Below, one piece after another: positions 1 through 64,000 of a stretch of DNA of 64,000 bases. The position numbers and the translations under genes are program-made. How positions within the stretch are numbered: position 1 is the stretch's first letter; every line of letters begins with the position of its first letter. The stretch comes from an uncultured Candidatus Saccharibacteria bacterium. GTDB lineage: Bacteria > Patescibacteriota > Saccharimonadia > CAILAD01 > BJGX01. The stretch is taken from the NCBI GenBank assembly GCA_964637185.1, contig CAZWVB010000002.1, positions 1,375 through 65,374 of the forward strand, read 5' to 3'. Below the pieces are notes generated by a model that was not told the origin of the DNA, ran no database searches, and saw nothing but the letters and a program-made list of their open reading frames with translations.

Positions 1-573
1 TGATTTAGCAAAACCACGCATTACCACAATTGAGCAAACAATTACCACTAGTACTGCCAAGACAATTACTCCCATCAACAATCGGAGCTCCATAGTACCG
101 GCGAGTGTCCAGGCGGCTTGTAGTTTGGGACTCAGTGAGTTGATTGAGAATACGGCCGCTGTCACCACACCCAGTACGGCACCCGCCATAACTTCATGAG
201 GTTTGTGCCCCAATATCTCTCGTACTTTGACCGAATCATCAGCACCACGGACTGCACCAGACTTGCCTAGCTCATCAACTATTTGGTTGATAGCCCTAGC
301 CTGCTCGCCAGCTGCTCGCCGCACTCCAAAGCTATCGTACATCACTATAGCAGCTAATATTGCCGTGACCCCAAATATAGGGCTATCTGCGCCTGCGTTG
401 AAAAGCGCATAAGCGGCCAAGCTGCAGACTACCGCAGAATGCACGCTAGGCATACCTCCACTAGCATATAGATAGCGCAGGTCTGCTTCGCCACGAATCA
501 AGGCAATCGTAAATTTTAGAAGCTGGGCGATAGCCCAAGCTATAAGCGGCACATACAAATAGGGCGTGATCAC
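1..573 (-). CDS. Divergent PAP2/DUF212-family membrane protein. Partial: the C-terminal part runs off the window start.
   Basis: Minus-strand ORF with a GTG start at 573, preceded by GAGGAA 7 nt upstream. It has no stop inside the window. The translation contains YLYASGGMPSVHSA, which matches the DUF212/'acid phosphatase-vanadium haloperoxidase related' signature GGMPSSHSA, plus several hydrophobic helices. It is missing from the ORF track because it has a GTG start and no stop. Confidence 0.55.
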   Translation of the reverse strand, partial: MITPYLYVPLIAWAIAQLLKFTIALIRGEADLRYLYASGGMPSVHSAVVCSLAAYALFNAGADSPIFGVTAILAAIVMYDSFGVRRAAGEQARAINQIVDELGKSGAVRGADDSVKVREILGHKPHEVMAGAVLGVVTAAVFSINSLSPKLQAAWTLAGTMELRLLMGVIVLAVLVVIVCSIVVMRGFAKS

Positions 574-611
574 GTCTTATTCCTCACTCATATATATATG
601 ACTATTATACC

Positions 612-1178
612 TTAGTCCAAGCTGGAACTGAAGACCAGACCGTAGTGATAGCCAGTGATGTGTAGTACACGTTTGAATTTGAGGCCACATTGGGCCAATA
701 GCTGAATAGCTTGCTCCTTACTCATCCGTCGCTCATGCAATGGACCGACTTTTTCTTGCTGAGTATCCCAATCAATCAATACTACCTCGCTTTGAGGCTT
801 GAGAAACTGCCCGATACTTAGACAAAAAGCATCGGGATGAAAAGAATTCGAAAGCAAGTTGGTCAATAATACTAGATCCACGCTACCTACCTCTATCGAT
901 TTGCCAAGCAATACATCGCCCAGCAATACCGGTTTAATATGAGTATGCTCATGTACAGAGCGAACATGTTCGAGTGATTCACTATTGGGTCCAGCAATAT
1001 ACAGAGTTCCTTTGGGGCCGATTAACTTGCATGCCGCACGATGAAAATAACCTACCGGCATACCTATCTCAAGTATGGTATCGCCTTCACGAATATCCAA
1101 CTCGGCCAATATTTGTTCAGGACGAGCAAAGTTGCGTGACAATTGCGACAGTATGTTGTGAGGCAGGCGACTTAGCAT
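612..1178 (-). CDS. Class I SAM-dependent methyltransferase
   Basis: 188 aa. Gly-rich motif I-like segment DTILEIGMPVGYF followed by LYIAGPN. Size and motif spacing are typical of small Rossmann methyltransferases. Confidence 0.5.
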   Translation of the reverse strand: MLSRLPHNILSQLSRNFARPEQILAELDIREGDTILEIGMPVGYFHRAACKLIGPKGTLYIAGPNSESLEHVRSVHEHTHIKPVLLGDVLLGKSIEVGSVDLVLLTNLLSNSFHPDAFCLSIGQFLKPQSEVVLIDWDTQQEKVGPLHERRMSKEQAIQLLAQCGLKFKRVLHITGYHYGLVFSSSLD

Positions 1179-1232
1179 AACTAATACAAGTATAAAGTTA
1201 AAACTATGAAGTTGAAAGTACCAAGCAAAAGT

Positions 1233-3329
1233 CTATTGGCCAGACTTGCGGCTGACTCGATACAGCATGCCCGCAACTAGCAGTGCTAGTAACGACAAGA
1301 ATGGTATGAAATATGGGTTGCTGGCGCTACGAGTAGTGCTATGTGTTGGCATTTGAGGCTCAGACTTTGCACCAGCATCACTATTGATGCTACTGGCCTG
1401 TTGGCTCATTTGGCCGATGTTTTGGCTACTGCTTACGATATTTTGCACAACAGCATTTGAGCTAGCTATGTCAGTCCCAGCCTGAGTTGCTGTATTGGTT
1501 GATGCATTAGTCATCGGGGTGTTGCCATATGGAGTATCAATACCAAAACTACCAAGCCAATCACCAAAAACGTTGATGATAAAAACCCCAAAGAATTTGG
1601 ACAAACCAAATGTTGAGTTGATGATATTACCAACATTGGCTGCTATTTTGGCATCACCACTAGTGGCATCACCAGCTTTGGTATTGCCGCTAACATCAGC
1701 GTTGCCGCTACGAGCAGACAGGTTGAGGTTGTTGTTGATAGTATTTTGGTTGGTATTGTTGAGAGTAGTACTACCTTCAGGTAGGCTTGAGTTGAGCTGA
1801 TCCGACTGTACCCCACCACCCAACACAGCACTTGTAGCACCCTGAGGTGCATCCATTATTAGCCCAAGCCATTTACCAAACACATTGACAAACACTAGTA
1901 CGGCATTCTCGGCTACTACATTGTGACCGGTCAGATTGAGTAAGGTCACCTGACTATTAGCATCGCCGGTCTTGGCACTACCGGCCTGTGTGTTGTTATC
2001 AACATTGGCGTTGCCAGACCGCGCGTCAGTGGTGATATTGTTGGCTATAGTATCGATATTCTGGGTATTGCTGAGCAGATCTCGATTGTGATTCTCTGTA
2101 ATCTGATTGTTGGAATTACTGCCAGTGGTATTGATGCTATTGCTGCTGCCACCAGACGGTGCGTTGCTAGCGATGAGACTATTCAAGAAATTCTGTGGTA
2201 GCAAAACATCGCCAGTAAAATTACCATAAACATTGAGCACCCCAAAGAATGACTGACGAGCCGATATAGCCGAGCCAATCAAATTTAGTAGATTGAGCAG
2301 TACATTGGCATTACCTGACTTGGCATTGCCCCCCTCAGTGTTACCACTTACACTAGCATCACCACTACGAGCAGCTAGATCAAGATTGTTGTTGATAGTA
2401 TTGAGATTGGTAGCGTTGATAGTAACATCTCCATTGTTCGTACCATCGATAGTATTGTTACTATTTGAGCCAGTATTACCGATGGAGTTGTTCTGCGATG
2501 ATCCAGACTTGTTGCTAGCAGAGTTGATAGTAGGTAGGTTGAGCATGATATCACCATTGAGATCGCCATAAACGTTTTTGACAAAGCTCATCAGCTGGCC
2601 ACCTGACAAATCCCAGGCCGAGCGAAGCAAGTTGAGGATATTGGCCAATGTGTTGGCATCGCCAGTGGTAGCATCGCTGGCTTTGGTATTGCCATTGACC
2701 GATGCGTTGCCGCTCAACGAATTCATATTGAAGTAATTGGCAACTTCTGTTCGGGAGAATAGATCAAAAAAACCATTGCTGTTGTTGAGAACAGTAGACT
2801 GATTGTTGGAGCCTGGACCGGTGTTGTTGATGCTGGCTTTACTGCTCGGCTGTGCCAAGCCCAATGCATCTACAGCTTGTTTGCTCAATACTACCGGAGT
2901 AGCAACATATCGACCAGTACTTGCATCATAAGTCCACTGCTGTGAACTCCAGGTACCCGTGGCTGGGTCAAAAAAGTAATCAGGCACGTCTTTGGGCCTA
3001 CTCTGATGAGTTGTCGGATCCCATATATAGTGATCGTTTTCCCAGTTGCCAGTGTCTTTGTTGTAAGTATAAGTTGAAGCCGAATCACCAGTTGGCTTTT
3101 GAGGGCCTGGGTCTACAGTAGGGCCGGGATCAGTGGTCGGGCCAATTGGCGGTGTTTGCGGCTCAGCCGGTGTAGTTGTTGCAGTTTGTTGAGAAGCGTC
3201 AGTAGAGTCTTCAGCTGCCAATGCGACAAGTGGACTAGAAAGAATTAGCGAGAGTGCCAAAACCAAGCTCAGTAGCGATTGAGCCAATTTACGGAGTTTG
3301 TTGCTGATAGTGTTGCTTGGTATGTTCAT
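1233..3329 (-). CDS. Large secreted or cell-surface repeat protein (about 700 aa) with a C-terminal hydrophobic anchor.
   Basis: The ORF extends to 3395, but the in-frame ATG at 3329 has a strong RBS (GAGAGGGAAAA) and begins a signal peptide (MNIPSNTISNKLRKLAQSLLSLVLALSLILSSPLVALAAE). A Pro/Thr-rich linker follows, then four ~60-aa repeats (ARSGNA-V-GNT-AG-A-SGDAN ... F-G-LNVYG-F-GD). The C-terminal hydrophobic segment ends in a basic tail (…LLVAGMLYRVSRKSGQ). Confidence 0.7.
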   Translation of the reverse strand: MNIPSNTISNKLRKLAQSLLSLVLALSLILSSPLVALAAEDSTDASQQTATTTPAEPQTPPIGPTTDPGPTVDPGPQKPTGDSASTYTYNKDTGNWENDHYIWDPTTHQSRPKDVPDYFFDPATGTWSSQQWTYDASTGRYVATPVVLSKQAVDALGLAQPSSKASINNTGPGSNNQSTVLNNSNGFFDLFSRTEVANYFNMNSLSGNASVNGNTKASDATTGDANTLANILNLLRSAWDLSGGQLMSFVKNVYGDLNGDIMLNLPTINSASNKSGSSQNNSIGNTGSNSNNTIDGTNNGDVTINATNLNTINNNLDLAARSGDASVSGNTEGGNAKSGNANVLLNLLNLIGSAISARQSFFGVLNVYGNFTGDVLLPQNFLNSLIASNAPSGGSSNSINTTGSNSNNQITENHNRDLLSNTQNIDTIANNITTDARSGNANVDNNTQAGSAKTGDANSQVTLLNLTGHNVVAENAVLVFVNVFGKWLGLIMDAPQGATSAVLGGGVQSDQLNSSLPEGSTTLNNTNQNTINNNLNLSARSGNADVSGNTKAGDATSGDAKIAANVGNIINSTFGLSKFFGVFIINVFGDWLGSFGIDTPYGNTPMTNASTNTATQAGTDIASSNAVVQNIVSSSQNIGQMSQQASSINSDAGAKSEPQMPTHSTTRSASNPYFIPFLSLLALLVAGMLYRVSRKSGQ

Positions 3330-3404
3330 AATATTTTCCCTCTCATTGGATAATTGCTGGCGCCTGTCCGCCAAAAACGGACGAGGCTGCCACACATACT
3401 AGTA

Positions 3405-3977
3405 CTAGTTAGAAACTGATACTGAAGTAGTGCTGGAGTTGCTGTTGGTGACGCTACCACTGACGGCTGAGCCGGCTGTAGTGTTGTTGTTCACATGAGC
3501 ATTACCAGTAGTACCGGTCTGACTGTTGGTGTTAGTTACGGTCACAACATTGTTGTTGGTGACAACGCTGTTAACAGCGTTTGTAAAGAACACTTGGTTG
3601 TTCGAGTTAGGACCAGTAACTGAGATAGTCGAGCTGTTGTTGCCCAAGACAGGCAGTACCAAACCACCACCAACATTGCTGAAAGCAAAGCTGGTAGAGC
3701 TGGAAGCGCTGTTGGTAACATTGCCACTCATGGCTGAACCGCCAGTAGTGTTGTTGTTGACCTGAGCATTACCAGTAGTACCACTTTGAGCATTGGCGTT
3801 GGTAGCAACACCAGTGTTGTTGTTGGTACGGGTAGATGTCCAAGTGTTGTTCTCGGTTACTTGGTTGTTGCTGCTAGGACCAGTAGTACCGATCACAGCA
3901 GAACTAGCCGAGACTACACCGGCAGTCATACCTAGGCTGGCAACTGCAACAGCTGCATAACGTAGTGCTTTTTTCAT
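3405..3977 (-). CDS. Secreted Asn/Thr/Gly-rich tandem-repeat protein, paralogous to neighbouring genes.
   Basis: ATG at 3977 with an AGGAGGTGA RBS and a signal peptide (MKKALRYAAVAVASLGMTAGVVSASSA). Two ~70-aa tandem repeats (GP-SNNQV…TGTTGNA-VNNNTT-GSA-SG-VTNS-SS) share their motif with the 195-aa and ~700-aa neighbours. Confidence 0.65.
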   Translation of the reverse strand: MKKALRYAAVAVASLGMTAGVVSASSAVIGTTGPSSNNQVTENNTWTSTRTNNNTGVATNANAQSGTTGNAQVNNNTTGGSAMSGNVTNSASSSTSFAFSNVGGGLVLPVLGNNSSTISVTGPNSNNQVFFTNAVNSVVTNNNVVTVTNTNSQTGTTGNAHVNNNTTAGSAVSGSVTNSNSSTTSVSVSN

Positions 3978-4078
3978 AGGTTTTTCACCTCCTATCATTA
4001 GTTATTTTCTTGGGCTTTCTCGAGCCCATCTCGGAGTAGCTGACTGCTCCGGGATGGACCCACGAAGGGTCCAATAAC

Positions 4079-4666
4079 TTAAGCGATTTGAGAAAGTTTA
4101 GTCATGCGTCGGGTCATGAGCCGTCCATAGCCATAGGTGCTAGCCAGCGCGATTGCTGCTGCTAGTGCAGTCATGGTCCAACTCCACTGTGGCAAACTCA
4201 TGGGCGCTTGTCCAAGTACACCCTGGCGAGCTCGCATCAATGCGTCGAGCAGGCGCAAATCAATGGGGCCCATTGCGCCGGTACGTGGCAAGGTAGCTTC
4301 TTGAGCCGCTGCCTGCTGAGCAGCAGTTGGAGTTACATTTGTGCCACCTCCTTGGCCACCAGTATTATTGATAGCTACGGTGGTAACAAATGAGTTGGTA
4401 TTGGTCACACTGCCGGAGACTGCATCGCCTCCCAATGTATTCTCGTTGACTTGTGCATTGCCTGTATTACCGCCTTGCCCATTGCCATTGCTGCCTACAA
4501 CTGTATCGTTGTTGACGACGCTCTCTACATATGAGTTGGTAATGGTTGCGCTATTGTTGCTACCCGCTCCAGTGCCAGTAATTGATGTTGTATCGGCGTG
4601 TGCTACGCCAGCGGTTGCCAAACTTACCAGCAGGCTGGCAGCGGCGATTAATTGTGCTTTTTTCAT
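4079..4666 (-). CDS. LPXTG-type (LPRTG) sortase-substrate surface protein of the same repeat family.
   Basis: AAGGAGGA RBS and a signal peptide (MKKAQLIAAASLLVSLATAGVAHA). The repeat NTGNAQVNENTLGGDAVSGSVTNTNS is shared with the neighbouring genes. The C-terminal LPRTG is followed by a hydrophobic stretch and a basic tail (…ALAAAIALASTYGYGRLMTRRMTK). Confidence 0.7.
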   Translation of the reverse strand: MKKAQLIAAASLLVSLATAGVAHADTTSITGTGAGSNNSATITNSYVESVVNNDTVVGSNGNGQGGNTGNAQVNENTLGGDAVSGSVTNTNSFVTTVAINNTGGQGGGTNVTPTAAQQAAAQEATLPRTGAMGPIDLRLLDALMRARQGVLGQAPMSLPQWSWTMTALAAAIALASTYGYGRLMTRRMTKLSQIA

Positions 4667-5505
4667 ACTAATCCTCCTTCGTTAGTTTGTTGAATTATTT
4701 TTTTGTTGCCGAAGCACGAAAAAACCGAGCCTTGATTTTTAAACAGTCCCGGTTGCATAGAAAGATATTGGAAGTATAACAAAGCTGCAGCATCAGCCAG
4801 ATCTGCGCGCGCAGCGTGCTGGTAACGGGTTTTGCGTAATAGGGAAATACCTACTCCCACCATCAACAGTATCGTGGCCAAACTCAAGCCAATTACCTCA
4901 GGTACAGACGTTGATGTTGGTAACGCTACGAAGATCTCCAATAGGGACCAGCCTTGGCTAGCAACTTGGGAGCCTACATAGGCCATGCCAAATAAAATCA
5001 TGAGTGGGTTGGAAGTAACCGGTAATTGGGGAGTGCTTGGCACTGGGGTATTGGTAGTCAGGGCAGCCGGTGCAGTCAGTGCGATGTCTCCTTGTTGAGC
5101 AGTAAGCTGTGTATGCCGTATTGTTGCCGTATATACTGGCATCTTCACGGCACTGGGATCATCCCGTACTAGACCAGCTGCTGCTGGAGTAGTTGTTACC
5201 TGCCCTCGTGCTGCCGCTGGGGTAGTTGAGACTTCGGCAAGGTTGCCAGAGTCCAATTGGGCTGGCGGCTGGCTATCGTTTTTGGTGTCACCAATCACTA
5301 CTGATTTTTGTGTATGCTCTTCTACCGTGGTTGATTCATGGTGTTCAACAACTTCTTTATGAGCCTCTGTGATAGCTCCTTGCTGAGCCTTCTCCATAGG
5401 TTCGTTTGATACTTCTGCAGCTGCACGGGCACGTGAGGCAGTAGCGCCAAAAGCAACTACCACGGTCAGCAGCAAAAGTACAAAACGAACTGTACGTACA
5501 CCCAT
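4663..5505 (-). CDS. Secreted/membrane Thr/Pro-rich protein with C-terminal transmembrane helices. First gene of the repeat-protein operon.
   Basis: AAAGGAGTAA RBS and an N-terminal signal-like hydrophobic segment (MGVRTVRFVLLLLTVVVAFGATASRARAAAEV). Low-complexity T/P/A-rich middle and two C-terminal hydrophobic helices. A 4-nt overlap with the next gene suggests translational coupling. Confidence 0.55.
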   Translation of the reverse strand: MGVRTVRFVLLLLTVVVAFGATASRARAAAEVSNEPMEKAQQGAITEAHKEVVEHHESTTVEEHTQKSVVIGDTKNDSQPPAQLDSGNLAEVSTTPAAARGQVTTTPAAAGLVRDDPSAVKMPVYTATIRHTQLTAQQGDIALTAPAALTTNTPVPSTPQLPVTSNPLMILFGMAYVGSQVASQGWSLLEIFVALPTSTSVPEVIGLSLATILLMVGVGISLLRKTRYQHAARADLADAAALLYFQYLSMQPGLFKNQGSVFSCFGNKKIIQQTNEGGLV

Positions 5506-5697
5506 AAATTACTCCTTTTTGCGATTAACAGTCGGGACTCTCTGCCGCACAGAATTCACTACTGTCTACATAGACTATACAAAGCTCATACAGAAGGTGC
5601 AATAAGATTTTTTACTTTTTTGTAGATTTTGTGTTTATTTCTGACTTTATACTGCTCAATACATTTAATGTCAAGCAAGAGCTTTTTATTGCTCAGG

Positions 5698-8223
5698 CTA
5701 TTTGGAGTTCTCTGTGTCCGGCGCAACTGCGTCTTTGGCAAGCTGATCTTCAATAACAGTAACTGATGCTATTTCATCACCATCATTCAGACGCATGATA
5801 CGCACACCTTGGGTAGAACGGCCAATCTGCGGAATGTCTTGCAGGTGTAGGCGGATTACCTGGCCAAGTTTGGAAATTAGCAGCACGTCAGCTTTGTCTT
5901 CATTGGTGATCCTTACATCAACGGCCTTGCCCGTCTTCTGTGTGACTACGCCAGCGCGGATACCAACACCACCCCGATTGTGAGTAGAGAACTGCTTCGA
6001 GCTCGTGCGTTTGCCGTAGCCATTTTGCATTACTACTAACATCATAGCTTCTTGGCCACCAATCACATCCACACCAACCACACTGTCTTCACTACGCAGA
6101 CGAATACCACGCACGCCGCGTGTCGCGCGCCCCATTGGCCGTACATCAGTCTCCTTAAATCGAATGGCTTGAGCCATGGCGGTAGATATAATTACCTCAT
6201 CCTGGCCGGAGGTCTTTTTGACCCATCGTAGTTGGTCGCCTGAGTCTAGCTTGATCGCCACAATACCGGAAGTACGAATATTGGCAAAGTCTTTGAGCGC
6301 GGTCTTTTTGATGGTCCCATTGCGGGTTGCCATGAAAAGATATTGGGTCTGATCGTCTTTGACCAAAGCAACCAAGGCGGTTACTTTCTCGTCTGGGCTA
6401 AGATTGAGCACATTCATAATTGAAGCACCTTTGGCTACCCGTGAGGCGGGCGGCAGCTCGTAAGCCTTTAGCTTGAAAACGCGACCAGCCGAAGTGAAGA
6501 ACAAGATAGTGTCATGTGAGTTGGCGTGTACCAGATGTTCAACAACGTCCTCTTCCTTGGTTGTCATACCCATTTTGCCTTTGCCGCCCCGACCCTGGCT
6601 AGCATAGGTACTGGTAGGGATGCGTTTGATATAGTTGCCCTTAGTAAGTGTGATGATCACTTCTTCATCAGGAATAAGATCTTCATCGGAGAAGTTGCCG
6701 ATGGCTTTTTTCACTATCTTGGTACGGCGAGCATCGGCATATTTTTCTTTGATTGCCAGCAATTCCTCGCGAATTACTTTAAGGATGTTTGCCTCATCGC
6801 TCAGGATAGTTTCGAGCTCTTTGATGAGTTTTTGCAGAGCATCGTACTCATCTTCAATCTTTTTACGCTCCAGCCCGGCCAAGGTACGCAGTTGCATGGC
6901 AAGTATCGCGTTGGCTTGGACCTCGGTCAGCTTAAAGCGCGACATCAAATTGGCCCGGGCTTCTTCTTGGGTCTCTGATTCTCGAATAGTTGATATCACG
7001 GCGTCAATCTGGTCAAGCGCAATTTTGAGACCTTCCAGGATGTGAGCACGGTCCTTGGCCTTTTTGAGCTCAAACTCAGTACGACGTCGCACCACTACCT
7101 GACGATGCTTGAGGTATTCACGTAATACCATCTCCAGATTGAGTACGCGTGGTTGAATACCGTCTACCAAAGCCAACATATTGACGTGGAAGGCTGTCTG
7201 CATGGTAGTAAGCTTGTACAACTGATTGAGCAATTTGTTGGCGTAAGCGTCTTTTTTGAGCTCTATGACAATCCGGACAGCTTCCTTGGCGGACTCATCG
7301 CGCAAGTCAGCAATGCCCATAACTTTCTTGTCACGATGTAGCTCAGCTATCTTCTCAATCAATTGCGACGGGTTGACTTGATATGGCACTTCACTGATTA
7401 CTATGCGCTCGCGGCCTTTGCTGTCTTCTTCAATTTCGGCTACCGCCCGCATGGTGATACTGCCCTTACCAGTGCCATAAGCTTGTGCGATCGAACCGTC
7501 GTCATATATGACACCGCCAGTAGGGAAATCAGGGCCTTTGATAATCTTCGTCAGCTCGGCCACGCCTGCCTCTGGTGTGTCGATAAGGCAAATTACGCCG
7601 TCAATAACTTCGGCCAAATTGTGTGTTGGGATATTGGTGGCCATGCCCACCGCGATACCTTGTACGCCATTGAGTAGTAGGTTGGGCAATTTGGCTGGTA
7701 GTACTCTCGGCTCTTGTTGGCTACCGTCATAGTTGGGGATGAAGTCTACTGTGTCTTTGTCAATGTCAGCCAGCATTTCCTCAGCAATCTTAGTCATGCG
7801 GGCTTCGGTATAGCGCATGGCAGCAGGTGCGTCACCATCGATCGAGCCAAAGTTACCTTGGCCGTCGACCAACATGTAGCGCATCGACCAGTACTGAGCC
7901 ATACGTGCCATCGAATCATAAATGGCGGCATCGCCATGGGGATGGTATTTGGCCATCACCACGCCGACAGTGTTGGCAGACTTGCGGTATTTGGCGGTCG
8001 AGCGCAGACCTTCTTGTAACATCGTAAATAGGATGCGACGATGGACTGGCTTAAGGCCGTCGCGCACATCCGGCAAAGCTCGTGCCACAATCACACTCAT
8101 GGCGTAGTCAAGATAGCTTTTTTCCATCTCTGTCTCGACTGTCCGTGGTGCTATGAGGCCAAACTCAGTCTTCTGAGGCTCTAGCTTGCTATCATCAAAG
8201 GCAATGAATTCTGGTTCTTCCAT
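5698..8223 (-). CDS. gyrA: DNA gyrase subunit A
   Basis: 841 aa. Canonical GyrA motifs (…HPHGDAAIYDSMARMAQYWSMRYMLVDGQGNFGS…, AAMRYTEARM, active-site region), followed by C-terminal beta-pinwheel repeats. It lies directly downstream of gyrB. Confidence 0.95.
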   Translation of the reverse strand: MEEPEFIAFDDSKLEPQKTEFGLIAPRTVETEMEKSYLDYAMSVIVARALPDVRDGLKPVHRRILFTMLQEGLRSTAKYRKSANTVGVVMAKYHPHGDAAIYDSMARMAQYWSMRYMLVDGQGNFGSIDGDAPAAMRYTEARMTKIAEEMLADIDKDTVDFIPNYDGSQQEPRVLPAKLPNLLLNGVQGIAVGMATNIPTHNLAEVIDGVICLIDTPEAGVAELTKIIKGPDFPTGGVIYDDGSIAQAYGTGKGSITMRAVAEIEEDSKGRERIVISEVPYQVNPSQLIEKIAELHRDKKVMGIADLRDESAKEAVRIVIELKKDAYANKLLNQLYKLTTMQTAFHVNMLALVDGIQPRVLNLEMVLREYLKHRQVVVRRRTEFELKKAKDRAHILEGLKIALDQIDAVISTIRESETQEEARANLMSRFKLTEVQANAILAMQLRTLAGLERKKIEDEYDALQKLIKELETILSDEANILKVIREELLAIKEKYADARRTKIVKKAIGNFSDEDLIPDEEVIITLTKGNYIKRIPTSTYASQGRGGKGKMGMTTKEEDVVEHLVHANSHDTILFFTSAGRVFKLKAYELPPASRVAKGASIMNVLNLSPDEKVTALVALVKDDQTQYLFMATRNGTIKKTALKDFANIRTSGIVAIKLDSGDQLRWVKKTSGQDEVIISTAMAQAIRFKETDVRPMGRATRGVRGIRLRSEDSVVGVDVIGGQEAMMLVVMQNGYGKRTSSKQFSTHNRGGVGIRAGVVTQKTGKAVDVRITNEDKADVLLISKLGQVIRLHLQDIPQIGRSTQGVRIMRLNDGDEIASVTVIEDQLAKDAVAPDTENSK

Positions 8224-8225
8224 GG

Positions 8226-10301
<2,076 letters not shown>

Positions 10302-10616
10302 CTAGTATATCACCCTCTTTTTAGACAAATAAAACATGAGCTTTTCAACTCACTTGCTAACTACTATTATAGCTACTTAACAGGTTACAAGCAAGTGCTA
10401 TAACCTGGGATAACGATTACAATTACTACTTAATTGGTTCTGGGTAGCACCTAATTTTACTGGAAGAGAATCAAGGTTTCTGCAAGTTGTTGGTTGATAT
10501 CGGCAATCTTACCCACTTGTTGCTGAACCGCGTTGGTAATAACGGCTTTTAGCTTGTCGTATTTGACACCCTGAATCTCGCCATCTTTGTTGTTATAACA
10601 TTCTTAATAACTATTG

Positions 10617-13600
10617 CTAGAAAGCTTGCCAATAAAAACTGGTAGTGGATGCCTGAACGGTGTTTAGCTCTATATCAAAACCTGTTGTAGTAACATTGGT
10701 TGCGCGATACTGACCGTTTACAAAATCTTTGGGGGTCAAACTAATATTTGGAGCCGCTGAAAAAGCAGTAGAAAACGAAACATGAGTACTAGTATTACCT
10801 GCTGACACAGCTGCATTCCCTACATTGTTACCACCGAGTTGCAACCTGCCATTGACATTGGTGGTGCCATCAAAGTTGGCGGTGCCAGTGAAGTGCACTA
10901 AGCCGTTGTATGTAGCTAAGGCGTTGTGGGTTTCGGATCCATTGATCGTACTTGTGCCATTGACAGTAAGGCCACCATTTAGCACTACGTCGTCGGTAAT
11001 TGTAATTAGGCCCGGAGTACTAAGGTCAATACGTGTCTGCAAGGCTGCCAGCTGAGCTTGTGCCTCCTTAAGGCCAGCAATCATGAAGGTATTGAGGTAG
11101 CCATAGTTAATTGTTTTAAGCCCAGTGATCGAATCGGTTTGGACAACCTCTGGCAAATATTGTTCTACTTGCTGAGCAGTAAAGCCATATTGAGTTGACG
11201 GCTCCGTCAGCGGGTCTGATCCTGCTGCCACCCAAGCCTCGTAATCACCCTTCCACTGATAAGTTATGGGCTGCAGGGCTCCAAGCTTCGCTAGAGTTCC
11301 TAACACATTCATATCAACAATGTTCGTCTTGAGTGATTCATCCGATGTACAACTCCAGCCAGTACCTGTTACTACTGTACACTGTGTGCCGGCCGAGCCA
11401 TTGAATCGAGTGACATTAGTAGTTGATGTGTCGGTTAGCTCAAGTTTGAAAGCAGGGGAGAGCGTATCAATGCCTACACTGCCGCCCATAATTGCCATGG
11501 TATTACTTTGGGATACTGTACCAACCCCTGCGTTCAAGCCTATTCCTACAGAATTGGAACCACTCACAATAATGTCCCGACCAAAAGCTGTACTTTCGTT
11601 CCCGCTGGCTTCGGTATTGTCGCCCCAAGCAGTTGCATAGTTATTTGAAGCAATTGTAGAAATGCCCCAAGCTGTCGAAGCATTACCAGACGCAGTGGTA
11701 TTAGTACCGAAAGCTGTTGAGTCTGTGCAGGTAGATTGGTTCCCCGCCCCCCATGATGTGGCCCCAAACCCAAATGGACAATTGAGACCACCATTGGTAA
11801 CATTACCCGAACCCCAAGCCGTGTCTAGTAGACCCGATACCTGATTTCCCTGACCAAAAGCGGTGCCAAATCCAGCACTAGCAACATTCGTGTCCCCCCA
11901 CACGGTTGAACGATCACCACTAGCCGTATTGCTACTGCCAAAAGCCAACGAACTATCGCCGCTAGCAGTAGTGTTTAGTCCAAAAGCAGTTGCTCGGCGG
12001 TTATTGGCAAGTGTTCCAGTACCAAAGGCAGTCGATGCACCATAATATGCTTGATTACCAAGGCCCCAAGCCGTCGCCCCCTCACCAAACAGCGCACTGC
12101 TATTTACAATATTGCCACTACCCCACGTGGTATCAGCACTATTTTGAGCTTGATTGTTTCGCCCCCAAACGGTAGAATCTCCCCCGCTAGCTATATTTAA
12201 GTATCCCCAAGTCGTTGCCCTACCAGCGCTCGCTGTAGTTTCCTGACCCCATGCTGTTGAGGTATCACCAGATGCCACTGTACCTAGACCAAAAGCTGTA
12301 GCACGACGGGCATGCGCATAGCTACCACTCCCCCAAGCAGTTGCCGAAGCGCCAAATGGTGTACCCGAGCTGTCGGCTATTGTTCCCACACCCCACGCGA
12401 AGTCATCAGCTGACAACGCTTGAGTGTTAGCGCCAAATGAAACAGCCGCATCTGCACTGGCTACAGTTTGACGACCAATTGCCAACGAATAAGAACCAGA
12501 AGCAGTAGTTTGATACCCAAACGCCGTTGCGCCAGCACCTGTGGCATTTGTATCATCTCCAAATGCAGTTGATCGTGATCCACTTGCGATTGTTGAGTTA
12601 CCAAAAGCCGTGGAGTCGGTACAAAGCGATTGATTACTACTACCCCATGCTGTGGCGCGTTCACCAAATGGACAGCCAGCTCCCGCATTTGTGAGGTTTC
12701 CAACTCCCCAAACAGTATCATTTATAGTGGTGGTGGTGTTCGCCTGTCCAAAAGCAGTCGAGATAGGGCCTGCTGAAGTATTTTGGTAACCCCAGGCTGT
12801 GGAGCGGTCACCACTGGCGGTGTTGGCATTCCCCCATGCTGTAGATTCAGAATTTGTGGCATTGTTATCAAACCCCCACGTAGTAGAACGCATCCCACTA
12901 GCATCAGACGATTCGCCCCATGCAGTACTTTCGTATCCTATTGCGTTACTTCCACCAAAACCAGTTGCGTAACTATTTTGAGCAGTGCCAGCTCCCCAAG
13001 CAGTAGCTGCCTCTGTACCTACAAATGCAATCGCGCCATTGCCCCAAGCAGTAGAGCGACTGCCATTGGCTTGGGTGTTTATACCCCACGCAGTCGATTG
13101 TCCACCATTGGCAATAGTGGTATTGCCCCAAGCTATGTTTTCATTGCCAGATATTGTGCCTGCCTTGGTGTTGTACCCCAGAGCAACTGAGCGAGTGCCG
13201 GCAGCTTGAGTCGCTTCGCCTCCTGCAAATGACTCGTAGCCACTTGCTGCACCAGCATTAAGAGAGAAAGCATATTGTCCGCTAGCAACAGAGGTGTTTG
13301 AGGCAAACGAAGCGTTACCACTAGCAACCGATCCATTACCGCTTGCGGTTGCATATATATTGGTAGCTTGGGTACTTTGACCCCAGGCAAAAGCATCTTG
13401 GGCGCTGGCCAAAGTACTTTGGCCCAAGGCCGTGGACCAGTTTGCACTAGCAGTATTGGTATTACCAAAGGCAATCGATCCTGTGCCACTAGCAGTAGAG
13501 TTATAGCCTGCAAATGAATGTGCCCCACTGGCTATTCCCGAACCGGTGGCCAAACTATAATCCCCACTTGCCGTACCGTTCGCTAACGCCGTAGCCGCCC

Positions 13601-16100
13601 GCCCGCTTGCAGCAGAACTCTCGCCAAACGCAGCTGAATAGAAATTGTTTGCTGTCGTATTTATGCCAAAAGCGACTGAGTTATTACCGCTGCTTTGGTT
13701 AGCTCGTGCGTTATTACCATAGGCAAATGAATAGGTATTGTAAGCTATCCCAGTACCACCAGCAAACGAAGCTGTTCCACTTGCAGCAGCACTATTTGTT
13801 GAAAAAGAACCGTCGCCACTAGCAACAGAGTTATTTGCTGCAAATGAATATTGACCACTCGCTACCGAGCCATTACCACTAGCGGTGGCATAGTTGTTTG
13901 TGGCCTGAGTGTTGACACCCCAGGCAAAAGCATCTTGGGCATTGGCCAATGTACTTTGGCCAAGTGCAGTAGACCATGTCCCACTAGCAGTAGTAGCATT
14001 TCCAAAGGCGATTGATCCGGTGCCACTGGCAGTGCCAGTATAGCCCGCAAAGCCATATGCGCCGCTGGCCAGCCCAGAACCAGTTGAGAGGCTATAATCT
14101 CCACTGGCTGTGCTGGCGCCTAGTGCTGTTGACCCTCGGCCAGATGCAGTAGAGCCTTCGCCAAACACTGCTGAATAAAAGTTGTTAGCTTGGGTATTGA
14201 TACCAAAAGCCACCGAATTATTACCCGATACATTGTTTGCACGAGCGTTCTGGCCAAAGGCAAACGAATAAGCATTGGCAGCTGTACCTGTTCCGCCGGC
14301 AAAAGAAGCGCCGCCGCTGGCGGTGCCCCCTGCAAAAGCCACCGCACTACCTCCATTAGCAACACCGCCAGCTACACTAAAATCATAGTTGGTATCAAAG
14401 TAGGCACGTTGGACACCATTGGTGCGAATTCTGAAATCTTGATTGTTATTAGTGCCAATATAGTCGCCTGCTCCTACTACATTCCCAGTCAGCAACCAGC
14501 CTGGAGTTGACACGGAAAAACATTGGAAATAACTTCCACCATTTTCAGAACATTGGAATGATCCAGCCCCCGAGTCGTAGTAAAAGCGACCTGTACCGGC
14601 GGGTGCCACAGCTATCCCCGTAGTACCATTTACAGTCACGGCACCAGCACCAACATTTAGAAGTGAGCTTGGCGTACTTGTCCCCACCCCGACTCGTTGA
14701 TTTAACGTATCTACATCAAGTACAACAGTAGTGTCATCTGCCTGACGAACTTGAAAAGCGTCAGTAACGTTACTATCCGGGCTTACATATATTGGCCGCT
14801 GGGTAGCACCGCCAACTACTCCAATCTGATACCCACCAGCTATACCAGCACCACTAAACTGAATTGCATACGGATCAATAATGCCGGTAACGTCTAAATC
14901 TCCATTGACACTGAGCGCCTTGCCGCCAACAGGTGCGCCGCCAATACCCACTTCACCGGCTGTATTGATAGTAAGTCGAGTGATCCCTCCTGTTTCGAGT
15001 TCTAAATTATTCCCATCGTTAGTACCAACTACCAAAGTTGCACCTGTGCTATTACCACCATCACATATTATTGTAAGTGATCCTGGACAAGCCGAGTCAA
15101 AATTAATTGCCAGGTTGCCAGCAGCAGTCAATCGGCCTTGGGCATCGACAGTAAATGTGGCCACTTGGGTTGAGGAACCATAACTACCTGCCGTAACAGC
15201 TGTATTATCCAAATTGAGAGTAATATTGTTGGTTGCAGATGCCGTCGAACTAAGACCAACACCACCTAGTACAGAAAGTGTATCACCTTGTGAAATTGTT
15301 TGGCTCGGTCCAATATCGGCTGCCGCGCTAAATAAATTACCTCCGGTTACTATACAGGTTGGACAGCTAAAATCAACCGTATTTATCCCTGTACTAGCCA
15401 CAATCGGGCCAGTACCGGTAAGAGTAACAGCTGGCCCGGTTTGGCCATTGATAGAGGTAATATTCCCACCTCCACCACCAGCAGCTACACATGAAAAACT
15501 ACTACCATTCCAAAATAATGCTTGGCCACCAACACAGGTTGGTGAATTTATGCTAATCGTACCGGTCGTAGTAATTGGTCCACCTTGTAGCCCGTTTCCA
15601 GTGTTAATTTGAGTAACTGATCCAGCTCCGGCAGGTCCCTGTGAACCTTGCGGACCCTGCGCGCCCGTTGTTCCTGGTGATCCGGCAGGCCCAGTCGGTC
15701 CCTGAGGGCCAGGTACGTTAGATGTATTGTTATTGGTGATTTGTTGATTAATTTCTTGGTTGGTAAGCTGAGTCTGGCTTATAAACTGTTGTAATTGGGG
15801 GCTCAGTTGCTCAACCGTAACACTCCCAACTGATAATTTAGCCCCACTGATGGTTCCATTTGGGATGTTATTAATAGTAGTAAACGTACTGGTCTGGCAA
15901 TTGTTCCTAATACCTAAAAAACGCATATACCAAACATCACTACATAAACCGCGCAACAATATAATCACTATTAATAGCAAGAATGCTAGACCTATCAAAA
16001 GCCAAATCAGCCAATGCGACTTTTTGGTGATCTCGTTATATTCAGATTGGTGATTTAAATTACTCGATTGTTGCACGGTCTTCCAAAGCTTATATACCAA
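10617..16100 (-). CDS. Giant (1827 aa) type-II membrane-anchored fibre protein. It carries a collagen-like triple-helix segment, phage-tail-fibre-like SxAxG repeats and a Peptidase S74-type intramolecular chaperone domain.
   Basis: N-terminal cytoplasmic stretch then one TM helix (HWLIWLLIGLAFLLLIVIILL). Gly-X-Y repeats (GPQGPTGPAGSPGTTGAQGPQGSQGPAG). Long arrays of the ~14-aa unit STAWG-N-ASG (as in phage tail fibre repeats). Near the C-terminus, CTSDESLKTNIVDMN…LQPITYQWK matches the S-x4-K…N-I auto-cleaving chaperone motif of endosialidase-type tail spikes. About 130 further residues share a C-terminal module with the next gene. Confidence 0.8.
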   Translation of the reverse strand: MVYKLWKTVQQSSNLNHQSEYNEITKKSHWLIWLLIGLAFLLLIVIILLRGLCSDVWYMRFLGIRNNCQTSTFTTINNIPNGTISGAKLSVGSVTVEQLSPQLQQFISQTQLTNQEINQQITNNNTSNVPGPQGPTGPAGSPGTTGAQGPQGSQGPAGAGSVTQINTGNGLQGGPITTTGTISINSPTCVGGQALFWNGSSFSCVAAGGGGGNITSINGQTGPAVTLTGTGPIVASTGINTVDFSCPTCIVTGGNLFSAAADIGPSQTISQGDTLSVLGGVGLSSTASATNNITLNLDNTAVTAGSYGSSTQVATFTVDAQGRLTAAGNLAINFDSACPGSLTIICDGGNSTGATLVVGTNDGNNLELETGGITRLTINTAGEVGIGGAPVGGKALSVNGDLDVTGIIDPYAIQFSGAGIAGGYQIGVVGGATQRPIYVSPDSNVTDAFQVRQADDTTVVLDVDTLNQRVGVGTSTPSSLLNVGAGAVTVNGTTGIAVAPAGTGRFYYDSGAGSFQCSENGGSYFQCFSVSTPGWLLTGNVVGAGDYIGTNNNQDFRIRTNGVQRAYFDTNYDFSVAGGVANGGSAVAFAGGTASGGASFAGGTGTAANAYSFAFGQNARANNVSGNNSVAFGINTQANNFYSAVFGEGSTASGRGSTALGASTASGDYSLSTGSGLASGAYGFAGYTGTASGTGSIAFGNATTASGTWSTALGQSTLANAQDAFAWGVNTQATNNYATASGNGSVASGQYSFAANNSVASGDGSFSTNSAAASGTASFAGGTGIAYNTYSFAYGNNARANQSSGNNSVAFGINTTANNFYSAAFGESSAASGRAATALANGTASGDYSLATGSGIASGAHSFAGYNSTASGTGSIAFGNTNTASANWSTALGQSTLASAQDAFAWGQSTQATNIYATASGNGSVASGNASFASNTSVASGQYAFSLNAGAASGYESFAGGEATQAAGTRSVALGYNTKAGTISGNENIAWGNTTIANGGQSTAWGINTQANGSRSTAWGNGAIAFVGTEAATAWGAGTAQNSYATGFGGSNAIGYESTAWGESSDASGMRSTTWGFDNNATNSESTAWGNANTASGDRSTAWGYQNTSAGPISTAFGQANTTTTINDTVWGVGNLTNAGAGCPFGERATAWGSSNQSLCTDSTAFGNSTIASGSRSTAFGDDTNATGAGATAFGYQTTASGSYSLAIGRQTVASADAAVSFGANTQALSADDFAWGVGTIADSSGTPFGASATAWGSGSYAHARRATAFGLGTVASGDTSTAWGQETTASAGRATTWGYLNIASGGDSTVWGRNNQAQNSADTTWGSGNIVNSSALFGEGATAWGLGNQAYYGASTAFGTGTLANNRRATAFGLNTTASGDSSLAFGSSNTASGDRSTVWGDTNVASAGFGTAFGQGNQVSGLLDTAWGSGNVTNGGLNCPFGFGATSWGAGNQSTCTDSTAFGTNTTASGNASTAWGISTIASNNYATAWGDNTEASGNESTAFGRDIIVSGSNSVGIGLNAGVGTVSQSNTMAIMGGSVGIDTLSPAFKLELTDTSTTNVTRFNGSAGTQCTVVTGTGWSCTSDESLKTNIVDMNVLGTLAKLGALQPITYQWKGDYEAWVAAGSDPLTEPSTQYGFTAQQVEQYLPEVVQTDSITGLKTINYGYLNTFMIAGLKEAQAQLAALQTRIDLSTPGLITITDDVVLNGGLTVNGTSTINGSETHNALATYNGLVHFTGTANFDGTTNVNGRLQLGGNNVGNAAVSAGNTSTHVSFSTAFSAAPNISLTPKDFVNGQYRATNVTTTGFDIELNTVQASTTSFYWQAF

Positions 16101-16128
16101 GTATAAGCGCTATTGAGCAGTGTTACAA

Positions 16129-18474
16129 CTATTCTTGTGCTTGCCAATCAAACTTGGTGTCAGTAGTCTGAGCTGATTCCAACTCAATAGTAAATCCGCT
16201 GGCCGATTTGGACTTCAGCCAATAGCGTCCGCCGGTATCACTACTCGGGCTAACAACGATATTTGGCGTCTTCGAATACGATGTCGAGAAACTATATCCA
16301 CCGGACTTCTGGCCAGCTGGAATAACAACTGTACCGCGGGTGTTGGCGTTCCCACTCACTATGCCTTTTATTATTATATTGCCACCTATGGTAACATCGC
16401 CGCCAAACTCGACAGCTTTGCTATCGGCGAGTTGTTTGAGCGCATCCATGCTAGTACCAGTAGCTGAGTTTTTTAGTGTGTCTATTTGTTTTTGTTGCTC
16501 TTGAACTGCAGAGACCAGATAGGGGATGAGGCCATCTTTGCTCAGAGTTTTGGTGCCATCGGGCAGTTGCGATACTAGACCTGGCAATACTTTTTCAACT
16601 TCTTGTGCGATGAATCCTGCTACTGCTTGGCCATCCGGTGAAGTTTTCCAGTTGTATGTAACACCTCGAAGCTCCATGATCTTGTCCAGCCCTCCATTGA
16701 TACTTAAGATGTTTTGCTTAAGTTTTTCATCCGATACACAACTAAGCGATCCGAGCCCAGTGTCTACCGTACACGTACCTGAAGTACCAGTAAAATTGGC
16801 TGGTGTATCGTCTGAAGTGTCGACTACACTAAGCCTGTTTGTAGGACTGCCAGCGCCAATGTTGAAATTCCCATCCTTATCAACACGGCTGACTACAGTA
16901 CCAGCCAATCCGCCACCAGTTTGCCATTGAGTAAGATCACCTGTTTGGCCAGTGATGCCCTGTACCACAAGAGGTTTATCAGTAGTTGCTGCGGAGTGTA
17001 CAATCAGTGATGCATTTGAATCATCAACAAAACTGGTTTTTGGGTTGATAGTCAATTTGGTACCCCCTGGTGGCGCGGCTAGACAGAAAAATGTGCCCAG
17101 TACCGAGCTGGGAGTAAGATTGTTTGCACAAGCACCAATCGAGACTTTACCTTCAAAATAATTGTTACTGTTGTAGCCTTCAGATACGAGATTGGCGCTG
17201 CCGACTGATCCACTTTGCTGATACTGGATATCAATACCCACTTGGTGGCTAATGGTGTTTGGCTCATAAAGTGTTGGGAAGCCAAGAAAGGCAAGTGAAG
17301 GGTCCTGGGGATCAACTATGGTATTGCCTGAGTAATAATCTATTACGCCATTGAGTGATCCGCCGTTGTAGGTAATAGGAATAGTCGCGCTGCCAAATGC
17401 GTAGGCTATATCACCAGAGCCAAAATTGGATACTGTATTGAGTTGGGCTGCTTGCATAAATACCGTACCGCTACCAGCATGTGTTACCGCGTTCATTACT
17501 CCGCCATTGAGATAGAAGTCTTTCGAGTTGTCCTTGTCAGTCTGCAGGGCCGAATACCCACCAGCATAAATGTTTTTATTACCACCGGCAACGGTTCTAA
17601 AACCAAGAATGCTCCCTAATATGACTGGAGCATATTGCGGATTGGCCAGCAATTCGTTGGCAGTGCCAACAAAAATGCTTCCTGGATTTGGATTGTTTGT
17701 TGAAATCTGTTGTACGGATAGAATACGTTGGATATCGTCATTGGAGAATAATGGACCCGTATCTAGAATGGACGTATTTGGAGTAGACTGCGCCCCCACC
17801 AACAAATAATTGTCTACCTTTGCTGCACCATTGACCTCGAGACTAAGTGCTGATATCGAAGGCACACTAGTGTTGACCCCCACAAAATTGGTAGCGGTAC
17901 TAACACTCAATACTGGCGCGGCCGAAGCATTCTGCACAGAAAAGGCCGATACTGAGTTGCTACTGTTGCGAAATATCTGATTGGTACCAGTGAAGGCCTG
18001 GAAGTTCTTATTGGTATAGGCGATAAATGGATCGAGCTGGCTTGGCTGCAACACACCACTAATATTGTTAGCTTGGAGGTTGGTAATGCCGCTTCCATTA
18101 CCCTGCAGATTGGCTGCCGTAATCGTACCTGTGGCGGTGATATCGCCGTTTACAGCCAGCACACCCTGTTGTGCTTGAGCCAGGGGCTGATTACCTAGAT
18201 TGAAGCTTACCGGCTTGTAGCGCTCAGCGGGGTTGGCAAACTGGCTTACCTGGCTACGATTGCGCCATATCAAAATTACTGCTGTAGTAAATAGCAGCAG
18301 CAATGCAATAGCCGCAGCTATCCAAAGTGCTTGATAGAATCGATTACGCCGATGCAACTTGGCGATCTCGGCATTTTCAGCCGAAACTGCCGCGTCAGTC
18401 GATTGACCTTGCAGCTGTCCAGAAAAAGTCGCTTGTTCCAACGAAACATTTGGTGTGTTTGTTTCTCCGTCCAC
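16129..18474 (-). CDS. Second (781 aa) type-II membrane-anchored fibre-like protein with a Peptidase S74-type intramolecular chaperone domain.
   Basis: GTG start. TM helix (ALWIAAAIALLLLFTTAVILIW). Motif CVSDEKLKQNILSINGGLDKIMELRGVTYNWK. Its C-terminal ~90 aa (…TPNIVVSP…GFTIELESAQTTDTKFDWQAQE) are shared with the 1827-aa protein (…APNISLTP…GFDIELNTVQASTTSFYWQAF). Only 28 nt separate it from the downstream gene. Confidence 0.75.
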   Translation of the reverse strand: MDGETNTPNVSLEQATFSGQLQGQSTDAAVSAENAEIAKLHRRNRFYQALWIAAAIALLLLFTTAVILIWRNRSQVSQFANPAERYKPVSFNLGNQPLAQAQQGVLAVNGDITATGTITAANLQGNGSGITNLQANNISGVLQPSQLDPFIAYTNKNFQAFTGTNQIFRNSSNSVSAFSVQNASAAPVLSVSTATNFVGVNTSVPSISALSLEVNGAAKVDNYLLVGAQSTPNTSILDTGPLFSNDDIQRILSVQQISTNNPNPGSIFVGTANELLANPQYAPVILGSILGFRTVAGGNKNIYAGGYSALQTDKDNSKDFYLNGGVMNAVTHAGSGTVFMQAAQLNTVSNFGSGDIAYAFGSATIPITYNGGSLNGVIDYYSGNTIVDPQDPSLAFLGFPTLYEPNTISHQVGIDIQYQQSGSVGSANLVSEGYNSNNYFEGKVSIGACANNLTPSSVLGTFFCLAAPPGGTKLTINPKTSFVDDSNASLIVHSAATTDKPLVVQGITGQTGDLTQWQTGGGLAGTVVSRVDKDGNFNIGAGSPTNRLSVVDTSDDTPANFTGTSGTCTVDTGLGSLSCVSDEKLKQNILSINGGLDKIMELRGVTYNWKTSPDGQAVAGFIAQEVEKVLPGLVSQLPDGTKTLSKDGLIPYLVSAVQEQQKQIDTLKNSATGTSMDALKQLADSKAVEFGGDVTIGGNIIIKGIVSGNANTRGTVVIPAGQKSGGYSFSTSYSKTPNIVVSPSSDTGGRYWLKSKSASGFTIELESAQTTDTKFDWQAQE

Positions 18475-18545
18475 CCTTCCTCACTTGTGTGCTTTCTCAC
18501 AACAATTGTAGCTCTTATGCTTTTAGATTGCAATCTTATCGCTAT

Positions 18546-18800
18546 CTATACATTGGCAAACAAGGTGACTACACCACTACGTACCCGCAATATGCCGCGC
18601 TCGAGATGAAATCGCCTCTTGCCATACGGTGTATCCAGACTGACTGGACCTTGGCTGATGATACTGACAAAGTTGGCATGTTCAGGTAATATATCAAACG
18701 TGCCCTGACTATTGGCTGCAGTCAAACTAAACGCTTCGCCTTCATAAAAAACCTCAAAAGGGGAGTAGAGTTTGACCAAAAAACGCTCAGTGCGATCCAT
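18546..18800 (-). CDS. F1-ATPase epsilon-subunit-like protein. Beta-sandwich domain only, 84 aa.
   Basis: Aligns to the epsilon N-terminal domain (…G.FDILPEHANF…GG.L.V…VT.LA). It follows the beta-like gene in the canonical alpha-gamma-beta-epsilon order. The C-terminal helical hairpin of canonical epsilon is absent. Confidence 0.65.
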   Translation of the reverse strand: MDRTERFLVKLYSPFEVFYEGEAFSLTAANSQGTFDILPEHANFVSIISQGPVSLDTPYGKRRFHLERGILRVRSGVVTLFANV

Positions 18801-18805
18801 ATTAT

Positions 18806-20131
18806 TTACTGTATGGTTAATATTTCCTCGACTGCTGCCAAAGTCTCTTCACGTCCCACGTACTGGCCCTGTTTGCCAGTCAGCGGCTGGGTTACAAACA
18901 GTGGCTGCTGAAATAGCTCAATCAAGCGTTTGGCCTTGCTATAGGCTTGGCGATCTTGTACTGACAATTCGGCTTCACCTATGATCGTGACTATTCCCTT
19001 CAAATCTTGATACTTCTGTAGCACTTTTTGAGCCTCCATAGCCAAGAAGTAGTGCTTCTCGCCTACTATTTCCGGACTTAGCAAAGAGCTACTTGTGTTG
19101 ACCAGATCTACTGCCGGCAGGATGCCTTGCTCCATAATTTCTCGGCTAAGCACAATTACACTGTCCAGTTGCTGGTATATCTCCACCACAGCTGGGTCCG
19201 ATAGATCATCGGCTGGTATATATATCGACTCCACGCTCGTGATAGAACCATTTTCATTCGAGTCAAGTCCTGCTTGAAATCGAGATAGGTCTGTGAACAG
19301 ACTAGGTTGATAGCCACCCTCGCTTAGTCTTTCACCACGCAGCATGGCCAGCTCATTGCCAGCCTGCAAAAATCTGTAGATATTATCAACGAAGAAAAGT
19401 ACATCGGTTTTTTCTTGATCCCGAAAGTGCCTGGCTGAAGCAGCTGCTATCTGGCCAACCAACCAACGACGAACTGCTGTCTCATCCATTTGACCCAGAT
19501 ACATTACTGTTGATTGCATCAACTTGGTTTCTTCAAGGGTCATGTACAGCTCATGTGCCTCTCTTATCCTCTCACCAATACCTGCAAATATCGAAACCCC
19601 TAGCTTGCGTTTGCAAACATTGTGCATCAATTCTGTGGTAAGTACTGTTTTACCAACTCCCGAGCCACCGACTATACCAATCTTGCGACCACGTACAAAT
19701 GGCGCCAAGAAATCAACCACCTTGATACCAGTCTCAAGTAAATCAGCACTAGCGCCATAACCTGATTTACCGGTATGCCGATAGGCTTCCAGCGGAAACA
19801 GTTGTGTTTTGTTATGATCTTCTGTGGACATCAGATTGTTGTGCTGACAATCCCAGACACCACCTAAAGCAGACTTACCGCTGCAAAAACTGATTGTATT
19901 TGTCGATGCCTCGACTACTTCACCTAGACCTATCTCGTCTTGGGTTCCAAGGCTTAGACACGTCACTCGTGTTGAATGCTGCTCAACCACCATAAGTTGT
20001 GTCATGTGCGTGTTCTTGGCAGTCAATAAAGCAAACTGGCTGAGCACAGGCATATTATTACTCCATTCGACCTCAACTAAAATATTATCGATTGCTACCA
20101 CTCTGCCGGTATTCATGATTGATAACTCCAT
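18806..20131 (-). CDS. F1-ATPase beta-subunit-like catalytic P-loop protein. Divergent, 441 aa.
   Basis: GRKIGIVGGSGVGKTVLTTELMHNV (canonical GGAGVGKTV). IFAGIGERIREAHELY (canonical VFAGVGERTREGNDLY). LFFVDNIYRF and GSITSVESIYIPADDLSDPA are also present. The DELSEED region is degenerate (EAELSVQD). Confidence 0.85.
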   Translation of the reverse strand: MELSIMNTGRVVAIDNILVEVEWSNNMPVLSQFALLTAKNTHMTQLMVVEQHSTRVTCLSLGTQDEIGLGEVVEASTNTISFCSGKSALGGVWDCQHNNLMSTEDHNKTQLFPLEAYRHTGKSGYGASADLLETGIKVVDFLAPFVRGRKIGIVGGSGVGKTVLTTELMHNVCKRKLGVSIFAGIGERIREAHELYMTLEETKLMQSTVMYLGQMDETAVRRWLVGQIAAASARHFRDQEKTDVLFFVDNIYRFLQAGNELAMLRGERLSEGGYQPSLFTDLSRFQAGLDSNENGSITSVESIYIPADDLSDPAVVEIYQQLDSVIVLSREIMEQGILPAVDLVNTSSSLLSPEIVGEKHYFLAMEAQKVLQKYQDLKGIVTIIGEAELSVQDRQAYSKAKRLIELFQQPLFVTQPLTGKQGQYVGREETLAAVEEILTIQ

Positions 20132-20946
20132 TGGTAAGCCAATGATTCAACATCTCTCCGCCGGCGCAAATAGACATTGAGCTGTCGTCTCGTTTTTTGA
20201 AGCTCAGCCTTAGCTGATTCACTAGCCCGAGACAAACTGTTGTACCTATACGCCAACTGCGAAAGAGTAGACTCGAGCACTATTTGAGTTACAGCTATCG
20301 AGCTCATAGTGCTTTCTAAATACTCAATCACTTCTTCAAGACTTGGCTCAAAAATGTAATCACTCGCAAACATCAGCTCGCTATCGGTACTGCTTGACTG
20401 TTTCTGCAAGCGAGCTACACTTTCATGTAATTCAAACGCCACAACTTGTTGCTCAGTGACTGATTCAAACCTAGCAAAATATAAGGTAACAGTCTTATAG
20501 CCAGATAGGTAGTTGATGATTGGCACCACATTGACCTTGGATTCCAAGCTTGGTAGATGAAATGACTTGCTGACTTCGACGTTGCGACTTGCCAAAAGCT
20601 GAGCCCCACGAGTGCCGATAGTCACAATGTCCGTAGAACGTGTCTTAATACCTTCTAGCATAGTTTGGATAATCTGCTCATCAAGCCCACTAGCAAAACT
20701 CAAGTCAGAACTGATTAGTACTGCCGTACTCCCCGATTTCGGAATTGTTTTTTTTGCCTTTGTGGGCACATCGATCCTCAACTGATCATACATAGCCCAC
20801 AGCTCATGAAAGAATTCCCTCGCCTGCAACACTCGGTCACGAATTTGGCGGATTTGCAGCGAGCTAATATTCTCATAAGCCTGTACTACCTGAGAAATTG
20901 TGCTTAAATCATTGAGTTGGGTCTGTAAATCTTGCAATCTTGCCAT
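20113..20946 (-). CDS. F1-ATPase gamma-subunit-like protein
   Basis: 277 aa. The N-terminal helix MARLQDLQTQLNDLSTISQVVQAYENISSLQIRQIRDRVLQAREF resembles gamma (…I.SV.NT.KIT.AMEMVAA.K.R…). It sits between the alpha-like and beta-like genes and overlaps the beta-like start by 19 nt. Confidence 0.7.
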   Translation of the reverse strand: MARLQDLQTQLNDLSTISQVVQAYENISSLQIRQIRDRVLQAREFFHELWAMYDQLRIDVPTKAKKTIPKSGSTAVLISSDLSFASGLDEQIIQTMLEGIKTRSTDIVTIGTRGAQLLASRNVEVSKSFHLPSLESKVNVVPIINYLSGYKTVTLYFARFESVTEQQVVAFELHESVARLQKQSSSTDSELMFASDYIFEPSLEEVIEYLESTMSSIAVTQIVLESTLSQLAYRYNSLSRASESAKAELQKTRRQLNVYLRRRRDVESLAYQWSYQS

Positions 20947-20947
20947 G

Positions 20948-22330
20948 TCAAATCTCCGGGTTACTCTTTAGCAAATCTTTGGCTAGTTCGCGATAATCCG
21001 ATTCTTTGGTATCTGGTTTTACCACGTCACCAATTACTGCTTTGAGCCACGATACATTTAGATTATTGGGTTCCTCGCTCAAAAAAATTGTTTCAAGCAT
21101 GACTCTTTGCATAGGCAAGGTATATGTGCCACCAAGGTCTTGTATGAAAAGCTCAAATAGTTTGCGACCTACAGCAAGGTTTTTTTGTGATGCAACTGAA
21201 AGTTTGGTATTAAATCTTGAATATGTCTCCACTTCCGAATATGCTGCGAGTGATTGTAGTATGCGTTCCGACATATTTTGATAGTAGGTGCTCTGCGCAC
21301 GGCCACCAACACGACTCACTGACAAACCTATATTGAGAGCCGGCCTGATACCTTGACGCATGGTCTTAAGGTCAAACACCAATTGACCATCGGCTGTCGA
21401 TATCATGTTGGTTGGGAAATACCCAGTCAAATCATCATTGGGCGTGGTAGCCACTGCAAAGGCAGTCAAACTCTTGCCGGTCTCGGCATTGAGTCCAGCC
21501 CTTTCTAGCAAGCTTGCGTGCACATAGAATAGATCGGCTGGATAACTTTCTCGCCCTGGCTGCATACCAAGTTGTAATGCCATTTCTCGATATACCTTGG
21601 CGTGAGTTGCTAGATCATCATAGACCACCATGACATCATTTTGCTGCCAATAATGTTCAGCCAGTGCACACCCAACAAAAGGCGCTAGGTATTGTAATAC
21701 TATATTGTCTAAGGCGTCGGCCACGACAATAATACTTCGATCCATTACGCCTGCTTGGTACAAACGAAAGGCTAATTTTTCAATATCTTGCTTGCGTTTG
21801 GCAATTTCTACAAATACAGCTATTGAATTGCTATTTTTTAAATGATGTATGGCTGCTTGGCTTAGCATACTTGATTTGCCAGCTTTGGCGTCACCAATCA
21901 CAGCTATCCTCTGGCCTTTGACAACTGGGAAAAGTGAATCGATGATTGTGACACCTGTTTCTAATTGTTGATTGACTAACCCTCGCTTATTGATTGGTAA
22001 CGCCTTGCCAAACACTGATTGCAAGACCAGCTCAGAACCCTTGTCTATTGACTCTTTTTGCAACAGGTCATAAACCTGATGGGTTTTCCCAAGTGTGTCT
22101 TTATTGATCTGCACTTGCAAGCTCCTAAACTGTGGCTTGATATGTTGGCTATCAATTCGTCCATCGGGAGTGAGCGAAAGGGCTTGAACAGTTTGTGCGC
22201 TTGCCTTGTGTACTAGAGCAGCAGCATTATCAGCCTGTATAGTCGCCTGTAAATGTATGCCTTCAATGGGCCCACTGGTCAGTATGTAGTCGTTGCTACT
22301 ATTTACTGATTGCTTTGTGCTCTCCTGCAT
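20948..22330 (-). CDS. F1-ATPase alpha-subunit-like P-loop protein. Divergent, 460 aa.
   Basis: GQRIAVIGDAKAGKSS (canonical GQRELIIGDRQTGKT). YLAPFVGCALAEHYW, VVYDDLATHAKVYREMALQLGMQPGRESYPADLFYVHASLLERAG match the alpha-subunit signature YLAPY.GCA.GE…[41 protein letters not shown]. Confidence 0.85.
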   Translation of the reverse strand: MQESTKQSVNSSNDYILTSGPIEGIHLQATIQADNAAALVHKASAQTVQALSLTPDGRIDSQHIKPQFRSLQVQINKDTLGKTHQVYDLLQKESIDKGSELVLQSVFGKALPINKRGLVNQQLETGVTIIDSLFPVVKGQRIAVIGDAKAGKSSMLSQAAIHHLKNSNSIAVFVEIAKRKQDIEKLAFRLYQAGVMDRSIIVVADALDNIVLQYLAPFVGCALAEHYWQQNDVMVVYDDLATHAKVYREMALQLGMQPGRESYPADLFYVHASLLERAGLNAETGKSLTAFAVATTPNDDLTGYFPTNMISTADGQLVFDLKTMRQGIRPALNIGLSVSRVGGRAQSTYYQNMSERILQSLAAYSEVETYSRFNTKLSVASQKNLAVGRKLFELFIQDLGGTYTLPMQRVMLETIFLSEEPNNLNVSWLKAVIGDVVKPDTKESDYRELAKDLLKSNPEI

Positions 22331-22331
22331 A

Positions 22332-23183
22332 TCAAACTCCTATTATTATGTATACGCCAGCAAAGGCGGCAAAGATTATTATTACTACTGCTAATATCAC
22401 TTGACCTAGACTGCGAAGTACAGCTGGTTTGGCCAGCGGATTGCGGCCTATGGAGCGTATGCTAGAAGTGACGGCCGAAAATAGCACTACCATAGCCGCG
22501 ATTGTCGATATCACTACCACCGCAAACGCCGCAGCGGCACGGATCGGTGTAAGCTTTTTACCAGCCAGGTTTGAACTAAGTGCTTGCAGACCAGTTAGCG
22601 CATTGTTGCCAGATTGGCTACCAGTCGGCTGGTATTGCCCAAGTTGAATATCAGAGTTAATTAGACCAATATCATAGCTGTGATTATCACCTTTGTTATC
22701 TGTTAGCTGACGACTGGTTTTGTTTTCCATATCGCTACTGCTAGACCTAGCAATGCCTACCAAAGTACCACTAGTTGTAGCTTTCATCGCCACCCCATCA
22801 ATAGGTGATAGAGTCAAACTATCACCAGGGCTGATTGGACCATTGATGTTACTTACCAAGATTTTGCTTGGTCCAGAGCTAGTCACCTGTACATTGCTAC
22901 CTGTCGGACTTACTGAGACGACGCCCTGCGTCACAGTACTAGTCACACCTACAATAGGTTGATTATTTTGGAGCGAGGCCGTCTCAACATTGGTCTGGCT
23001 GTTAGTAGCCAAGCTTACAATGGATCCAGCCGATATTGCGACTGAAGATGTATAGCCCTGAGTCACATTAGCAGCTACCGCCGGTACAGCAAAGAACATG
23101 CCTACAGCTACCATGGCACCCAACAACCTTATTCGAAACCAGCAAAACACCTGAGAACATGTGTTCTGCGAAACACTACTCAT
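22332..23183 (-). CDS. Signal-anchored Ser/Thr-rich ectodomain protein. Its C-terminal two-helix hairpin resembles an ATP-synthase c subunit but lacks the conserved carboxylate.
   Basis: N-terminal hydrophobic segment LLGAMVAVGMFFAVPAVAAN. About 190 aa of S/T/N/Q-rich sequence. C-terminal hairpin AAAAFAVVVISTIAAMVVLFSAVTSS-IRSIGRNPLAKPAV-LRSLGQVILAVVIIIFAAFAGVYIIIGV, with a polar loop (RNP) like the c-subunit RQP loop but no Asp/Glu in helix 2. It is immediately upstream of the alpha-like gene. Confidence 0.55.
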   Translation of the reverse strand: MSSVSQNTCSQVFCWFRIRLLGAMVAVGMFFAVPAVAANVTQGYTSSVAISAGSIVSLATNSQTNVETASLQNNQPIVGVTSTVTQGVVSVSPTGSNVQVTSSGPSKILVSNINGPISPGDSLTLSPIDGVAMKATTSGTLVGIARSSSSDMENKTSRQLTDNKGDNHSYDIGLINSDIQLGQYQPTGSQSGNNALTGLQALSSNLAGKKLTPIRAAAAFAVVVISTIAAMVVLFSAVTSSIRSIGRNPLAKPAVLRSLGQVILAVVIIIFAAFAGVYIIIGV

Positions 23184-23232
23184 AGCTCTTATGCTACACT
23201 TTTTGGGCTAACTTTTCCAGTTGGAGTTGGAA

Positions 23233-23853
23233 CTACTTCCTAGTTTTGCCGGCTAGTTTTAGTATCAGCTCAATCAGAACGCCTAGCACACCGCCTAATA
23301 TCAGTAGTACCAATAGTAGCCAGTTCGGTAGCGGGTAACCATAGACTCGTGCTGCAAAATACACTACTAGTCCCATGCCTATGCCAACAACTGCGCCACC
23401 GATCAGTACGGAAGGACGCAGTATTGTTTTTTCGGCAGCATTACTAACTGTTTCTACAACAGGATTGTGAACAACTTTGGAAAAAGCCCTACTGCCAGCT
23501 GGCAACTGTGTTTGTATTTTGCCAAGTTCTTTTTTGTAGACGCGTTTTTGCTCGGCTTTGGTCAAAGGCGTCTTTGGCTTTTTCTCAACTTCCTTAGCTT
23601 TTTCAGACTTCTTTTCTTCGGCTTCTTTGGATTTTTCCTGCTTACGAGCTAGATCAGACTCTTTTTTCTCCAATTCCGCTTTTATCTTGCGTTCAGCAGC
23701 TTCTCCCTTGCGGGCTAGATCAGCTTCGTCACGTTTTTGTTCAGCCTTAGATTTTTCAGCTGATCGATTACGCTCAAGACTTTCGGAGCTACTTTTGGAT
23801 AGCTTAGCCTCAGATTCTTGTCGTTCTACTAATTTCTCTTCATCCGCCGCCAT
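23233..23853 (-). CDS. K/E-rich coiled-coil protein with two C-terminal transmembrane helices.
   Basis: 206 aa. About 110 aa of charged low-complexity sequence (EKKESDLARKQEKSKEAEEKKSEKAKEVEKK), then VLIGGAVVGIGMGLVVYFAARVY and LLLVLLILGGVLGVLIELILKLAGKTRK. The start overlaps the stop of the upstream gene by 1 nt. Confidence 0.5.
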   Translation of the reverse strand: MAADEEKLVERQESEAKLSKSSSESLERNRSAEKSKAEQKRDEADLARKGEAAERKIKAELEKKESDLARKQEKSKEAEEKKSEKAKEVEKKPKTPLTKAEQKRVYKKELGKIQTQLPAGSRAFSKVVHNPVVETVSNAAEKTILRPSVLIGGAVVGIGMGLVVYFAARVYGYPLPNWLLLVLLILGGVLGVLIELILKLAGKTRK

Positions 23854-26210
23854 TACTTGCCGCCTCCCTCATTTAGTGTTTCTAGTAAATCTAGCTCACG
23901 CTTCATGAGACGATTCTTAAGCAGTAAGAATATCGACATGGCAGCAAGTAAGCCCATCACTATCAGACTAGCCGCTGCGCCTGTTCGCGGTAATTGAGCA
24001 GCAGTACAGTCAAGCCTCTTGGCTGGGTTCACACTAATCGGAGTCACCACTACATTGCCCTCAAATCGATCTTCCATCTGACAATCGTAGTTCTGATTAT
24101 CGGTTGGCTTTTGTGCAGTTGTTGGGATTGGATCTTTGACTTGTACGGTAAAGCTCTTAGTGATATATGTCGGATCATTTGGGTTGGTACTGACAGGTAT
24201 GTCTACAGCAGGCCAGACCAGTGAAGTTCTTGTAGCTTCTACTTTCAACTCCGCGCCGCCTTTATCTATCACATCGGCATACATGATGATATCTGAGATA
24301 TCGTCTTTGAATATATAGCCTTTGATGGGAGCAGTACCTATATTGGCAAGACCAATAGTATAGGTTAGCTTGTCTCCTGCTCTAGCCGTAGCACCGTTAG
24401 CATCAGTCGGTTTACCATCACTTGTCAATATGGTTAGATTCTTGACAGTCTTGCGGAACACATGCTGCTCAAACTTCAGTGGTAGCGTACAGGTCGGCTT
24501 GCTAGAAGTCACTGACCCATCAGCTCCAACAACTGTTACTTTGGCTGTATAGCTACCTCCATTCTGATAAGTGTGCTTGATATCTTTGATCTCAAGAGCG
24601 CCACTTGTCACTGTTTGCTTGCCACCATCTCCGAAGTCAAACTGGTATTCCTTGATAGTGGTGTTGAGCGCACCTCCTCGAGCTGTGAAATTGACGTCTA
24701 CAGGAACAGTATCACTGGTGGTGGGTGTGCCAGTGAGACTGACACAAGTAATATCTTTCGGCTGAGGTGTGACTACAAAAGGTACTCCACAGCTTGGCCT
24801 GTCTGGTGCAGGATTGCCGTTCACGCTATCATACACTCGTAATAGTATCAGATAACTACCTGGAGCGGTGGTTTCAAACTGAGTCGCACTAAAACCGGCT
24901 GGATTCTGAGAATTTGCTAATGGGTCTACCAGGGTATTTTGGGTTGGGAAGGTGTGGATTATTCTTGATTTTGCTTCTTGATATGTTTTGCCGTTTTGCG
25001 TATACGTCGGCCCTGCTGTGCCTGCGGGCACCTCCTTGAGGTATAAGTATTCAAATTTTCGAGCGAATACATCTGGTCCAATTTGCCCTTCTTGGAGCGC
25101 TGTACCTTTGATAAATGGTGTAAATGGTGCTTGGAACGTAAAGTTGTTGTTCTGATTGGCCATGTCCAGCCCACCACACACTAGGGTCTTAGGAGCCTGC
25201 ACCTGTACATCTCGCGAACATTCTCCTGTACCACTTCCGGAGGCAAAATATTTAACGCCATTTACATCGAAGAACACTACTAATCTGATCTGATAATTAC
25301 CAGGCTGATTGAATTTGAAAACCCTGAGTGTACCGTCTTCAAAAACTCCAGGCGACTTTTGACCAACGCCACTTGCGGATTGAAGTGGTGGGCTCACTTG
25401 GCTATCAGTAACCAGTTGGCCATCCTTGTACACTCCATACGCCATATCAACCAATTCACCTGGATCCACATTCTGACCATTGGCATAACCTCTATAGCCA
25501 ATCTCTGATCCAGCCGCGATAGGCCCAGGCACAGTGTAATTTAATGAGGCACAGCTAATTTCCTTGGGTGGTGGAGGTGGTGGTACTGGCAAAAGAATAA
25601 TATTACCACATTCTAGGATGACTCCCCACTGATACCATCCTTCAGGTATGCCAGGCCCACCATCTGTTACGTGGACAATTTGGCTTGGATCAGTACCACC
25701 CATAAGCGCATTAAAACATATACCGTCATTGGCATTTGGATTACCCCAGCGATGTACCGATGATCCTACCCAAATATTTGGCTGCCATTCTACTGAAGTG
25801 TTGCCACCATCTTGGCTACGACCCATGGAAATCCAGTTGTCACCCTCACGTGCGCCCCCTCCGTTTGGGCCACAAACTGAGACTCCAGCTGCCTGCATCT
25901 TTTCTCGGCTGATACCAAGCCGACCAAAAACTTGATTAATTCCGTCACGATTCTGATCCCAAACCGCCGATATAAGCGAGTCTTTATTGAAAGGGGCACC
26001 TGTTATCAGGTCAAAGGGGCTTGCTGCAAAGCTTGGTTTGGGCGGAGCTAGAAGTGTAAATATTTGGAACAGCAAAAGCCCGATAATAAATATGCTAGCG
26101 ATACGTCTGGTAGCAGTCTCGGCTACTAGACGTTTTATATAGTAACCAATACGATCTGGTGACAGTCGCCCAGCAGACACCGAAGTCACAATATCTTTAA
26201 AGTTTATCAA
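23853..26210 (-). CDS. LPXTG (LPRTG) cell-surface protein with PKD-like and DUF11-like repeat domains.
   Basis: 785 aa. N-terminal signal-anchor (IASIFIIGLLLFQIFTLLAPP). PPPPPP linker. PKD-type motif (YQFDFGDGG…TYQNGGSYTAKVTVV). DUF11-like segment (LTYTIGLANIGTAPIKGY). C-terminus LPRTGAAASLIVMGLLAAMSIFLLLKNRLMKRE. Confidence 0.7.
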   Translation of the reverse strand: MINFKDIVTSVSAGRLSPDRIGYYIKRLVAETATRRIASIFIIGLLLFQIFTLLAPPKPSFAASPFDLITGAPFNKDSLISAVWDQNRDGINQVFGRLGISREKMQAAGVSVCGPNGGGAREGDNWISMGRSQDGGNTSVEWQPNIWVGSSVHRWGNPNANDGICFNALMGGTDPSQIVHVTDGGPGIPEGWYQWGVILECGNIILLPVPPPPPPKEISCASLNYTVPGPIAAGSEIGYRGYANGQNVDPGELVDMAYGVYKDGQLVTDSQVSPPLQSASGVGQKSPGVFEDGTLRVFKFNQPGNYQIRLVVFFDVNGVKYFASGSGTGECSRDVQVQAPKTLVCGGLDMANQNNNFTFQAPFTPFIKGTALQEGQIGPDVFARKFEYLYLKEVPAGTAGPTYTQNGKTYQEAKSRIIHTFPTQNTLVDPLANSQNPAGFSATQFETTAPGSYLILLRVYDSVNGNPAPDRPSCGVPFVVTPQPKDITCVSLTGTPTTSDTVPVDVNFTARGGALNTTIKEYQFDFGDGGKQTVTSGALEIKDIKHTYQNGGSYTAKVTVVGADGSVTSSKPTCTLPLKFEQHVFRKTVKNLTILTSDGKPTDANGATARAGDKLTYTIGLANIGTAPIKGYIFKDDISDIIMYADVIDKGGAELKVEATRTSLVWPAVDIPVSTNPNDPTYITKSFTVQVKDPIPTTAQKPTDNQNYDCQMEDRFEGNVVVTPISVNPAKRLDCTAAQLPRTGAAASLIVMGLLAAMSIFLLLKNRLMKRELDLLETLNEGGGK

Positions 26211-26279
26211 TGAAGTACCCTCATTAGTATTTGTATTCGATTGTATTACGAATCATAAGCTGGTTGCAAGCCCTGGCGG

Positions 26280-28784
26280 CTAATTATGAGAACTGTCACG
26301 ACCCATACCGCTACTGACAGCCTGACCAACTTGTGGGTCGCCATAGCTCCCACTATCCAGACTATGCATTATCTCGGCTGCTACTTCGCTCTTGGGCCGG
26401 CCGTACTTGCTACGCGACAAATCCTTCATAGCCTGTAGTATCTCAGGGTTGGGAGTGCCGATAGGGGGCTGACAATCGAGTGAAAATGGTGTGGTCGGCA
26501 CACCATTGGCCATGATTTTAGCAACTAGCTTGAAATTGGGTATATTGATCAGATCGTGTTTGTCGAATTGTGGCTGGTACTGCTTCTCCATGTACTCGGC
26601 ATCATCAGTACCAACACGAAAGGACGTCAGTGAACCAACATTGCCAAACACGGCATCGCGGACCTGCTCATCCAACTGGCTAATAAACTGATTGGCAACT
26701 ATCAGGCTCAGGCGGTATTTGCGAGCTTCAGACAAAATGGTGGCAAAACTATCTGTGCTAAAATTCTGGAATTCATCGACATAGACCGAGAAGTCTGGTC
26801 GTTGTTCCTCGGGAGTATCAGCCCTACTCATGGCTGCCATCTGGAATTTGATGACCATAATCATACCCAGCAGCTTGGCGTTGAGATCACCAAGCAGACC
26901 TTTGCTGAGATTTACCAGCAATATTTTGTTGGTGTCCATCACCTCACGGAATTTGAATGCCGAGTGCTTCTGACCAATGATGTTACGCATGATCTCATTG
27001 TTGGCAAACGCACCGAATTTGGATACAAACCAGCCTAGCATCTCAGATTTGCTATGCGCATCAGTCTGAGCCATCTCGCCGGTCCAGAAATCCTGTACTG
27101 TCGGGTCAGTGACATAGCGGAATTTTTTCTTGAGATACTCGTCATCAGTAAACACTTTGGGTATCTCGATAAAAGTGCCGCCTTCTGGATCGGCCATCAC
27201 TGTAAGAGCGGCATTGCGAAACCAGTGTTCGTAGCGAGGCCCGATAATACCTTGATGCTGAGGGTCATACAGTTTGTACAACATTTGGATTGCTTCTTGG
27301 ATCAAGAAGTCCTTTTGCTCTGGCTTGTCTGGATCGTACTCCATCATATTAAATCCGAGCGGTACCTCGGTATCACCGGGGCTAAAGTAGATGACATCCT
27401 CTGCTCGCTCTGGTGGGATCATACCCAACATCTTCTCGGCAGTATCACCGTGAGGGTCGATAAAAGCAAACCCTTTGCCAGCCGCTGCATCTTGCAACAT
27501 CAGATTCTCTAGGAAGGTTGATTTACCAGTACCTGTTTGACCTATGACATACAGATGGCGTCGACGATCATTGTCACTCAGATAGATTGGGGTTTGGGTG
27601 GCACGATAAACATTGGTACCCAATAAGAGACCCGTCGCTGGCATGCCGCTCGGTGCAGCGATCTCCTTGGTGCCGCGTCGCTCTATCGGGGTAGCAAGCT
27701 CGAGCAACTCACTTGGTATATGAAATATAGTTGCGAGCTCGGCGGAGTTGAGAATTAACTGATGGGCAAAAAAAGTTTTCTCACGAAAAAAACGGAAAAT
27801 AAAGTTTGTCGCAAGCTCCTGTGGCGAGTCAGCTTTGACGAACTTAAAACGGTTAGCATCATACTGTGCCAATTGTGCAAAACCAAGTAGCATGTCCTGC
27901 AATATCAGCTTGGCTCGAGCAGGATCGTCTGAGCTAGCTACTAGCCGGATATTACACTCAAATGCCGGTAGACGCACCTTATCCTCCACCAGCTCGCCTC
28001 GTTTTTTGTCTAGCTCATTGGGTTCTTTGCTTTTCTTCTCATCTTCTTTTGTGCCAAGAGGTGATCGTATAACATCACCAGCAAAATCCAAAGCTTGTGG
28101 AGCAAATCCCTGTTTCTTTTTGGTGAAGTAATATTTGGCTCGACGATGTGCTCGTTTGACCCAACGGTAGGGGGCTGGACGTACCAATATTTGTATAGCC
28201 GCAGCATCACCAGCATCTAGATTGGACAAGCCAGCCAGCATGCCGGCGATCGCATCGCGCTCGGCGGTCTTATAAGTGCTGATGGGCAAGATGGCATCCT
28301 TAGCCAATTTGAGCTCACCGCCAGTCACACCGGCGATCTTGCTCACCTGGGAAAATAGATTGATTTCTTCTTTGCGTATCACCTGTACACCAGGGTAGCC
28401 TGCAGCTAAAGCTTTAGATATGGTGGATATCAAACTAGCCGGCACCGAAGTGTAAAAGTAGATCTGCTTGGCTTCTGCTATTATTTCAAATGCTATATGT
28501 CTACGGCCATAAACCTCAGCTTTTTCACTTACAATACCTGAGAGCAAATTGAACATCTGCTCCGCTCGAGACACGCTCTCTTTGATCATCTCACGTTCAT
28601 CACGATTTTGTGCTTCATTGATTTCTTGAGGTGGTAATTTTATCAAGAGTGGTACAAACTTCAACGAGCGCTCGACTTGCTTGCTGTGACGCACGATGCG
28701 ACGGTAGACGAAGAAACCAACAAAAATCAGTACTACCACAAACAGAGCAAACAAAACACTCATGAAGATCACAAATTGGTTCAT
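26280..28784 (-). CDS. Membrane-anchored P-loop NTPase of the VirD4/TraD/HerA-FtsK-like (AAA_10/TraG-D_C type) family.
   Basis: 834 aa. N-terminal TM helix (MNQFVIFMSVLFALFVVVLIFVGFFVY). Walker A HLYVIGQTGTGKSTFLENL followed by FIDPHGD. Walker B FSVYVDEFQNF. The architecture (TM helix + about 400-aa spacer + ATPase) resembles conjugative coupling proteins. The start overlaps the upstream gene by 4 nt. Confidence 0.6.
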   Translation of the reverse strand: MNQFVIFMSVLFALFVVVLIFVGFFVYRRIVRHSKQVERSLKFVPLLIKLPPQEINEAQNRDEREMIKESVSRAEQMFNLLSGIVSEKAEVYGRRHIAFEIIAEAKQIYFYTSVPASLISTISKALAAGYPGVQVIRKEEINLFSQVSKIAGVTGGELKLAKDAILPISTYKTAERDAIAGMLAGLSNLDAGDAAAIQILVRPAPYRWVKRAHRRAKYYFTKKKQGFAPQALDFAGDVIRSPLGTKEDEKKSKEPNELDKKRGELVEDKVRLPAFECNIRLVASSDDPARAKLILQDMLLGFAQLAQYDANRFKFVKADSPQELATNFIFRFFREKTFFAHQLILNSAELATIFHIPSELLELATPIERRGTKEIAAPSGMPATGLLLGTNVYRATQTPIYLSDNDRRRHLYVIGQTGTGKSTFLENLMLQDAAAGKGFAFIDPHGDTAEKMLGMIPPERAEDVIYFSPGDTEVPLGFNMMEYDPDKPEQKDFLIQEAIQMLYKLYDPQHQGIIGPRYEHWFRNAALTVMADPEGGTFIEIPKVFTDDEYLKKKFRYVTDPTVQDFWTGEMAQTDAHSKSEMLGWFVSKFGAFANNEIMRNIIGQKHSAFKFREVMDTNKILLVNLSKGLLGDLNAKLLGMIMVIKFQMAAMSRADTPEEQRPDFSVYVDEFQNFSTDSFATILSEARKYRLSLIVANQFISQLDEQVRDAVFGNVGSLTSFRVGTDDAEYMEKQYQPQFDKHDLINIPNFKLVAKIMANGVPTTPFSLDCQPPIGTPNPEILQAMKDLSRSKYGRPKSEVAAEIMHSLDSGSYGDPQVGQAVSSGMGRDSSHN

Positions 28785-29232
28785 GACTTATTCTCGGGTG
28801 ATGTATCAACATCTAAATTAAACCGTTTTTTCAAGTACGCTCTATTGAGCTCTTGTTGTGCACGCTCTTCTACTTCTGGGTCATCTTGGGTTTTGGCAAT
28901 TGTATCATCCACCACATCCACCCACTCTTTTTCGATCATGCCCACATCTTCAGCTGGAAGATTGGCAGTTTTTTGCTGAATTACAGCAGCAACCGGATCG
29001 CGTGATTGTTGATTGGTGACTACTTGAGATGCCGTTGGTTGCAATACCTGCGCTGTTGCAGGCGCTGGAGGAACTGTACTGGGCGCAGGCTGTTCAGCGG
29101 CCACTGGTGCTTGCTCAACACGCGTCGGCAACTGCTCAGAATTTGGAGCTTGCTCAGGCTTGATAGCACTGGGCACTTGCTCAACCGGCAGATTTAATTT
29201 TTTTTCATTGGAGTTGGTTGATGGAGGCATAA
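28781..29232 (-). CDS. Small Pro/Gln/Ala-rich protein with an acidic conserved C-terminus. Translationally coupled to the downstream P-loop ATPase.
   Basis: The ORF extends to 29467, but that would overlap the upstream L,D-transpeptidase gene by 180 nt. The internal ATG at 29232 (MPPSTNSNEKK…) removes the overlap. The C-terminus EKEWVDVVDDTIAKTQDDPEVEERAQQELNRAYLKKRFNLDVD ends 4 nt inside the ATPase start. Confidence 0.4.
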
Positions 29233-29286
29233 TACAGACAATTTCCCTATGCTGAATTATACCAGTTATGGTTGTAGCTTGTGAAG

Positions 29287-30768
29287 CTAGTAGTGTATCC
29301 AGACTGGGGTACCAACTGGTGCCCAATTCCAAAGAAATGCTGCTGTTCCCGTCAACAGATTTACACAGCCGTGGCTGCCATTGTAGTGATATGCCTGGGT
29401 GCCGAACCACGACGGTGGTCGCCATGTTGCATCGTGCAGCCCATATCCGCCAGAGAATGGCATCCAATAAGATACAAATACATTGTAGTCATAGCCATAG
29501 ACAGCACCATTCAGATAGCGATTGCGTTCTTTGGTGTATATAGCAAATTGGCCCGTGACGGTTGGTGCGCCATCTTTGCCACTCACCACTGGGGCCGTCA
29601 TTACTACCTGGCCATTTTGCCAGGCGTAAAGTTGCTGATTGCTAAGATTAATCTCTATATACTGAGGATAATCCAGCCCGCCGATAGCCCCGCCAATGCG
29701 TTTGTATTCTGTTTTGTATGGCACTGGCGAGCTGCTAAGCGCAACAGTGGTGTTTTGGTTGTTGATAATAGCGGTATAGATAGCATCGGCCGCGGCAGAC
29801 TGATTGATAGCAGAACCGTCCTTACCGGCCTGTGTCTCTGACTCTTGCCCATTTAGCACGGTTATCTTACGGTTGGTAGGCGGTATATCCACCTGATTGG
29901 CTACAGATTGCAGATAGCCTAATATCTCAGCCTTGGATATATCAACCTTAAGTGCTTTCTGGCTGCCTTCTACCGAAGGCTCAAATACCAACCAATGCCC
30001 GATGTCGGCTCGACTGGGTGAAAAACTACGACCATTGTAGTTGAGAATATAGTTGCGACTCAAATAATTGTTGGTCTGGCTAAGGGCAGCTTCAGCAATT
30101 GACTTATTTATCGGCGCCTGAATAGCGGTAGGCCCAATGCTCACTGTAGTGTCACGCCCATCAGCCATTGCGCTGGTCAACACATTGGCTAACTGGCTTG
30201 GATCAATAGCAATTCCTGGTTGATCAGCAACTACACTAGGGTTACCATCCTCTATAACGATGGTGGCATTGACAGGATCCTTGCCCTTTTCCCCAACGGC
30301 CGCTGTTGCAAATTTCTTGAGTTGTGCCTGGTCAAATCTATAAGCTAACCCCAATTGCCCACGCTTGTGCATATCTAACAAACCAGTAAGTGCTATTGGG
30401 CCATTACGACCGACACTATAAGCTAGATCAGCTGTCTGAACTGGATCATAGCTAGCACCAAAATCACTGTTATTGGCTATTATTGCCTCATTACCAACCT
30501 TTACTGTAACGGTTCGAGTACCAGACTTCTTGCGTAGTAGTTCAATAGCCTGAGCTCTGGTTTTAAAACTCAGATCTGTGCCTGCCACACTCACGCCAGG
30601 ATATATCACACCAGAAGTAACACTAGCCACCACCGCATTGGCTAACACTAAAGTTCCTATCACTCCTAACAACACAAAAGCCAAACGGGCATATAGGTGA
30701 GGCTTTTGGCCGGATTTACTAAGCCCCTTGGGCAAACTCAAAAAATGTTTATAAGCAGGCACAGTCAT
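29287..30768 (-). CDS. L,D-transpeptidase (YkuD-family catalytic domain) with N-terminal membrane anchor and YoaR/VanW-like domains.
   Basis: 493 aa. N-terminal TM (LAFVLLGVIGTLVLANAVVASV). The C-terminal catalytic motif …YVFVSYWMPFSGGYGLHDATWR…GSHGCVNL (His…SHGC) is typical of YkuD L,D-transpeptidases. Confidence 0.75.
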   Translation of the reverse strand: MTVPAYKHFLSLPKGLSKSGQKPHLYARLAFVLLGVIGTLVLANAVVASVTSGVIYPGVSVAGTDLSFKTRAQAIELLRKKSGTRTVTVKVGNEAIIANNSDFGASYDPVQTADLAYSVGRNGPIALTGLLDMHKRGQLGLAYRFDQAQLKKFATAAVGEKGKDPVNATIVIEDGNPSVVADQPGIAIDPSQLANVLTSAMADGRDTTVSIGPTAIQAPINKSIAEAALSQTNNYLSRNYILNYNGRSFSPSRADIGHWLVFEPSVEGSQKALKVDISKAEILGYLQSVANQVDIPPTNRKITVLNGQESETQAGKDGSAINQSAAADAIYTAIINNQNTTVALSSSPVPYKTEYKRIGGAIGGLDYPQYIEINLSNQQLYAWQNGQVVMTAPVVSGKDGAPTVTGQFAIYTKERNRYLNGAVYGYDYNVFVSYWMPFSGGYGLHDATWRPPSWFGTQAYHYNGSHGCVNLLTGTAAFLWNWAPVGTPVWIHY

Positions 30769-30801
30769 TGGATATATTATACTGCTTATGATTTAACTAG
30801 G

Positions 30802-33531
30802 CTAGCAGACTTTGATATCAGCCAGAGATTCTAATTGAGATAATTTTGCGATAAATTTTTGTACGGCAGCATTGATATTCTTGGCATCAGGTTTTTCGCC
30901 AAGGTCCATTACTAGCTGTATGGTAATTCTTTTGCGGCGCTCTTTTTTGAGCTCGTCATCTTGATACTCACCAATATATTTCGCAATCACGATATCGCTT
31001 TGTTTGACAGCTACTGTACTAAAATCTTGCCATAACACTAACTGATTGCATTCCACCGTCAAATCCCTAAGCACGAGAGGGTAAGCAGGTAACTTTCGAA
31101 TAGTACGCTCTACCACCTGACTTCGCAAATCAGCAATATTGATTTCCAAATATGATAGCTCACGACGCACACCAAACGCAGTTGATACACGTGGATGTAG
31201 TTGTCCTATCACGCCTATCTCATGACCTTGATATTTAACAATCGCCTGACGGCCCTTTATCATGTCAGGGCGGTCACTACGATGCAACAGGCTATTATCA
31301 AACCCAATTTTATCTAACACGGCTTTGAGCCTGGTGTAGCTATCACTGCCAAAAGAAGTGGCTGCCAATGCCCAATTCTCACCAACTTTTGTGGGTTTGT
31401 TGAGCCAACTTTGTATTCTTGAGATCTCAAAAAATAGTCCGGATTCAGTGTCGGCTTGATTATTGCGAACCACCTGTAGATGACTTGGCATCAAACTAGT
31501 GCGGATCAAAGCCTGTTCTTTTTGCAACGGGTTGGCAACTGCTAGCGCATTATCAATATTTACACCAACCATATTTAGTGCCTCTTCAGATACAAAAGAG
31601 TATGTTACAACCTCTTGAGCTCCAATGTCTACCAACTGCTGTTTAAGTCTAAGAATATTAATAAGCTGCTGATGAGAGCCTGTCGGGGTAGGTGGCAAAC
31701 TTGGCAAAGTGTCAGGCATATTATCATAGCCGACTATTTTAACTGATTCCTCTATCAAGTCTTCTTCCAACTTGATGTCACTACGCCACCACGGCACCTG
31801 GACGGCTATGATATGGTTGAAACTATCCAAATATCTACGGGCCCCGATGTAGCCTCGACGTTGCTTAAATTCCTGCAAAGATGTATATCTTACTTTGCCA
31901 ACACTTTTTTTGGCTTCTATAACCTTATTGCTACCCAAAAACATGGCTACATGGCTGACATTGTGACGCTGTTTGGCCAATTTGGGGTCACTGATGCCAC
32001 CTGCTACAAACAACAGATCACCTGGCTTGAGTCTATCTCCGTCAGTAAGCTCACGACCGTTGGTAGACTGCTGATAAGCACTGTGGCCTATCATCAAACC
32101 TAGCTTGGAGTAAATCCGCTCGGTTAGGTAGCTACAATCAAATGCTTCCTCGCCATCCACTTTATACGACGCACCCCACTTATATGGTTTGCCGAGGTGT
32201 TTTTTGGCCTCAGCTGTCAGCGAGAAATGCTCAGCTTCAAAGCCACGCTTTGTCAGGCCATCCAAGATTTGTTTTTCATCCACCTCCATGCCTAGTATCT
32301 TCTCAGCCCGGCGCATTCGCATTGCAGCCAGCTGGACCCAAGGCCAGACATACAATTGATCGTGCGGTGCCTCAAGCATCTCAGCATCACAAATTTCGGT
32401 CATCAATTCTACTAGTCGATTGGCAGCGACCGGTTGAAGGGGGAGTGGTAAGCCGCGCTCAAATCTAGAGCTTGCTTCGGTGCGCACACTATTACGTAGC
32501 GCCGATTTACGCACGACAGTTTTATCAAAATTTGCCACTTCTAAAACCACCTCTGTGGTGTTCGTATCGCATTCGGTATCACTGCCACCGATCACGCCAG
32601 CAATGCCAACGACCTTTTTACTATCGGCTATTACCAAGTCATCTTTCACCAGTTGACGCGTTTTACCATCCAAGCAGGGAAGTGACTCGCCAGCTTTTGC
32701 CCATCGTACCTGCAGATCGTCTTGTAGTTTATTAGCATCGTAGGCATGGCTGGGCTGCCCATATTCCAACATTACAAAATTGGTAATATCAACCACTGGG
32801 TTGATACTACGTAGCCCGTTTGACTCCAAGTTATCCACAAGCCACTTGGGTGTTGGCTTGGCATTGTTTAACTTAAGATGCACCGTAATCATCCTGCTGC
32901 AAACTTTGGTATCCTCTATTTTTACTCGCTCTTTTTTATCGTAGTCCAAGTCCTCCTGCTTGGGTTCTGCCAACTGGCACGGCCTATGGGAATTGGCCGA
33001 AATTTCACGGGCCAATCCAATCAATGACAAGGTATCCCAACGATTCGGATGGGTCTTGATGTCCAGGATATCTCCAAAATTCTCTATGTCGCACAATGAT
33101 TTACCAAGCGGTAGGTCAGGGGAAAGTTCCATCAGCCCGTTGTGGTCATCGTTAATACCAAGCTCTGCTGCCGAGCACAGCATGCCCTCGCTCAGCTCGC
33201 CACGAATCTTAGCTTTGGCTATTTTGGTTTGGTCGGGCAACACTGCGCCAACTTTTGCCAATACCACAATTTGATCTTCTGCTAAATTGGGTGCGCCACA
33301 CACAATGTGATAGGTTTTTTTACTGTCGGTCACTAGCGCTAGCCTCAGTCGATCGGCATTTGGATGTGGGTTTACTTCCAATACTTGTGCAACTATTACA
33401 AGCTCGTCCCAGATCGGTGGCTTGATTACTTCTTCAAGTTCGATTTCTGTTCGTTCTATAGCCTGCGCAATTTCATCAGTGGATAAGGCTGGCTTGAGAT
33501 ATTTATTGAGTGAATATATGCTGATTTTCAT
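30802..33531 (-). CDS. pheT: Phenylalanine--tRNA ligase beta subunit, carrying a ~130-aa NlpC/P60-like insertion in the B5 domain.
   Basis: 909 aa. N-terminal tRNA-binding and B3/B4 regions. The B5 signature is split: …ILDGLTKRGFEAE [insertion] …VQVPWWRSDIKLEEDLIEESVKIVGYDNMP. The insertion KPYKWGASYKVDGEEAFDCSYLTERIY…GDLLFVAGG…SHVAMFLGSNKVIEAKK has the NlpC/P60 Cys…His…polar arrangement. The C-terminal FDX-ACB-like domain is present. Confidence 0.85.
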   Translation of the reverse strand: MKISIYSLNKYLKPALSTDEIAQAIERTEIELEEVIKPPIWDELVIVAQVLEVNPHPNADRLRLALVTDSKKTYHIVCGAPNLAEDQIVVLAKVGAVLPDQTKIAKAKIRGELSEGMLCSAAELGINDDHNGLMELSPDLPLGKSLCDIENFGDILDIKTHPNRWDTLSLIGLAREISANSHRPCQLAEPKQEDLDYDKKERVKIEDTKVCSRMITVHLKLNNAKPTPKWLVDNLESNGLRSINPVVDITNFVMLEYGQPSHAYDANKLQDDLQVRWAKAGESLPCLDGKTRQLVKDDLVIADSKKVVGIAGVIGGSDTECDTNTTEVVLEVANFDKTVVRKSALRNSVRTEASSRFERGLPLPLQPVAANRLVELMTEICDAEMLEAPHDQLYVWPWVQLAAMRMRRAEKILGMEVDEKQILDGLTKRGFEAEHFSLTAEAKKHLGKPYKWGASYKVDGEEAFDCSYLTERIYSKLGLMIGHSAYQQSTNGRELTDGDRLKPGDLLFVAGGISDPKLAKQRHNVSHVAMFLGSNKVIEAKKSVGKVRYTSLQEFKQRRGYIGARRYLDSFNHIIAVQVPWWRSDIKLEEDLIEESVKIVGYDNMPDTLPSLPPTPTGSHQQLINILRLKQQLVDIGAQEVVTYSFVSEEALNMVGVNIDNALAVANPLQKEQALIRTSLMPSHLQVVRNNQADTESGLFFEISRIQSWLNKPTKVGENWALAATSFGSDSYTRLKAVLDKIGFDNSLLHRSDRPDMIKGRQAIVKYQGHEIGVIGQLHPRVSTAFGVRRELSYLEINIADLRSQVVERTIRKLPAYPLVLRDLTVECNQLVLWQDFSTVAVKQSDIVIAKYIGEYQDDELKKERRKRITIQLVMDLGEKPDAKNINAAVQKFIAKLSQLESLADIKVC

Positions 33532-33540
33532 ATTGTTAGC

Positions 33541-34521
33541 CTAAAATTGTGATAGATACCTCAGATTGGGTCGCCAGAGTTGGCGAATATCATTGAGCCC
33601 ATACCTAATAGCTGCAAAACGCTCAGGCCCCCAACCAAAGGCAAAACCACTGTATTTCTCAGGATCTATTCCCCCATTGTTCAACACTTGTGGGTGCACC
33701 ATGCCAGCACCACCGAGTTCTAGCCATTTTCCATTGTGCCAACCGTCAAATTCTACTGATGGCTCAGTGTACGGAAAGTAGTTGGCGCGAAATCTGATCT
33801 TAGCATCCTCCCCAAGTAGTCGCTGCATTACTCTAGTCAATGTGCCTTTAAGATCAGACATACTTACACCCTCGCCCACTACGAGGCCTTCCACCTGATA
33901 AAACTCCCATGAGTGAGTAGCGTCTTCGTCTTCATTGCGAAATACCTTACCTGGTACTATTATTTTAAATGGCGGCTTGTTTTGCTCCATATATCTGACT
34001 TGCATACCTGATGTATGGGTGCGTGGCAGTAGATCTAGCTTGGGGGTATCTATGTAGAAGGTATCTTGCATATCACGAGCAGGATGATCAGGTGCAATAT
34101 TCAAAGCCTCGAAGTTATACCAGTCAGTCTCGATTTCATTACTATCTACGATAGCAAACCCCAACTCTGTAAACACCTGATATGTCTCAGCAAGCATTTG
34201 AGTGGTTGGGTGTAGAGCGGCCTTGTTGTTTTCTATTTTACCTGGGGCTGATACGTCTATGGGGTCAAATTCCAAATCAGATTCGATATTTGCCAATCTA
34301 GCTTGAAACAACCCCTCCAGCTTTGACTTGAGTTGATTGATTTGCGCACCTGCTACTGCGCGTTCACCCTGATCTGTCTTTTTTAGGTCTTTCAGGAGAC
34401 GAGCCACCAAACCATCACTCCCGAGATATTGGCTTTTTACATCCAAAAGCTCATTCTTAGTTGTGGCAGCATCGGCCTTACTTTTGGCCTTTCCTAGATC
34501 AGCTTCCCATTGTTTATTCAT
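33541..34521 (-). CDS. pheS: Phenylalanine--tRNA ligase alpha subunit
   Basis: 326 aa. Class II motifs (…HPTTQ…, NIAPDHPARDMQDTFY, GWGPERFAAI…) with typical spacing. Lies immediately upstream of pheT. Confidence 0.9.
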   Translation of the reverse strand: MNKQWEADLGKAKSKADAATTKNELLDVKSQYLGSDGLVARLLKDLKKTDQGERAVAGAQINQLKSKLEGLFQARLANIESDLEFDPIDVSAPGKIENNKAALHPTTQMLAETYQVFTELGFAIVDSNEIETDWYNFEALNIAPDHPARDMQDTFYIDTPKLDLLPRTHTSGMQVRYMEQNKPPFKIIVPGKVFRNEDEDATHSWEFYQVEGLVVGEGVSMSDLKGTLTRVMQRLLGEDAKIRFRANYFPYTEPSVEFDGWHNGKWLELGGAGMVHPQVLNNGGIDPEKYSGFAFGWGPERFAAIRYGLNDIRQLWRPNLRYLSQF

Positions 34522-34991
34522 TGTTCTGTTTTGCTCCTTGTACGAAAATACAGTTCGATAATTACCACAGTCAAAATAAACAAAATCATATCACGAATAG
34601 TAAGACTCTTCAAACTCATCAATCCAATAAGCAACGTCAAGCAAAGTGAGCTTAGCAACCCTACCCTCAAACCATCTTTCAAACATTGATTATGCTTTTC
34701 GCGCCAGGTTTGTTTTCTCATACGCCAAATGTAAAAAATCATGCTAATTAGTGAAGCCGCAAATACAAAAAAGAATAGAAACCAAATAGTTACACCAACT
34801 GGTCCAAGCTGTTTTGGTGAGGTTGCACCAATCAAATAGCCCAGAACTGCTCCAGTAATCGTTACCACTATCAGCTGTATTATCATAGGTAGCCAAATAG
34901 ATCGATTCTTCATAACTACAATTATCTCACGATTTTGATAAGGTTTGTATATCTTGACGTAGCAACATTCAGCTGTGGATATGTCGAACAC
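34518..34991 (-). CDS. Small polytopic membrane protein of unknown function, with four predicted TM helices.
   Basis: 157 aa. Overlaps the pheS start by 4 nt. Hydrophobic helices (LPMIIQLIVVTITGAVLGYLIGA; VTIWFLFFFVFAASLISMIFYIW; LLSSLCLTLLIGLMSL; ILFILTVVIIELYF). The true start may be the internal Met (MKNRS…). Confidence 0.4.
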   Translation of the reverse strand: MFDISTAECCYVKIYKPYQNREIIVVMKNRSIWLPMIIQLIVVTITGAVLGYLIGATSPKQLGPVGVTIWFLFFFVFAASLISMIFYIWRMRKQTWREKHNQCLKDGLRVGLLSSLCLTLLIGLMSLKSLTIRDMILFILTVVIIELYFRTRSKTEQ

Positions 34992-35139
34992 ACATATTAT
35001 TTAAATAAAAGGTGCAGTATATCGTACACAAAGATTGTTCTAAATGCGTGAACAACATATTTATATCGTCAGCGTAATATCATTTCAGTGCATACACATT
35101 ATTTTTGTTATCTAGCTGTAACACTAATGTCACAATCTC

Positions 35140-35638
35140 CAAACAAAAAACCACCCGTTTGGGTGGTTTCTAATAAATACTTGGTTACGGGCCGACGCAT
35201 CCACTCTTTATAGATGTTATGAAACAACATTAGCGGGCATCGGCCCGGAGCATGACTCTCAATCAGAGATCGAAAGTCATAGAGAGGTCGGTCGTTCTAT
35301 TTCACTTGTATGTAATACCCTCCTGGCGTTAAGTGTTGTAGATCATCCGACTGGCTTCCCAACCATTCGTTTGGCAGCCAGCCAGATCTCGCGCCCCGAA
35401 ACATCGAGACGCAAGTACTGGCCAGCTCCGGCAGAATGGAAAAAAGCGAGTGCTTATTTTGGTCCAAGGCAAAAGCACTACCACTCCTAGAACAGTAGGG
35501 AAAATTCGGCGCTAAAAACAAGGGGGCTGTTCTTAGTGCCGAAGTTACCCTACTGTACACTCAACAGCTTTGTAGTTCAGCTGTTATTTTTTGTTGGCTG
35601 CAAGCAAGTTTTGTTTTTGTTTTTAATGAGCTACGTTT
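35140..35638 (-). ncRNA. Candidate structured non-coding RNA of about 500 nt, class undetermined, with its own promoter and intrinsic terminator.
   Basis: This is a 734-nt 'intergenic' gap in an otherwise gap-free region, and its GC is clearly above the flanks. Minus-strand sigma70-like promoter: TTGACT (rc of 35668–35673), 17 nt, TATACT (rc of 35645–35650). Minus-strand intrinsic terminator: AAACCACCCAAACGGGUGGUUUUUUGUUUGG (about 35140–35171). Between them lie many long perfectly complementary segments, for example ACAGUAGGG…CCCUACUGU, CGGGCCGAUGC…GCGUCGGCCCG, AGUGCUU…AAGCACU. The only ORF in it starts with GTG and has no RBS. Confidence 0.45.
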
Positions 35639-35644
35639 AAAGAT

Positions 35645-35673
35645 AGTATAGCATAGTGCTTATGCTTAGTCAA
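35645..35673 (-). promoter_or_regulatory. Sigma70-like promoter (TTGACT-17-TATACT) driving the candidate ncRNA on the minus strand.
   Basis: The hexamers are read on the minus strand, with 17-nt spacing. They lie about 50 nt downstream of the trpS stop and upstream of the GC-rich structured segment. Confidence 0.4.
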
Positions 35674-35725
35674 CTACTTTTGATGTATTTTATTACTTTT
35701 ACTCGAGAGAAAACTGGTGACTTTT

Positions 35726-36706
35726 TTACAACAAACCAATCTTTTCTTTTACTTCTGCAAGTTTTGGATTGGCTATGGCAGATGCTTTGCGGGCTCCGTC
35801 AGCAATAATTGACTTCAACTTTTCCTCATTACTCATAAGTTCTCTAAATCTTTTCTGCAAAGGCATTAATTCACCTATTAGTGTTTGGGCGAGGTCTTTT
35901 TTGAAGTCCCCATAACCTTTGCCTGCGTATTTCTTCTCAATTTCTATCACATCGACTTTTGTTATTGCTGAGTATATCTGTAATAAATTTGTCAGGGCTG
36001 GCTTGTCATCGCTTGACTGTACCTCAGCTCCAGAATCAGTCATAGCTTGTTTAACCTTTGTTGATATTTGATCTTCGCTGTCGAGCAACAGTATACTTCC
36101 AGATGATTCTTCACTCTTACTCATTTTGCGGTTTGGGTCTTGCAAGCTCATTATCCTAGCTCCCACTTCTCTTACCAAAGGACGCGGGACTACGAATGTT
36201 TTTCCATATAGGTTGTTAAACCTATCAGCAACATCTCGTGCCAGCTCAACATGCTGCTTCTGATCCTCCCCTGTTGGCACAAAATCAGCACTGTAAAGCA
36301 ATATATCTGAGGCCATTAGTATTGGGTAGGTAAATAAGGCCACTATCTGTCCAGCGTCTCCATTACGGCTGCTTTTATCTTTATACTGAGTCTGCCTAGA
36401 TAGCTCACCCATAGTGACGTAATTGTTTAATATCCAGCAAAGTTCGGCATGAGCAGTTACATCAGACTGTACAAACAGTATACTTTTGTCAGTATCGATG
36501 CCCGCTGCAATCAACCATGCAACATTCGCAAGTGTCTCCCTTCTCAATCGCTCTGGATTTGGGCGAACATTCAAAGAGTGTAGATCTGGAACAAAGTAAA
36601 TTGTTTCGCCTTCTTGCTGGTATTCTACCCACGGCTTAATAGCACCTAGGTAGTTGCCGATATGAAGATTCCCAGTAGCTTGTATACCCGAATAGTAACG
36701 TTTCAT
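35726..36706 (-). CDS. trpS: Tryptophan--tRNA ligase
   Basis: 326 aa. HIGH-type motif (GIQATGNLHIGNYLGAI) and KMSKS motif (NRKMSKSEESSG). Size typical of bacterial TrpRS. Confidence 0.9.
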   Translation of the reverse strand: MKRYYSGIQATGNLHIGNYLGAIKPWVEYQQEGETIYFVPDLHSLNVRPNPERLRRETLANVAWLIAAGIDTDKSILFVQSDVTAHAELCWILNNYVTMGELSRQTQYKDKSSRNGDAGQIVALFTYPILMASDILLYSADFVPTGEDQKQHVELARDVADRFNNLYGKTFVVPRPLVREVGARIMSLQDPNRKMSKSEESSGSILLLDSEDQISTKVKQAMTDSGAEVQSSDDKPALTNLLQIYSAITKVDVIEIEKKYAGKGYGDFKKDLAQTLIGELMPLQKRFRELMSNEEKLKSIIADGARKASAIANPKLAEVKEKIGLL

Positions 36707-36722
36707 ATCAATACATTATACA

Positions 36723-37796
36723 CTAGTCATCTAACTGCGGCTTATCCAACACGATCTGTTCGACCGACTCCTCGCTGGTAGCAATTTTGACCACATCTTT
36801 GTCCACTTTCTTAAGCTCTTTGTGGGCGTTATTATAATGATTTACCGTAGTACCCAGCGAATTGCCCAGTTTTTGCATGTATTGGTCGTAGTTGGCCAAA
36901 TGTTTACCAAGCTGCCCCACTCTCAACTGGATCTCCTTAGCCTGCTCCTCGATCTGTAAGCTGCGCAAACCCTGCAACACAGTCTGTAAATAAGCCATAA
37001 ACGAGGTAGGTGACACAATTATCACGTGCTTGTCGCGAAATGCATACTCTATAAGATCCTGTGAGCTAGTTTGCATACTCCCCACCTTGTTTATCAATAG
37101 ATCATAATAAATAGCTTCTGAGGGAATAAACATAAAAGCAAAATCCATAGTACTCTCGCTAGGCCTGATATATTTACTTGTTTCATCAATCCTAGTCTTA
37201 AGATCGGTTTTAAATTGCTTGACTAGTAGCTCTCGACGACTTTTATCACTTTCTTCGATCACTCTGTTGTAATTTTCCAAACTAAACTTCGAATCCACTG
37301 GTAGTATCTTGCCTTTTTCCAGCTTTATCACCGCGTCCACTGTTTCACCATCCCGAAACTTGTATTGCAAAGCATACCTATCTGGTGGAAGAACATTTTT
37401 GAGCACTGTATCAAGATAATACTCTCCCAATACACCGCGCTGCTTTGGATTTTGTAGTACGTTTTGCAACGTTTTGAGCTCGTCGGCAACATCTACTACC
37501 CTGCGATTGGTCTCATCAAGCTTGGTAAGGCGCTCCGTTACGTCGGCTATCAATCTAGCTGATTGGCCTATCTGCCTTTGCAGGTTGGCCTGCATAGCCT
37601 CACTATTACGGTCGAGCCTGTCACTTACCTGAGAGTGAGTTTGATTTAGGGCATTTTGAATGCCCTGCAGATCAGCCTTGAGCAGCTGTAGACTATCACC
37701 ACCAATTTGGGTAGTGGGCTTCTTGTATATCAGGTAGATGATGATTCCAAACCCACCTAGTAACACCAAAATAAGTAATACCAATAGTGTATTCAT
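36723..37796 (-). CDS. rmuC: DNA recombination protein RmuC-family
   Basis: 357 aa. N-terminal TM helix, a long coiled-coil, and the RmuC C-terminal signature …MDFAFMFIPSEAIYYDLL…. Confidence 0.65.
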   Translation of the reverse strand: MNTLLVLLILVLLGGFGIIIYLIYKKPTTQIGGDSLQLLKADLQGIQNALNQTHSQVSDRLDRNSEAMQANLQRQIGQSARLIADVTERLTKLDETNRRVVDVADELKTLQNVLQNPKQRGVLGEYYLDTVLKNVLPPDRYALQYKFRDGETVDAVIKLEKGKILPVDSKFSLENYNRVIEESDKSRRELLVKQFKTDLKTRIDETSKYIRPSESTMDFAFMFIPSEAIYYDLLINKVGSMQTSSQDLIEYAFRDKHVIIVSPTSFMAYLQTVLQGLRSLQIEEQAKEIQLRVGQLGKHLANYDQYMQKLGNSLGTTVNHYNNAHKELKKVDKDVVKIATSEESVEQIVLDKPQLDD

Positions 37797-37841
37797 AGTT
37801 ATTATTATAATCTATGATGCTTTACGAACACAATACGAAAT

Positions 37842-38693
37842 CTAATCTTCTACAACTCTACCTTTTGGATAGCTACCCAGCACAATTAGCTCATCTGCCA
37901 TATCATATACTTCTCCCAGTAACTGGTAGATGCCGGGCTGATCTATCCCGGCCTCAAAATCTATGTAGAAATAGTAATGCCATATTCTGCCGATATGAGG
38001 ACGTGACTCAAGTTTGCTTAGATTGATATTGCGTTTTGCAAATACACCCAGCAGATTATACAGCGCTCCAGGTTTGTCCTTGAGTGTTAGTACGATGCTA
38101 GTTTTATTGGCACCATCGACAGGTTTATTCGACTTATTTAGTACTATAAATCTAGTGTAGTTTTGATTGTTAGCCTCGATATGATCAGCCAGCACTGACA
38201 TGCCATGCAGATGAGCCGCTGCCTCGGAGCCTATCGCTGCCTGCGACTTGTCTCCAGCTTGAGATACAAACTCAACACTTTCGGCAGTATCATTGCGCTC
38301 AAACAACTCAGCTTGGGGTAGTTTCTCATGTAGATAGCTCTGTGCCTCAGATAGCGCTACAGGGTGCGAATAGACTCTATTAATATCTTTGAGATTCACA
38401 CCTTCAAATCCGATCAGTTTCAGCTCAATTTGCATGTACAGCTCAGCCACGATATTCAATTTACTTTTGCGCAACAGATCATATACTTCTGTAATACTAC
38501 CTGCCAATGAGTTTTCGATTGCTACGATTGCATAATCAGCTTTGTTGGTGGATAGCGCATCAAAAGTCTCTGGAAACCATTCACATGGCACCAAACCAAT
38601 GTCTTTTCCAAATATAGTATGCGTCGCTAGAGCATGGTAAGACCCTTCTTGGCCTTGTATAGCGACTCGTTTTGGTACTGCCATGACTGGCAA
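37842..38693 (-). CDS. pheA: Prephenate dehydratase (PDT catalytic domain + ACT regulatory domain)
   Basis: 283 aa. VAIQGQEGSYHALA at the N-terminus, and a C-terminal ACT domain with LESRPHIGRIWHYYFYIDFE (the ESRP motif). Confidence 0.85.
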   Translation of the reverse strand: MPVMAVPKRVAIQGQEGSYHALATHTIFGKDIGLVPCEWFPETFDALSTNKADYAIVAIENSLAGSITEVYDLLRKSKLNIVAELYMQIELKLIGFEGVNLKDINRVYSHPVALSEAQSYLHEKLPQAELFERNDTAESVEFVSQAGDKSQAAIGSEAAAHLHGMSVLADHIEANNQNYTRFIVLNKSNKPVDGANKTSIVLTLKDKPGALYNLLGVFAKRNINLSKLESRPHIGRIWHYYFYIDFEAGIDQPGIYQLLGEVYDMADELIVLGSYPKGRVVED

Positions 38694-38718
38694 TTATAGC
38701 GCAAATATATCTGTTGGG

Positions 38719-39048
38719 CTAGAGATCTTTAATAGCGCGTCGCAAGGCCTGGATCAGAGCAACCACTAGCAATACAAAAAACGCCACAAACAGTGCATAC
38801 TGTAGATATATCATCAACAACAGCAGCAAGCCATCTGGCGAGGTTTCACCAGGAAAGAATATCCAATATACAACTGTTTTAATAAGTTGGCTTAATAGCA
38901 AGACAGAAAATGCCATCAGAACATAGTGTATGGGCTTAAATCGCCCCGTAGCAGCAACTGATTCAGTAATTTTCTGGTAACACACTGGCTGGGGCATGTT
39001 TTTCACTGCCAACTTTTTTGGGGTTTTTACATTCCTAGTTGATTTCAT
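38719..39048 (-). CDS. Small membrane protein with two TM helices, unknown function.
   Basis: 109 aa. Basic N-terminus, then LMAFSVLLLSQLIKTVVYWIFF and LLLLMIYLQYALFVAFFVLLVVALI. Confidence 0.4.
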   Translation of the reverse strand: MKSTRNVKTPKKLAVKNMPQPVCYQKITESVAATGRFKPIHYVLMAFSVLLLSQLIKTVVYWIFFPGETSPDGLLLLLMIYLQYALFVAFFVLLVVALIQALRRAIKDL

Positions 39049-39172
39049 GTCGATATATTATCATATATACATAGTTTTGTCAATACTGTAAATATGTTGT
39101 TCAAGTAGAATATTTTTATACTTATGCTTATATAAAGGCTCTATGGAGGATAGATTTACTTTGCAATTATAA

Positions 39173-39643
39173 TCACCATATTGCCCATCGCACTTGAGTA
39201 CGCTTCCTGAGCTGTGGAGCCATGCCATGCTTTTCTAGTATGCTAGGCCAATATTGCTTGAGCCATTTACGTTGTTTGTGGTACAGATCTTCAAGACCAC
39301 GTTCAGCAAACTCAGCTCTTATCACGCCACCGCTGTGAGGATGTTTGTATTTTTGGCCATGAGGAGAGTTGAAACCATGAGCATAGTGAGATAGCTCATG
39401 AAATATTGTTGCTTCTACTACAAACTCAGGTACTTCTAGGTCTTGGTAAATTGGGTTGATGGTAATTATGCTTGATACGTTATCCTTGGGATCAATTTTG
39501 ATAGACCCAAGTCGCCACTTGGCTCGTCTACCGTAGCAGATCTTGACGTCATTCTTTTGCTCGATTTCCGGAAAATACTTATACCAGATATTGGCCAAGC
39601 AGTTTTCGAGCCACTCATCATCTCGATAAGATTTAACTACCAC
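39173..39643 (-). CDS. SprT-like / DUF45-type zinc metallopeptidase family protein
   Basis: 156 aa, with an HExxH motif in FHELSHYAHGFNSPHG. Size is typical of SprT/YgjP-like proteins. It overlaps the helicase gene by 7 nt. Confidence 0.5.
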   Translation of the reverse strand: MVVKSYRDDEWLENCLANIWYKYFPEIEQKNDVKICYGRRAKWRLGSIKIDPKDNVSSIITINPIYQDLEVPEFVVEATIFHELSHYAHGFNSPHGQKYKHPHSGGVIRAEFAERGLEDLYHKQRKWLKQYWPSILEKHGMAPQLRKRTQVRWAIW

Positions 39644-42489
39644 TTTATCCCCTTCATAGTAAGATTATTGCGAAAATCACCTGAGCGGATTTGATCTATC
39701 ATCTTGGTAATTTTGGCAGTGGTTTTATGTGCGTCAGGTGGAGCTATTGAAGCCACTATCTGGTTTTCTACAAATGATAGGCTAAGACTCTCTATTGGTT
39801 TGGTATTAAGTTGCTGCCAAGCAAGTGAATATAGGTACAACTGCAAACTATTTCTTACCTTTTGATCGGCGCTTTTTTGGTTACTAACTGTGCCTGTCTT
39901 AAAGTCACGAATCTCTATGCCTTCACCATTCTCTAGTATCAAATCATATCTACCTGATATGATTACCTTCTGTTGTTCTAGCTTAAGAGCAAACGGTTTT
40001 TCAACATATAGAGGCGTCTCAGGGATGTTTTTGTGATCATGATAGTATTGCGCTATCACTTTGTGACCTTGTTTGAAACGATCTTTCTCGTGTTGCAAGG
40101 ACACGAAACCCTCGCTCCGCCAAGCGGCGTCAAATGCGGCGTACATAGGTTTGAGAAGTGGTTTTTTGCCATTTAAGAGTCCTTGGTAGTAAACTTCAAG
40201 CGCGGCATGAACTGCCGAACCATAAACCAGACTGTGAAAAGGCCCTTTGGGCATAGAAAGTACCTCAAAATACCAAAAATCAGCTGGTGAACGTTCAAAA
40301 CTAACCAATTGATTGACGGTTAGACGCAAATAGCCATCGCCATCTATCATGTTGCGAAGTGGGTCGTACTCGGTTCTTTCAACCGTATGAAAACTACTGA
40401 GTATTTCACTCGGCTGCTGATCAGTGCTGGATTTCAAGGCTGGCTCCTCGCCAAGAGCCTCGGCTATAAACCGAGATGGCTTTCGCAGCATTTTGCCACC
40501 ATGGTTTTGTGCCCAACTCAGGTACAAACCACTCTTCGCACGCGTCATAGCGACGTACATAAGACGTCTTTCCTCATGGATATGCCAATCGATCGAAGGC
40601 TCATCACTGGACTCGAATAATCCATCTGGCATACGTATCATATCAGATCGTCTTTGTGCTGGAAAAACTCTAGAGATCAGGTTTGGGATAAACACATGAT
40701 CAAATTCTAGGCCCTTGGCACGATGTACAGTCAATATATTGACGGCATCGATGTCCAGTGGTGATTGCTCAACCTCAATTGAACCCTCAGAATAAACAAT
40801 TTGTTGTAGATAAGTCCACAAACTATACATATTATGGTCCAAAGTAACGTTTTCATAGTCTCTAATAAAGCCAAAAAACGCTGCAATATTCTGCAGCTTG
40901 TTGGCCGCAAGATTGTCACTGGCCGATTGGCTATAAAGCTTTTTTAGATAGCCGCTACGTTCAAAGTAACGATAAAGTAGCTCGCCTGCACGCAGTTCTT
41001 TGGCCTCTGATAGATACTCCAATAGTTGCCCCACCACGACATACAATGCCAAATCAGGATTATTAGAAATGTAGCCCGCAAGGCTTAGGTGTGATCTTGC
41101 AGCACCGGCGGCAGCAGCTGAGATCTCAATTTGGCTCAGATCATACATTTCTGAGCTCAATAGCCCAAATAAGGCCTGCGAGTCCCCTTGATCTGCTATC
41201 CAACGCACGAAATACAGCAGATTTTGCACCTCCTCGAGCTCAAACAGCTTTTTGCTCTCGGCCAGTTGGTAAGGTATAGCCCATCTAGACAGGGTATGAG
41301 CAATGTCACTGGCCTGATTGTTCTTTCGTAGTAAAATCGCCATATCCTGATAATCAACACCCTGGTCGTGCAGTTGTTTTATCTTTTGCGCCAGCCAATC
41401 GAGTTCGGCCTGATAAGTCCCAAATGACAAGCCAATTGGTTTTTTGCCCACCTTGGTAGCCACGAGATGCTTATTGATCTTTTCCGTCATCTCGAGACGA
41501 TACGGATTGTTGTGACCAATGAGCTGATAACTAGCATCCAGTATTCTTTGACCTGTGCGGTAATTCTTAACCAGTGCTACTACCTTAGCGTCAGCAAAAA
41601 CATCAGTAAATCGAAGAATATTGCTGATATTGGCTCCACGAAATTGGTAGATTGATTGATCATCATCACCTACTACCATCAGATTATGATGTTTTCTACA
41701 CAATAGCTCCAATATCTGAGCCTGCACGAAGTTGGTATCCTGATATTCATCGACCATCACATAACGGTATTGTTGTTGGACGTGTTCGAGCACGGAAGGT
41801 CTTGCCTCAAGCAACAGTAGCGTCTTACATAACAAGTCACCATAATCCATCAAACCATTTTGGCTACAGTAGTCTTGATATGCAGTGTAAATCTTTACCA
41901 ACTCCTCCAAACGTAATTTTTCCTGGAGATCATCGATTTTTTTGGCCTGGATGAAGCTTTTGAATTGCTGGGGCAAAATATTCTCATCTTTCAGACGAGA
42001 CATGAACTGCACAATACCACGCAAGAAGCCAGTAGGATTGCCTAACGGTCGATAATACTCCAAGCCAAGACCATCAATTACGTTGTTGAGTACCACCTGT
42101 TGCTGCGCGCTTGATAATACCTGATATTCCGGATCCAAACCAATCTCAACACCATATTGGCGCAACAAATGCTCGCCAAAACTGTGAAAAGTAGATATCT
42201 CAGTCTCAAGCTCTGTCAATCTCAGCAAGGACTCGACCCTAGAAGACATCTCGCGCGCTGCCTTATCTGTAAAAGTCATGGCCAGTATCTCACTTGGCTT
42301 GGCAGCGGCTGAGCGAATTAAATTAGCTATCCTAGCCGCTATTACGCTTGTCTTACCTGTGCCTGCACCTGCCACTACCAACATAGGTCCATCAACGTGT
42401 TGAACCACCTGCTGCTGCTCAGAATTTAGTCTTATGCCGCGCTCTCCCATAGCTACTTCAAGTATAGCTAGGTTTGGCAATATTACCAA
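39637..42489 (-). CDS. UvrD/PcrA/AddA-family ATP-dependent DNA helicase with a C-terminal RecB-like PD-(D/E)xK nuclease domain.
   Basis: 950 aa. Walker A VVAGAGTGKTSV. Helicase motif VMVDEYQDTN … GDDDQSIYQFRGA. C-terminal nuclease-like segment …RYDLILENGEGIEIRDFKTG…QLYLYSLAW. Confidence 0.8.
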   Translation of the reverse strand: MVILPNLAILEVAMGERGIRLNSEQQQVVQHVDGPMLVVAGAGTGKTSVIAARIANLIRSAAAKPSEILAMTFTDKAAREMSSRVESLLRLTELETEISTFHSFGEHLLRQYGVEIGLDPEYQVLSSAQQQVVLNNVIDGLGLEYYRPLGNPTGFLRGIVQFMSRLKDENILPQQFKSFIQAKKIDDLQEKLRLEELVKIYTAYQDYCSQNGLMDYGDLLCKTLLLLEARPSVLEHVQQQYRYVMVDEYQDTNFVQAQILELLCRKHHNLMVVGDDDQSIYQFRGANISNILRFTDVFADAKVVALVKNYRTGQRILDASYQLIGHNNPYRLEMTEKINKHLVATKVGKKPIGLSFGTYQAELDWLAQKIKQLHDQGVDYQDMAILLRKNNQASDIAHTLSRWAIPYQLAESKKLFELEEVQNLLYFVRWIADQGDSQALFGLLSSEMYDLSQIEISAAAAGAARSHLSLAGYISNNPDLALYVVVGQLLEYLSEAKELRAGELLYRYFERSGYLKKLYSQSASDNLAANKLQNIAAFFGFIRDYENVTLDHNMYSLWTYLQQIVYSEGSIEVEQSPLDIDAVNILTVHRAKGLEFDHVFIPNLISRVFPAQRRSDMIRMPDGLFESSDEPSIDWHIHEERRLMYVAMTRAKSGLYLSWAQNHGGKMLRKPSRFIAEALGEEPALKSSTDQQPSEILSSFHTVERTEYDPLRNMIDGDGYLRLTVNQLVSFERSPADFWYFEVLSMPKGPFHSLVYGSAVHAALEVYYQGLLNGKKPLLKPMYAAFDAAWRSEGFVSLQHEKDRFKQGHKVIAQYYHDHKNIPETPLYVEKPFALKLEQQKVIISGRYDLILENGEGIEIRDFKTGTVSNQKSADQKVRNSLQLYLYSLAWQQLNTKPIESLSLSFVENQIVASIAPPDAHKTTAKITKMIDQIRSGDFRNNLTMKGIKW

Positions 42490-42493
42490 TCAA

Positions 42494-44197
42494 CTACATA
42501 TGTTCGGGCATTTCAATACCTAGCAGCCGCATGTTGTGTTGTAATAACAACCCTACTGTCTTGTTGATATTCGATCTGTAGTTAAGACTGTCATCGCCAC
42601 TAATTATTTTGTTAGTGTTGTAGAATTTATTATATAGTTGAGATATCTGGTGGCATGCCTCGCAGACCATGTGTGGGTCAAAATCATCAAGCGCCGACTG
42701 AAGACTGAGCGGTGTTGCCAAACAAGCAAGCACCAACGCACGCTCCTGCACAGTAAGGCTATCTGGCGGCTTGCCAGACTCTGTCTGTTTGGCCGTCTGT
42801 TTCTCTTGTACTGATCTGGTGCGAGCATAGCCATACATGATGTAAGGTGCTGAGTTTCCTTCGAGCGAGAGCAGACTATCCCAGTCAAAAACCATATCGC
42901 TTTGACGGTTTTGTTGTAGGATTCCGTACTTGATGGCACCAATTGCTATCTGGTCGACTTTGGTAGACTCTATTGGGTTGTTCTTTTCTTTTTCTAGCTT
43001 AGCTACGCGCTTCTTGGCTTCGCTCAACAGATCACTTAGCAACAAAATGTTGCCTTTTCTAGTGCTCATAGATGCATCTCGAAAGCGCATTCTACCGAAC
43101 GCGACATGGAGATTCTGGGCTTTGGTGAGTTGTAGCCTATCTGCCACCTCAAAAACCTGTTGAAAATGTAGCCGCTGTGCACTATCCACCACTACTAGCA
43201 TGGTGTCAGGCTTCCACTCTTGGTCCCAGAAGGCTATCCTGGCTAGATCTCTCGTCAGGTACAATGTGGTACCATCTTGCTTACGCACAATAGCTGGAGG
43301 CATATTTGGATCCTTCATGGGTGCCACTAGTGCCCCATCACTTTCTACAAAATAACCGCTATCTATACCCTGATCTATGATGGGCTGCATTTTGTCTTCG
43401 TAAAAGCTTTCGCCATGAATATAATCAAACTCTACCCCAAGCTCGCGATAGATAGTGTCCACATCCGTCATACTCCAGTTGCAAATCTTCTGCCACAAAG
43501 CACGATTCTCCGGGTCGCCAGCCTCAAGCTTCTGATATTCGGCCCTGCCGGCATCATCTAGCTCCACATCAGCATCAGCCTCAATATGAAAACGCACATA
43601 TAGTTTGAGTAGCTCAGCGACAGGATTGGCTTCGATTGATTCAAGATCACCCCATTGTTTGACCGCCCAGATCAGCTTGCCAAACTGGGTACCTAGATCG
43701 CCAATAAAATTGTCAGCTATGACCTCTACTCCCAGACCACGGTACAGCCGCTTGATAGCGTCGCCGATTACTGTGCTCAGCAGATGATGCACCCCCATCG
43801 GTTTGCCCATGTTGGGATGAGAATAGTCCATCACTATCTTCTTTGGTTTGAGCTCAACATTTGCGGCCAGCCACTTCTCAACTCCAAGCTCTTCAATCGT
43901 GCTTAGTTGATTTATTAGATAGCTGGGCTGCAAACGAATATTTACAAACCCAGGTGCCACCGCCTCGGCACTAGCCACAATATCGGTCGAGCTTAGCTTA
44001 CTAGCGATGTTCTGAGCCAAATCCATAGGGTTGGCACCTACTTTTTTGGCGTTTTGGAGTGCCACATTGCTACTGACATCACCAAAGTTTATGTCGCAAA
44101 ACGACAAAGTCTTTGCCAAACCATCGGTTGTGATGCCACTGGCCTTAGCTGCAGGGCCCAACTCGGCTGCTATGTCTTCAAAAATCTGATAAGCCAT
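42494..44197 (-). CDS. argS: Arginine--tRNA ligase
   Basis: Class I motifs: HPNMGKPMGVHHLLSTVIGD (HIGH region), MSTRKGNIL (KMSKS-like), and a C-terminal DALK-type anticodon-binding domain (YGYARTRSV). The ORF extends to 44281, but that would overlap smpB on the opposite strand by 36 nt. The in-frame ATG at 44197 (MAYQIFEDIAAELG) removes the overlap. Confidence 0.8.
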   Translation of the reverse strand: MAYQIFEDIAAELGPAAKASGITTDGLAKTLSFCDINFGDVSSNVALQNAKKVGANPMDLAQNIASKLSSTDIVASAEAVAPGFVNIRLQPSYLINQLSTIEELGVEKWLAANVELKPKKIVMDYSHPNMGKPMGVHHLLSTVIGDAIKRLYRGLGVEVIADNFIGDLGTQFGKLIWAVKQWGDLESIEANPVAELLKLYVRFHIEADADVELDDAGRAEYQKLEAGDPENRALWQKICNWSMTDVDTIYRELGVEFDYIHGESFYEDKMQPIIDQGIDSGYFVESDGALVAPMKDPNMPPAIVRKQDGTTLYLTRDLARIAFWDQEWKPDTMLVVVDSAQRLHFQQVFEVADRLQLTKAQNLHVAFGRMRFRDASMSTRKGNILLLSDLLSEAKKRVAKLEKEKNNPIESTKVDQIAIGAIKYGILQQNRQSDMVFDWDSLLSLEGNSAPYIMYGYARTRSVQEKQTAKQTESGKPPDSLTVQERALVLACLATPLSLQSALDDFDPHMVCEACHQISQLYNKFYNTNKIISGDDSLNYRSNINKTVGLLLQHNMRLLGIEMPEHM

Positions 44198-44245
44198 AAT
44201 ACATGCATTATATCCGAATAGATCCCTATCAGCTATAATACAAGC

Positions 44246-44695
44246 ATGAAAATTGTCGCTACCAATCGCCGCGCCAGGCATGACTACCAGATAACATCTA
44301 CTATGGTAGTAGGTATTGTTTTGTCCGGAGCTGAAGTCAAGAGCGCCAAAGCTGGCAACCTAAGTCTCAAAGGTAGCTTCGTGCGCCAAAAAGACGACGA
44401 GCTATACCTAGTGAATGCTCATATTTCACCTTATAAGTTTGCGGCACAAGCTGACTACGACCCCACACGGGAGCGTAAACTCTTGGCGCATCGCCGCGAG
44501 ATTGAGCAAATCGGTGCCCAAGCACATGGTGCCAGTCTATCTGTTGTGCCTCTGGCAGCCGGCATCGAGCATGGGCTGGTAAAGTTGGAAATAGGCATTG
44601 GCCGCGGTAAGAAGATCTATGACAAACGCAGCAGCCTGCGCCAAAAAGCCGCCGAGCGAGATATCGAGCGTGATATCAAAGCGAAATCAAAATAA
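44246..44695 (+). CDS. smpB: SsrA-binding protein
   Basis: 149 aa. The conserved SmpB core (…IVATNRRARHDYQI…GIVLSGAEVKS…LVNAHISPY…RKLLAHRREI…) and a C-terminal basic tail. Confidence 0.9.
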   Translation: MKIVATNRRARHDYQITSTMVVGIVLSGAEVKSAKAGNLSLKGSFVRQKDDELYLVNAHISPYKFAAQADYDPTRERKLLAHRREIEQIGAQAHGASLSVVPLAAGIEHGLVKLEIGIGRGKKIYDKRSSLRQKAAERDIERDIKAKSK

Positions 44696-44810
44696 TCGTT
44701 CTAAACCTGTTGATGGCATCAAATTGTACAATTTATTTGTGCTATAGCACCGAGCTAACGTAAAAATCCCCCACTACAAATTAGGTGGCTTCTATGCTAA
44801 CATAAGCATT

Positions 44811-45809
44811 ATGAATATGCACGACACGATTGCACGGCTTTTTGTCGAGCCCAAAGGCATATTGGCAGCCGATGAGAGCAGCAAGACCGCGACCAAACGA
44901 TTTGAAGCTGTCGGGATTGACTCCACGACAGAAAATCGCCGCCTATACCGCCAAATGCTTTTTGAAACACCGGAGTTCGCACAATATATTAGTGGGGTCA
45001 TACTATATGATGAGACGTTTTGGCAATCCAACGATTCTGGCGTGAGCTTTGTTGACTACCTATCCAAGCTCGGTATCATACCTGGAATAAAGGTGGATTG
45101 TGGCCTAGTACCTCTCACCAACTTCGAGCCTGAGACAATTACCGAAGGCTTAGATGGTCTCGACGCACGGCTACACAAGTACGCCCAAGCTGGAGCCAGA
45201 TTTACCAAATGGCGAGCAGCATTCCAAATCGATCAAGACAAATCCTTACCGACTATGGCGGCAATTCATGCCAACCTCAATCTCATGGCACGCTATGCTG
45301 CTTTGGTGCAGAGCCATCAGATGGTCCCGATTGTCGAACCAGAAGTACTATATGATGGCGAGCACACGATTGAGCTGTCTGCTGAGGTTACCAGCAATGT
45401 ACTGCGCGTGCTATATGACTTACTTACTGCTTACCGAGTTGATCTCTCCTGTACGATCCTAAAGACCAGCATGGTGTTGGCTGGCAACAAATCAGCTAAA
45501 CCGTCTAGCCCGGATCAGGTGGCTAACCATACACTGGAAGTATTACGGGAGCGTGTGCCATCTGAAGTTGGCGGAATCGTCTTTCTCAGCGGGGGCCAAA
45601 CTCCTGAGCAAGCCAGCGCCAATCTCAACGCCATCGATAGTCAAGGCACGCAGCCATGGCCAATCACGTTTTCGTTTTCACGTGCCGTACAAGACCCAGC
45701 CATCAAAGTCTGGGCCGGCCAGTCCGCCAATGTTGCGGCCGCCCAAAAAGAGTTTGCTGTGTGGCTCGCCAAAAATGCTTTGGCGCGACGTGGCAAATTG
45801 AGCGAATAA
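44811..45809 (+). CDS. fba: Fructose-bisphosphate aldolase, class I
   Basis: 332 aa. N-terminal GILAADESSKTATKRF (the class I FBA signature I.AADES.GT..KR) and a Schiff-base lysine region. Confidence 0.85.
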   Translation: MNMHDTIARLFVEPKGILAADESSKTATKRFEAVGIDSTTENRRLYRQMLFETPEFAQYISGVILYDETFWQSNDSGVSFVDYLSKLGIIPGIKVDCGLVPLTNFEPETITEGLDGLDARLHKYAQAGARFTKWRAAFQIDQDKSLPTMAAIHANLNLMARYAALVQSHQMVPIVEPEVLYDGEHTIELSAEVTSNVLRVLYDLLTAYRVDLSCTILKTSMVLAGNKSAKPSSPDQVANHTLEVLRERVPSEVGGIVFLSGGQTPEQASANLNAIDSQGTQPWPITFSFSRAVQDPAIKVWAGQSANVAAAQKEFAVWLAKNALARRGKLSE

Positions 45810-45848
45810 AATTTTGACAAAAAAGTTCAAAAATATAGCAAAAAGTTG

Positions 45849-45878
45849 TTGACACACCTGCAGCTTAAGCGGTATTAT
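45849..45878 (+). promoter_or_regulatory. Sigma70-like promoter: TTGACA-18-TATTAT, with an extended TGTTGACA.
   Basis: Near-consensus hexamers seen directly in the sequence, 40 nt after the fba stop. A hairpin terminator lies about 60 nt downstream. Confidence 0.45.
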
Positions 45879-45936
45879 TACTTTAGTGCTGCTGCACACA
45901 TAAATTACTCAAAAACAAAAACAAAGCTCTTCCAAC

Positions 45937-45976
45937 AGATCAGCCAAGGCCACAAGCCGAGGCTGATCTTCTTTTT
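45937..45976 (+). terminator. Rho-independent terminator: 9-bp stem AGATCAGCC/GGCTGATCT followed by a T-tract.
   Basis: Inverted repeat AGATCAGCC…GGCTGATCT followed by TCTTTTT on the plus strand, downstream of fba. Confidence 0.55.
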
Positions 45977-46003
45977 AGCATTACGATTTCTGCCATAATT
46001 TTT

Positions 46004-46747
46004 GTGTGCGCCAATGCTCGTTTGTATTTCAAACTTTTTTTAAGCAAAATAATATTCATGCAAATTTCACTCGTCATCCCCGCCCACAACGAAGCCGAAT
46101 ATATAGGCCGATGTTTGGCCGCGGCGTCAGCCCAATCGCAGCCGTTTGCCGAAATAATTTTGGTCGACAACAATTGCGCTGACAAGACTATTGAAATCGC
46201 CCGCCACATGCAACTCAAAAATTTGCACGTAGTTCGTGAAAACAAACAAGGCATCGGCCATGCCCGCAGCGCAGGATTTGACGCGGCTCGTAGCGACATT
46301 ATTGCCCGCATAGATGCCGATACTATCCTACCAACAGATTGGAATAAGCAAATATTAGCTGATTTTGACCAAGAAAAGCCCGATGCTATCACCGGCCCAG
46401 CCTACTTTTATGATTTCCCGCGTATTGTGCGACCTGCTATCACCTGGTTGCACATACGTCTCTACTTCCACCGCACCGCCCAAATGATGGGCAGCCCGAC
46501 CCTGTGGGGCTCAAACATGGCAATTACCAAGGCTATGTGGCAGCGAGTTAAGCCCAAAATTACTGATGACGACTCGCTGGTGCACGAGGATGTCGATCTT
46601 GCTCTCCAAATTCACCGTGCTGGCGGCAACATATACTTCGACCCGAAGCTCCTAGTGGGTGTCAAAATGCGTCAGCTCTACAGATCACCACGCAATACTA
46701 TCGCTTACTTCCGCCGGCGCCGCACTACCATTGAGCGCAGCAAGTAA
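46004..46747 (+). CDS. Glycosyltransferase family 2
   Basis: 247 aa. ISLVIPAHNEAEYIGRCL, VDNNCADKT, ARIDADTIL (the DxD-type region). GC is elevated relative to the upstream housekeeping genes. Confidence 0.7.
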   Translation: MCANARLYFKLFLSKIIFMQISLVIPAHNEAEYIGRCLAAASAQSQPFAEIILVDNNCADKTIEIARHMQLKNLHVVRENKQGIGHARSAGFDAARSDIIARIDADTILPTDWNKQILADFDQEKPDAITGPAYFYDFPRIVRPAITWLHIRLYFHRTAQMMGSPTLWGSNMAITKAMWQRVKPKITDDDSLVHEDVDLALQIHRAGGNIYFDPKLLVGVKMRQLYRSPRNTIAYFRRRRTTIERSK

Positions 46748-46843
46748 CTGCTTACGCTGTACCAGCCCTGGCTTATCTGTTAGACTAGCGCAAGCGAAAT
46801 CGTTCGCCAAACCCGCAAGTTCACAACCGAAAGAGAGATCATC

Positions 46844-47341
46844 ATGATCCATGTGTTTTTGGGAAGCAAGAGCGATCTGGAGCTGGTCAAGGCCAGCGTC
46901 CGCCCGATCTTCAACCAGCTGTGCCAGGACCTGGACATCGGCCCTGGCTACATCCGATACCACATCTGTTCGGCTCACCGCAATTCAGATGAGCTGGCAG
47001 CCTTCGTGAAGAGGATCGTCGACGAAGTCGATCCCCAGATCGCCATCGGTGTGGCCGGCATGGCAGCTGCTCTGCCCGGTGCGCTGGCCGGTGCCAGCAA
47101 GATGCAAATCCCGGTGATCGGTGTGCCGCTCGACGAGGACGGCATCGACAGCTGCGCCTACATGCCACCCGGGGTACCGGTGATGTTGGCAGGAGTCGGC
47201 AAGCCGGGTCTCAAGAACGCCACGCTCGCCGCCATCCAGATCGAAGCGATGCGCAGCGCGCCAATTGCCGCATGGCTTCGTGACTACATGAGCGCCAACA
47301 CCCCGTCAGCCAAGTTCGACATCGACATCAACGCCGACTGA
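46844..47341 (+). CDS. purE: N5-carboxyaminoimidazole ribonucleotide mutase (PurE)
   Basis: 165 aa. GSKSDLELV, SAHRNSDELAAFVK, IAIGVAGMAAALPGALAG, PVIGVPL are PurE signatures. About 65% GC, far above the window background. Confidence 0.85.
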   Translation: MIHVFLGSKSDLELVKASVRPIFNQLCQDLDIGPGYIRYHICSAHRNSDELAAFVKRIVDEVDPQIAIGVAGMAAALPGALAGASKMQIPVIGVPLDEDGIDSCAYMPPGVPVMLAGVGKPGLKNATLAAIQIEAMRSAPIAAWLRDYMSANTPSAKFDIDINAD

Positions 47342-47366
47342 GTCGGCTCACAACAGGAGAAACACC

Positions 47367-48266
47367 GTGACACTCACACCCATCTACACCGGTAAGGTCT
47401 GCGACATCTACGACGCAGGCGGCGGACGTCAACTGCACGTCCGCACCGACCGCACCAGCGTGTTCGACGTGGTGCTACCCCAACAGGTGCAGGACCGTGG
47501 CAAGGTGCTCACCGAGATCAGCAACTTCTGGCTCGATCTGTACCCGGACGTGCCTCGGGCACACTTGCCCTACGGTCGGCCGGAGAAGTTCAGTTCGATC
47601 CCCGACCTGGCCTACCGCTCCACCTTGATGCGCGTGGCGGAGATGCTCAAGATCGAGTGCATCGTACGTGGCTACCTGACCGGCTCCGGTCTCAAGGAGT
47701 ACAAGCGCGATGGCGGTCAGCTGTGCGGCATCCAGTTGCCAGATGGGCTGGTCGAGGCCAGCCAGCTGCCCGAGCCAATCTTCACCCCCAGCACCAAGGC
47801 TGAGAGCGGCCACGATGAGAACATCAGCTTCAAGGCCGCCGTGGACATCATCGAGGCGCAGTTCCCTGGCCGCGGCATGGAGCTGGTCACGCGCGCCAAG
47901 CTGATCTCGCTCGATCTGTACCGCCGGGCCGCGGCCCATGCCCGAGAGCGCGGCATCATCATCGCCGACACCAAGTTCGAGTTCGGGCTGATCGATGGCG
48001 AGCTGGTGCTGTGTGACGAGGTGCTCACACCTGACAGCAGCCGGTTCTGGCCGGCGGAGCTGTGGGTACCCGGCCAGAGCACGCCCAGCTTCGACAAGCA
48101 GATCCTGCGCGATGTCTACCAGGCTCTCTACGACGAGGGCAAGTGGGATAAGAAGTACCCGGCGCCCGAGGTCGATCAGAAGCACTTCGAGCTCACCCGT
48201 GAGCGCTACATCGAGGGCTTCGTGAGGCTGACCGGCTCCAAGCCGGAGTTCCTCAAGGCAGCCTGA
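47367..48266 (+). CDS. purC: Phosphoribosylaminoimidazole-succinocarboxamide synthase (SAICAR synthetase, PurC)
   Basis: 299 aa. GKVCDIYDAGG…LHVRTDRTSVFDVVLP matches the PurC signature (GKVRDIY…TDRISAFD). Same high GC as purE. Confidence 0.85.
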   Translation: MTLTPIYTGKVCDIYDAGGGRQLHVRTDRTSVFDVVLPQQVQDRGKVLTEISNFWLDLYPDVPRAHLPYGRPEKFSSIPDLAYRSTLMRVAEMLKIECIVRGYLTGSGLKEYKRDGGQLCGIQLPDGLVEASQLPEPIFTPSTKAESGHDENISFKAAVDIIEAQFPGRGMELVTRAKLISLDLYRRAAAHARERGIIIADTKFEFGLIDGELVLCDEVLTPDSSRFWPAELWVPGQSTPSFDKQILRDVYQALYDEGKWDKKYPAPEVDQKHFELTRERYIEGFVRLTGSKPEFLKAA

Positions 48267-48446
48267 TCTCTGACCAACCTGCGGGTAGGCCGAGCGTCTG
48301 GGATAGCATCCCGGAGGCTCGGCCACCAGCCTGAGTATTCAAATCCGCTGTCCAGCGAATTGAATCTTCAGGTTGAAATAACTATGTTGTAAATACGACG
48401 TCAGCCCCCAGCGGGAGGCGGACGCCTGCTTGCTAGGGGCTGTTGA

Positions 48447-48812
48447 TCAGGAAGTGATGACTGCGTCTCTCCACAGAGATGCGATCGCTCGTTCACCTTC
48501 CTCCCGCGACACGATCGTAGGTGTGGCGTAGTGCAGGTCGCCGACGAACGACGTTCTCCAGGTACCCGAGGTGATCCTCGCTTTGTCCTGCTTTCCACAG
48601 AAGGTGCACAGGCGATAGCGGTTGCGACCACTGTTACCCACCCATTCCAGTACTTCAGCGTGTGGGCAGGTAGCCCGCAGCTGATTGATCAGATCAGGAA
48701 GCTTCCGGGCGGCCTCCTGCGCTTGACGGATCTGCAACCGCAGCAGGTTGAGTTTGTCCTGCAAGGTCACCTCGCCACCCAACTCCCGTGGGCCAGCGTC
48801 ATCATCGATCAT
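48447..48812 (-). CDS. Small C4 zinc-ribbon protein, unknown function (high-GC island).
   Basis: 121 aa. AGGAGAAG RBS. Cysteine pairs CPHAEVLEW…RLCTFCGK. GC is like purE/purC. Confidence 0.4.
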   Translation of the reverse strand: MIDDDAGPRELGGEVTLQDKLNLLRLQIRQAQEAARKLPDLINQLRATCPHAEVLEWVGNSGRNRYRLCTFCGKQDKARITSGTWRTSFVGDLHYATPTIVSREEGERAIASLWRDAVITS

Positions 48813-48895
48813 GGTCTTCTCCTATTCGATCGAGGTTGCTACCTGGTGTAGCGAACTGCAAGTATGCTAGCATTTAGCAATAATAAATTCAACGA

Positions 48896-49711
48896 CTACT
48901 CGTGATAGTCGCGAAAAAGGGGTTTTACCTTGGCAATATCTGTCAGCAGATCTTTGTTGCTGTATTTGCGGCGCTCTATCTGTTGCCAGCCTGGTCCGTC
49001 ATTGCTAGGATCGGCCGGACTGACCGAATGCAGCCAGTTGAGATGGCTATCGAGCTGGCCACTCTCAGGATCTCGTCGGCTGTAGTGCAACACTTGGCAG
49101 TTAAATATCTTTACGCCTGGCTCCTTGGAAGACTCTAGCTCCATCCATCGGTTGATGGACAACCTCTCCAGCAGGAAGCGAAATCCCCACATCACCTCAC
49201 CATGACAGACTATTATTACATTTTTGTCACTGCATTCGCGGTGCAGCGTATCGAGTACGTTGCGCAGACGCAAGGTCATATGGGCGATTGATTCTCCATT
49301 GGGCGGTACCCAGTAGAACGAATCGGTATCACGATGCTTCATAAGCTGCTCGGACTTGGCTTGGCGCTCCTCCCAGCTCATGTTGTCCAGATCGCCCCAC
49401 TCGCGCTCGCGCAGCATGGGCTCCACAAACCAATCTGGGCCATGTAGATCCAACAACGCTGCCGTCTCTTTGGCTCGTATGTAATCTGATACGATGCGTC
49501 GATCAAACATAGCCATATCGTTAGCCTTGAGCCACTTGCCGGCAGCCTTGGCTTGCCCCTGGCCTTTGTGCGTGAGACGATGTCTGGAACTATGTCTGTC
49601 TTGGAACTCTTTGGTATAAAAACTCGGATCGCCTTCTTTCGACTTGTGAGAGGCTAAGTTCTGCTCACTCTGGCCGTGGCGCACCAGTACTAGATTGATC
49701 GGCATGGTCAT
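48896..49711 (-). CDS. Histidine phosphatase superfamily (phosphoglycerate-mutase-like) protein
   Basis: 271 aa. N-terminal LVRHGQSEQN (the RHG catalytic motif) and a downstream His (IVCHGEVMWGF). Confidence 0.65.
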   Translation of the reverse strand: MTMPINLVLVRHGQSEQNLASHKSKEGDPSFYTKEFQDRHSSRHRLTHKGQGQAKAAGKWLKANDMAMFDRRIVSDYIRAKETAALLDLHGPDWFVEPMLREREWGDLDNMSWEERQAKSEQLMKHRDTDSFYWVPPNGESIAHMTLRLRNVLDTLHRECSDKNVIIVCHGEVMWGFRFLLERLSINRWMELESSKEPGVKIFNCQVLHYSRRDPESGQLDSHLNWLHSVSPADPSNDGPGWQQIERRKYSNKDLLTDIAKVKPLFRDYHE

Positions 49712-49845
49712 AACAATATTGTAGTTGACTGCTTAACAGATAGATAGTCAAGATATTTTACCCAATAACGAAAAAGACCCACGGAATACGAAACCGTGTG
49801 GTCTTTTCCGTGGGTCGATTGTCTGCTGCCAGCCCAGCTCGCTAC

Positions 49846-50406
49846 TTAGGCGCTCATTAGTGGCTCGATCAGGGCAATCAGCTCATGAGTGGCCTGCTCC
49901 AGGTCATTGTTGACAATCACCCTTGGCCAAATGGTAGTGAGGGCTGCGATCTCAGATGGTGCTGCCGCAAGTCGCTTCAGGGCTGCGGCCTTGTCTTCAC
50001 TACCTCGTCCTAGAAGCCGTTGCTCGACTACAGCCAACTGCTCCTCCAGATTGTTACCTGGCGGCAAGATCCCAACCAAGTAGGCATCTGGCTTCGCCGC
50101 CAACACCTGTTGTGCACCCTGGACCTCTATCTCAAGCAGGGTATGTCCTTCTTCGCGGTACCAAGAGCCGTAGAGGTTGCCGCCAAACTCTGCCCACTCG
50201 AGAAATTCGCCTCTCTCAACTGCCTGCATGAACTCATCGCGAGAGACATACTGGTAACGCTTGATACCATCGTCGTCGCCCACACGCCATTCCCGGGTAG
50301 TCCAGGAGAGACCGACTTGAAGCTCGGGAAATCGATCAAGAACTCTGCGAAGCAAGGTACCCTTACCCACACCAGATGGGCCCGACACTACTATCAGTAT
50401 GCTCAT
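49846..50406 (-). CDS. gmk: Guanylate kinase
   Basis: 186 aa. P-loop VVSGPSGVGKGTLLRRV and SWTTREWRVGDDDGIKRYQYVSRDEF (the GMP-binding motif S.TTR…E.DG.DY.FVS). GC about 55%. Confidence 0.85.
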   Translation of the reverse strand: MSILIVVSGPSGVGKGTLLRRVLDRFPELQVGLSWTTREWRVGDDDGIKRYQYVSRDEFMQAVERGEFLEWAEFGGNLYGSWYREEGHTLLEIEVQGAQQVLAAKPDAYLVGILPPGNNLEEQLAVVEQRLLGRGSEDKAAALKRLAAAPSEIAALTTIWPRVIVNNDLEQATHELIALIEPLMSA

Positions 50407-50476
50407 GATGCCGCCTTTGGTAGTGGTCTAGTTGAACTGGTGTACTTTACCACTCCTGTAGCCATCTAGCAAGTAT

Positions 50477-50500
50477 CAAAAAAGACCCATTGCTGGGTCG
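50477..50500 (-). terminator. Rho-independent terminator immediately after the tmRNA CCA end.
   Basis: On the minus strand: …CCACCAAAAGC-GACCCA-GCAA-UGGGUC-UUUUUUGA. Confidence 0.6.
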
Positions 50501-50504
50501 CTTT

Positions 50505-50885
50505 TGGTGGAGCTGGAGGGAATCGCACCCTCGTCCACATGGCTAAGTCAGTACCGTCTACAAGCGTAGTCGCATCTAATTGGTTTGAGAAGCTAGTGGT
50601 ATCGAGAGATCCGACAAAAACAACCGCTCGCTTCCCCTATCTTTGGTCTTAGCTTGGTCATGAAGGGGCTAACCAAGAGCAATCAGATAAATGACGCGTC
50701 ATACCCCATCTGATGTCAGGTAGTCAGCGGCTTACGACAATTAAGCGTAGGCTGGTGCAAGACTAGAGTTAACTAGGTTGCGCATAAGTGATTTGGCACT
50801 TATAGATTGGTGAGCCAGCTAACGTGTAGCTCAACCCGGCTTGCTAGTACTGTCAAAGATCCACATGTCGAAGCTAATCAGCCCC
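50505..50885 (-). ncRNA. ssrA: Transfer-messenger RNA (tmRNA, SsrA), 381 nt with encoded CCA.
   Basis: Minus-strand 5' end GGGGCUGAUUAGCUUCGACAUGUGG (compare E. coli GGGGCUGAUUCUGGAUUCGACGGG). Minus-strand 3' end GGACGAGGGUGCGAUUCCCUCCAGCUCCACCA (T-arm + acceptor + CCA). The 5' GGGGCUG pairs with the 3' CAGCUCC. Candidate tag frame after an A/U-rich tract: GCC AAA UCA … GCC UAC GCU UAA (…LAPAYA*). A flanking promoter and terminator are also present. Confidence 0.85.
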
Positions 50886-50894
50886 AATATCTAG

Positions 50895-50923
50895 ATTATA
50901 CAATAACTTGGTATATTTTGCAA
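50895..50923 (-). promoter_or_regulatory. Candidate ssrA promoter: TTGCAA-17-TATAAT on the minus strand.
   Basis: -10 TATAAT is the reverse complement of 50895–50900. -35 TTGCAA is at 50918–50923. The mature tmRNA 5' end is 10 nt downstream, consistent with a short leader removed by RNase P. Confidence 0.45.
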
Positions 50924-50947
50924 TTATTTGGTTATTTAAGGTATAAA
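50918..50947 (+). promoter_or_regulatory. Candidate plus-strand promoter TTGCAA-18-TATAAA for the glycosyltransferase cluster. It shares the palindromic -35 hexamer with the ssrA promoter.
   Basis: TTGCAA (50918–50923) is its own reverse complement. TATAAA is at 50942–50947. The first glycosyltransferase gene starts at 50971. Confidence 0.35.
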
Positions 50948-50970
50948 AGCTAAAATATACCTGTAGTAAT

Positions 50971-51993
50971 ATGAAGTCTTTATCTGTCAATGTAATATCC
51001 GAGAGCGTTTTTACCGTGCAGGGGCACGGTGTACACACCGCCTATGTGGAACACGTAAGAGCCTTGCGCAGCATACCCAATATAAAAGTTGCCGTCAATA
51101 AATCAGATGGTAAGTACGATATCGTTCATATCCACACTACCGGGCTATACGCGCTCAAATTCTTATTGGCCAAAGGAACCCCAAAGGTAGTGTCGGCACA
51201 TATTCTACCAGCGTCTCTAGTCGGTAGCTTTGTTGGGGCCAAATACTGGAGCCCGCTAGCCAAACGTTATCTTAGGTGGTTTTACAATCAAGCTGATACT
51301 GTTCTGGCCGTCAGCCAAGACGTCAGCCGCGAACTAACCAGACTAGGTGTTACCAAGCCGGTAGTTGCAATACCAAACATGATAGATACCGCACGATTCC
51401 GGCAGACAAATCACGCTAGTAAAAAGCTTCGAGACAGTCTTGGTATAGATTCAAAGGCCTTCGTAGTGATAACCATAGGCCAAATTCAACCACGTAAAGG
51501 TCTCAATACATTTCTAAGTGTGGCCAAAAGGCTTCCAGATATAACATTTGTTTGGGTTGGCGGGATGCCGTTCAAACAGCTCGGTGCGGCCAAACATAAG
51601 CTGACCAAGACAATGCAATCTGCACCCAAAAACGTAATTTTTACAGGAATAGTAAGTTTGGATGATATGCCGGCGTACTATCAAATAGCTGATGTCTTCT
51701 TTTTGCCATCACTACAGGAAACTTTTGGTATAGTAGTAGTAGAAGCTGCCGCTTCAAAACTCCCTATCGTGCTCAGAGACTTGGCAGTTTATAAAGATGC
51801 ATTTGGTAGTACTTACCTGAAAGGTAGCAACGTTGTAGAATTCACAAAACTTATTAAAAGACTCTCAAAAGATAGGGATTTCTACTTGAAGTCACAAAAA
51901 GCCAGTGCGGCAGTAAGTAAAATGTATGATGTCAAAACCGTGATAAAAGATATAGTAACCATTTACCAATCACTAGATAGAGATAAATCATGA
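50971..51993 (+). CDS. Glycosyltransferase family 4 (GT-B fold)
   Basis: 340 aa. C-terminal GT4 region with FFLPSLQETFGIVVVEAAASKLPIV (E-x7-E motif). Confidence 0.65.
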   Translation: MKSLSVNVISESVFTVQGHGVHTAYVEHVRALRSIPNIKVAVNKSDGKYDIVHIHTTGLYALKFLLAKGTPKVVSAHILPASLVGSFVGAKYWSPLAKRYLRWFYNQADTVLAVSQDVSRELTRLGVTKPVVAIPNMIDTARFRQTNHASKKLRDSLGIDSKAFVVITIGQIQPRKGLNTFLSVAKRLPDITFVWVGGMPFKQLGAAKHKLTKTMQSAPKNVIFTGIVSLDDMPAYYQIADVFFLPSLQETFGIVVVEAAASKLPIVLRDLAVYKDAFGSTYLKGSNVVEFTKLIKRLSKDRDFYLKSQKASAAVSKMYDVKTVIKDIVTIYQSLDRDKS

Positions 51994-53219
51994 AAATTGG
52001 TTTTTTTACAGATCGCTACTACCCACAAACTGACGGCGTTGCGGTGTCAGTAGATCTTTTTGCCAAAGCCTTGCACCAGATGGGTCACGAAGTGATAATA
52101 TTTTGTCCTCAAGGACCAGAGAAATTACCAAACGAGCCTACCAATATAGTACGCTTCCGCTCGGCGCCTAGTATTTGGTATGAAGACTATCGAGACACTT
52201 TTCCTTTTACACCACTTAGTTTGCGCAAAGCCAAATCATATGAGCTTGATATCGTACATGTACACACTCCAGGAATGATAGGTATGCTAGGTATCAGAAT
52301 AGCTCGTGAATATGGGCTACCACTAGTAGCAACACATCACACCGACATAGAACAATACATCAAGGTATACAAACGTATCATGGCCGGCTTTGTGGCAGTG
52401 TTGTTCTTGGCTCCGGCCCTGATGAAAGCATCCAAAGCTTACCCAGAATCGCTACGAAGCCTCAAACCCCAGCGTTCAGCTAGAAGCTGGAATAGACATG
52501 TTATCCGGCACAATGTGAAGTTATTCTATGATTTTTGCGATGTAGTGATTGCGCCCTCTCCCAAAATTGCAACCTTGCTACATGGGTATGGCTTGTCGAG
52601 CCCGGTCGAGGTATTACCTACAGGGATTGATACTACTGAGAATATACCTGACTGGGATATGCGCAAGCATCTCAAACTCAACAAAGACGACCTGATCTTG
52701 GTATATGTCGGCCGGCTGGGTGAAGAAAAAAACCTCAGCTTGACTATATCTGCGCTACCAGCGGTAATCAAAACTATACCAAACACCCATCTGGTACTTG
52801 TTGGAGATGGCCCATATTCTGGAGAGCTGAAACAACTCACCAATGATTTGGCGCTAGACGAACATGTGCATATGCTAGGTATGTTGCCACACGCTAAGGC
52901 ACTAGCTGCTATGAAGGCCTCAGATATTTTTGTTTTCCCTTCTACTACCGACACCCAGGGACTTGTACTCAACGAAGCTGCCTGGGTCGGGTTGCCTCTG
53001 ATTTGGTGCGACGATAATATCTCTACAGTGACAACCAATCATCGTACAGGCCTGCTATCCGATTCTAATAGAAATGATCTGGCGAAGAACATATTGTATC
53101 TAGCACAACATCATAACCTAAGAGAGCAAATGTCTTCCGAGAGCCACCAAGCTGCTCAAAAAATTACTATTAAAGAGCAAGCAGAAAAGCTTCTGACAAT
53201 ATATAGCAAGCTTAGATAG
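51990..53219 (+). CDS. Glycosyltransferase family 4
   Basis: 409 aa. N-terminus MKIGFFTDRYYPQTDGVAVSV, GRLGEEKNL, and FVFPSTTDTQGLVLNEAAWVGLPLI (E-x7-E). Overlaps the preceding gene by 4 nt. Confidence 0.8.
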   Translation: MKIGFFTDRYYPQTDGVAVSVDLFAKALHQMGHEVIIFCPQGPEKLPNEPTNIVRFRSAPSIWYEDYRDTFPFTPLSLRKAKSYELDIVHVHTPGMIGMLGIRIAREYGLPLVATHHTDIEQYIKVYKRIMAGFVAVLFLAPALMKASKAYPESLRSLKPQRSARSWNRHVIRHNVKLFYDFCDVVIAPSPKIATLLHGYGLSSPVEVLPTGIDTTENIPDWDMRKHLKLNKDDLILVYVGRLGEEKNLSLTISALPAVIKTIPNTHLVLVGDGPYSGELKQLTNDLALDEHVHMLGMLPHAKALAAMKASDIFVFPSTTDTQGLVLNEAAWVGLPLIWCDDNISTVTTNHRTGLLSDSNRNDLAKNILYLAQHHNLREQMSSESHQAAQKITIKEQAEKLLTIYSKLR

Positions 53220-53227
53220 TGAATCCG

Positions 53228-53977
53228 TTAACGAACTTGCTCCCAGTGCTTTGAGTGAGCCTTCTTCCGAAATACCACCGAGACATTGTTGAGATTCCAC
53301 TGCCAAAGTGTTTTTAGGTAGCCTTGTTTGCGAAACCGTCGTGGGGACTCGAAAACCACCAAATTCCGATCAAAACTGATGTGCCCAATCTGCTTTAGTC
53401 GCCGATAAAGCTCAGTGTCTTCTCCTGCAACAAGATTCGATCGATAGCCACCAATCGCTTCAAAGCTGGATTTGCGGATAATTTGGCACTCTCCCCTGCC
53501 TGCAGCAATATGAAGTTTCGTTGCCACACCAAAGCCCAAATTGATCAATCCATGGAAGAATCTATCTTTTCTGGTTTGCTCTGCAATATCTGTGTTGACT
53601 TTGCAAGCTATGGCCACCAATCGATCGTCAACCTCAAAACCATCAATAATAGTGGTGATAAAGTGCGCCGGATCGCGCAATCTTACATCGGCGTCCAAAA
53701 ACAGTAATACTTTGCCGCTCGCTTTGGCTGCACCAAGATTTCGACCTAGTGCAATCGTTTGCCGAACCCCAGGGTCTGCTTCGAGCACAAGGTCCGCCTT
53801 GTTTTTGGCAATTTTAAGGGTGTTGTCATTGCTACCACCATCGCTTACTATGATCTGTAAATGATGATGCTTATAAAGATCCAGGCCATTAAATTGTGCC
53901 AAAGCCCCACCAATCACTTTCTCTTCATTGAGAGTTGGTATGATTATCGATACTGCTATTGAGTGCTCTTTGCCCAT
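53228..53977 (-). CDS. Glycosyltransferase family 2 (dolichyl-phosphate hexose transferase-like)
   Basis: VSIIIPTLNEEKVI and LFLDADVRL (DxD). The longer ORF, up to 54040, would start with TTG and overlap the divergent plus-strand gene. The ATG at 53977 is preferred. Confidence 0.7.
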   Translation of the reverse strand: MGKEHSIAVSIIIPTLNEEKVIGGALAQFNGLDLYKHHHLQIIVSDGGSNDNTLKIAKNKADLVLEADPGVRQTIALGRNLGAAKASGKVLLFLDADVRLRDPAHFITTIIDGFEVDDRLVAIACKVNTDIAEQTRKDRFFHGLINLGFGVATKLHIAAGRGECQIIRKSSFEAIGGYRSNLVAGEDTELYRRLKQIGHISFDRNLVVFESPRRFRKQGYLKTLWQWNLNNVSVVFRKKAHSKHWEQVR

Positions 53978-54033
53978 AGTTAGTATGCTAGCAGTATCGC
54001 CACCTAGATTGCAAAGCGCTATACTATTAGCTG

Positions 54034-55140
54034 ATGGCAAAAAAGATACTTATATTGAGTTCGATATATGGTCATGGGCACATTGCAACAGCCAAAGCTG
54101 TTGAATCGGCCCTGCTGGCCATAGATGAGGCCCTCGAAGTAGATATTATTGATTTTGGTGAAGTTCTGGGCTCCGATTTCAACAAAACTACCAAAAAAAC
54201 ATATGATAACTGGTCCAAGTATTCGCCTATCTTTTATCAGATTTTTTTCGAAGCCACTGATCGACCATCTGTGGTTAAGGCTCTCAATAAGATCGGTTAT
54301 CGTATCAACAAACAAAGGCTAGAGACATTTTTCAAATCCAAGGAGGCCGACTTGATACTTATCAATGCTCCAGGCTGGGTGTACACAGCTAGTCTAGTGA
54401 GTAAAAACATTATCAGCGGCGCGCCAGTAGTTACTTTGGTGACAGATACAATCTCGCTACACACATCGTGGACAATCGGCAATGTCGATCAATACTTAGT
54501 GCCCAACGAAGATAGCGCTGCAGTACTCCATAGTATGGGTGTAGCGCACTCCAAACTTCATAGTTTTGGCTATCCTGTCGACCAAAGAATATTTGATCCA
54601 GGCTTTGAAAGTATCAAATTCATGCATAAGCACGGCATCAACAGCGGCCAAAAAAATTTCCTTTACTTACCTGCTAGTGATAGTAGTTTGACAGCTCAAC
54701 GCCAAATCCGTCGTCTCAACCGCCTCTACCCTGACTGGGGGATTGTCGTAGTCTGCGGCCGCAATCAAGCCTTGTATAAGTCACTTAAAAAATCCAGTGG
54801 CCAATATAAAAGCCATATATTTGGCTGGACCGATGAGTGGCCTTACTTCATACGTTCTAGCGACATAGTCATCACCAAAGCTGGTGGCTCGACTGTCATG
54901 GAGTGTATTAGTGCGGGCAAGCCTCAGATTATCACCAAGATAATACCCGGACAAGAAGAAGGCAACGCGCTATATGTACAAAAAAACCAGCTTGGTGAAA
55001 TTTGCCTCAATGGTAAATACCTTGGAGATTCTATCGCAAAGATTATAACTGATTACGACGGCTACACAACTCGATGCAAATCAGTTACCAACCCAGATGT
55101 TAATCAACAGATAGCTGATTTTTTACTAAGTTTGATGTAG
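54034..55140 (+). CDS. MGDG-synthase-like / UgtP-MurG-type (GT28) glycosyltransferase
   Basis: 368 aa. N-terminus KILILSSIYGHGHIATAKAV and C-terminal ITKAGGSTVMECISAGKPQI, typical of diacylglycerol glycosyltransferases/MurG. Confidence 0.65.
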   Translation: MAKKILILSSIYGHGHIATAKAVESALLAIDEALEVDIIDFGEVLGSDFNKTTKKTYDNWSKYSPIFYQIFFEATDRPSVVKALNKIGYRINKQRLETFFKSKEADLILINAPGWVYTASLVSKNIISGAPVVTLVTDTISLHTSWTIGNVDQYLVPNEDSAAVLHSMGVAHSKLHSFGYPVDQRIFDPGFESIKFMHKHGINSGQKNFLYLPASDSSLTAQRQIRRLNRLYPDWGIVVVCGRNQALYKSLKKSSGQYKSHIFGWTDEWPYFIRSSDIVITKAGGSTVMECISAGKPQIITKIIPGQEEGNALYVQKNQLGEICLNGKYLGDSIAKIITDYDGYTTRCKSVTNPDVNQQIADFLLSLM

Positions 55141-55177
55141 AGGACAACGACAACTTGGTTATGCTAACATAATAGTT

Positions 55178-56236
55178 ATGACTGGACGGCAGATGAAACC
55201 ACCGGTGCACGCCTCGCGCATGCACCAAAATCTTAGTCATCGCATAGATGATCAAGGCATAACGGCTCCTGTGCATATCACCCCACAGCACCAGGGTATC
55301 AAACTTGATATATCGGATGTCGAGACAGAGCTGCGGCGTGACTATCTGCATAATTACTACGTCATCATCTCCCCCAACCGTGCACGCAGGCCATTTGACA
55401 CCACCACCGAAGAACGTCATCTGGTCGAAACACTACACTCGCCAAAGTTAGACGACCAACCAAGTGTATTTAGCATAGACGACGATCATCACAATTGGCT
55501 TGTTAAGGTAGTAAGTAACAAATACCCGTCACTGACGCCTATGAATCCCCAGGCTTATGGCATGCAAGAGATCATCATTGATACACCTTTGAGCAACAGA
55601 GCATTGGCTAGTCTATCTACCCAACAAATATCTAAGGTATTAGCAGCATTTTCAGCCCGGATAGCTAGTCTAAGCAAGCAAGATGCGATTGAATATGTCA
55701 TTGGCTTCCACAATGATGGTTATAGTGCCGGTGCGAGCCTTGCACATGCACACAGCCAGATCATGGCACTGCCGCTAGTGCCGCCCAAGATCCAGGCTGA
55801 AGCCAATAGTGTCGAAGATTACTTTACCGAAAAGAAAAGCGATCCATATGAAGACATCATCAACTACGAACAAAGCGCCGACAAACGCATTATCGAGGAG
55901 ACTGACAATTTCATCAGCTTTTGCCCATTTGCACCACGTTGGCCATTTGAAGTCTGGATTATGCCCAAACGCGCTGCGGTCTCAATTACCGAATTTTATG
56001 CTGATGAGCTCAATACTCTGGCCAATATGCTCAAAAATGTCATTGGAAAGCTTTGCCGCCACAACCTCAGCTATAATTTTTACCTAGAAGAAGGTGTCTC
56101 ACCACATCATCGCTTTGTACTCAAGATATGTGGTCGCACTGGTATCTGGGGCGGTTTTGAAGTCGGTACAGACATCATCATCAACTCGGTAGCACCAGAA
56201 AGTGCTGCCAAATGGTACCGCGATGTAAGTAGATAA
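55178..56236 (+). CDS. Galactose-1-phosphate uridylyltransferase-like (GalT, HIT superfamily)
   Basis: 352 aa. YYVIISPNRARRPFD (the GalT signature NPL..VLVSPHRAKRP) and the HIT-like catalytic motif LAHAHSQIMALP (GalT HPHGQ). Confidence 0.6.
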   Translation: MTGRQMKPPVHASRMHQNLSHRIDDQGITAPVHITPQHQGIKLDISDVETELRRDYLHNYYVIISPNRARRPFDTTTEERHLVETLHSPKLDDQPSVFSIDDDHHNWLVKVVSNKYPSLTPMNPQAYGMQEIIIDTPLSNRALASLSTQQISKVLAAFSARIASLSKQDAIEYVIGFHNDGYSAGASLAHAHSQIMALPLVPPKIQAEANSVEDYFTEKKSDPYEDIINYEQSADKRIIEETDNFISFCPFAPRWPFEVWIMPKRAAVSITEFYADELNTLANMLKNVIGKLCRHNLSYNFYLEEGVSPHHRFVLKICGRTGIWGGFEVGTDIIINSVAPESAAKWYRDVSR

Positions 56237-56298
56237 AAAAGTTATTTTAGTAAAAAATAAACCATTATGCTTGATTTTCGTATTTTGTTTGTATATTC

Positions 56299-57843
56299 TT
56301 GATTTTATTAGGGGGAACAATGTTAGCTCAAACAACTTCACTAGCTCATGTCGGACTCAGCTCAGAACTTATCAATATCGAGGCCGACATCTCCAATGGC
56401 TTACCTGCCTTCGTGATAGTTGGACTTGGCTCCAAAGCGATTGATGAAGCGAAAGAAAGAATCCGATCTAGCCTAAAGAATTCTGGCCTAGGGCTGCCGG
56501 CTCGCCGCATCACACTCAACCTAGCACCTGCTGATCTACCCAAAAACAGTAGTGGTTTTGACTTGGGTATGGCGGTAGCACTGTTGGCTGCCTCGGCACA
56601 GATTCCAAAACCGTCAGCAAAGCAAGCATTTTTTGGCGAGCTAGGTCTGGATGGTTCGGTACGGCCTACCAACCAAACTCTAGCTGTGGCTATTGGCTGC
56701 CAACAGCAAGGCATAGAGGAGATTTTCGTATCAGCACATGACGCACTTACAGCCAGCTTCGTGCGAGGGCTGAGAGTAATACCAATCAAATCACTCAAAC
56801 AACTTTTCCAACATCTAGTCGGCGATAAGGCTATCTCACCATTGGCCCACAGCCATCAAGACACTGCCTCAACACCAATTGTAGACATGGCAGACATATA
56901 CGGTCAGGAGAACGCCAAAAGGGCTTTGGAAATAGCTGCCAGTGGAAATCACAATATACTTTTATCAGGCACTCCCGGATCTGGTAAAACCATGTTAGCT
57001 AAAGCCTTGAGTGGCATACTACCTCGCCCAAGTTACGCTGAGCAGATCGAAATTACGCGGATTCATAGTCTAGCGCACGCCACATCCGACCAACTTATGT
57101 GCCAACGGCCATTTCGCTCACCACACCACACCAGTAGTGACATTGCTTTGATTGGTGGTGGCCAATGGCCAAAACCCGGTGAGATCAGTCTTGCACACCG
57201 CGGTGTATTGTTTCTAGATGAGTTTCCTGAGTTTCCGCGCCACGTATTGGAAGTACTACGACAACCACTGGAGGATGGTACTGTCAGTATAGCAAGAGCC
57301 AATGCCAGCCTAGAGTTTCCAGCCAACTTCTTACTAATTGCCGCCCAGAACCCTTGTCCATGCGGATACTATGGCGATGACAAGGTTAGCTGCTGCTGCA
57401 GCTTGAGCCAGATACAGCGCTATCAACACAAAATCTCCGGCCCCCTTCTTGATAGAATTGATTTGCATATCAATGTTGGGCGGGTTGATCAGACCGAATT
57501 GATGCAAAAAGACACCTTGGCGGGTACTTCCGACACCATACGCCAAAGAGTTGAGAAAACCCGAGCCGTACAGGCCGAGCGTTTTTGTGGCTCTAGTATT
57601 TACACCAACAGCCAGATGTCCAATCAAGATATAGCAGCCCATTGCAGCGTATCTGACTCATCACAGATACTTTTGCAACAAGCCACTGGTTCTTTGAACC
57701 TAAGCCCACGCTCATATATGAGATTACTTAAGGTAGCGCGCACTATTGCCGATATGTCTGGATCAAAAATGATAGCCGAAGAGCACATCGCAGAGGCGCT
57801 ACAATACCGTCATATTACGAGCCGACCCGCAGTAGCCGTGTAA
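56299..57843 (+). CDS. comM: Mg-chelatase-like AAA+ protein YifB/ComM
   Basis: 514 aa. N-terminal Lon-like domain (SLAHVGLSSELINIEADISNGLPAFVIVGL), Walker A LSGTPGSGKTMLAK, VLFLDEFPEF, and a C-terminal helix bundle. Confidence 0.85.
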   Translation: MILLGGTMLAQTTSLAHVGLSSELINIEADISNGLPAFVIVGLGSKAIDEAKERIRSSLKNSGLGLPARRITLNLAPADLPKNSSGFDLGMAVALLAASAQIPKPSAKQAFFGELGLDGSVRPTNQTLAVAIGCQQQGIEEIFVSAHDALTASFVRGLRVIPIKSLKQLFQHLVGDKAISPLAHSHQDTASTPIVDMADIYGQENAKRALEIAASGNHNILLSGTPGSGKTMLAKALSGILPRPSYAEQIEITRIHSLAHATSDQLMCQRPFRSPHHTSSDIALIGGGQWPKPGEISLAHRGVLFLDEFPEFPRHVLEVLRQPLEDGTVSIARANASLEFPANFLLIAAQNPCPCGYYGDDKVSCCCSLSQIQRYQHKISGPLLDRIDLHINVGRVDQTELMQKDTLAGTSDTIRQRVEKTRAVQAERFCGSSIYTNSQMSNQDIAAHCSVSDSSQILLQQATGSLNLSPRSYMRLLKVARTIADMSGSKMIAEEHIAEALQYRHITSRPAVAV

Positions 57844-58114
57844 CAGAGTTTATTATTTCAGATCGTTGTAGTACAAAATACATTATTGTATAAAATACCA
57901 CTATTACGAAGCTCAACTTAATTGTCTTGCGGATGTCCCCCAACACCAACTTTGTTTCGTTGCTATATTCAATGTTGTCGCTGGCTTTTTTGTCAGTTTG
58001 GCTTGCTACCGTTGTTATCTTACTTTGCGCTGATGACTTTTTTGTACTTGATTTGGTTGCTTTAGAATTGGAGGTAGAATTGCGGCGCTGCCTCCGAGAT
58101 TTTTTCTTGGACAT
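57815..58114 (-). CDS. Small Lys/Ser-rich protein with a C-terminal TM helix, unknown function.
   Basis: 99 aa. RBS AGGGGAG. Basic N-terminus and a hydrophobic segment LSFVIVVFYTIMYFVL. Convergent 29-nt overlap with the comM end. Preferred over the antisense plus-strand ORF 57927–58187, which has no RBS and a TTG start. Confidence 0.35.
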   Translation of the reverse strand: MSKKKSRRQRRNSTSNSKATKSSTKKSSAQSKITTVASQTDKKASDNIEYSNETKLVLGDIRKTIKLSFVIVVFYTIMYFVLQRSEIINSVTRLLRVGS

Positions 58115-58194
58115 AGCTCTCCCCTTTATGCAGATATATTATCAGAAGATACTCATGGTTGCCAAGCTGAAACCAAGCTACATATAATGATGAC

Positions 58195-58647
58195 ATGATT
58201 CTAATTGTGATATTTGTAATAATACTAGCCGCCGCAGTTGGGTTCAATCAATGGCAGCTATGGCGCCTGCAGCAGAAGTACGCCAGTTTTTTGAAAGGTT
58301 CAAATGCCCAGAATATTGAAGACATCATCAAGACATACACTGGCCAGATCGACGATGCTCAAACCAAGATTGATGAGATCGCAGAGTTTTGTGCCAAGAT
58401 GATCAAATACCAACAACTAGCAATCTCACATGTCGGCCTAGTACGTTTCAATCCTTTTGGTGACACCGGTGGCAACCAAAGCTTTTGCCTGGCCCTGCTG
58501 GACAGTGACGATACTGGAGTAGTAATTTCAAGCGTTCACGGGCGCAACACTACTAGGGTTTATGCCAAAGCAATCAACTCCGGCAAAAGCAAATACAACT
58601 TATCCCAGGAAGAAAATCAGGCAATAGAACAGGCTATCAATGGCTAG
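58195..58647 (+). CDS. DUF4446-family membrane protein
   Basis: 150 aa. N-terminal TM helix, and LVRFNPFGDTGGNQSFCLALLD, which resembles the DUF4446 core (R.NAF.D.GG..SF.LALLD). Confidence 0.5.
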   Translation: MILIVIFVIILAAAVGFNQWQLWRLQQKYASFLKGSNAQNIEDIIKTYTGQIDDAQTKIDEIAEFCAKMIKYQQLAISHVGLVRFNPFGDTGGNQSFCLALLDSDDTGVVISSVHGRNTTRVYAKAINSGKSKYNLSQEENQAIEQAING

Positions 58648-59023
58648 GCTATGGCCAAGCATCAAAAAGCGCAGCCAAAGTGACACCATCGACCTATCGG
58701 CCAACGAGATGGTGATAGCATCTGGTGTCATTGCCAATGGCACGATAGAGACAGATCGAGATATATTTATAGATGGTAATTATCGCGGCGACATCAAAAC
58801 GCTTGGGTATATCAAACTTGGTACTAACTGCAGCGTGGAAGGCAAACTAAGCTCACGTGCCATTAGGCTACAAGGGCATGTCAAAGGCGAGCTTACGGCA
58901 GACACGGAGATAGTAATAGATGGGGGTAGTGAGTTAGATGGCACTGCAGAGGCCAACAGTATAGAGATCAATAAAGACGCAGCGGTCAATGCCAAGATTA
59001 TCACCAGGACTGATAAGACATGA
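58640..59023 (+). CDS. Bactofilin-family (CcmA-like) cytoskeletal protein
   Basis: 127 aa of repetitive beta-helix-type units (IASGVIANGTIETDRDIFIDGNYRGDIKTLGYIKLGTNCSVEGKLSSRAIRLQGHVKGELTA…). Overlaps the preceding gene by 8 nt. Confidence 0.6.
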   Translation: MARLWPSIKKRSQSDTIDLSANEMVIASGVIANGTIETDRDIFIDGNYRGDIKTLGYIKLGTNCSVEGKLSSRAIRLQGHVKGELTADTEIVIDGGSELDGTAEANSIEINKDAAVNAKIITRTDKT

Positions 59024-59793
59024 ATTGCTACCTTGTAGAGTCAATAGATAACCAAAAAGCTCACATCCAAAACTTCTTATCATTGATACGCAAAAGTAAG
59101 ATCGACGGACAAAATTATGAGGTGCAAAGAAGTACTCAACAGCAGTATCGTTTTCCTGCTTTACCTGATAACTGCAATACAGTAATTTTTGTTGGTACAG
59201 ACAAGTTTTTGGAAGCTGGACTATGGCATTATCGTGACTTTAAGTCGGCCGCATTTGGATATCTAGCTTATGATTTCCAGTCGTCCGTGGCCAAGGATAT
59301 GCAGCTCAACAGCCCAGAAGTTGCTGTCAAAGCTATCAAAAACCGCAAAGTCATCACCTATCAGCCACTACAAACCAATCATGGATTTGTATTATTCAAA
59401 TTGGAGCTTGATTTTGGCACGACGCCGCAAAAAGTACAGCTTCATCTCGATCAAAAATTGCAGCTACAGACTGAGATCAATAGATTGGTGGTAGTCTATC
59501 ATCCCGATCACCCTTTTGCGCACACCGACCAATTTGAGATTGAAGGCTACGCGATCGACCATAACGAATCCAATCAAGACAACCCCCTCAAACTACCCTT
59601 CCCTCTAGTCAAAGCTAAGCAGCAACAGTTACTCGCCAGATTGGCGGCATCTTACACGACCATACAGGCTGCCCAAAAAGACATAGTTGCCACTAGTCAA
59701 GCTCATTACAAACTGCCGCTGCGTATTACTATAAGTAAACAAAAACTGCGGTTGATAGCGCCTCGTGAGGAGCTCAAACGTCTTCATGGTTGA
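59020..59793 (+). CDS. Hypothetical protein
   Basis: 257 aa with no confident motif. It has a weak resemblance to the N-terminal region of chorismate-utilising enzymes (GYLAYDF). Overlaps bactofilin by 4 nt. Confidence 0.35.
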   Translation: MNCYLVESIDNQKAHIQNFLSLIRKSKIDGQNYEVQRSTQQQYRFPALPDNCNTVIFVGTDKFLEAGLWHYRDFKSAAFGYLAYDFQSSVAKDMQLNSPEVAVKAIKNRKVITYQPLQTNHGFVLFKLELDFGTTPQKVQLHLDQKLQLQTEINRLVVVYHPDHPFAHTDQFEIEGYAIDHNESNQDNPLKLPFPLVKAKQQQLLARLAASYTTIQAAQKDIVATSQAHYKLPLRITISKQKLRLIAPREELKRLHG

Positions 59794-60374
59794 ATTCTCT
59801 TGATTCAATCTGCAGATCATGCTACAATATCCATCAGCAATTCGGAGAAACTTCAATAAAAAAACGTTTTCGACTAAATCATGAAATAAAAGCTCCTACG
59901 GTTCGTCTACTGGGAGTCGATGGTAGTCAGATCGGCATCGTCGATATACAGACTGCCCGCCGCCGGACCGAAGAGGAAGGTTATGATCTAGCCGAAGTAT
60001 CTCCCGATGCCAAGCCGCCAGTGGTCAAGATGATCGACTGGGGCAAGTACCAGTACGAACAGGCCAAACAAGAATCGCGTGCTCGACGCAATCAGAAGAG
60101 CATCGAAGTCAAGCAAGTTCGTATGGGTTTGAAAATTGGTGAGCACGATATGGACGTCAAACGACGCCAAGTTAGCAAATTCCTAGAAGCTGGCAACAAG
60201 GTCAAGATCACCGCCCGCTTCAAAGGTCGTGAGATGGCCCGCAAAGAATTGGGACCACCCGTGATAATGCGATTTCTTGAGCCACTCAATGAGCTTGCCC
60301 AGATCGAGCAAGAGCCTACCATGGCCGGCCGTGATATGTCGATAGTAGTAGCACCCAAAAACAAACCAAGGTAG
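59790..60374 (+). CDS. infC: Translation initiation factor IF-3, with a probable non-AUG start.
   Basis: IF-3 core …VRLLGVDGSQIGIVDIQTARRRTEEEGYDLAEVSPDAKPPVVKMIDWGKYQYEQAKQ… The ORF starts with TTG at 59790. An in-frame ATA at 59856, 8 nt after GGAGAAA, is an alternative non-AUG start. This matches the AUU/AUA starts typical of infC autoregulation. Confidence 0.85.
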   Translation: MNSLDSICRSCYNIHQQFGETSIKKRFRLNHEIKAPTVRLLGVDGSQIGIVDIQTARRRTEEEGYDLAEVSPDAKPPVVKMIDWGKYQYEQAKQESRARRNQKSIEVKQVRMGLKIGEHDMDVKRRQVSKFLEAGNKVKITARFKGREMARKELGPPVIMRFLEPLNELAQIEQEPTMAGRDMSIVVAPKNKPR

Positions 60375-60401
60375 TAAGCACCGAAGCAAAGGAAGAAGAC
60401 A

Positions 60402-60599
60402 ATGCCCAAGCGTAAGACCAACAAAACTATGTCCAAACGAATCAAGCTGAGTAAGACCGGCAAGGTTTTGCGTCTGCAAGCGTCACGTGCCCACAAACTC
60501 AGTGGTAAGTCTGCCGCCCGTAGGCGCACTTACGCGCTTGATCACGGTATGGCGCATGGTGATAGTCAAAATGCCAAGAAAATGGTAGGAGCACGATAA
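60402..60599 (+). CDS. rpmI: 50S ribosomal protein L35
   Basis: 65 aa. MPKRKTNKTMSKRIKLSKTGKVLRLQASRAHKL… RBS AAGGAAGAAG. Confidence 0.9.
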   Translation: MPKRKTNKTMSKRIKLSKTGKVLRLQASRAHKLSGKSAARRRTYALDHGMAHGDSQNAKKMVGAR

Positions 60600-60600
60600 T

Positions 60601-60942
60601 ATGCGCGTCAAAAGAGGCGTTACTGCCCGCAATCGCCACAAAAAAATATTGAAGATGGCCAAAGGCTACAGCAAGGCCCGCCGCTCTAGCTACCGCAAGG
60701 CCAACGAAGCTGTCATCAAGGCCCTATCCTACCAGTACCGCGATCGCCGCAACCGCAAGCGCGACTTCCGCAGTCTTTGGATCACTCGTATCTCTGCCGC
60801 TGCCAAAGCCAATGGTACCAGCTACTCTGTACTCATGGATAAGCTCAATAAGGCCAAAGTGGGCCTAAACCGCAAGATGCTTAGCGAAGTAGCCGCCCGC
60901 TACCCCGAAGCTTTCTCCGAAATCGTCAAGTCCGCCAAATAA
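60601..60942 (+). CDS. rplT: 50S ribosomal protein L20
   Basis: 113 aa. MRVKRGVTARNRHKKILKMAKGY…RDRRNRKRDFRSLWITRI…. Confidence 0.9.
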   Translation: MRVKRGVTARNRHKKILKMAKGYSKARRSSYRKANEAVIKALSYQYRDRRNRKRDFRSLWITRISAAAKANGTSYSVLMDKLNKAKVGLNRKMLSEVAARYPEAFSEIVKSAK

Positions 60943-60945
60943 TGC

Positions 60946-60972
60946 CAGAGCTCCCAAGGGAGCTCTTTTTGG
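60946..60972 (+). terminator. Rho-independent terminator of the infC-rpmI-rplT operon.
   Basis: AGAGCTCCC-AA-GGGAGCTCT followed by TTTTT. Confidence 0.7.
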
Positions 60973-61380
60973 TCACTTGGGAGCCGTGCGCTCGGCCTCA
61001 TGGATAAGTTTCATCCGCTCCAGAAGACGCTGCGCCAAGAATGGAGGCTGATCCTTACTATGTGTATCAATAAACTCCTGAGTGATAGCCTTGGCAAGTG
61101 ATTTTTCCAGCCTTTCCACGTCTTTTTTGGGCAGTGTGGATACCACACCACAATTATCGCAGCTACGTGTTTGGGCTATCACTGTCTTGATCTGAGATAC
61201 GTATCTATAGGGCTTCTCACCCTCTTTCAGTTTATAGACGGTCGGGGTACCCAATTGATGGGAAACCCCACACATCAAACACTGCAATGTAAAGTGTGCT
61301 TCCAAGGCCGGTGCCACTTGTGTGAAATGTCGGCTTTTTTGATCAAATACCACGTTGAGGTTGACTGCCGTTAGGATCAA
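60973..61380 (-). CDS. Zinc-ribbon protein (CxxC…CxxC), unknown function.
   Basis: 135 aa. AAGGAG RBS 5 nt before the ATG. LQCLMCGVSH … RSCDNCGVVS. Confidence 0.4.
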   Translation of the reverse strand: MILTAVNLNVVFDQKSRHFTQVAPALEAHFTLQCLMCGVSHQLGTPTVYKLKEGEKPYRYVSQIKTVIAQTRSCDNCGVVSTLPKKDVERLEKSLAKAITQEFIDTHSKDQPPFLAQRLLERMKLIHEAERTAPK

Positions 61381-61409
61381 CTTTACTCCTTATTGTAGGT
61401 ACAATGTGC

Positions 61410-61436
61410 AAAAAAAAAGCCGCCCGATCGGGCGGC
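61410..61436 (-). terminator. Rho-independent terminator for the minus-strand ABC-transporter operon.
   Basis: On the minus strand: GCCGCCCGAUCGGGCGGC followed by nine U. It lies 70 nt after the MacB-like stop. Confidence 0.65.
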
Positions 61437-61509
61437 TTAGAGCCTGGTTTGAGGCAAAGGATTATTACACATCGAAAGTAAGTATAAGAAGTATTGAAAT
61501 TTTTGTCAA

Positions 61510-62760
61510 CTACAGAGCCTTGAGAGCCTGAATTGGTCGTTTGCGAGCAGCCTTGATAGCTGGTGCCACACCAAATACTATTCCAACAAACAATGACACG
61601 CCGATTGCTAGCAAGAATGACTTTGTTGAGTAGACAGGTGTGATATTGGCAAACTTTTTAATCAATAAGCCGGCCAGATACGCTAAGCCTAGCCCTAGCA
61701 GGCCACCGATCAGCGACAAGACGATTGCCTCGGTCATGAATTGACCCAAGATGTTCCAGAAGGTCGCCCCGACAGCCTTACGTATGCCTATCTCGCGGGT
61801 TCGCTCACTGACGGTTACGAGCATGATATTCATAATACCTATTCCACCTACCAGCAAGCTGATGGCAGCAATAGCAATCACAAATGAGCTCAAGATATCT
61901 AAAATACTGTTAAATGTACTTAGCAGCTCCTCTTGAGTAAGCACACTAAAGTCATCACTACCATTGTGATTGGCCTTGATACTCTGCTCCAATGATTGTT
62001 TTACACTGTCGACATTCTTAGGGTCATTCACCTGCACTAGTATTCGAAATACTTGATTGGAGCCAGATAATTCCTGGGCCACAGTAGAAGGCATATAGAC
62101 TATGTCTTCACCAACACCTAACCCAGTATCAGATCCTTCGGCTCGTTTCTGAACACCAATGACTTTGAATTGTTTCCCCCTTATACCTACAGTTTTACCT
62201 ATTGGGTCTTCGCTACCAAACAAATTCTGCTTTGTATCATCACCTATCACAACTACATAGGCTTTGTTGACGTCATCTTGGCTGGTAAAAAAGCTGCCCG
62301 AACCTAACTTGATGTCGCGTATCGAGAAATAATCTGGCGTAGTACCAAATATGTAAGCTGTATTGCTGGACAGATCATTGCGTGTCACATTGGATGATAT
62401 CAGAGTAACTGATGTGGTCTTGTCCACATCGGCAGTCTTGGAGGCCATCTTCACATCCGTCTCCGTTAGTGTTGGAGCGCCCAAACTACTACCGAAGCTT
62501 GGACCAGCTGCACTGCTACGTTGTTGCTGGCCATTGCGAGCCGTGCTGGTAGATTGCCCAATTTTACCAGAAGTGATTGTCAGCACGTTAGTACCAAGAC
62601 TACTGATTTGGCCACCTACTTGAGCTTTTACTCCATCACCTATACCTATCATTACTAATACTGCAAAAACACCTATAACAATGCCTAACACAGTAAGAAA
62701 TGACCGCAATTTAGCACCTGCTATGCTACCAAAAGCGCTACGAATGTTTTGTATTATCAT
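61510..62760 (-). CDS. MacB/FtsX-family ABC transporter permease with a periplasmic MacB_PCD domain.
   Basis: 416 aa. N-terminal TM (LRSFLTVLGIVIGVFAVLVMIGIG), a large extracytoplasmic domain, and three C-terminal FtsX-type helices. Confidence 0.8.
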   Translation of the reverse strand: MIIQNIRSAFGSIAGAKLRSFLTVLGIVIGVFAVLVMIGIGDGVKAQVGGQISSLGTNVLTITSGKIGQSTSTARNGQQQRSSAAGPSFGSSLGAPTLTETDVKMASKTADVDKTTSVTLISSNVTRNDLSSNTAYIFGTTPDYFSIRDIKLGSGSFFTSQDDVNKAYVVVIGDDTKQNLFGSEDPIGKTVGIRGKQFKVIGVQKRAEGSDTGLGVGEDIVYMPSTVAQELSGSNQVFRILVQVNDPKNVDSVKQSLEQSIKANHNGSDDFSVLTQEELLSTFNSILDILSSFVIAIAAISLLVGGIGIMNIMLVTVSERTREIGIRKAVGATFWNILGQFMTEAIVLSLIGGLLGLGLAYLAGLLIKKFANITPVYSTKSFLLAIGVSLFVGIVFGVAPAIKAARKRPIQALKAL

Positions 62761-63449
62761 CGATTGCCCCCTACTATCTGACTATCCAGCATATGGATGG
62801 TGCGTCCAGCATAACGCGCTATGTCCGAGCTATGCGTCACTACGACAATGGTCATGCCACGCTGATTGAGCTTTTGCAGCAGGCGCATTATCTCATCGCT
62901 GGTTTTGCTATCCAGATTGCCAGTTGGCTCGTCTGCCAGTAGAAGGCTTGGCTTGTTGACCAAGGCTCGCGCGATCGCTGCGCGCTGCACCTGACCACCG
63001 CTGAGGCGATTGGTGCGATTACGCAGCTTGTCGCCCAGCCCAACCTGACGCAGTACTTTTGTAGCCCTTTCTTTGCGCGTTCGAGACCTCAACCGCTTAT
63101 AAACCAAGGGTAGCTCAACATTGCGCAGAATATTCATTCTTGGCAGTAGATTAAAATTTTGGAAAACGAAACCAATCTTGTCGCGGCGCAACTTGGACAG
63201 TTTTCTTTCTTTCATGCAAGTGATATCAACACCGTCTAGCAAGTATACTCCTGTCGATGGAACGTCCAGTAAACCAATTATATTCATCAGGGTCGACTTA
63301 CCAGAGCCAGATGGCCCCATAATTGCTACGAATTCACCTTTTTTGATCTCAAGCTTGATATTTTTCAGCGCATCATAAACACCCGCCTCATCATCGTAGC
63401 GCTTACCGACTTCGTACAAACCTATTACTACGTCACTTGTTTCTGACAT
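62757..63449 (-). CDS. ABC transporter ATP-binding protein (MacB/LolD-type)
   Basis: Walker A GPSGSGKSTLMNIIG, Q-loop, signature LSGGQVQRAAIARAL, Walker B LLLADEPTGNLD. The ORF extends to 63512, but the ATG at 63449 (MSETSDVVIG…) matches the usual ABC N-terminus and shortens the overlap with the upstream gene. The 4-nt overlap with the permease suggests translational coupling. Confidence 0.85.
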   Translation of the reverse strand: MSETSDVVIGLYEVGKRYDDEAGVYDALKNIKLEIKKGEFVAIMGPSGSGKSTLMNIIGLLDVPSTGVYLLDGVDITCMKERKLSKLRRDKIGFVFQNFNLLPRMNILRNVELPLVYKRLRSRTRKERATKVLRQVGLGDKLRNRTNRLSGGQVQRAAIARALVNKPSLLLADEPTGNLDSKTSDEIMRLLQKLNQRGMTIVVVTHSSDIARYAGRTIHMLDSQIVGGNR

Positions 63450-63978
63450 ATTCCAATTGTAGCTGACTATCCTGGTCGACAACAAGCTTCTTGATGACAA
63501 TATTGTCATCACTCAAAAGAATATTTTTTGTGTTCGATAGCTCCAGATGATAGCTACTTGGCATTTGCACTTCCAACTGCAGGCTGTAAGGCCAGCCACC
63601 AAACTGCTTATCTACTTGCTGGGCAAACACTACTCTATCGGTCATTGCCAATTGGCTCGGTAATTTGTAAGTGAGCGACATATCCGCTGCACCAGTGGGA
63701 TCGAGGGTTTTTGTAATAGTAAACGTTGTAAATCCCTCTTCATTTGAAGTGATTATTGGGTCATCACTGCCTTGGCTACTTACCAATGTGCTACCTGTTG
63801 GCACTGCTATTTTGATACTACTGATATTACGTTTGACAAGCCAATTAGGCAATCCACTTTTTGCCTCAATATAAGGATACAAATAACTATCCGCATTGTG
63901 TACGCGACGAATCTTTATTGTATTAATTACACTGCCATCACTATTTATTGTAGAATGCTTTTGCATATTTGACTTCAT
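63433..63978 (-). CDS. Hypothetical protein upstream of the ABC pair, possibly an accessory or substrate-binding component.
   Basis: 181 aa with no recognisable motif. It is co-directional with, and overlaps, the ABC ATPase gene. It starts 22 nt from the window end. Confidence 0.3.
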   Translation of the reverse strand: MKSNMQKHSTINSDGSVINTIKIRRVHNADSYLYPYIEAKSGLPNWLVKRNISSIKIAVPTGSTLVSSQGSDDPIITSNEEGFTTFTITKTLDPTGAADMSLTYKLPSQLAMTDRVVFAQQVDKQFGGWPYSLQLEVQMPSSYHLELSNTKNILLSDDNIVIKKLVVDQDSQLQLEYVRNK

Positions 63979-64000
63979 ATAACTACTACTTTTATCTGCC

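Follow-up and report, generated by a model that had tools for sequence, protein, structure and literature searches.

A predicted NlpC/P60 papain-like domain nested in the B5 hairpin of a Saccharibacterial phenylalanyl-tRNA synthetase β subunit

Known NlpC/P60 endopeptidases are secreted enzymes, lipoproteins, or phage-tail proteins, which target the sacculus or released stem peptides and often possess SH3b or LysM partner domains. The class used for comparison here, MEROPS family C40, consists of the catalytic domains of γ-D-glutamyl-diamino-acid endopeptidases, including the C. difficile autolysin Acd24020 (7cfl), the diffocin hub-hydrolase CD1368 (8v3w_H), the YkfC-like protein BCE_2878 of B. 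cereus (3h41), and E. coli MepS/Spr. In DvLysin, the residues recognizing L-Ala and D-Glu are Tyr322, Trp324, Ser334, Arg350, and Ser352, and UDP-MurNAc-peptide precursors are cleaved by this enzyme (PMC4600125). Non-catalytic relatives also exist, as typified by RipD (Rv1566c, 4jxb), a secreted peptidoglycan-binding protein. E. coli Gsp (2IO7) and trypanothione synthetase-amidase each combine in one fusion protein an ATP-dependent ligase and a cytoplasmic papain-like cysteine amidase of the CHAP family, the sister of NlpC/P60 (PMC10318531). There, the amidase lies at the N-terminus rather than being nested, and it reverses the product of its own ligase. Hydrolases located inside aminoacyl-tRNA synthetases (aaRS), sometimes in nested form, are otherwise represented by the editing domains (CP1 of Leu/Ile/ValRS, INS of ProRS, and B3/4 of PheRS), which deacylate mischarged tRNA. 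The solved β chains of phenylalanyl-tRNA synthetase (PheRS; 3pco_B, 1pys_B/2iy5_B, and P. aeruginosa 4p71_A) are 775 to 845 residues long and share the order B1/B2, B3/4, a contiguous B5, a catalytic-like module, and an anticodon-binding domain.

The DNA examined here (the window) is a stretch of 64,000 nucleotides from an uncultured Candidatus Saccharibacteria bacterium (assembly GCA_964637185.1, contig CAZWVB010000002.1). Its PheRS β subunit follows the same domain order, but the B5 hairpin is broken by an enzyme domain of 135 residues (Table 1). No paper describing an NlpC/P60 domain inside PheRS was found in the literature. The preliminary description called the arrangement very unusual; as shown below, it is no one-off, being the usual form of PheT in Saccharimonadia, which are ultra-small bacteria, and having a patchy distribution among other Patescibacteria.

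Table 1. Coordinates in the window of pheT, its neighbors, and the segments and codons discussed in the text.
Feature	Position	Strand	Basis
pheS, PheRS α subunit, 9 bp upstream of pheT	33541..34521	-	tRNA-synt_2d E 5.7e-93 and Phe_tRNA-synt_N (Pfam)
pheT, PheRS β subunit with nested domain	30802..33531	-	uninterrupted ORF, 909 aa
B3/4 editing domain, editing site intact	32389..32877	-	Pfam B3_4, alignment to 3pco_B and 2iy5_B
B5 N-terminal half, aa 398-436, with hairpin strand 1 at its end (aa 432-436, ...EAEHF)	32224..32340	-	
Inserted segment, aa 437-570, NlpC/P60 (MEROPS C40) papain-like domain	31822..32223	-	Pfam, PDB phmmer, AlphaFold2, Foldseek
Pfam NLPC_P60 match, aa 447-565	31837..32193	-	PF00877
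Cys466 codon, predicted nucleophile (F-D-C-S-Y)	32134..32136	-	aligned to PDB homologues
His527 codon, predicted base (S-H-V-A-M-F-L-G)	31951..31953	-	aligned to PDB homologues
Glu539 codon, third polar triad residue (I-E-A)	31915..31917	-	aligned to PDB homologues
B5 C-terminal half, aa 571-602, opening with hairpin strand 2 (aa 574-579, IIAVQV), then PWWRSDI	31726..31821	-	
Membrane-anchored L,D-transpeptidase, 33 bp downstream of pheT	29287..30768	-	YkuD E 1.1e-25, PG_binding_4 E 5.3e-20 (Pfam)

A profile search identified the reading frame as bacterial PheT (TIGR00472, pheT_bact; 583.4 bits, E 7.7e-175, against an equivalog cut-off of 402.65 bits), and the continuous frame and intact flanking PheT sequence of the preliminary description are borne out over 909 residues. 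The TIGR00472 match is split into two stretches, the first of which stops at residue 435. Pfam places tRNA_bind at residues 45-144, B3_4 at 219-381 (E 4.4e-58), and CLM at 606-799, and matches B5 solely at profile positions 38-67, corresponding to residues 573-602; at the C-terminus, FDX-ACB has diverged and scores 17.7 bits, short of the Pfam cut-off of 31.1. The full-length AlphaFold2 model (pLDDT 90.9), in which the hairpin strands are paired, was matched by Foldseek to solved bacterial PheRS β chains with E values from 1e-68 to 1e-52 (4p71_A at 1.2e-68, 3pco_B, and 1pys_B), from each of which the insert is absent. The N-terminus (MKISIYSLNKYLKPALSTDEIAQ...) is a canonical B1 start with no hydrophobic segment and no signal peptide, and Pfam searching revealed neither SH3b nor LysM in the protein. 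Lacking these and a lipobox as well, the window PheT was rejected as a secreted cell-wall hydrolase.

Alignment of the B3/4 domain with E. coli 3pco_B pairs H262, G315, E331, and A353 with H265, G318, E334, and A356, and Thr250-Asn251 align with T249 and N250 of T. thermophilus chain 2iy5_B; the editing positions are invariant or nearly so among 117 homologues. The editing residues and the pairing with pheS are shared with canonical PheRS, and the remainder of PheT (the B3/4 editing site included) and the adjoining pheS are canonical. As judged from these intact residues, the inserted domain plays no role in replacing editing. The pheS gene adjoins pheT in 69 related loci too, which is consistent with an α2β2 enzyme. 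On the other side, the L,D-transpeptidase gene probably shares an operon with pheT, and a homologue directly follows pheT in 50 of the approximately 70 pheT-bearing loci examined. The same order is found at a locus (L084) of a lineage whose insert has lost both Cys and His; the synteny may be no more than an order of genes passed down by descent.

The first half of B5 stops at residue 436, such that the domain is not contiguous, and in the AlphaFold2 model the two strands listed in Table 1 flank the insert; in this model, the tip of the B5 β-hairpin is the insertion point. Residues H435, F436, and S437 are invariant among 117 homologues, and the junction residues vary between lineages. The spacing between the anchors "GF" and "P..R.D" amounts to 148 residues in the window vs 10 to 14 in insert-less Patescibacteria PheTs, a net insertion of approximately 135 residues, close to the 130 or so first reported. 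The insert is basic (pI 9.6) on an acidic backbone (pI 5.45), and the GC content across it (0.44-0.48) is the same as that of the flanks. Pfam found NlpC/P60 alone in the insert and neither a HINT/intein nor a homing-endonuclease signature; the papain-like fold and the junctions (...EHF|SLT... and ...LDS|FNH...), which are without splicing motifs, rule out an intein or homing insertion. Similarly, Pfam and NCBIfam gave no match to YbaK/INS, AlaX, DTD, or CP1 within residues 437-570 and the fold search returned NlpC/P60 domains only, ruling out a known editing or trans-editing domain; the editing domains CP1, INS, and B3/4 have folds unrelated to that of the insert.

The Pfam match scores 57.6 bits (E 1.4e-15; gathering score, 23) and covers profile positions 1-104 of 105. 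NCBIfam NlpC/P60 models match below their full-length protein cut-offs, as is expected of a single domain. When the PDB was searched with phmmer, the insert recovered 8v3w_H (2e-11), 7cfl_A (1e-10), and 3h41_A (8e-10). An AlphaFold2 model of residues 425-600 (pLDDT 94.2) gave 7cfl_A as the best Foldseek match (TM 0.83, rmsd 2.6 Å, E 1.5e-9), and each of the top 50 matches is an NlpC/P60 domain. The model predicts the papain-like α+β arrangement of a Cys-bearing N-terminal helix on a His-bearing β-sheet, the same fold as the endopeptidases named above, with which the insert shares 33-34% identity over a full-length domain alignment, the motifs Y-x-W-G, D-C-S, and C-terminal ARR, and, in register, the Cys, His, and third residue. 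Together with the orthologue alignment, the profile, PDB, and fold searches support the NlpC/P60-like assignment in the preliminary description, and on the strength of sequence and modeled fold the insert is a papain-like cysteine-hydrolase domain of NlpC/P60 (C40) type, nested in PheRS-β and complete. Unlike the known enzymes, it is embedded in a cytoplasmic aaRS with no signal peptide.

The motifs previously recorded are all found at the spacing given, and their codons were verified: K451-W452-G453, ten residues, F464-D465-C466-S467-Y468; GDLLF (residues 504-508); SHVAMFLG (526-533); and IEAK (538-541). In the alignments, CD1368, Acd24020, and BCE_2878 have their catalytic Cys at the position of Cys466, the PDB homologues have their catalytic His at that of His527, and Glu539 corresponds to the third catalytic His ("IHA"/"LHA") of 8v3w_H, 7cfl_A, and 3h41_A. 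Of 120 close homologues, 101 keep the Cys and 102 the His, and both are kept in 59/59 insert-bearing PheTs outside the Saccharibacterial set; in all, 158 of the 178 insert-bearing PheTs retain the pair, at backbone identities down to approximately 25-30%. The oxyanion and neighboring residues Y450, D465, and S467 are likewise retained. The sequences thus point to obvious purifying selection on the catalytic and oxyanion residues. Of the 99 Saccharibacterial orthologues keeping Cys and His, 35 have Q as the third triad residue, 20 have E, 19 H, 14 M, and 10 T; this residue is mostly His in other Patescibacteria. The preliminary description had offered an inactivated interaction module or a moonlighting activity. 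The catalytic residues are intact in the window copy and in approximately 85% of Saccharibacterial copies; truly inactivated versions occur in several sublineages.

At the substrate site the window insert keeps Y450, W452, and S467; H483 replaces the Arg and A485 the Ser, and the full set of L-Ala/D-Glu residues of the γ-D-Glu-A2pm/Lys amidase subgroup (YkfC/DvLysin/CwlT type) is consequently absent. The Arg is His in 78/99 and the Ser is Ala in 86/99 Saccharibacterial copies, the Pro-Arg-x-Ser substrate motif becoming Gly-His-Thr/Ser-Ala in Saccharimonadia. The canonical set Tyr / Cys-Ser / Pro-Arg-x-Ser / His-His is preserved in non-Saccharibacterial copies and in a sister family of stand-alone proteins; among the former, copies without the N-terminal domain have the Arg in 19/21 and the Ser in 13/21. 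Since Arg and Ser are changed and the third position is Met or Thr in 24/99 Saccharimonadia sequences, the canonical substrate is doubtful in exactly that lineage.

The stand-alone family comprises 28 NlpC/P60 proteins of 136-159 residues (P0211 and P0406-P0431 among them), a length leaving no room for a signal peptide; one is named "C40 family peptidase [Patescibacteria group bacterium]." They share with the inserts GKxYKYGA, FDCSS, LPR[ST], an HYN.EFP.G sub-insertion, GIGHVG, and the lack of a signal peptide, but are separate genes and keep the canonical Arg that is lost in Saccharibacterial inserts. In a neighbor-joining (NJ) tree they group with the PheT inserts as the closest non-PheT relatives, the clade having a weak bootstrap value of 13/100. 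Their genes are not beside pheT and the contexts are heterogeneous, with MiaA no more than three genes away from two of the three examined. The existence of this predicted cytoplasmic family suggests that the function of the domain is separable from PheRS.

The insert is present in 120/120 best homologues (871-949 residues where full length), and at least 68 species-representative genomes labeled Saccharibacteria, Saccharimonadia, or Patescibacteria match across both B5 flanks. The window PheT belongs to a 90% cluster of 11 members from NCBI, JGI, Logan, and ENA; five full-length JGI/Logan proteins differ from it at 4-15 positions, just one of which lies inside the insert (I538V). Farther insert-bearing PheTs include some labeled Paceibacterota and Patescibacteria, and among Paceibacteria-like relatives the distribution is patchy. 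The insert co-diverges with its host PheT, and across all divergence bins it is conserved at least as well as the backbone. By sequence comparison, the nested architecture is inherited; Saccharimonadia have it as a fixed trait, and its occurrence in other Patescibacteria is patchy.

Loss has also taken place. Twenty "dead" inserts, in which Cys and His are lost, fall into at least four groups on a backbone NJ tree. They are shortened (130-177 residues between the B5 halves) and the most basic (pI 9.4 ± 0.5), and still conserve G..IG, LKPGD.LF, G.Y.G, GARRY, and the connecting HFS and FNH segments. At least 12 presence/absence changes are seen on the same tree. The insert-less P0296 (679 residues) and the insert-bearing P0290 (798 residues) exhibit 79% backbone identity and both lie in pheS-pheT-gyrB-dnaE synteny. 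P0291 is a mosaic, with a backbone nearest P0179 (69%) and an insert plus upstream B5 half nearest P0302 (68%). Losses of catalytic residues and of the whole domain in close relatives argue that it is dispensable for aminoacylation.

The explanation that we consider best, and hold with moderate confidence, is that PheRS has trapped a cytoplasmic cysteine amidase with an accessory role. A non-catalytic module, with Cys and His retained for binding or by inertia, is unlikely, even though at least four lineages keep the shortened domain and its core motifs after losing both residues. Such a module might be a scaffold or bind a ligand or RNA; it could offer a basic surface to tRNA or a partner, or sense a peptidoglycan-precursor-like ligand and so couple translation to wall synthesis. 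The basic insert with its still more basic dead versions and the Met/Thr third position in some Saccharibacterial copies favor this reading, as does the precedent of RipD, which is among the fold matches and serves as a model for Saccharibacterial inserts keeping the fold without Cys and His; the window insert, in contrast, has all catalytic residues. Basic charge is common among NlpC/P60 domains anyway, the strict retention of the Cys-His pair in 158/178 PheTs (all 59 outside the Saccharibacterial set included) and the retention of Y450, D465, and S467 are hard to explain without catalysis, and whole-domain deletion in close relatives reveals no evident structural dependence of PheRS. Action on aminoacyl-tRNA appears distinctly improbable. 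The domain would here be a thiol deacylase forming a second proofreading site, e.g., for tRNA-Phe charged with non-protein or D-amino acids, or an aminoacyl-transferase that removes Phe from Phe-tRNA-Phe via a thioester and hands it to an amine, for instance that of a stem peptide. An acyl-thioester does occur as an intermediate in papain-like Cys-His chemistry, and acyltransferases (LRAT) belong to the wider superfamily. The domain has stayed nested within an aaRS for a very long time, the charge is compatible with RNA contact, the Saccharimonadia substrate-site residues are unlike those of canonical γ-D-Glu amidases, the L,D-transpeptidase gene follows pheT in the operon, and MiaA, which modifies tRNA-Phe among others, neighbors two of the three stand-alone homologues examined. 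The fully intact canonical B3/4 site leaves no vacancy, however; close stand-alone homologues have neither an aaRS partner nor pheT adjacency, and several lineages dispense with the domain. NlpC/P60 domains are not known to act on aminoacyl-tRNA, and in the T. thermophilus PheRS complex B5 is reportedly not among the tRNA-contacting domains.

We give little credence to a neutral or selfish passenger in a tolerant hairpin, hard to remove and persisting or spreading by recombination of pheT alleles rather than through benefit to the host. The many presence/absence changes, the contrast between relatives 79% identical on the backbone, the one clear mosaic, and the repeated decay of catalytic residues are what it would predict. 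Against it stand the conservation of the insert, which matches or exceeds that of an essential backbone, the selection evident on catalytic and oxyanion residues, and the absence of intein or homing signatures, including the Cys/Ser+1 and His-Asn of splicing junctions; clean losses indicate that removal is possible, yet most lineages retain the domain. That sequencing or assembly produced a chimera, or that the gene was called wrongly, deserves next to no weight. Chimeras do occur in metagenome-assembled genomes, and this prior is all that speaks for one; the frame is continuous without a compositional break, AlphaFold2 folds the whole protein, and an artefact is refuted by the recurrence of the architecture in hundreds of independent assemblies and sources and by the co-divergence of insert and backbone. 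Both outcomes that the preliminary description named as refuting, an assembly error and a lack of profile similarity, are negated.

Returning to the trapped amidase, the domain would be made in the cytoplasm because PheRS has no signal peptide. The Cys466-His527(-Glu539) amidase is probably catalytically competent here, acting independently of aminoacylation as a separable accessory enzyme "trapped" in an essential, constitutively expressed protein, and the downstream L,D-transpeptidase in 50 loci suggests an association with peptidoglycan. This reading gives no reason for PheRS as the host, and a substrate relationship like that of Gsp is not evident for PheRS. Moreover, by analogy with DvLysin, a cytoplasmic D,L-endopeptidase without SH3b restriction could attack the cell's own UDP-MurNAc-peptide precursors. 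The ancestral substrate was probably an L-Ala-γ-D-Glu-type stem peptide, cleaved in muropeptide recycling or scavenging or in precursor trimming, and in Saccharimonadia, as represented by His483 and Ala485, specificity has probably shifted to another amide or ester.

The pheT gene encodes an uninterrupted protein of 909 residues belonging to the bacterial PheRS beta family (NCBIfam TIGR00472, 583.4 bits; cut-off 402.65), the match falling into two stretches, the first of which stops at residue 435. Its domains are listed in the table together with the neighbouring features. The whole-protein AlphaFold2 model (alignment of 117 sequences; mean pLDDT 90.9, pTM 0.65) matches every bacterial PheRS beta chain of known structure, among them 4p71_A (E 1.2e-68), 3pco_B, 1pys_B and 7k98_B. 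These chains are of 775-845 residues and all lack the insert, whereas the window protein carries it. The motifs picked out in the preliminary description (KWG-x10-FDCSY, GDLLF, SHVAMFLG and IEAK) are all present with the spacing claimed, and its statement that the reading frame is continuous and PheT otherwise intact holds, the GC content also running without a break across the insert. The C-terminal FDX-ACB domain is very divergent in many Saccharibacterial PheTs, the window copy included; in non-Saccharibacterial PheTs with the insert it is recognised at about 1e-27.

Features of the window PheT and its neighbourhood
Feature	Position	Strand	Evidence or remark
PheT (PheRS beta)	30802..33531	-	TIGR00472
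tRNA_bind	aa 45-144 of PheT		Pfam
B3_4	aa 219-381 of PheT		Pfam
NLPC_P60	aa 447-565 of PheT, between B5 halves		Pfam, E 1.4e-15, 57.6 bits (gathering score 23), profile positions 1-104 of 105
B5, second half only	aa 573-602 of PheT		Pfam, profile positions 38-67
Catalytic-like module	aa 606-799 of PheT		Pfam
FDX-ACB (C-terminal anticodon-binding), weak	aa 815-899 of PheT; 30835..31089	-	Pfam, 17.7 bits, under cut-off of 31.1
L,D-transpeptidase, membrane-anchored (PG_binding_4 + YkuD)	29287..30768	-	33 bp downstream of pheT
Predicted membrane protein, 157 aa	34518..34991	-	No Pfam hit; stop overlaps pheS start by 4 bp
Prephenate dehydratase (PDT + ACT)	37842..38693	-	Same strand-run as trpS, pheS and pheT
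VirD4/HerA-like ATPase (T4SS-DNA_transf, DUF87), PKD-domain protein, 1827-aa ORF	23853..28784 and 10617..16100	-	Downstream of L,D-transpeptidase
tmRNA	50505..50885	-	Rfam, 115.5 bits; tag peptide AKSLMRNLVNSSLAPAYA

By sequence and predicted fold, the insert belongs among true NlpC/P60 domains and has the catalytic constellation of that family. A phmmer search of PDB sequences with residues 435-573 returned the C. difficile diffocin hub-hydrolase CD1368 (8v3w_H, 2e-11), autolysin Acd24020 (7cfl_A, 1e-10) and B. cereus BCE_2878 (3h41_A, 8e-10). These alignments span the full domain at 32-34% identity and place C466, H527 and E539 opposite the catalytic Cys, His and third His of the three proteins. 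A separate AlphaFold2 model of residues 425-600 (pLDDT 94.2) gave, with Foldseek, a top 50 consisting entirely of NlpC/P60 structures, the best being 7cfl_A (target-normalised TM 0.83, rmsd 2.6 Å). Pfam, phmmer and Foldseek thus agree on the identity first proposed from motifs. The insert is basic (pI 9.6) compared to the acidic backbone (pI 5.45).

The alignment of 269 full-length PheTs, with and without the insert, locates the insertion point. Between the "GF" and "P..R.D" anchors of B5 lie 10-14 residues in insert-less Patescibacteria PheTs versus 148 in the window protein. In the former the anchors are joined by a beta-hairpin turn, for instance KTKKIGIQLLVEI, the type of the 13-residue hairpin in the insert-less PheT P0296. 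In the full-protein AlphaFold2 model, strands 432-436 and 574-579 flank the NlpC/P60 domain (pLDDT >90), so that its nesting site is the hairpin tip of B5. An intein-like element was ruled out by the Pfam content and fold of the insert.

That the architecture is an artefact is scarcely credible. The 90% cluster of the window protein has 11 members drawn from NCBI, JGI, Logan and ENA, and the five that are full length show 4-15 differences to the window protein; within the insert a single position varies. The same architecture in independent assemblies speaks against the assembly error that the preliminary description had raised as a way in which it could fail. Nor is the domain a one-off oddity: the best 120 homologues (41-61% identity) are all PheTs carrying the insert and are 871-949 residues long where complete. 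A precomputed NLPC_P60 hit is on record for nearly all of them, and those that are named are Candidatus Saccharibacteria. A scan of GTDB with nine inserts retaining Cys and His (one genome per species), which detects only copies with intact HLGKPY or FDCSYL, gave 304 confirmed matches. The best 68 of these are MAGs labelled Saccharibacteria, Saccharimonadia or Patescibacteria in which both B5 flanks were matched, so that at least 68 species genomes carry the nested domain; the matches after them cover the domain alone at 34-41% identity and derive from genes for free-standing NlpC/P60 proteins in Sarcina, Clostridia, Frankiales and a Parcubacterium.

A wider search with the insert alone against 1.84 billion cluster representatives revealed further PheTs with the nested domain, of just 30-35% backbone identity to Saccharibacterial PheT. 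These consist of 923-934 residues with the N-terminal tRNA-binding domain or 820-844 without it. A profile search seeded with them added other insert-bearing proteins, some named "Candidatus Paceibacterota" or "Patescibacteria group." They are interspersed with relatives lacking the insert, which have about 680 (e.g., Nealsonbacteria) or about 800 residues (e.g., Moranbacteria). The nested architecture reaches past Saccharibacteria, patchily, a placement based on those few taxon labels and on the 30-35% backbone identity. Patescibacteria-type pheT genes also occur under archaeal names, Candidatus Nanoarchaeia and Candidatus Aenigmarchaeota (locus L053, DATIHE010000064.1, and proteins P0279/P0280); these names most probably arose from errors in binning or labelling the MAGs. 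Since insert-bearing and insert-less forms each occur with and without the N-terminal tRNA-binding domain, compensation for loss of that domain was rejected as an explanation of the insert.

Conservation of the Cys/His pair, which the preliminary description had singled out, is high: Cys466 is found in 101 and His527 in 102 of the 120 closest homologues, and neither is missing from any of the 59 insert-bearing PheTs beyond these. Among copies keeping the pair, Y450, G453, D465 and D505 are invariant or nearly so; R566 is present in 176 of 178 inserts, the remaining two having Lys. Over all pairs of such active inserts, insert identity climbs with backbone identity and is slightly above it in every bin (0.50 in the backbone bin of 0.40-0.45), from which it follows that the insert has been mostly vertically inherited under a constraint at least equal to that on the rest of PheT. 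Twenty Saccharibacterial proteins have lost Cys and/or His, in most cases both; single substitutions are seen in P0061 (His to Gln) and P0070 (Cys to Arg). Their inserts are shortened, with 130-177 residues between the B5 halves, and still recognisable, and in the backbone tree they form at least four separate groups. These counts and groups indicate that catalysis has been selected in most lineages, while some can do without it.

PheRS can also function with the entire domain missing. Presence or absence of the insert changed at least 12 times on the backbone NJ tree. For instance, PheTs P0290 (798 residues, with insert) and P0296 (679 residues, without) are 79% identical in backbone and both lie in pheS-pheT-gyrB-dnaE synteny; the inserts of two other members of their group, P0289 and P0179, co-diverge, indicating that P0296 lost its insert. 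In the mosaic PheT P0291, the backbone comes closest to P0179 (69%), the insert and the B5 half upstream of it to PheT P0302 (68% vs 39%), which suggests that pheT alleles have recombined and carried the insert along.

Single-domain relatives exist in the same bacteria. When 158 PheT inserts and 111 free-standing domains were placed in an NJ tree, only four "free" sequences fell within the PheT clade, two of them PheT fragments and one P0211, a protein of 146 residues. A search with P0211 yielded 28 proteins of 136-159 residues with hydrophilic N-termini, too short for a signal peptide, which possess canonical catalytic motifs and a HYN.EFP.G sub-insertion common to some PheT inserts; one is named as a Patescibacteria C40 peptidase. 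None of their genes adjoins pheT at the three loci examined. When added to the tree, these proteins formed a single clade with the PheT inserts; in a bootstrapped 107-taxon subsample the stand-alone clade was recovered in 64 of 100 replicates and the joint clade in just 13, and a single origin is therefore not claimed. The mean identity of Saccharibacterial inserts, 0.40 to other PheT inserts versus 0.33 to free domains, is a modest pointer to the same grouping. That a cytoplasmic single-domain form occurs makes it more likely that the function can be separated from tRNA charging. At two of the three stand-alone loci, miaA (tRNA isopentenyltransferase, IPPT) lies no more than three genes away (L089, 2286-3032; L090, 7477-8457); the third locus, L091, has a lytic transglycosylase (SLT_2) and the mraZ/rsmH/PBP cluster as neighbours.

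In the structure-based model for DvLysin/YkfC, D-Glu is held by Tyr322, Ser334 and Ser352, and L-Ala is stacked between Trp324 and Arg350 (PMC4600125). The corresponding Tyr, Cys-Ser, Pro-Arg-x-Ser and third His are kept in PheT copies without the N-terminal domain, in most other non-Saccharibacterial copies and in the stand-alone relatives; P0290 is one non-Saccharibacterial PheT in which Pro-Arg-x-Ser is canonical. The window protein and most Saccharibacterial copies retain Y450, W452 and S467; the Arg position is His483 in the window (His in 78 of 99 Saccharibacterial copies), the Ser position is Ala485 (Ala in 86 of 99), and the third triad residue drifts among Q, E, H, M and T. From these residue identities the domain is read as an ancestrally gamma-D-Glu-type amidase, the specificity of which would have been altered in Saccharimonadia.

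Around pheT the genes run in the order trpS, the small membrane protein gene, pheS, pheT, L,D-transpeptidase, a hypothetical gene and type-IV-secretion-like genes, with pheS 9 bp upstream of pheT. The L,D-transpeptidase directly follows pheT in 50 of about 70 pheT-bearing loci. The same order is found in a lineage whose insert has lost both Cys and His (locus L084), and in non-Saccharibacterial loci gyrB takes its place, so the association with peptidoglycan is suggestive only. Homologues of the 157-residue membrane protein lie upstream of pheS in 26 related loci. Prephenate dehydratase carries out the last committed step in phenylalanine synthesis; its presence is unexpected, since amino-acid biosynthesis is generally said to be absent from this lineage. 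The secretion-like genes, also present at the same place in L084 and a second related locus, L088, are probably a Patescibacterial type IV secretion-like cluster. Across the 64 kb, no RNA family or tRNA-like gene was detected beyond the tmRNA.

We propose that the nested domain would be an active cytoplasmic cysteine amidase, independent of aminoacylation, ancestrally of the stem-peptide type and altered in specificity in Saccharimonadia; the chances that this is correct appear about even. It may instead be a binding or scaffold module, as the still recognisable domain of copies without the catalytic pair would suggest; with that pair kept in most lineages, we consider this unlikely. That it is a neutral or selfish passenger is improbable; its absence is tolerated, and where active it is constrained at least as strongly as its host protein.

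A further alternative has the Cys-His dyad working on the product of PheRS, either as a thiol-dependent second proofreading site for aminoacyl-tRNA-Phe or as a tRNA-dependent aminoacyl-transferase that would move Phe via a thioester to a peptidoglycan stem peptide or other amine. Compatible with this, without demonstrating it, are the change of substrate-site residues in Saccharimonadia, the basic surface of the insert, its constant place within PheRS and the L,D-transpeptidase encoded downstream. Against it stand the stand-alone homologues and an intact B3/4 editing site: H262, G315, E331 and A353 align with H265, G318, E334 and A356 of E. coli 3pco_B, T250-N251 align with T-N of T. thermophilus chain 2iy5_B, and the editing positions are invariant or near-invariant in 117 homologues. 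A role on the tRNA product thus seems doubtful, and the intact site also rules out the insert as a substitute for a lost editing domain.

Both component families are well known; the nested combination appears to be new. A full-text search of 8 million papers yielded no description of a PheT with an NlpC/P60 domain, and none was met with in a CPR protein-family paper, a Patescibacteria Tn-seq study, an aaRS domain catalogue or a classification of papain-like peptidases, where it was looked for specifically. Literature containing both "phenylalanyl-tRNA synthetase" and "Saccharibacteria" concerns pheS counter-selection plasmids or protein clustering, and public annotation mislabels such proteins as "PheT-related protein" or "C40 family peptidase." Saccharibacteria that are in culture and amenable to genetics exist (PMC10633639), and the function of the nested domain is therefore testable.

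The domain provides a clean natural experiment in nested insertion, inactivation and loss within an essential gene; it also marks the lineage and might offer a selective handle on the PheRS of Saccharibacteria. Few known proteins are as conserved as aminoacyl-tRNA synthetases, and extra domains in these enzymes have repeatedly been found to serve proofreading or non-translational functions. Here an entire enzyme of a cell-wall-peptidase superfamily resides within PheRS, its catalytic residues preserved over a class of epibiotic, genome-reduced bacteria (Saccharibacteria/TM7) and parts of Patescibacteria. Saccharibacteria have to obtain their amino acids by scavenging from hosts, and the same is probably true of wall components. 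The transferase alternative, if true, would directly link translation to wall chemistry in these host-dependent, ultra-small bacteria; the nested domain may also reveal an unrecognised cytoplasmic activity, be it stem-peptide recycling or something new.

Follow-up and report, generated by a model that had tools for sequence, protein, structure and literature searches.

The locus and its neighborhood

The window, i.e. the whole stretch of 64,000 nt that was analyzed, contains trpS on the minus strand (35726–36706; PF00579) and, 734 nt away from it by gene coordinates, a further minus-strand ORF (34518–34991). Within this gap the minus strand of 35139–35673 carries a unit made up of a promoter, a body of approximately 500 nt and a hairpin-plus-U-run terminator. 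An earlier reading made from the sequence alone had reported the length of the gap, and the coordinates of the two genes bear it out. The same reading placed the interval between trpS and the pheST operon, which is right on the trpS side, but pheS is not the immediate neighbor since a membrane-protein ORF (131–157 aa), the end of which overlaps the pheS start, intervenes on the 3' side of the RNA gene. Its statement that within the surrounding 40 kb no other gene junction reaches 130 nt proved incorrect, there being gaps of 331 nt (18475–18805) and 529 nt (44282–44810), as well as the gap holding tmRNA (50407–50970).

The RNA is present as a single copy in the window, and genes around it (pheA, trpS, pheST) relate to aromatic amino acids. 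The window sequence shows no terminator in the stretch from trpS to the RNA, and read-through from trpS is for this reason also possible. The membrane ORF (ORF157 in the window) has its own promoter-like site upstream (TTTAGA-17-TATACT, 35044..35016). It is a small, conserved, four-helix protein with a basic loop, encoded directly 3' of the RNA and in the same orientation in most loci; it is translationally coupled to pheS, and remains with pheS where the RNA has been split off (loci L100 and L128). Searches for Pfam, CNNM or NCBIfam similarity to this ORF yielded nothing, not even a weak CNNM/DUF21 match.

Transcription signals, composition and folding

The predicted sigma-70-type promoter (35645..35673, minus strand) consists of a -35 hexamer TTGACT (35668–35673), a 17-nt spacer and a TG-extended -10 hexamer TATACT (35645–35650). 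The hexamers match at 10/12 positions, and the promoter outranks every other site in the region; transcription would start near 35638. Every homolog described below is preceded by the same promoter, including the conserved spacer AAGCATAAGCAYTTG. The intrinsic terminator (35139..35169, minus strand) reads AAACCACCC-AAAC-GGGUGGUUU followed by UUUGUUUGG, and its stem, which is also part of the minimum free energy (MFE) fold, is the fully (100%) complementary inverted repeat I9 (35148–35156/35161–35169). A simple terminator scan did not list this site. Each homolog closes with a G+C hairpin and a U run, unrelated in sequence to those of the others and situated 15–60 nt past a conserved GUAACCA. 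From these sequence features we infer the transcription of the RNA gene, the ends of its product and its abundance.

The G+C content is 0.49–0.505 across 35200–35499 versus 0.33–0.39 in the flanks. The sense strand has an MFE of −198.1 kcal/mol compared with −133.7 ± 6.4 kcal/mol for shuffled sequences (z = −10.0; 0/100 shuffles as good), while the antisense strand gives z = −6.3. The sense strand is the more stable by 24 kcal/mol, which is expected when G-U pairs are in use. Two homologs fold comparably (z = −10.2 for L097 and −11.7 for L001). No reading frame is conserved: each homolog has its open frames at other positions, on other strands and with other lengths. The sequence-only reading had described a discrete, noncoding, highly structured promoter-to-terminator unit of ~500 nt with a near-consensus minus-strand promoter (TTGACT-17-TATACT), a strong minus-strand intrinsic terminator and a GC-enriched body; the promoter score, the inverted repeat and fold at the terminator, the base composition, the folding z-scores and the lack of a conserved ORF agree with this description throughout.

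Homologs, conservation and covariation

Relatives were reached via three independent routes: trpS synteny, a scan of metagenomes with a pattern based on hairpin P2 (see below), and covariance models. The resulting 23 distinct homologs derive from metagenomes and metagenome-assembled genomes, and their neighborhood is rmuC-trpS...small membrane ORF-pheS-pheT, rearranged in L100/L118, L128 and L001. All 19 matches of the metagenome scan were full-length homologs; the pattern used for the scan itself accounts in part for the invariance of the P2 words GTAGGG, CCCCCTTG and CCCTACTGT among these 19 loci. Four matches (two distinct sequences) to a loose P2 pattern in viral contigs were rejected as chance, having neither the hairpin nor any homology. 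Among 80 GTDB trpS loci two covariance models and a profile recovered L001 as the sole member; single-sequence blastn and nhmmer gave no match on these loci because they mostly belong to unrelated phyla. Since it was not detected in the other 79 GTDB loci examined the family is narrow, and it appears specific to a Saccharimonadia-like clade of the ultra-small Patescibacteria (CPR), the nearest named relatives being "Saccharimonadales" and UBA6017. An RNA of such narrow distribution could be a lineage-specific regulator instead of a housekeeping RNA.

Over the gap between trpS and ORF157, ten contigs from the same species share 99% identity. Relative to L091, the nearest relative, the RNA has a nucleotide identity of 84–88% versus 68–70% for trpS DNA. 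As this constraint exceeds that on the adjacent, essential tRNA synthetase gene, and in genomes of <1 Mb, the RNA likely does something important for its host organisms.

The homologs were aligned using anchor-segmented L-INS-i, the P2 and P8 regions being aligned without structural information. Hairpin P2 (alignment A2) has 97.1% of its cells paired and P8 (alignment A3) 96.3%; each has eight pairs changed on both sides, and in neither case did any of 500 shuffles score as high. In a full-length alignment of five sequences 35 of 103 pairs show compensatory change. The comparison with related genomes that had been suggested along with the sequence-only reading is thus positive with respect to both conservation and covariation.

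Parts of the RNA

The RNA is predicted to fold as a row of mostly local hairpins (P1–P8), with two long near-perfect duplexes and short invariant linkers; all coordinates below refer to the minus strand. The 5' leader (35585..35627) is G-poor, A/C-rich (AUUAAAAACAAAAACAAAAC...) and predicted to be unpaired. Its word AAAACAAAAA is kept in the main-type homologs; the variant types have instead a pyrimidine-rich leader containing CCUCCCGCAC, CCUCC included. A mini-ORF in the leader (AUG CCA CAC...) was considered and rejected: it occurs in one subgroup only, its frames and lengths shift, and the loop of a small hairpin accounts better for the conserved word. P1 (35564..35584; ACAGCUGAACUACAAAGCUGU) has a loop that in the family starts UGRWCUY, and is predicted at the same place in all 20 main-type sequences with stem sequences that are almost wholly different. 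Its anticodon-like loop (GAA) is not conserved, GAU, GGU and GGA also being seen, and was discarded as a clue.

P2 (35492..35556), a hairpin of ~28 bp corresponding to inverted repeat I1, is the most conserved element and is found in all subtypes. Its base (AGUAGGG/CCCUACU) is invariant, and the loop of 7 nt, NCCCCCU (35521–35527), is likewise invariant across all subtypes. The conserved linker on its 3' side (35484..35491) reads UCUAGGAG in the window and UUCGAGGG in most members, and is followed by the variable hairpin P3 (35449..35479). Palindromes suitable for kissing loops (GAUC in P1, GUAC in P3) were dismissed, as only about one member in two has them.

In the central arm (35355..35439) CCAUUC (35434–35439) may pair with GAAUGG to form a helix, P4, enclosing the junction YCYG-NN-GGA and P5 (35373–35429), a near-perfect hairpin of 20–30 bp with a different sequence in each lineage. 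Clear 9-bp cases of P4 with compensatory change occur in L123 and L113; when each sequence was tested against its own shuffles, however, most members gave no significant result, the G/U-rich strand being promiscuous in its pairing. These data point weakly to P4, which we treat as tentative. On the 3' side of P5 is the invariant motif AUGGUWGGGAAG (35355–35368), which nearly repeats the 5' strand of P2; in L001 the two repeats have changed in concert. The P2 3' strand is complementary to the distal repeat over 10–12 nt with at most one mismatch in 20/20 members. As an alternative pairing this was not adopted: a U-U mismatch lies at the center in half of the members, long runs are also found in shuffled sequences, and P2 (−35 kcal/mol) is unlikely to melt.

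Hairpins P6 (35287–35355) and P7 (35251–35286) vary in sequence and length across the family. P8 (35188–35247; CGGGCC...GGCCCG) is followed by the tail GUAACCA (35182–35188), which is invariant in all 20 main-type sequences. The pentamer UAGGG occurs 57 times in 20 RNAs versus 6.8 expected, with one occurrence only in the window RNA. Words resembling E. coli 4.5S RNA and the 16S 3'-domain are limited to covarying stems of single subgroups, and we take them to be coincidence.

Relationship to known RNA families

The window RNA and two divergent variants (L092, L128) were compared with Rfam 15, as had been recommended with the sequence-only reading, and gave no match to any family at gathering thresholds or at E ≤ 10. 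By the criterion of sequence the ~500-nt RNA is a previously uncatalogued family, and a literature search found no published CPR or Saccharibacteria RNA of this kind. With boundaries, an alignment, two covariance models and 23 members the family is well defined and ready for Rfam submission. To our knowledge new large structured bacterial RNAs are rare, with few known (OLE, GOLLD, ROOL, raiA); these four have repeatedly given unexpected RNA architectures. The Patescibacteria/CPR make up a huge, poorly understood share of bacterial diversity and have minimal genomes, and we know of almost no noncoding RNAs described from them past the universal ones. A study of TM7x refers to "no currently validated small RNAs".

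The sequence-only reading had set aside RNase P, tmRNA, SRP RNA and T-box leaders, a judgment upheld by the absent motifs and the blank Rfam result, and had offered the "large ornate" class (OLE, ROOL, GOLLD) or an unusual RNase P RNA in their place. The ornate class fits in size and complexity but not in homology: the OLE, ROOL, GOLLD, raiA and HEARO models gave no match, even at E ≤ 10, and membership of OLE, ROOL or GOLLD is not supported. The SRP domain IV motif (GNAR loop followed by AGCAG), sought as GGAAG..AGCAG, is found in 0/23 members, and Rfam detected no SRP RNA. Neither did it detect 6S RNA, a single rod of ~185 nt with a large central bubble, compared with the multi-hairpin folds of ~500 nt predicted here.

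Proposed role and alternatives

We consider that these sequences probably, though far from certainly, represent a new family of stand-alone, trans-acting and presumably abundant structured RNAs, the row of hairpins most likely serving as a protein-binding (RNP) scaffold. The RNA would be made from its own strong minus-strand promoter and stop at the intrinsic terminator, giving a stable housekeeping RNA, a trans-acting platform to which proteins or other RNAs would bind. Recognition would likely involve the C-rich heptaloop NCCCCCU, the GUAGGGAA element, which is repeated twice, and the tail GUAACCA. We infer the scaffold role from analogy and from the way the RNA is built, with hairpins in series and with loops and linkers that do not vary. 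Like the sponge/scaffold RNAs CsrB/RsmZ and 6S, it has a row of hairpins, a recurring short motif (UAGGG) and a strong conserved promoter; unlike them, it has no GGA-loop repeats or 6S-like central bubble. The long perfect duplexes and conserved junctions would fit a ribozyme or self-assembling RNA equally well.

If the RNA were regulatory, whether as a stand-alone unit or as a derivative of the 3' UTR of trpS, it might pair through the NCCCCCU loop or the CCUCC of the variant leaders with G-rich ribosome-binding sites or other RNAs, and would then resemble the Firmicute sRNAs RsaE/RoxS with their C-rich seeds. We regard this as unlikely. The heptaloop is invariant in all subtypes, CCUCCCGCAC is found in the variant leaders, no terminator separates trpS from the RNA and some window genes have G-rich Shine-Dalgarno sequences (AAGGGG, AGGGGG), but many others look leaderless and therefore have no ribosome-binding site to target, CAAGGGGG or AAGGGGG sites are rare in the window and are not at gene starts, and ~500 nt with eight conserved helices far exceeds what a seed-and-scaffold sRNA needs. 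It is a speculative and similarly unlikely suggestion that the RNA forms the core of a clade-specific RNP machine with a role new to bacteria, either docked at the membrane with the adjacent four-helix protein, in parallel with OLE and OapA, or as a self-assembling or catalytic RNA; either way the duplicated GUAGGGAA and its single complement UUCCCUAC could constitute a conformational switch.

We consider it distinctly unlikely that the RNA belongs in kind with OLE, ROOL and GOLLD, as a large "ornate" RNA with catalytic or self-assembling properties and with the membrane ORF as a possible anchor. OLE, ROOL and GOLLD form homo-oligomers, RNA-only in the case of ROOL and GOLLD (PMC12286853), and OLE forms a membrane RNP with OapA (PMC12265935). 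OapA is described as a protein with four TM segments and a basic cluster on the cytoplasmic side, the gene for which is immediately downstream of ole; in most loci the conserved, family-less basic-loop ORF occupies the same place beside our RNA, which like OLE of the Bacillota is a highly structured, stand-alone and lineage-restricted RNA in the range of ~500–600 nt. Its size, its long arms of helix and the invariant nucleotides at its junctions fit as well, and with ROOL and GOLLD it shares the character of a large orphan bacterial RNA, mostly metagenomic and with no function assigned. Against this, it comes from a different phylum than OLE, the ORF has no detectable relation to OapA/CNNM and its linkage is to pheS, and no Rfam model of OLE, ROOL, GOLLD or raiA matches; moreover, unlike ROOL and GOLLD, it is chromosomal and single-copy with fixed synteny and no link to tRNA clusters or prophages. 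Its hairpins are mostly simple and local, no multi-helix junctions or pseudoknots being demonstrated, and about half of the members lack the palindromic loop words.

A cis-acting leader or attenuator of ORF157-pheS-pheT, T-box-like or other, with the terminator as the regulated step, is quite improbable. The place of the RNA, which has aminoacyl-tRNA synthetase genes on both sides, precedes pheST in the same orientation, ends in a terminator and lies in an aromatic amino acid neighborhood, recalls T-box leaders and amino acid operon attenuators, and in L001 the RNA is directly upstream of orf124-pheS. In that same locus, however, a reverse-strand gene separates it from trpS; in L100 and L118 a 114-aa ORF and purD come next after the RNA, and in L128 a convergent gene for an M20 peptidase does. 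These three rearrangements, which split the RNA from pheST or trpS, argue against a cis-acting leader and largely refute it; comparison of the loci shows the RNA to be independent of either flanking gene. The terminators share nothing with the conserved upstream parts, and there is therefore no conserved antiterminator. The T-box sequence GGUGGNACCGCG is present in 0/23 members, specifier features are missing, Rfam T-box and leader models match nothing beyond the terminator hairpin, and ORF157 has the promoter-like site mentioned above.

A highly divergent RNase P RNA is very improbable. The length is comparable and strong expression probable, and CPR genomes carry diverged RNase P RNAs below Rfam thresholds, lowered RF00010 thresholds having been needed in 10 of 35 complete CPR genomes (Lui et al. 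2021, PMC8172020); our cut-off of E ≤ 10, at which RF00010 and RF00011 did not match the window RNA, L092 or L128, would hide scores of ~5–13 bits, the range in that study. One Saccharibacteria genome has only two ncRNAs in its annotation. The diverged CPR forms nevertheless retain many conserved features and were found with RF00010 (PMC8172020). Here, CR-I (GGAAAGUCC; GGAAAGTCC in DNA) is missing in 22 of the 23 members, the one copy (L092) being at a non-homologous position upstream of P2; CR-V is missing, AAGUCCGG (AAGTCCGG in DNA) and CGGCUUA occur in 0/23 and ACAGAA in 2/23. The 5' end is the unpaired A/C-rich leader and not a P1 strand, the long-range P1/P2/P4 frame of RNase P was not found, all helices with compensatory changes are local hairpins, and the would-be P4 3' strand is firmly paired in our P8 with C-G to G-C exchanges.

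The chance of a decayed protein-coding gene or mobile-element remnant, the former having been raised with the sequence-only reading, is negligible: the 87-codon open frame at 35297–35560 has no Pfam match and no consistent counterpart among the homologs, the window holds one copy, and the helices have been preserved by compensatory changes, which refutes a coding origin.

Locus and transcription signals

The genes trpS (35726-36706; PF00579) and ORF157 (34518-34991), a small membrane-protein ORF, both lie on the minus strand and are separated by 734 nt. ORF157 has 157 codons, although a 131-aa product starting from Met27 is likelier, and it overlaps pheS (33541-34521); pheT (30802-33531) comes next on the same strand. 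The gap contains a near-consensus minus-strand promoter (35673..35645; TTGACT-17 nt-TATACT with a TG extension), a body in which the G+C content reaches 0.49-0.505 as against 0.33-0.39 in the flanks, and a minus-strand terminator (35139-35169) consisting of the hairpin AAACCACCC/GGGUGGUUU and a U run. The sense strand (506 nt) folds to -198.1 kcal/mol and its dinucleotide shuffles to -133.7 ± 6.4 (z = -10.0). The antisense strand gets to only -174.4 kcal/mol (z = -6.3), as would be expected of a minus-strand transcript that makes use of G-U pairs. These signals and the fold bear out the core of the sequence-only reading, namely an unusually long gap holding a promoter, a G+C-enriched body and a terminator; its statement that all other junctions are below 130 nt was inexact, since nearby gaps measure 331, 529 and 564 nt, the last containing the tmRNA gene. 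The RNA occurs once in the 64-kb window.

The promoter spacer is conserved between lineages in which trpS is merely 50-65% identical, the window site (35645-35673, minus strand) and the homologous promoters reading TTGACWnAAGCATAAGCAYTTGnTAYAMT; this hints at a regulatory or promoter-strength element. With pheA (PDT-ACT), trpS and pheST, the neighbourhood has an aromatic amino acid theme.

Homologues and conservation

The closest trpS among GTDB representatives, from a Patescibacteria MAG, is 57% identical, and the host has no close relative there. An exact-protein look-up in Logan SRA-run assemblies and JGI metagenomes gave ten contigs of the same species, whose trpS-ORF157 gap is 99% identical to that of the window. 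More distant homologues were found by three routes. Relatives of trpS (57-70% identity) were retrieved with their flanks, and in every one a homologue of the RNA lies 3' of trpS, between a promoter and a terminator of its own. Scanning JGI metagenomes for exact matches to words of hairpin P2 returned 19 loci, all of which (19/19) proved by profile search to be full-length homologues, with the gene order rmuC-trpS-RNA-small ORF-pheS-pheT wherever flanks were visible. Lastly, the two hairpins with the highest conservation were turned into covariance models, which, run on GTDB trpS loci, added L001 (representative UBA6017), with no significant match in the other 79. The family thus comprises 20 distinct main-type sequences and three divergent variants: L001, L092 and L128, the last an NCBI "Saccharimonadales" MAG. 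Folding is comparable in homologues (z = -10.2 in L097, -11.7 in L001). The window shares 84-88% identity with its nearest relative, L091, over the RNA and 68-70% over trpS DNA; the RNA is more conserved than its protein-coding neighbour. RmuC (36723-38693, minus strand) shows 69-75% amino acid identity in the clade compared with 49-65% for the adjoining, essential trpS.

Secondary structure

The RNA consists of stable hairpins in a conserved series, of which two form long, nearly perfect duplexes (minus-strand coordinates throughout). An A/C-rich, G-poor 5' leader (35585-35627) precedes hairpin P1 (35564-35584), predicted in 20/20 main-type sequences with nearly all stems different and a loop beginning UGRWCUY. 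P2 (35492-35556; ca. 28 bp) has an invariant base, AGUAGGG/CCCUACU, and a 7-nt loop, NCCCCCU. After a UUCGAGGG-type linker (35484-35491) and the variable hairpin P3 (35449-35479) comes the central arm (35355-35439), tentatively closed by helix P4, in which P5, a near-perfect hairpin of 20-30 bp differing in sequence from lineage to lineage, stands on a conserved junction and is followed by invariant AUGGUWGGGAAG. The variable hairpins P6 and P7 (35251-35355) lead to the conserved P8 (35188-35247), the tail GUAACCA (35182-35188), invariant in the 20 main-type sequences, and a variable spacer before the terminator (35139-35169). Invariant short loop or single-stranded elements are NCCCCCU, UUCGAGG, GGGAAG and GUAACCA.

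P2 and P8 were each aligned from 20 sequences by MAFFT without structural input. Standard pairs fill 97.1% of P2 cells, against 34-50% when the 3' partner is slid by 1-3 columns, and 96.3% of P8 cells, against 30-44% when slid; each helix has eight pairs changed on both sides, and 0/500 shuffles reached the observed values in either. In a full-length alignment of five sequences 35/103 predicted pairs show compensatory change. Three P2 words are invariant in the 19 metagenome loci because the search pattern forces them; the covarying positions lie outside these words, which synteny-derived homologues also possess. The comparison proposed in the sequence-only reading has yielded both homologues and covariation.

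The P2 5' strand recurs at the distal junction, GUAGGGAA being found at 35545-35556 and 35355-35368, and the single UUCCCUAC strand could pair with either copy. In L001 both copies (6536-6548 and 6716-6729) read GAUGGUAGGA, changed jointly to GGUAGGA with the complementary strand. The repeat may let the RNA switch conformation or may provide a double binding site. The leaders of the variants (L001 6510-6535; L092 4105-4140; L128 3600-3640) are pyrimidine-rich rather than A/C-rich, with an anti-Shine-Dalgarno-like CCUCC(C)GCAC, which the L001 MFE fold pairs with the distal GGUAGGAAG motif.

Possible function

We tentatively propose, at somewhat less than even confidence, that the RNA would be stable and abundant and would act as a ribonucleoprotein scaffold, its invariant elements being recognised by proteins or by other RNAs. 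Supporting this idea, non-decisively, are the P2-strand repeat, the GUAACCA tail and a roughly eight-fold enrichment of UAGGG in the family (57 observed, 6.8 expected; one in the window RNA). Following a G+C stem, GUAACCA could become a tRNA-like ...CCA 3' end upon trailer trimming. A regulator base-pairing through the C-rich loop is unlikely, and quite unlikely is an RNA of the ornate kind, catalytic or self-assembling, which might dock to the adjacent membrane protein in the way that OLE docks to OapA.

A cis-acting pheST leader or attenuator is distinctly improbable. Three natural rearrangements part the RNA from one or other neighbour: L100/L118 have trpS-RNA-114-aa ORF-purD...ORF-pheS, L128 has a convergent M20 peptidase gene between trpS-RNA and ORF-pheS, and L001 has a reverse-strand 445-aa ORF between trpS and RNA-ORF-pheS. 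Each lineage has its own, unrelated terminator stem, 15-60 nt past the last conserved nucleotide, so that no antiterminator is conserved, and ORF157 has its own promoter-like site (35044..35016). Together these points speak against a leader and argue for an independent gene whose product would work in trans. Since the trpS-RNA interval lacks a terminator, read-through from trpS is possible.

Relation to known RNA families

The Rfam 15 search suggested earlier gave no family for the RNA: at gathering thresholds the window matched only tmRNA and six related loci matched nothing, and at E<=10 the window, L092 and L128 RNAs matched only generic hairpin or terminator look-alikes, e.g. microRNA precursors and amino-acid leader terminators. 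An oral Saccharibacterium genome note with just two annotated ncRNAs, a lead and not evidence, prompted a check for RNase P. A match of ca. 5-13 bits could escape the E<=10 search, as RNase P RNAs of CPR bacteria can score below default thresholds (Lui et al., PMC8172020). The architecture nevertheless makes the "unusual RNase P RNA" of the sequence-only reading very improbable: the molecule begins with an unpaired leader, all supported helices are local, and the conserved 3' block is held in P8 by C-G to G-C exchanges. The RNase P word GGAAAGUCC occurs in 1/23 members, at a non-homologous place, and AAGUCCGG, CGGCUUA and the hallmarks of SRP RNA domain IV and T-boxes in 0/23.

Full-text literature searches on structured RNAs of CPR, Patescibacteria or Saccharibacteria gave no account of the family, which may be present but unnamed in some bulk motif catalogue. 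It is a new family among the large, lineage-restricted structured bacterial ncRNAs of unknown function; that the gene exists and is novel we consider highly probable.

A decayed protein gene has a negligible chance, because ORFs of 45 or more codons change strand, position and length from one homologue to the next, no reading frame is conserved, and the 87-codon frame of the window has no Pfam match; the RNA is non-coding. An AUG-CCA-CAC mini-frame was rejected as a gene: it is confined to one subgroup, and its frame and length shift from member to member. The conserved word is more readily explained as a small hairpin's loop.

Other features of the window

The pheT product, PheRS beta (909 aa; 30802-33531, minus strand), carries an NlpC/P60 cell-wall-hydrolase-like insert (PF00877, aa 447-565) between its B3_4 and B5 domains; PF00877 is also listed for pheT of L082, L092, L097, L102 and L127. 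The ORF157 product, without a Pfam or NCBIfam family, is conserved (ca. 125-133 aa), with four hydrophobic segments by eye and a basic loop, WRMRKQTWREKH; the ORF overlaps the pheS start, and it lies before pheS in every relative, L001 and L128 among them. Many genes (e.g. those starting at 36706, 37796, 39048, 30768, 54034, 55178 and 58195) lack a Shine-Dalgarno sequence and have a TATAAT-like box just 6-9 nt before the ATG, suggesting that leaderless mRNAs are widespread; operon-internal genes carry GGAGG or AGGAG. The tmRNA (50505-50885, minus strand; Rfam 115.5 bits) is a standard one-piece molecule with the tag peptide AKSLMRNLVNSSLAPAYA. A large surface/secretion-like block (16129-28784, minus strand) adjoins F-type ATPase subunits and encodes a Peptidase_S74 protein, a PKD-domain protein, a TraG/VirD4-like ATPase and an L,D-transpeptidase; grouped with it, outside these limits, is an 1827-aa ORF at 10617-16100.

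Follow-up and report, generated by a model that had tools for sequence, protein, structure and literature searches.

Genomic islands are known from the 3′ end of ssrA, the tmRNA gene, where they are carried by tyrosine-integrase elements. Horizontally acquired metabolic modules are also known from the Saccharibacteria, e.g., the arginine deiminase system of mammal-associated lineages. Once acquired, such genes reportedly undergo the amelioration modelled by Lawrence and Ochman. Two classes of PurE serve as references for the enzyme discussed here: class I, the N5-CAIR mutase (E. coli 1QCZ and 1D7A, M. jannaschii 2YWX) and class II, the AIR carboxylase (T. denticola 3RG8, human PAICS 2H31). In PAICS, PurC and PurE are fused (PMC10484210). 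Saccharimonadia in general are reported to be without de novo nucleotide synthesis (PMC12592800).

The locus described here lies in a 64-kb stretch of DNA from an uncultured Candidatus Saccharibacteria bacterium, referred to below as the window. The interval between the stop codon of FBA (45809) and the 3′ end of ssrA (50505) holds an adjacent purE and purC, which mirror the PurC-PurE fusion of PAICS (Table 1). The interval resembles the ssrA islands in its position 3′ of ssrA, in its foreign composition and in a content that varies between relatives. It differs from them in lacking an integrase and a directly repeated copy of the ssrA 3′ end, in spanning only 4.7 kb of housekeeping-type genes, in having a single gmk with its own terminator nearest to ssrA, and in a turnover that apparently proceeds by homologous recombination. 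As with the arginine deiminase system, a small foreign metabolic set is present in some lineages only of a reduced-genome epibiont group; here, however, the set covers only two steps of purine synthesis and has seemingly been replaced repeatedly. The foreign, high-GC purE-purC core is probably an older and shared cassette that is ameliorating, selected and recombining, and not a recent integrase-borne island.

Table 1. Features between FBA and ssrA, with the base composition of the genes
Feature	Position	Strand	Basis or remark	GC	GC3	z on GC3
Variable interval	45810..50504		gene content differs among related lineages			
Promoter-like site TTGACA-18-TATTAT	45849..45878	+	11/12 consensus matches, upstream of GT2			
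GT2, family-2 glycosyltransferase, left flank of the cassette	46004..46747	+	PF00535 at 9.5e-27		0.55	1.8
purE homologue, predicted divergent subfamily	46844..47341	+	PF00731 at 92 bits	0.614	0.79	5.9
Mosaic tract	46970..49370		4-30% divergence, window vs L003			
purC, SAICAR synthetase	47367..48266	+	PF01259 208 bits; NF010568 327 bits	0.637	0.86	7.2
Two tandem very stable hairpins, directly 3′ of purC	48288..48375	+	-58.5 kcal/mol, z = -7.8			
hyp, ORFan, 121 aa	48447..48812	-	C-x-H...C-x-x-C motif; lineage-restricted	0.590	0.68	4.0
HisPhos, histidine-phosphatase superfamily	48896..49711	-	PF00300 (His_Phos_1) at 1.9e-29		0.61	2.9
gmk, putative single-gene insertion with own terminator	49780..50502	-	gmk 49846-50406, PF00625 (guanylate kinase)		0.58	2.2
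ssrA terminator hairpin	50484-50499		terminator scan			
tmRNA (ssrA)	50505..50885	-	ARAGORN; Rfam RF00023 at 115.5 bits			

The initial annotation had described purE, purC and hyp as a high-GC block, and sliding GC, GC3, codon usage and tetranucleotides all bear this out. GC is 0.60-0.65 across 46.8-48.8 kb against 0.466 for the whole window, every other 1-kb bin of which stays at or below 0.525. The z scores in Table 1 are relative to 44 window genes outside the block (mean GC3 0.449, sd 0.057). The RSCU of purE and purC taken together correlates with that of the native genes at r 0.14 and with that of a high-GC Acidimicrobiales pur operon at r 0.82. The tetranucleotide correlation of 47-49 kb with the whole window is 0.09, where the median is 0.78, and intergenic DNA has a GC of 0.51-0.57 inside the block versus 0.36-0.47 outside. 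GC3, codon usage and oligonucleotides thus deviate in the manner of a horizontally transferred block. The flanking GT2, HisPhos and gmk had been called intermediate in composition; their GC3 is indeed raised, but weakly (z 1.8-2.9), and the codon usage of gmk is near-native.

The distribution of the block among relatives is patchy, likewise as in horizontally transferred DNA. The genes on both sides of the interval, GT4-GT4/ssrA and FBA-SmpB-ArgRS, are conserved. Between them, the window and locus L003 carry GT2-purE-purC-hyp-HisPhos-gmk, the loci L004, L006 and L091-L093 carry GT2-purE-purC-HisPhos, and L090 carries G5 and four small ORFs followed by an inverted purE-purC. A GC-rich pair occupies the same interval in two further Saccharimonadia lineages, and the same cassette is found in the same place in lineages whose ArgRS is only 66% identical to that of the window. 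In L007 (ArgRS 54%), purEC is absent near SmpB-ArgRS, and a pattern-limited scan of the GTDB species representatives returned no close relative. The GC-rich ORFans beside the pair differ by lineage, being hyp in the window and h2-h4 in L090.

An abrupt change in composition could also arise from an assembly chimera, or from high-GC contamination that became fused to a Saccharibacteria contig, and one short contig (L001) does resemble a join of two lineages. Both junctions, however, recur in at least six assemblies that are independent of one another, differ in sample and pipeline and represent two diverged lineages, namely L003 (ENA), L004, L006, L092 and L093 (four Logan runs) and L091 (JGI). 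In addition, DNA homology between the lineages spans the left junction: between the window and L004 it extends through GT2 and the intergenic DNA as far as the purE ATG, breaks off there and is found again from the purC ATG onwards. The chimera against which the initial annotation had warned is scarcely credible on this evidence, and for practical purposes an assembly artefact is refuted. The near-identical short contigs L001 and L002 back the arrangement of the window. L001 may itself be a chimeric short contig, as it is 100% identical to one lineage on each side of a point.

That relatives carry these genes at an equal GC had been put forward as a mark of native, vertically inherited genes. 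Such genes were found, but they are equally anomalous against the relatives' own backgrounds, which speaks for a foreign cassette of some age that is shared and recombines, and not for native genes. Nor is a transfer that was recent and confined to this genome supported, as the cassette is common to lineages at 66% ArgRS identity and a related pair is present in a third lineage.

As ssrA lies on the minus strand, the block is on the side of its 3′ end (50505). The block had been described as ending within 60 nt of this point, and the end coordinate of 50450 does lie 55 nt away; the gmk start codon is 98 nt from the ssrA 3′ end. Its placement downstream of ssrA is also sound, with synteny showing a clade-variable interval almost exactly at 45940-50450. 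The reported absence of an integrase and of a repeated tmRNA end was upheld by domain, repeat and k-mer searches. No integrase or recombinase domain was found among the six interval genes or in the syntenic loci of relatives, and the 20-mer at the ssrA 3′ end, with up to 3 mismatches, has no copy besides ssrA itself. When the final 45 nt of ssrA are compared with the interval, the longest shared k-mer measures 8-10 nt in the window, L091 and L090, equal to shuffled controls, so that the degraded attachment-site copy that had been suggested as a thing to look for was not found beyond chance in these three.

The GC-rich core is 1.7 kb from ssrA and lies behind the conserved HisPhos, which adjoins ssrA directly in the relatives without gmk. 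The piece that abuts ssrA is gmk. In the DNA comparison with L004, 18 nt of that locus (3352-3369) are the counterpart of window positions 49780-50502, and a 23-nt terminator-like repeat is present on both sides of gmk (49759-49781 and 50467-50489). From this comparison and an alignment of the junction, gmk is predicted to be a separate single-gene insertion between the ssrA 3′ end and the relatives' post-terminator sequence. With neither an integrase nor an att repeat, and with HisPhos standing between purE-purC and ssrA, the proposal of an integrative island at ssrA is not sustained.

The product of purC passes the SAICAR synthetase equivalog NF010568 (327.3 bits against a cutoff of 251, residues 3-292 covered). 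Its closest named homologues are those of Acidimicrobiales, at 57-58%; identity is at most 61% outside the clade, at most 58% to any actinobacterium and 54% to other phyla. In trees made by neighbour joining only, with a taxon sampling biased to top matches (as for PurE), the PurC of the window clade is monophyletic in 200/200 replicates with P0006 as its sister in 192/200. This clade falls with Acidimicrobiales-type sequences in 144/200 (72%) and with other Saccharibacteria PurC in 10/200. PurC thus appears to group, weakly, with Acidimicrobiia-type sequences. Its separation from other Saccharibacteria PurC, together with GC3, RSCU and tetranucleotides, agrees with the foreign origin that the initial annotation had claimed for the core.

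The donor had been sought in an actinobacterial host. This is unproven, because PurC (57-61%, 72% bootstrap) groups only weakly and the PurE subfamily is found mainly in Saccharimonadia, its named homologues at 45-57% identity being labelled Saccharimonadia, Saccharibacteria or Patescibacteria. If an actinobacterial partner had recently passed the block to its symbiont, as an integrative island that entered at the tmRNA attachment site, this would explain the position downstream of the ssrA 3′ end, the lineage-variable content, the nearest named PurC (Acidimicrobiales/Actinomycetota) and a codon usage like that of a high-GC actinobacterial operon. Such a transfer is nevertheless very improbable: besides the missing integrase and ssrA repeat and the intervening HisPhos, the cassette is common to lineages with saturated synonymous divergence, no actinobacterial PurC exceeds 58%, purB and not purE adjoins purC in the Acidimicrobiales operon (L005), and the PurE departs from the class-I type usual in actinobacteria. 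Its recency and its island mechanism are largely refuted by the sharing with saturated lineages and by the lack of integrase and att sites.

The window PurE scores 85.1 bits with TIGR01162, below the cutoff of 149.6, whereas the purE allele of L004 scores 172.3 bits, above it. The GSKSD (phosphate-binding GSxSD) and SAHRN (catalytic His) motifs are kept and are invariant in the subfamily. The 70s loop reads AGMAAALPG, in which Ala replaces His75 of E. coli PurE. This Ala does not vary across 24 subfamily members; every matched class I chain with a displayed alignment has His there (AGGAAHLPG). The AIRC fold family is shared with both classes, and structures of class I score 113-117 bits with the subfamily profile, those of class II 55 bits. 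It departs from both in a shorter loop before the QMP motif and an extra C-terminal segment, and a search against structures placed no solved structure within the subfamily. Judged by these residues, PurE is a divergent His75-to-Ala subfamily occurring mainly in Saccharimonadia. No purK is present in the 64-kb window or in any of the loci retrieved, be it beside this PurE or elsewhere.

This one PurE subfamily occurs with three or four unrelated PurC types. Conversely, in L004, L006 and L176 a PurC related to that of the window sits with a class-I PurE instead; L004 and L006 thus carry a class-I purE and L091-L093 the window-type purE. Such pairings and swaps indicate real replacements.

Between the window and L091, background genes are saturated, with a 4-fold identity of 0.29-0.36 where ~0.27 is expected at random. 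Over the same comparison, purE and purC have a dS of ~0.84 and a 4-fold identity of 0.53. GT2 is also unlike the saturated background (66% aa identity, dS ~1.1), and HisPhos retains 84-88% aa identity to the L091 lineage. As the cassette is present in lineages saturated elsewhere at synonymous sites, it must also have moved between lineages. The dN/dS of purE (0.12-0.27) and purC (0.19-0.25) suggests that the pair is kept by purifying selection.

Recombination is also visible at close range. The window and L003 are 0-0.6% divergent outside the mosaic tract, with 0-6 mismatches per 400 nt against 23-90 inside its 2.4 kb; these mosaic patterns derive from metagenome assemblies, L003 having a coverage of ~1.2x. 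The dS between the two is 0.008-0.024 in the flanks, 0.10 in purE, 0.29 in purC, 1.04 in hyp and 0.50 in HisPhos. Recombination tracts were likewise found in purC and HisPhos between L091 and L004. HisPhos has a dS of 0.5-0.7 between otherwise near-identical strains (dN/dS 0.04-0.07).

Polarised third-position changes in purC number 42 from GC to AT and 6 from AT to GC. In a substitution simulation that includes parsimony bias, equilibrium gives ~32:13 and a ratio of at least 7 has a probability of ~0.01, while decay from a high-GC ancestor gives ~56:12. The dS of ~0.84, the 42:6 substitutions and the mosaic tracts together indicate a foreign cassette that has not finished ameliorating and is traded through homologous recombination. 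As in the amelioration described by Lawrence and Ochman, GC3 is far over the host value with a GC-to-AT excess of ~7:1, and the observed GC3 of 0.75-0.86 roughly equals decay from ~0.9-0.95 over a dS/2 of ~0.4. It differs from that model in that many further Saccharimonadia lineages show the same GC-rich state.

It has to be borne in mind that selection on synonymous sites, or GC-biased gene conversion at a recombination hotspot, would also yield a low dS with a constantly high GC3. The genes could accordingly be long-resident in Saccharimonadia and held in this state by such forces. The pair has a GC3 of ~0.74 across 16 loci independently of the host background (slope 0.01), whereas PurE homologues without a neighbouring purC follow their own genomes (slope 1.08, r 0.98). 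Even within native-GC pur clusters (L094, L095, L097) the pair is GC-rich, the locus is demonstrably recombinogenic, and the PurE sequences from the window, L091 and L090 form one clade (95/100). All this would suit long residence, but the 7:1 excess of GC-to-AT changes over the ~2.5:1 expected at equilibrium would not. Nor would the several unrelated PurC types that accompany this PurE subfamily, the class-I PurE of L004, L006 and L176, the lineage-specific GC-rich ORFans (hyp, h2-h4), the raised GC of the block's intergenic DNA, or HisPhos, which recombines as much as purEC yet has a GC3 of only 0.54-0.61. Long residence is therefore considered unlikely.

Under the favoured reading of an older foreign cassette, purE, purC, the 3′ hairpins and probably the adjoining ORFan would be high-GC foreign DNA in the interval from ssrA to FBA-SmpB-ArgRS of a Saccharimonadia (Patescibacteria) genome. 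The gain would be neither recent nor private, given the same junctions in at least one sister lineage and a related pair in a third. The pair would have entered, or been swapped among, the lineages after their divergence, and would still be drifting toward the AT-richer host composition while purifying selection retains it. Homologous recombination would keep reshuffling the cassette between strains and lineages, in some strains exchanging the purE allele for an unrelated class-I purE. gmk would have arrived separately, as a single-gene insertion at the ssrA terminator, with no integrase-mediated mechanism evident.

PurE and PurC are predicted to catalyse AIR to CAIR to SAICAR. They may form part of a lower purine pathway whose other steps are encoded elsewhere or whose substrates are supplied by the host. 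No further pur genes are present anywhere in the 64-kb window, as had been noted for the neighbourhood of the pair. In other Saccharimonadia, the pair belongs to clusters that also contain purH, B, N, L, Q and M, or that contain purB; the same PurE subfamily occurs in real pur clusters in L088, L094 and L095. As the subfamily is typical of Saccharimonadia with pur clusters, part of the pair could be an old component of the lineage rather than something brought in from beyond the class.

More tentatively, purE-purC may be a roaming two-gene module of Saccharimonadia, in which a GC-rich pair repeatedly replaces or supplements resident genes and unrelated alleles are swapped. Were this so, either a high-GC reservoir lineage re-seeds the pair or an unrecognised force upholds the GC of the two genes. 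There could also be a tie to the His75-to-Ala PurE subfamily, which might carboxylate AIR without PurK. Replacement by such a module would extend even to native-GC purine clusters, and in this clade would take place at an ssrA-adjacent hotspot.

The ORFan hyp has only 4 matches among 1.84 billion representative proteins. It had been called a zinc-ribbon gene; the cysteine-histidine motif is present, but neither Pfam nor NCBIfam gave a family match. Its identity to the L003 counterpart is 63% at the aa level with 30% nt divergence, between flanks that are ~99.5% identical. The gene is missing from the L004/L006/L091 lineage, with L004 being without the segment 48409-48914. The hairpins that follow purC are conserved above coding DNA (the window shares 85-88% identity with the L091/L004 lineages, and one pair is compensatory) and are probably a terminator between convergent genes. 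At the other end of the cassette, the promoter-like site may drive GT2-purE-purC as a single unit.

The purE-purC cassette is real, foreign-derived and partly ameliorated, and it is shared and recombined within a clade of Saccharimonadia. The block that carries it recurs in several independent assemblies; it is not an assembly artefact, nor is it private to the source genome. An ENA contig (L003) has the gene order and junctions of the window with flanks that are ~99.5% identical, and contigs from four Logan runs (L004, L006, L092, L093) and a 231-kb JGI contig (L091) have matching order and junctions. This disposes of the chimeric contig or contamination that the initial annotation had considered. 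The ArgRS adjoining the block matches Saccharibacteria and Patescibacteria proteins, the nearest named genome being GCA_020852295.1 (JADZBC01, 54% identity), which is assigned to the Saccharimonadia order CAILAD01 (PMC12592800). L004, L006 and L091-L093 form a separate lineage (ArgRS 66% identical to the window) with the order GT2-purE-purC-HisPhos-ssrA, without the small ORFan and without gmk. DNA homology between the window and L004 covers GT2 and the intergenic region up to the purE ATG, and picks up again at the purC ATG. In a third lineage (L090), the order from ssrA onward is five small genes, an inverted purE-purC and FBA-SmpB-ArgRS. No purE-purC pair was found near SmpB-ArgRS in the more distant locus L007, and a GTDB genome scan with PurC returned no close relative among the matches listed (best listed 54%, mixed phyla).

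Family searches confirm the identities first given to purE, purC and the other genes, and the high GC of purE, purC and the adjacent small gene is borne out by GC, GC3, codon usage and tetranucleotides. Sliding GC is 0.60-0.65 at 46.8-48.8 kb against a window average of 0.466, and the 1-kb bins outside the block are all at or below 0.525. The GC3 z-scores in the table refer to 44 genes outside the block (mean 0.449, sd 0.057). The codon usage of purE and purC correlates at 0.14 with native genes and at 0.82 with a high-GC Acidimicrobiales pur operon, while the tetranucleotide correlation to the whole window is 0.09 for 47-49 kb against a median of 0.78. GT2, the histidine phosphatase gene (HisPhos) and gmk, described initially as intermediate, show a mild rise only (GC3 0.55-0.61, z 1.8-2.9). 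As the intergenic DNA of the block is likewise GC-raised (0.51-0.57), the signal is not codon bias alone. Among native genes, rplT has the top GC3, a hint of a preference for G/C-ending codons in highly expressed genes and a caveat for GC3 as a sign of foreignness. A 283-aa antisense ORF spans nearly all of purC and is most likely a by-product of the GC3 of purC, not a genuine gene. A purC pseudogene in L092 was considered and rejected: purC is intact there, and it was the antisense ORF that the gene caller picked in its place.

Positions and composition of features in the window and in comparison loci
Feature	Locus	Position	Strand	GC	GC3	z
1827-aa protein	window	10617-16100	-
781-aa protein	window	16129-18474	-
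Aldolase, class I (PF00274)	window	44811-45809	+
Variable interval, ssrA 3′ end to FBA	window	45810-50504
purE	window	46844-47341		0.614	0.79	5.9
Tract divergent from L003	window	46,970-49,370
purC	window	47367-48266		0.637	0.86	7.2
ORF antisense to purC	window	47475-48326	-
Tandem hairpins	window	48288-48375	+
ORFan (small ORF)	window	48447-48812	-	0.590	0.68	4.0
HisPhos	window	48896-49711	-
Terminator-like 23-mer	window	49759-49781
gmk segment	window	49780-50502	-
Terminator-like 23-mer	window	50467-50489
ssrA (tmRNA)	window	50505-50885	-
rplT	window	60601-60942	+		0.675
Aldolase, class II (PF01116)	L007	8534-9382
Antisense ORF	L092	7601-8566
~130-nt upstream element	L094	~1870-2000
~130-nt upstream element	L095	~7850-7980
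~130-nt upstream element	L097	~2560-2690
534-aa ORF	L120	5409-7013	-		0.81

In each of the three lineages the GC of the pair stands above that of its background (GC3 0.72-0.86 vs 0.40-0.51). Between the window and L091, the synonymous sites of native genes are saturated, with a 4-fold identity of 0.29-0.36 (random expectation ~0.27), whereas purE and purC have a dS of ~0.84 and a 4-fold identity of 0.53. It follows that the cassette postdates the split of its hosts, and either moved from one host lineage to another or reached both from sources that were closely related. In purC, 42 polarised third-position changes go from GC to AT and 6 from AT to GC. When the parsimony bias is built into a simulation, the ratio comes out at ~32:13 for compositional equilibrium, where P(ratio >= 7) is ~0.01, and at ~56:12 for a sequence in decay from an ancestor very rich in GC. 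Amelioration of the cassette toward host composition is therefore favoured. Both genes are under purifying selection, as dN/dS is 0.12-0.27.

Nucleotide divergence between the window and L003 is 0-0.6% throughout, save for a single tract in which it reaches up to 4% in purE, 9.7% in purC, 30% in the ORFan and 9% in HisPhos. Between L091 and L004, dS is 0.38 for purC and 0.72 for HisPhos, with flanks at 0.02-0.11. At the exact site of the window-type purE of L091-L093, the purE of L004 and L006 is a canonical class-I gene (TIGR01162, 172 bits), 37% identical to the window type. The HisPhos gene has a dS of 0.5-0.7 between otherwise near-identical strains with a dN/dS of 0.04-0.07, and between saturated lineages its protein is still 84-88% identical; it seems that strains exchange divergent alleles of a gene whose protein is under tight conservation. 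A short Logan contig (L001, ~1.5 kb) matches the L091 lineage at 100% over 1-230 (the 3′ end of purE) and the window at 100% over 231-1559, which runs on through purC; this makes it either a genuine recombinant between the two lineages or a chimera made in assembly. With 100% parental identity either side of one point in only 1.5 kb, it was downgraded as proof of recombination. Whichever way it arose, run SRR23702482 contains both the L091 and the window lineage.

In the 16 loci where purE and purC are adjacent, the GC3 of the pair is ~0.74 over backgrounds of 0.40-0.77 (slope 0.01, r 0.01); in the 43 PurE homologues that have no purC beside them, GC3 follows that of the genome (slope 1.08, r 0.98). 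The pair has a GC3 of 0.64-0.87 in three comparison loci (L094, L095, L097) in which neighbouring pur genes have 0.43-0.54. Between L094 and L097 the flanking pur genes are saturated and dS is 0.45 for purE and 0.92 for purC, which repeats the contrast seen between the window and L091. Repeated replacement from a high-GC reservoir fits this host-independent GC3 best; a pair whose GC is held up in place, by selection or by biased gene conversion, fits less well. If confirmed on whole genomes, the pattern would be an unusual one in evolution. Beside the pair in L120 lies a GC-rich 534-aa ORF (neighbours at GC3 0.36-0.62), by size and position probably a purH; the GC-rich segment can therefore reach beyond purE-purC in some lineages.

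The PurC protein scores above the equivalog-model cutoff, and its closest named relatives are from Acidimicrobiales (57-58%). NJ trees recover the window clade as monophyletic (200/200), with the protein P0006 as its sister (192/200), and bootstrap grouping is with an Acidimicrobiales-type set in 144/200 and with PurC of other Saccharibacteria in 10/200. The high-GC actinobacterial donor proposed in the initial annotation agrees with this placement of PurC, but as other phyla reach 54% identity, no single donor lineage stands out for PurC; the evidence obtained does not support a donor among actinobacterial hosts. An origin of the pair by capture of the 5′ part of a pur operon from an actinobacterium was rejected, as in the Acidimicrobiales locus L005 the gene preceding purC is purB, not purE. 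The homology and phylogeny of PurE lead mainly to Saccharimonadia and Patescibacteria.

The PurE of the window belongs to a subfamily with the invariant motifs CSAHRN, AGMAAALPG and YMPPGVPV, and scores below the TIGR01162 cutoff (85 vs 149.6 bits). Its named members are from Saccharimonadia, Saccharibacteria, Patescibacteria and one Dormibacteraeota, with no solved structure from the subfamily; the PurE sequences of the window, L091 and L090 form one clade (95/100). The subfamily is without the class-I 70s-loop histidine and is uncharacterised; it is a direct target for simple enzymology. In its genomes purE and purC are adjacent, often within real pur clusters: inside a cluster with purH, B, N, L, Q and M in L088, L094 and L097, and alongside purB in L095. 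In L176, where P0006 is the PurC of the pair, the PurE is of class I, with 67% identity to the L004 allele, and the flanks are AT-rich. The pair is thus modular: members of one PurE subfamily are partnered by PurC of three or four unrelated types, and members of one PurC clade by PurE of two types. Horizontal acquisition is an ordinary type of event; the modular allele swapping, the host-independent GC3 and the uncharacterised PurE subfamily are unusual. Upstream of purE in L094, L095 and L097 lies an element of ~130 nt that is 90-95% identical among these three lineages, where the genes around it are saturated for synonymous change. With plausible stems and no match in Rfam, it is a candidate for a leader or riboswitch-like element; the window purE has no such element upstream.

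The 3′ end of the tmRNA points toward the block, and the interval from there to FBA is a variable region in the clade, near the bounds first drawn for the island (45940-50450). The proposal of an island at the tmRNA 3′ end stands as to this position, but with no integrase or tmRNA-end repeat in the window, as had been noted from the start, and no such repeat in the other two lineages, an integrative-island mechanism is not supported by the evidence obtained. A search for degraded attachment-site copies of the tmRNA 3′ end (a 20-mer allowed 3 mismatches; k-mers drawn from its final 45 nt, three lineages) gave nothing above chance. The sole find of a general repeat search was a terminator-like 23-mer, similar copies of which flank gmk, and the tmRNA is the sole RNA family in the block at Rfam E <= 1. 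The only insertion directly at ssrA is the gmk segment, 723 nt with its own terminator and near-native codon usage. On one side of it is the ssrA 3′ end and on the other the sequence that in relatives trails the ssrA terminator; the relatives have 18 nt in its place. In L004, L006 and L091, gmk must be encoded elsewhere.

The purE product is a PurE-family protein that keeps the catalytic His, and the purC product is a bona fide PurC; from their sequences, the two would convert AIR to SAICAR. Both genes probably stand behind a promoter upstream of GT2. Two tandem long hairpins directly after purC (-58.5 kcal/mol, z = -7.8) have no T-run and are 85-88% conserved between lineages with purC DNA 76% identical; they may act as a terminator between convergent genes or as a stabiliser. 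The pair matches the two-step AIR-to-SAICAR unit of PAICS (PMC10484210), which in animals is a fusion. The flux could be completed by purB and purH encoded elsewhere, or be supplied from host intermediates. There are no further purine genes within the 64 kb, as initially observed, and nothing specific to purE or purC in Saccharibacteria was found in the literature. Saccharimonadia are generally described as incapable of making nucleotides (PMC12592800). The presence of a conserved and selected purE-purC in such a genome suggests one of three things: that an imidazole intermediate from the host is salvaged, that a lower purine pathway has been retained, or that the pair serves some function yet to be considered. 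The locus is a clear and datable case of foreign DNA kept, ameliorated and passed among lineages of an epibiotic, naturally recombining group.

The ORFan has only four matches among 1.84 billion representative proteins and none among viral contigs. Its C-x-H...C-x-x-C motif is repeated about eleven times in a dockerin-containing protein (P0368, 1372 aa), whose repeat unit matches ORFan residues 50-77 (H-x-E-x-x-EW...Y-x-x-C-x-x-CG). The aldolase by SmpB is of class I in the window, L006, L090 and L091, and of class II at the matching position in L007, which suggests that the FBA of the window clade is a non-orthologous replacement. Farther from the block, a 1827-aa protein with YadA-head repeats, a Peptidase_S74 intramolecular-chaperone domain and an H-type lectin domain, and a 781-aa protein with a Peptidase_S74 domain, look like surface proteins of the fibre or adhesin type.
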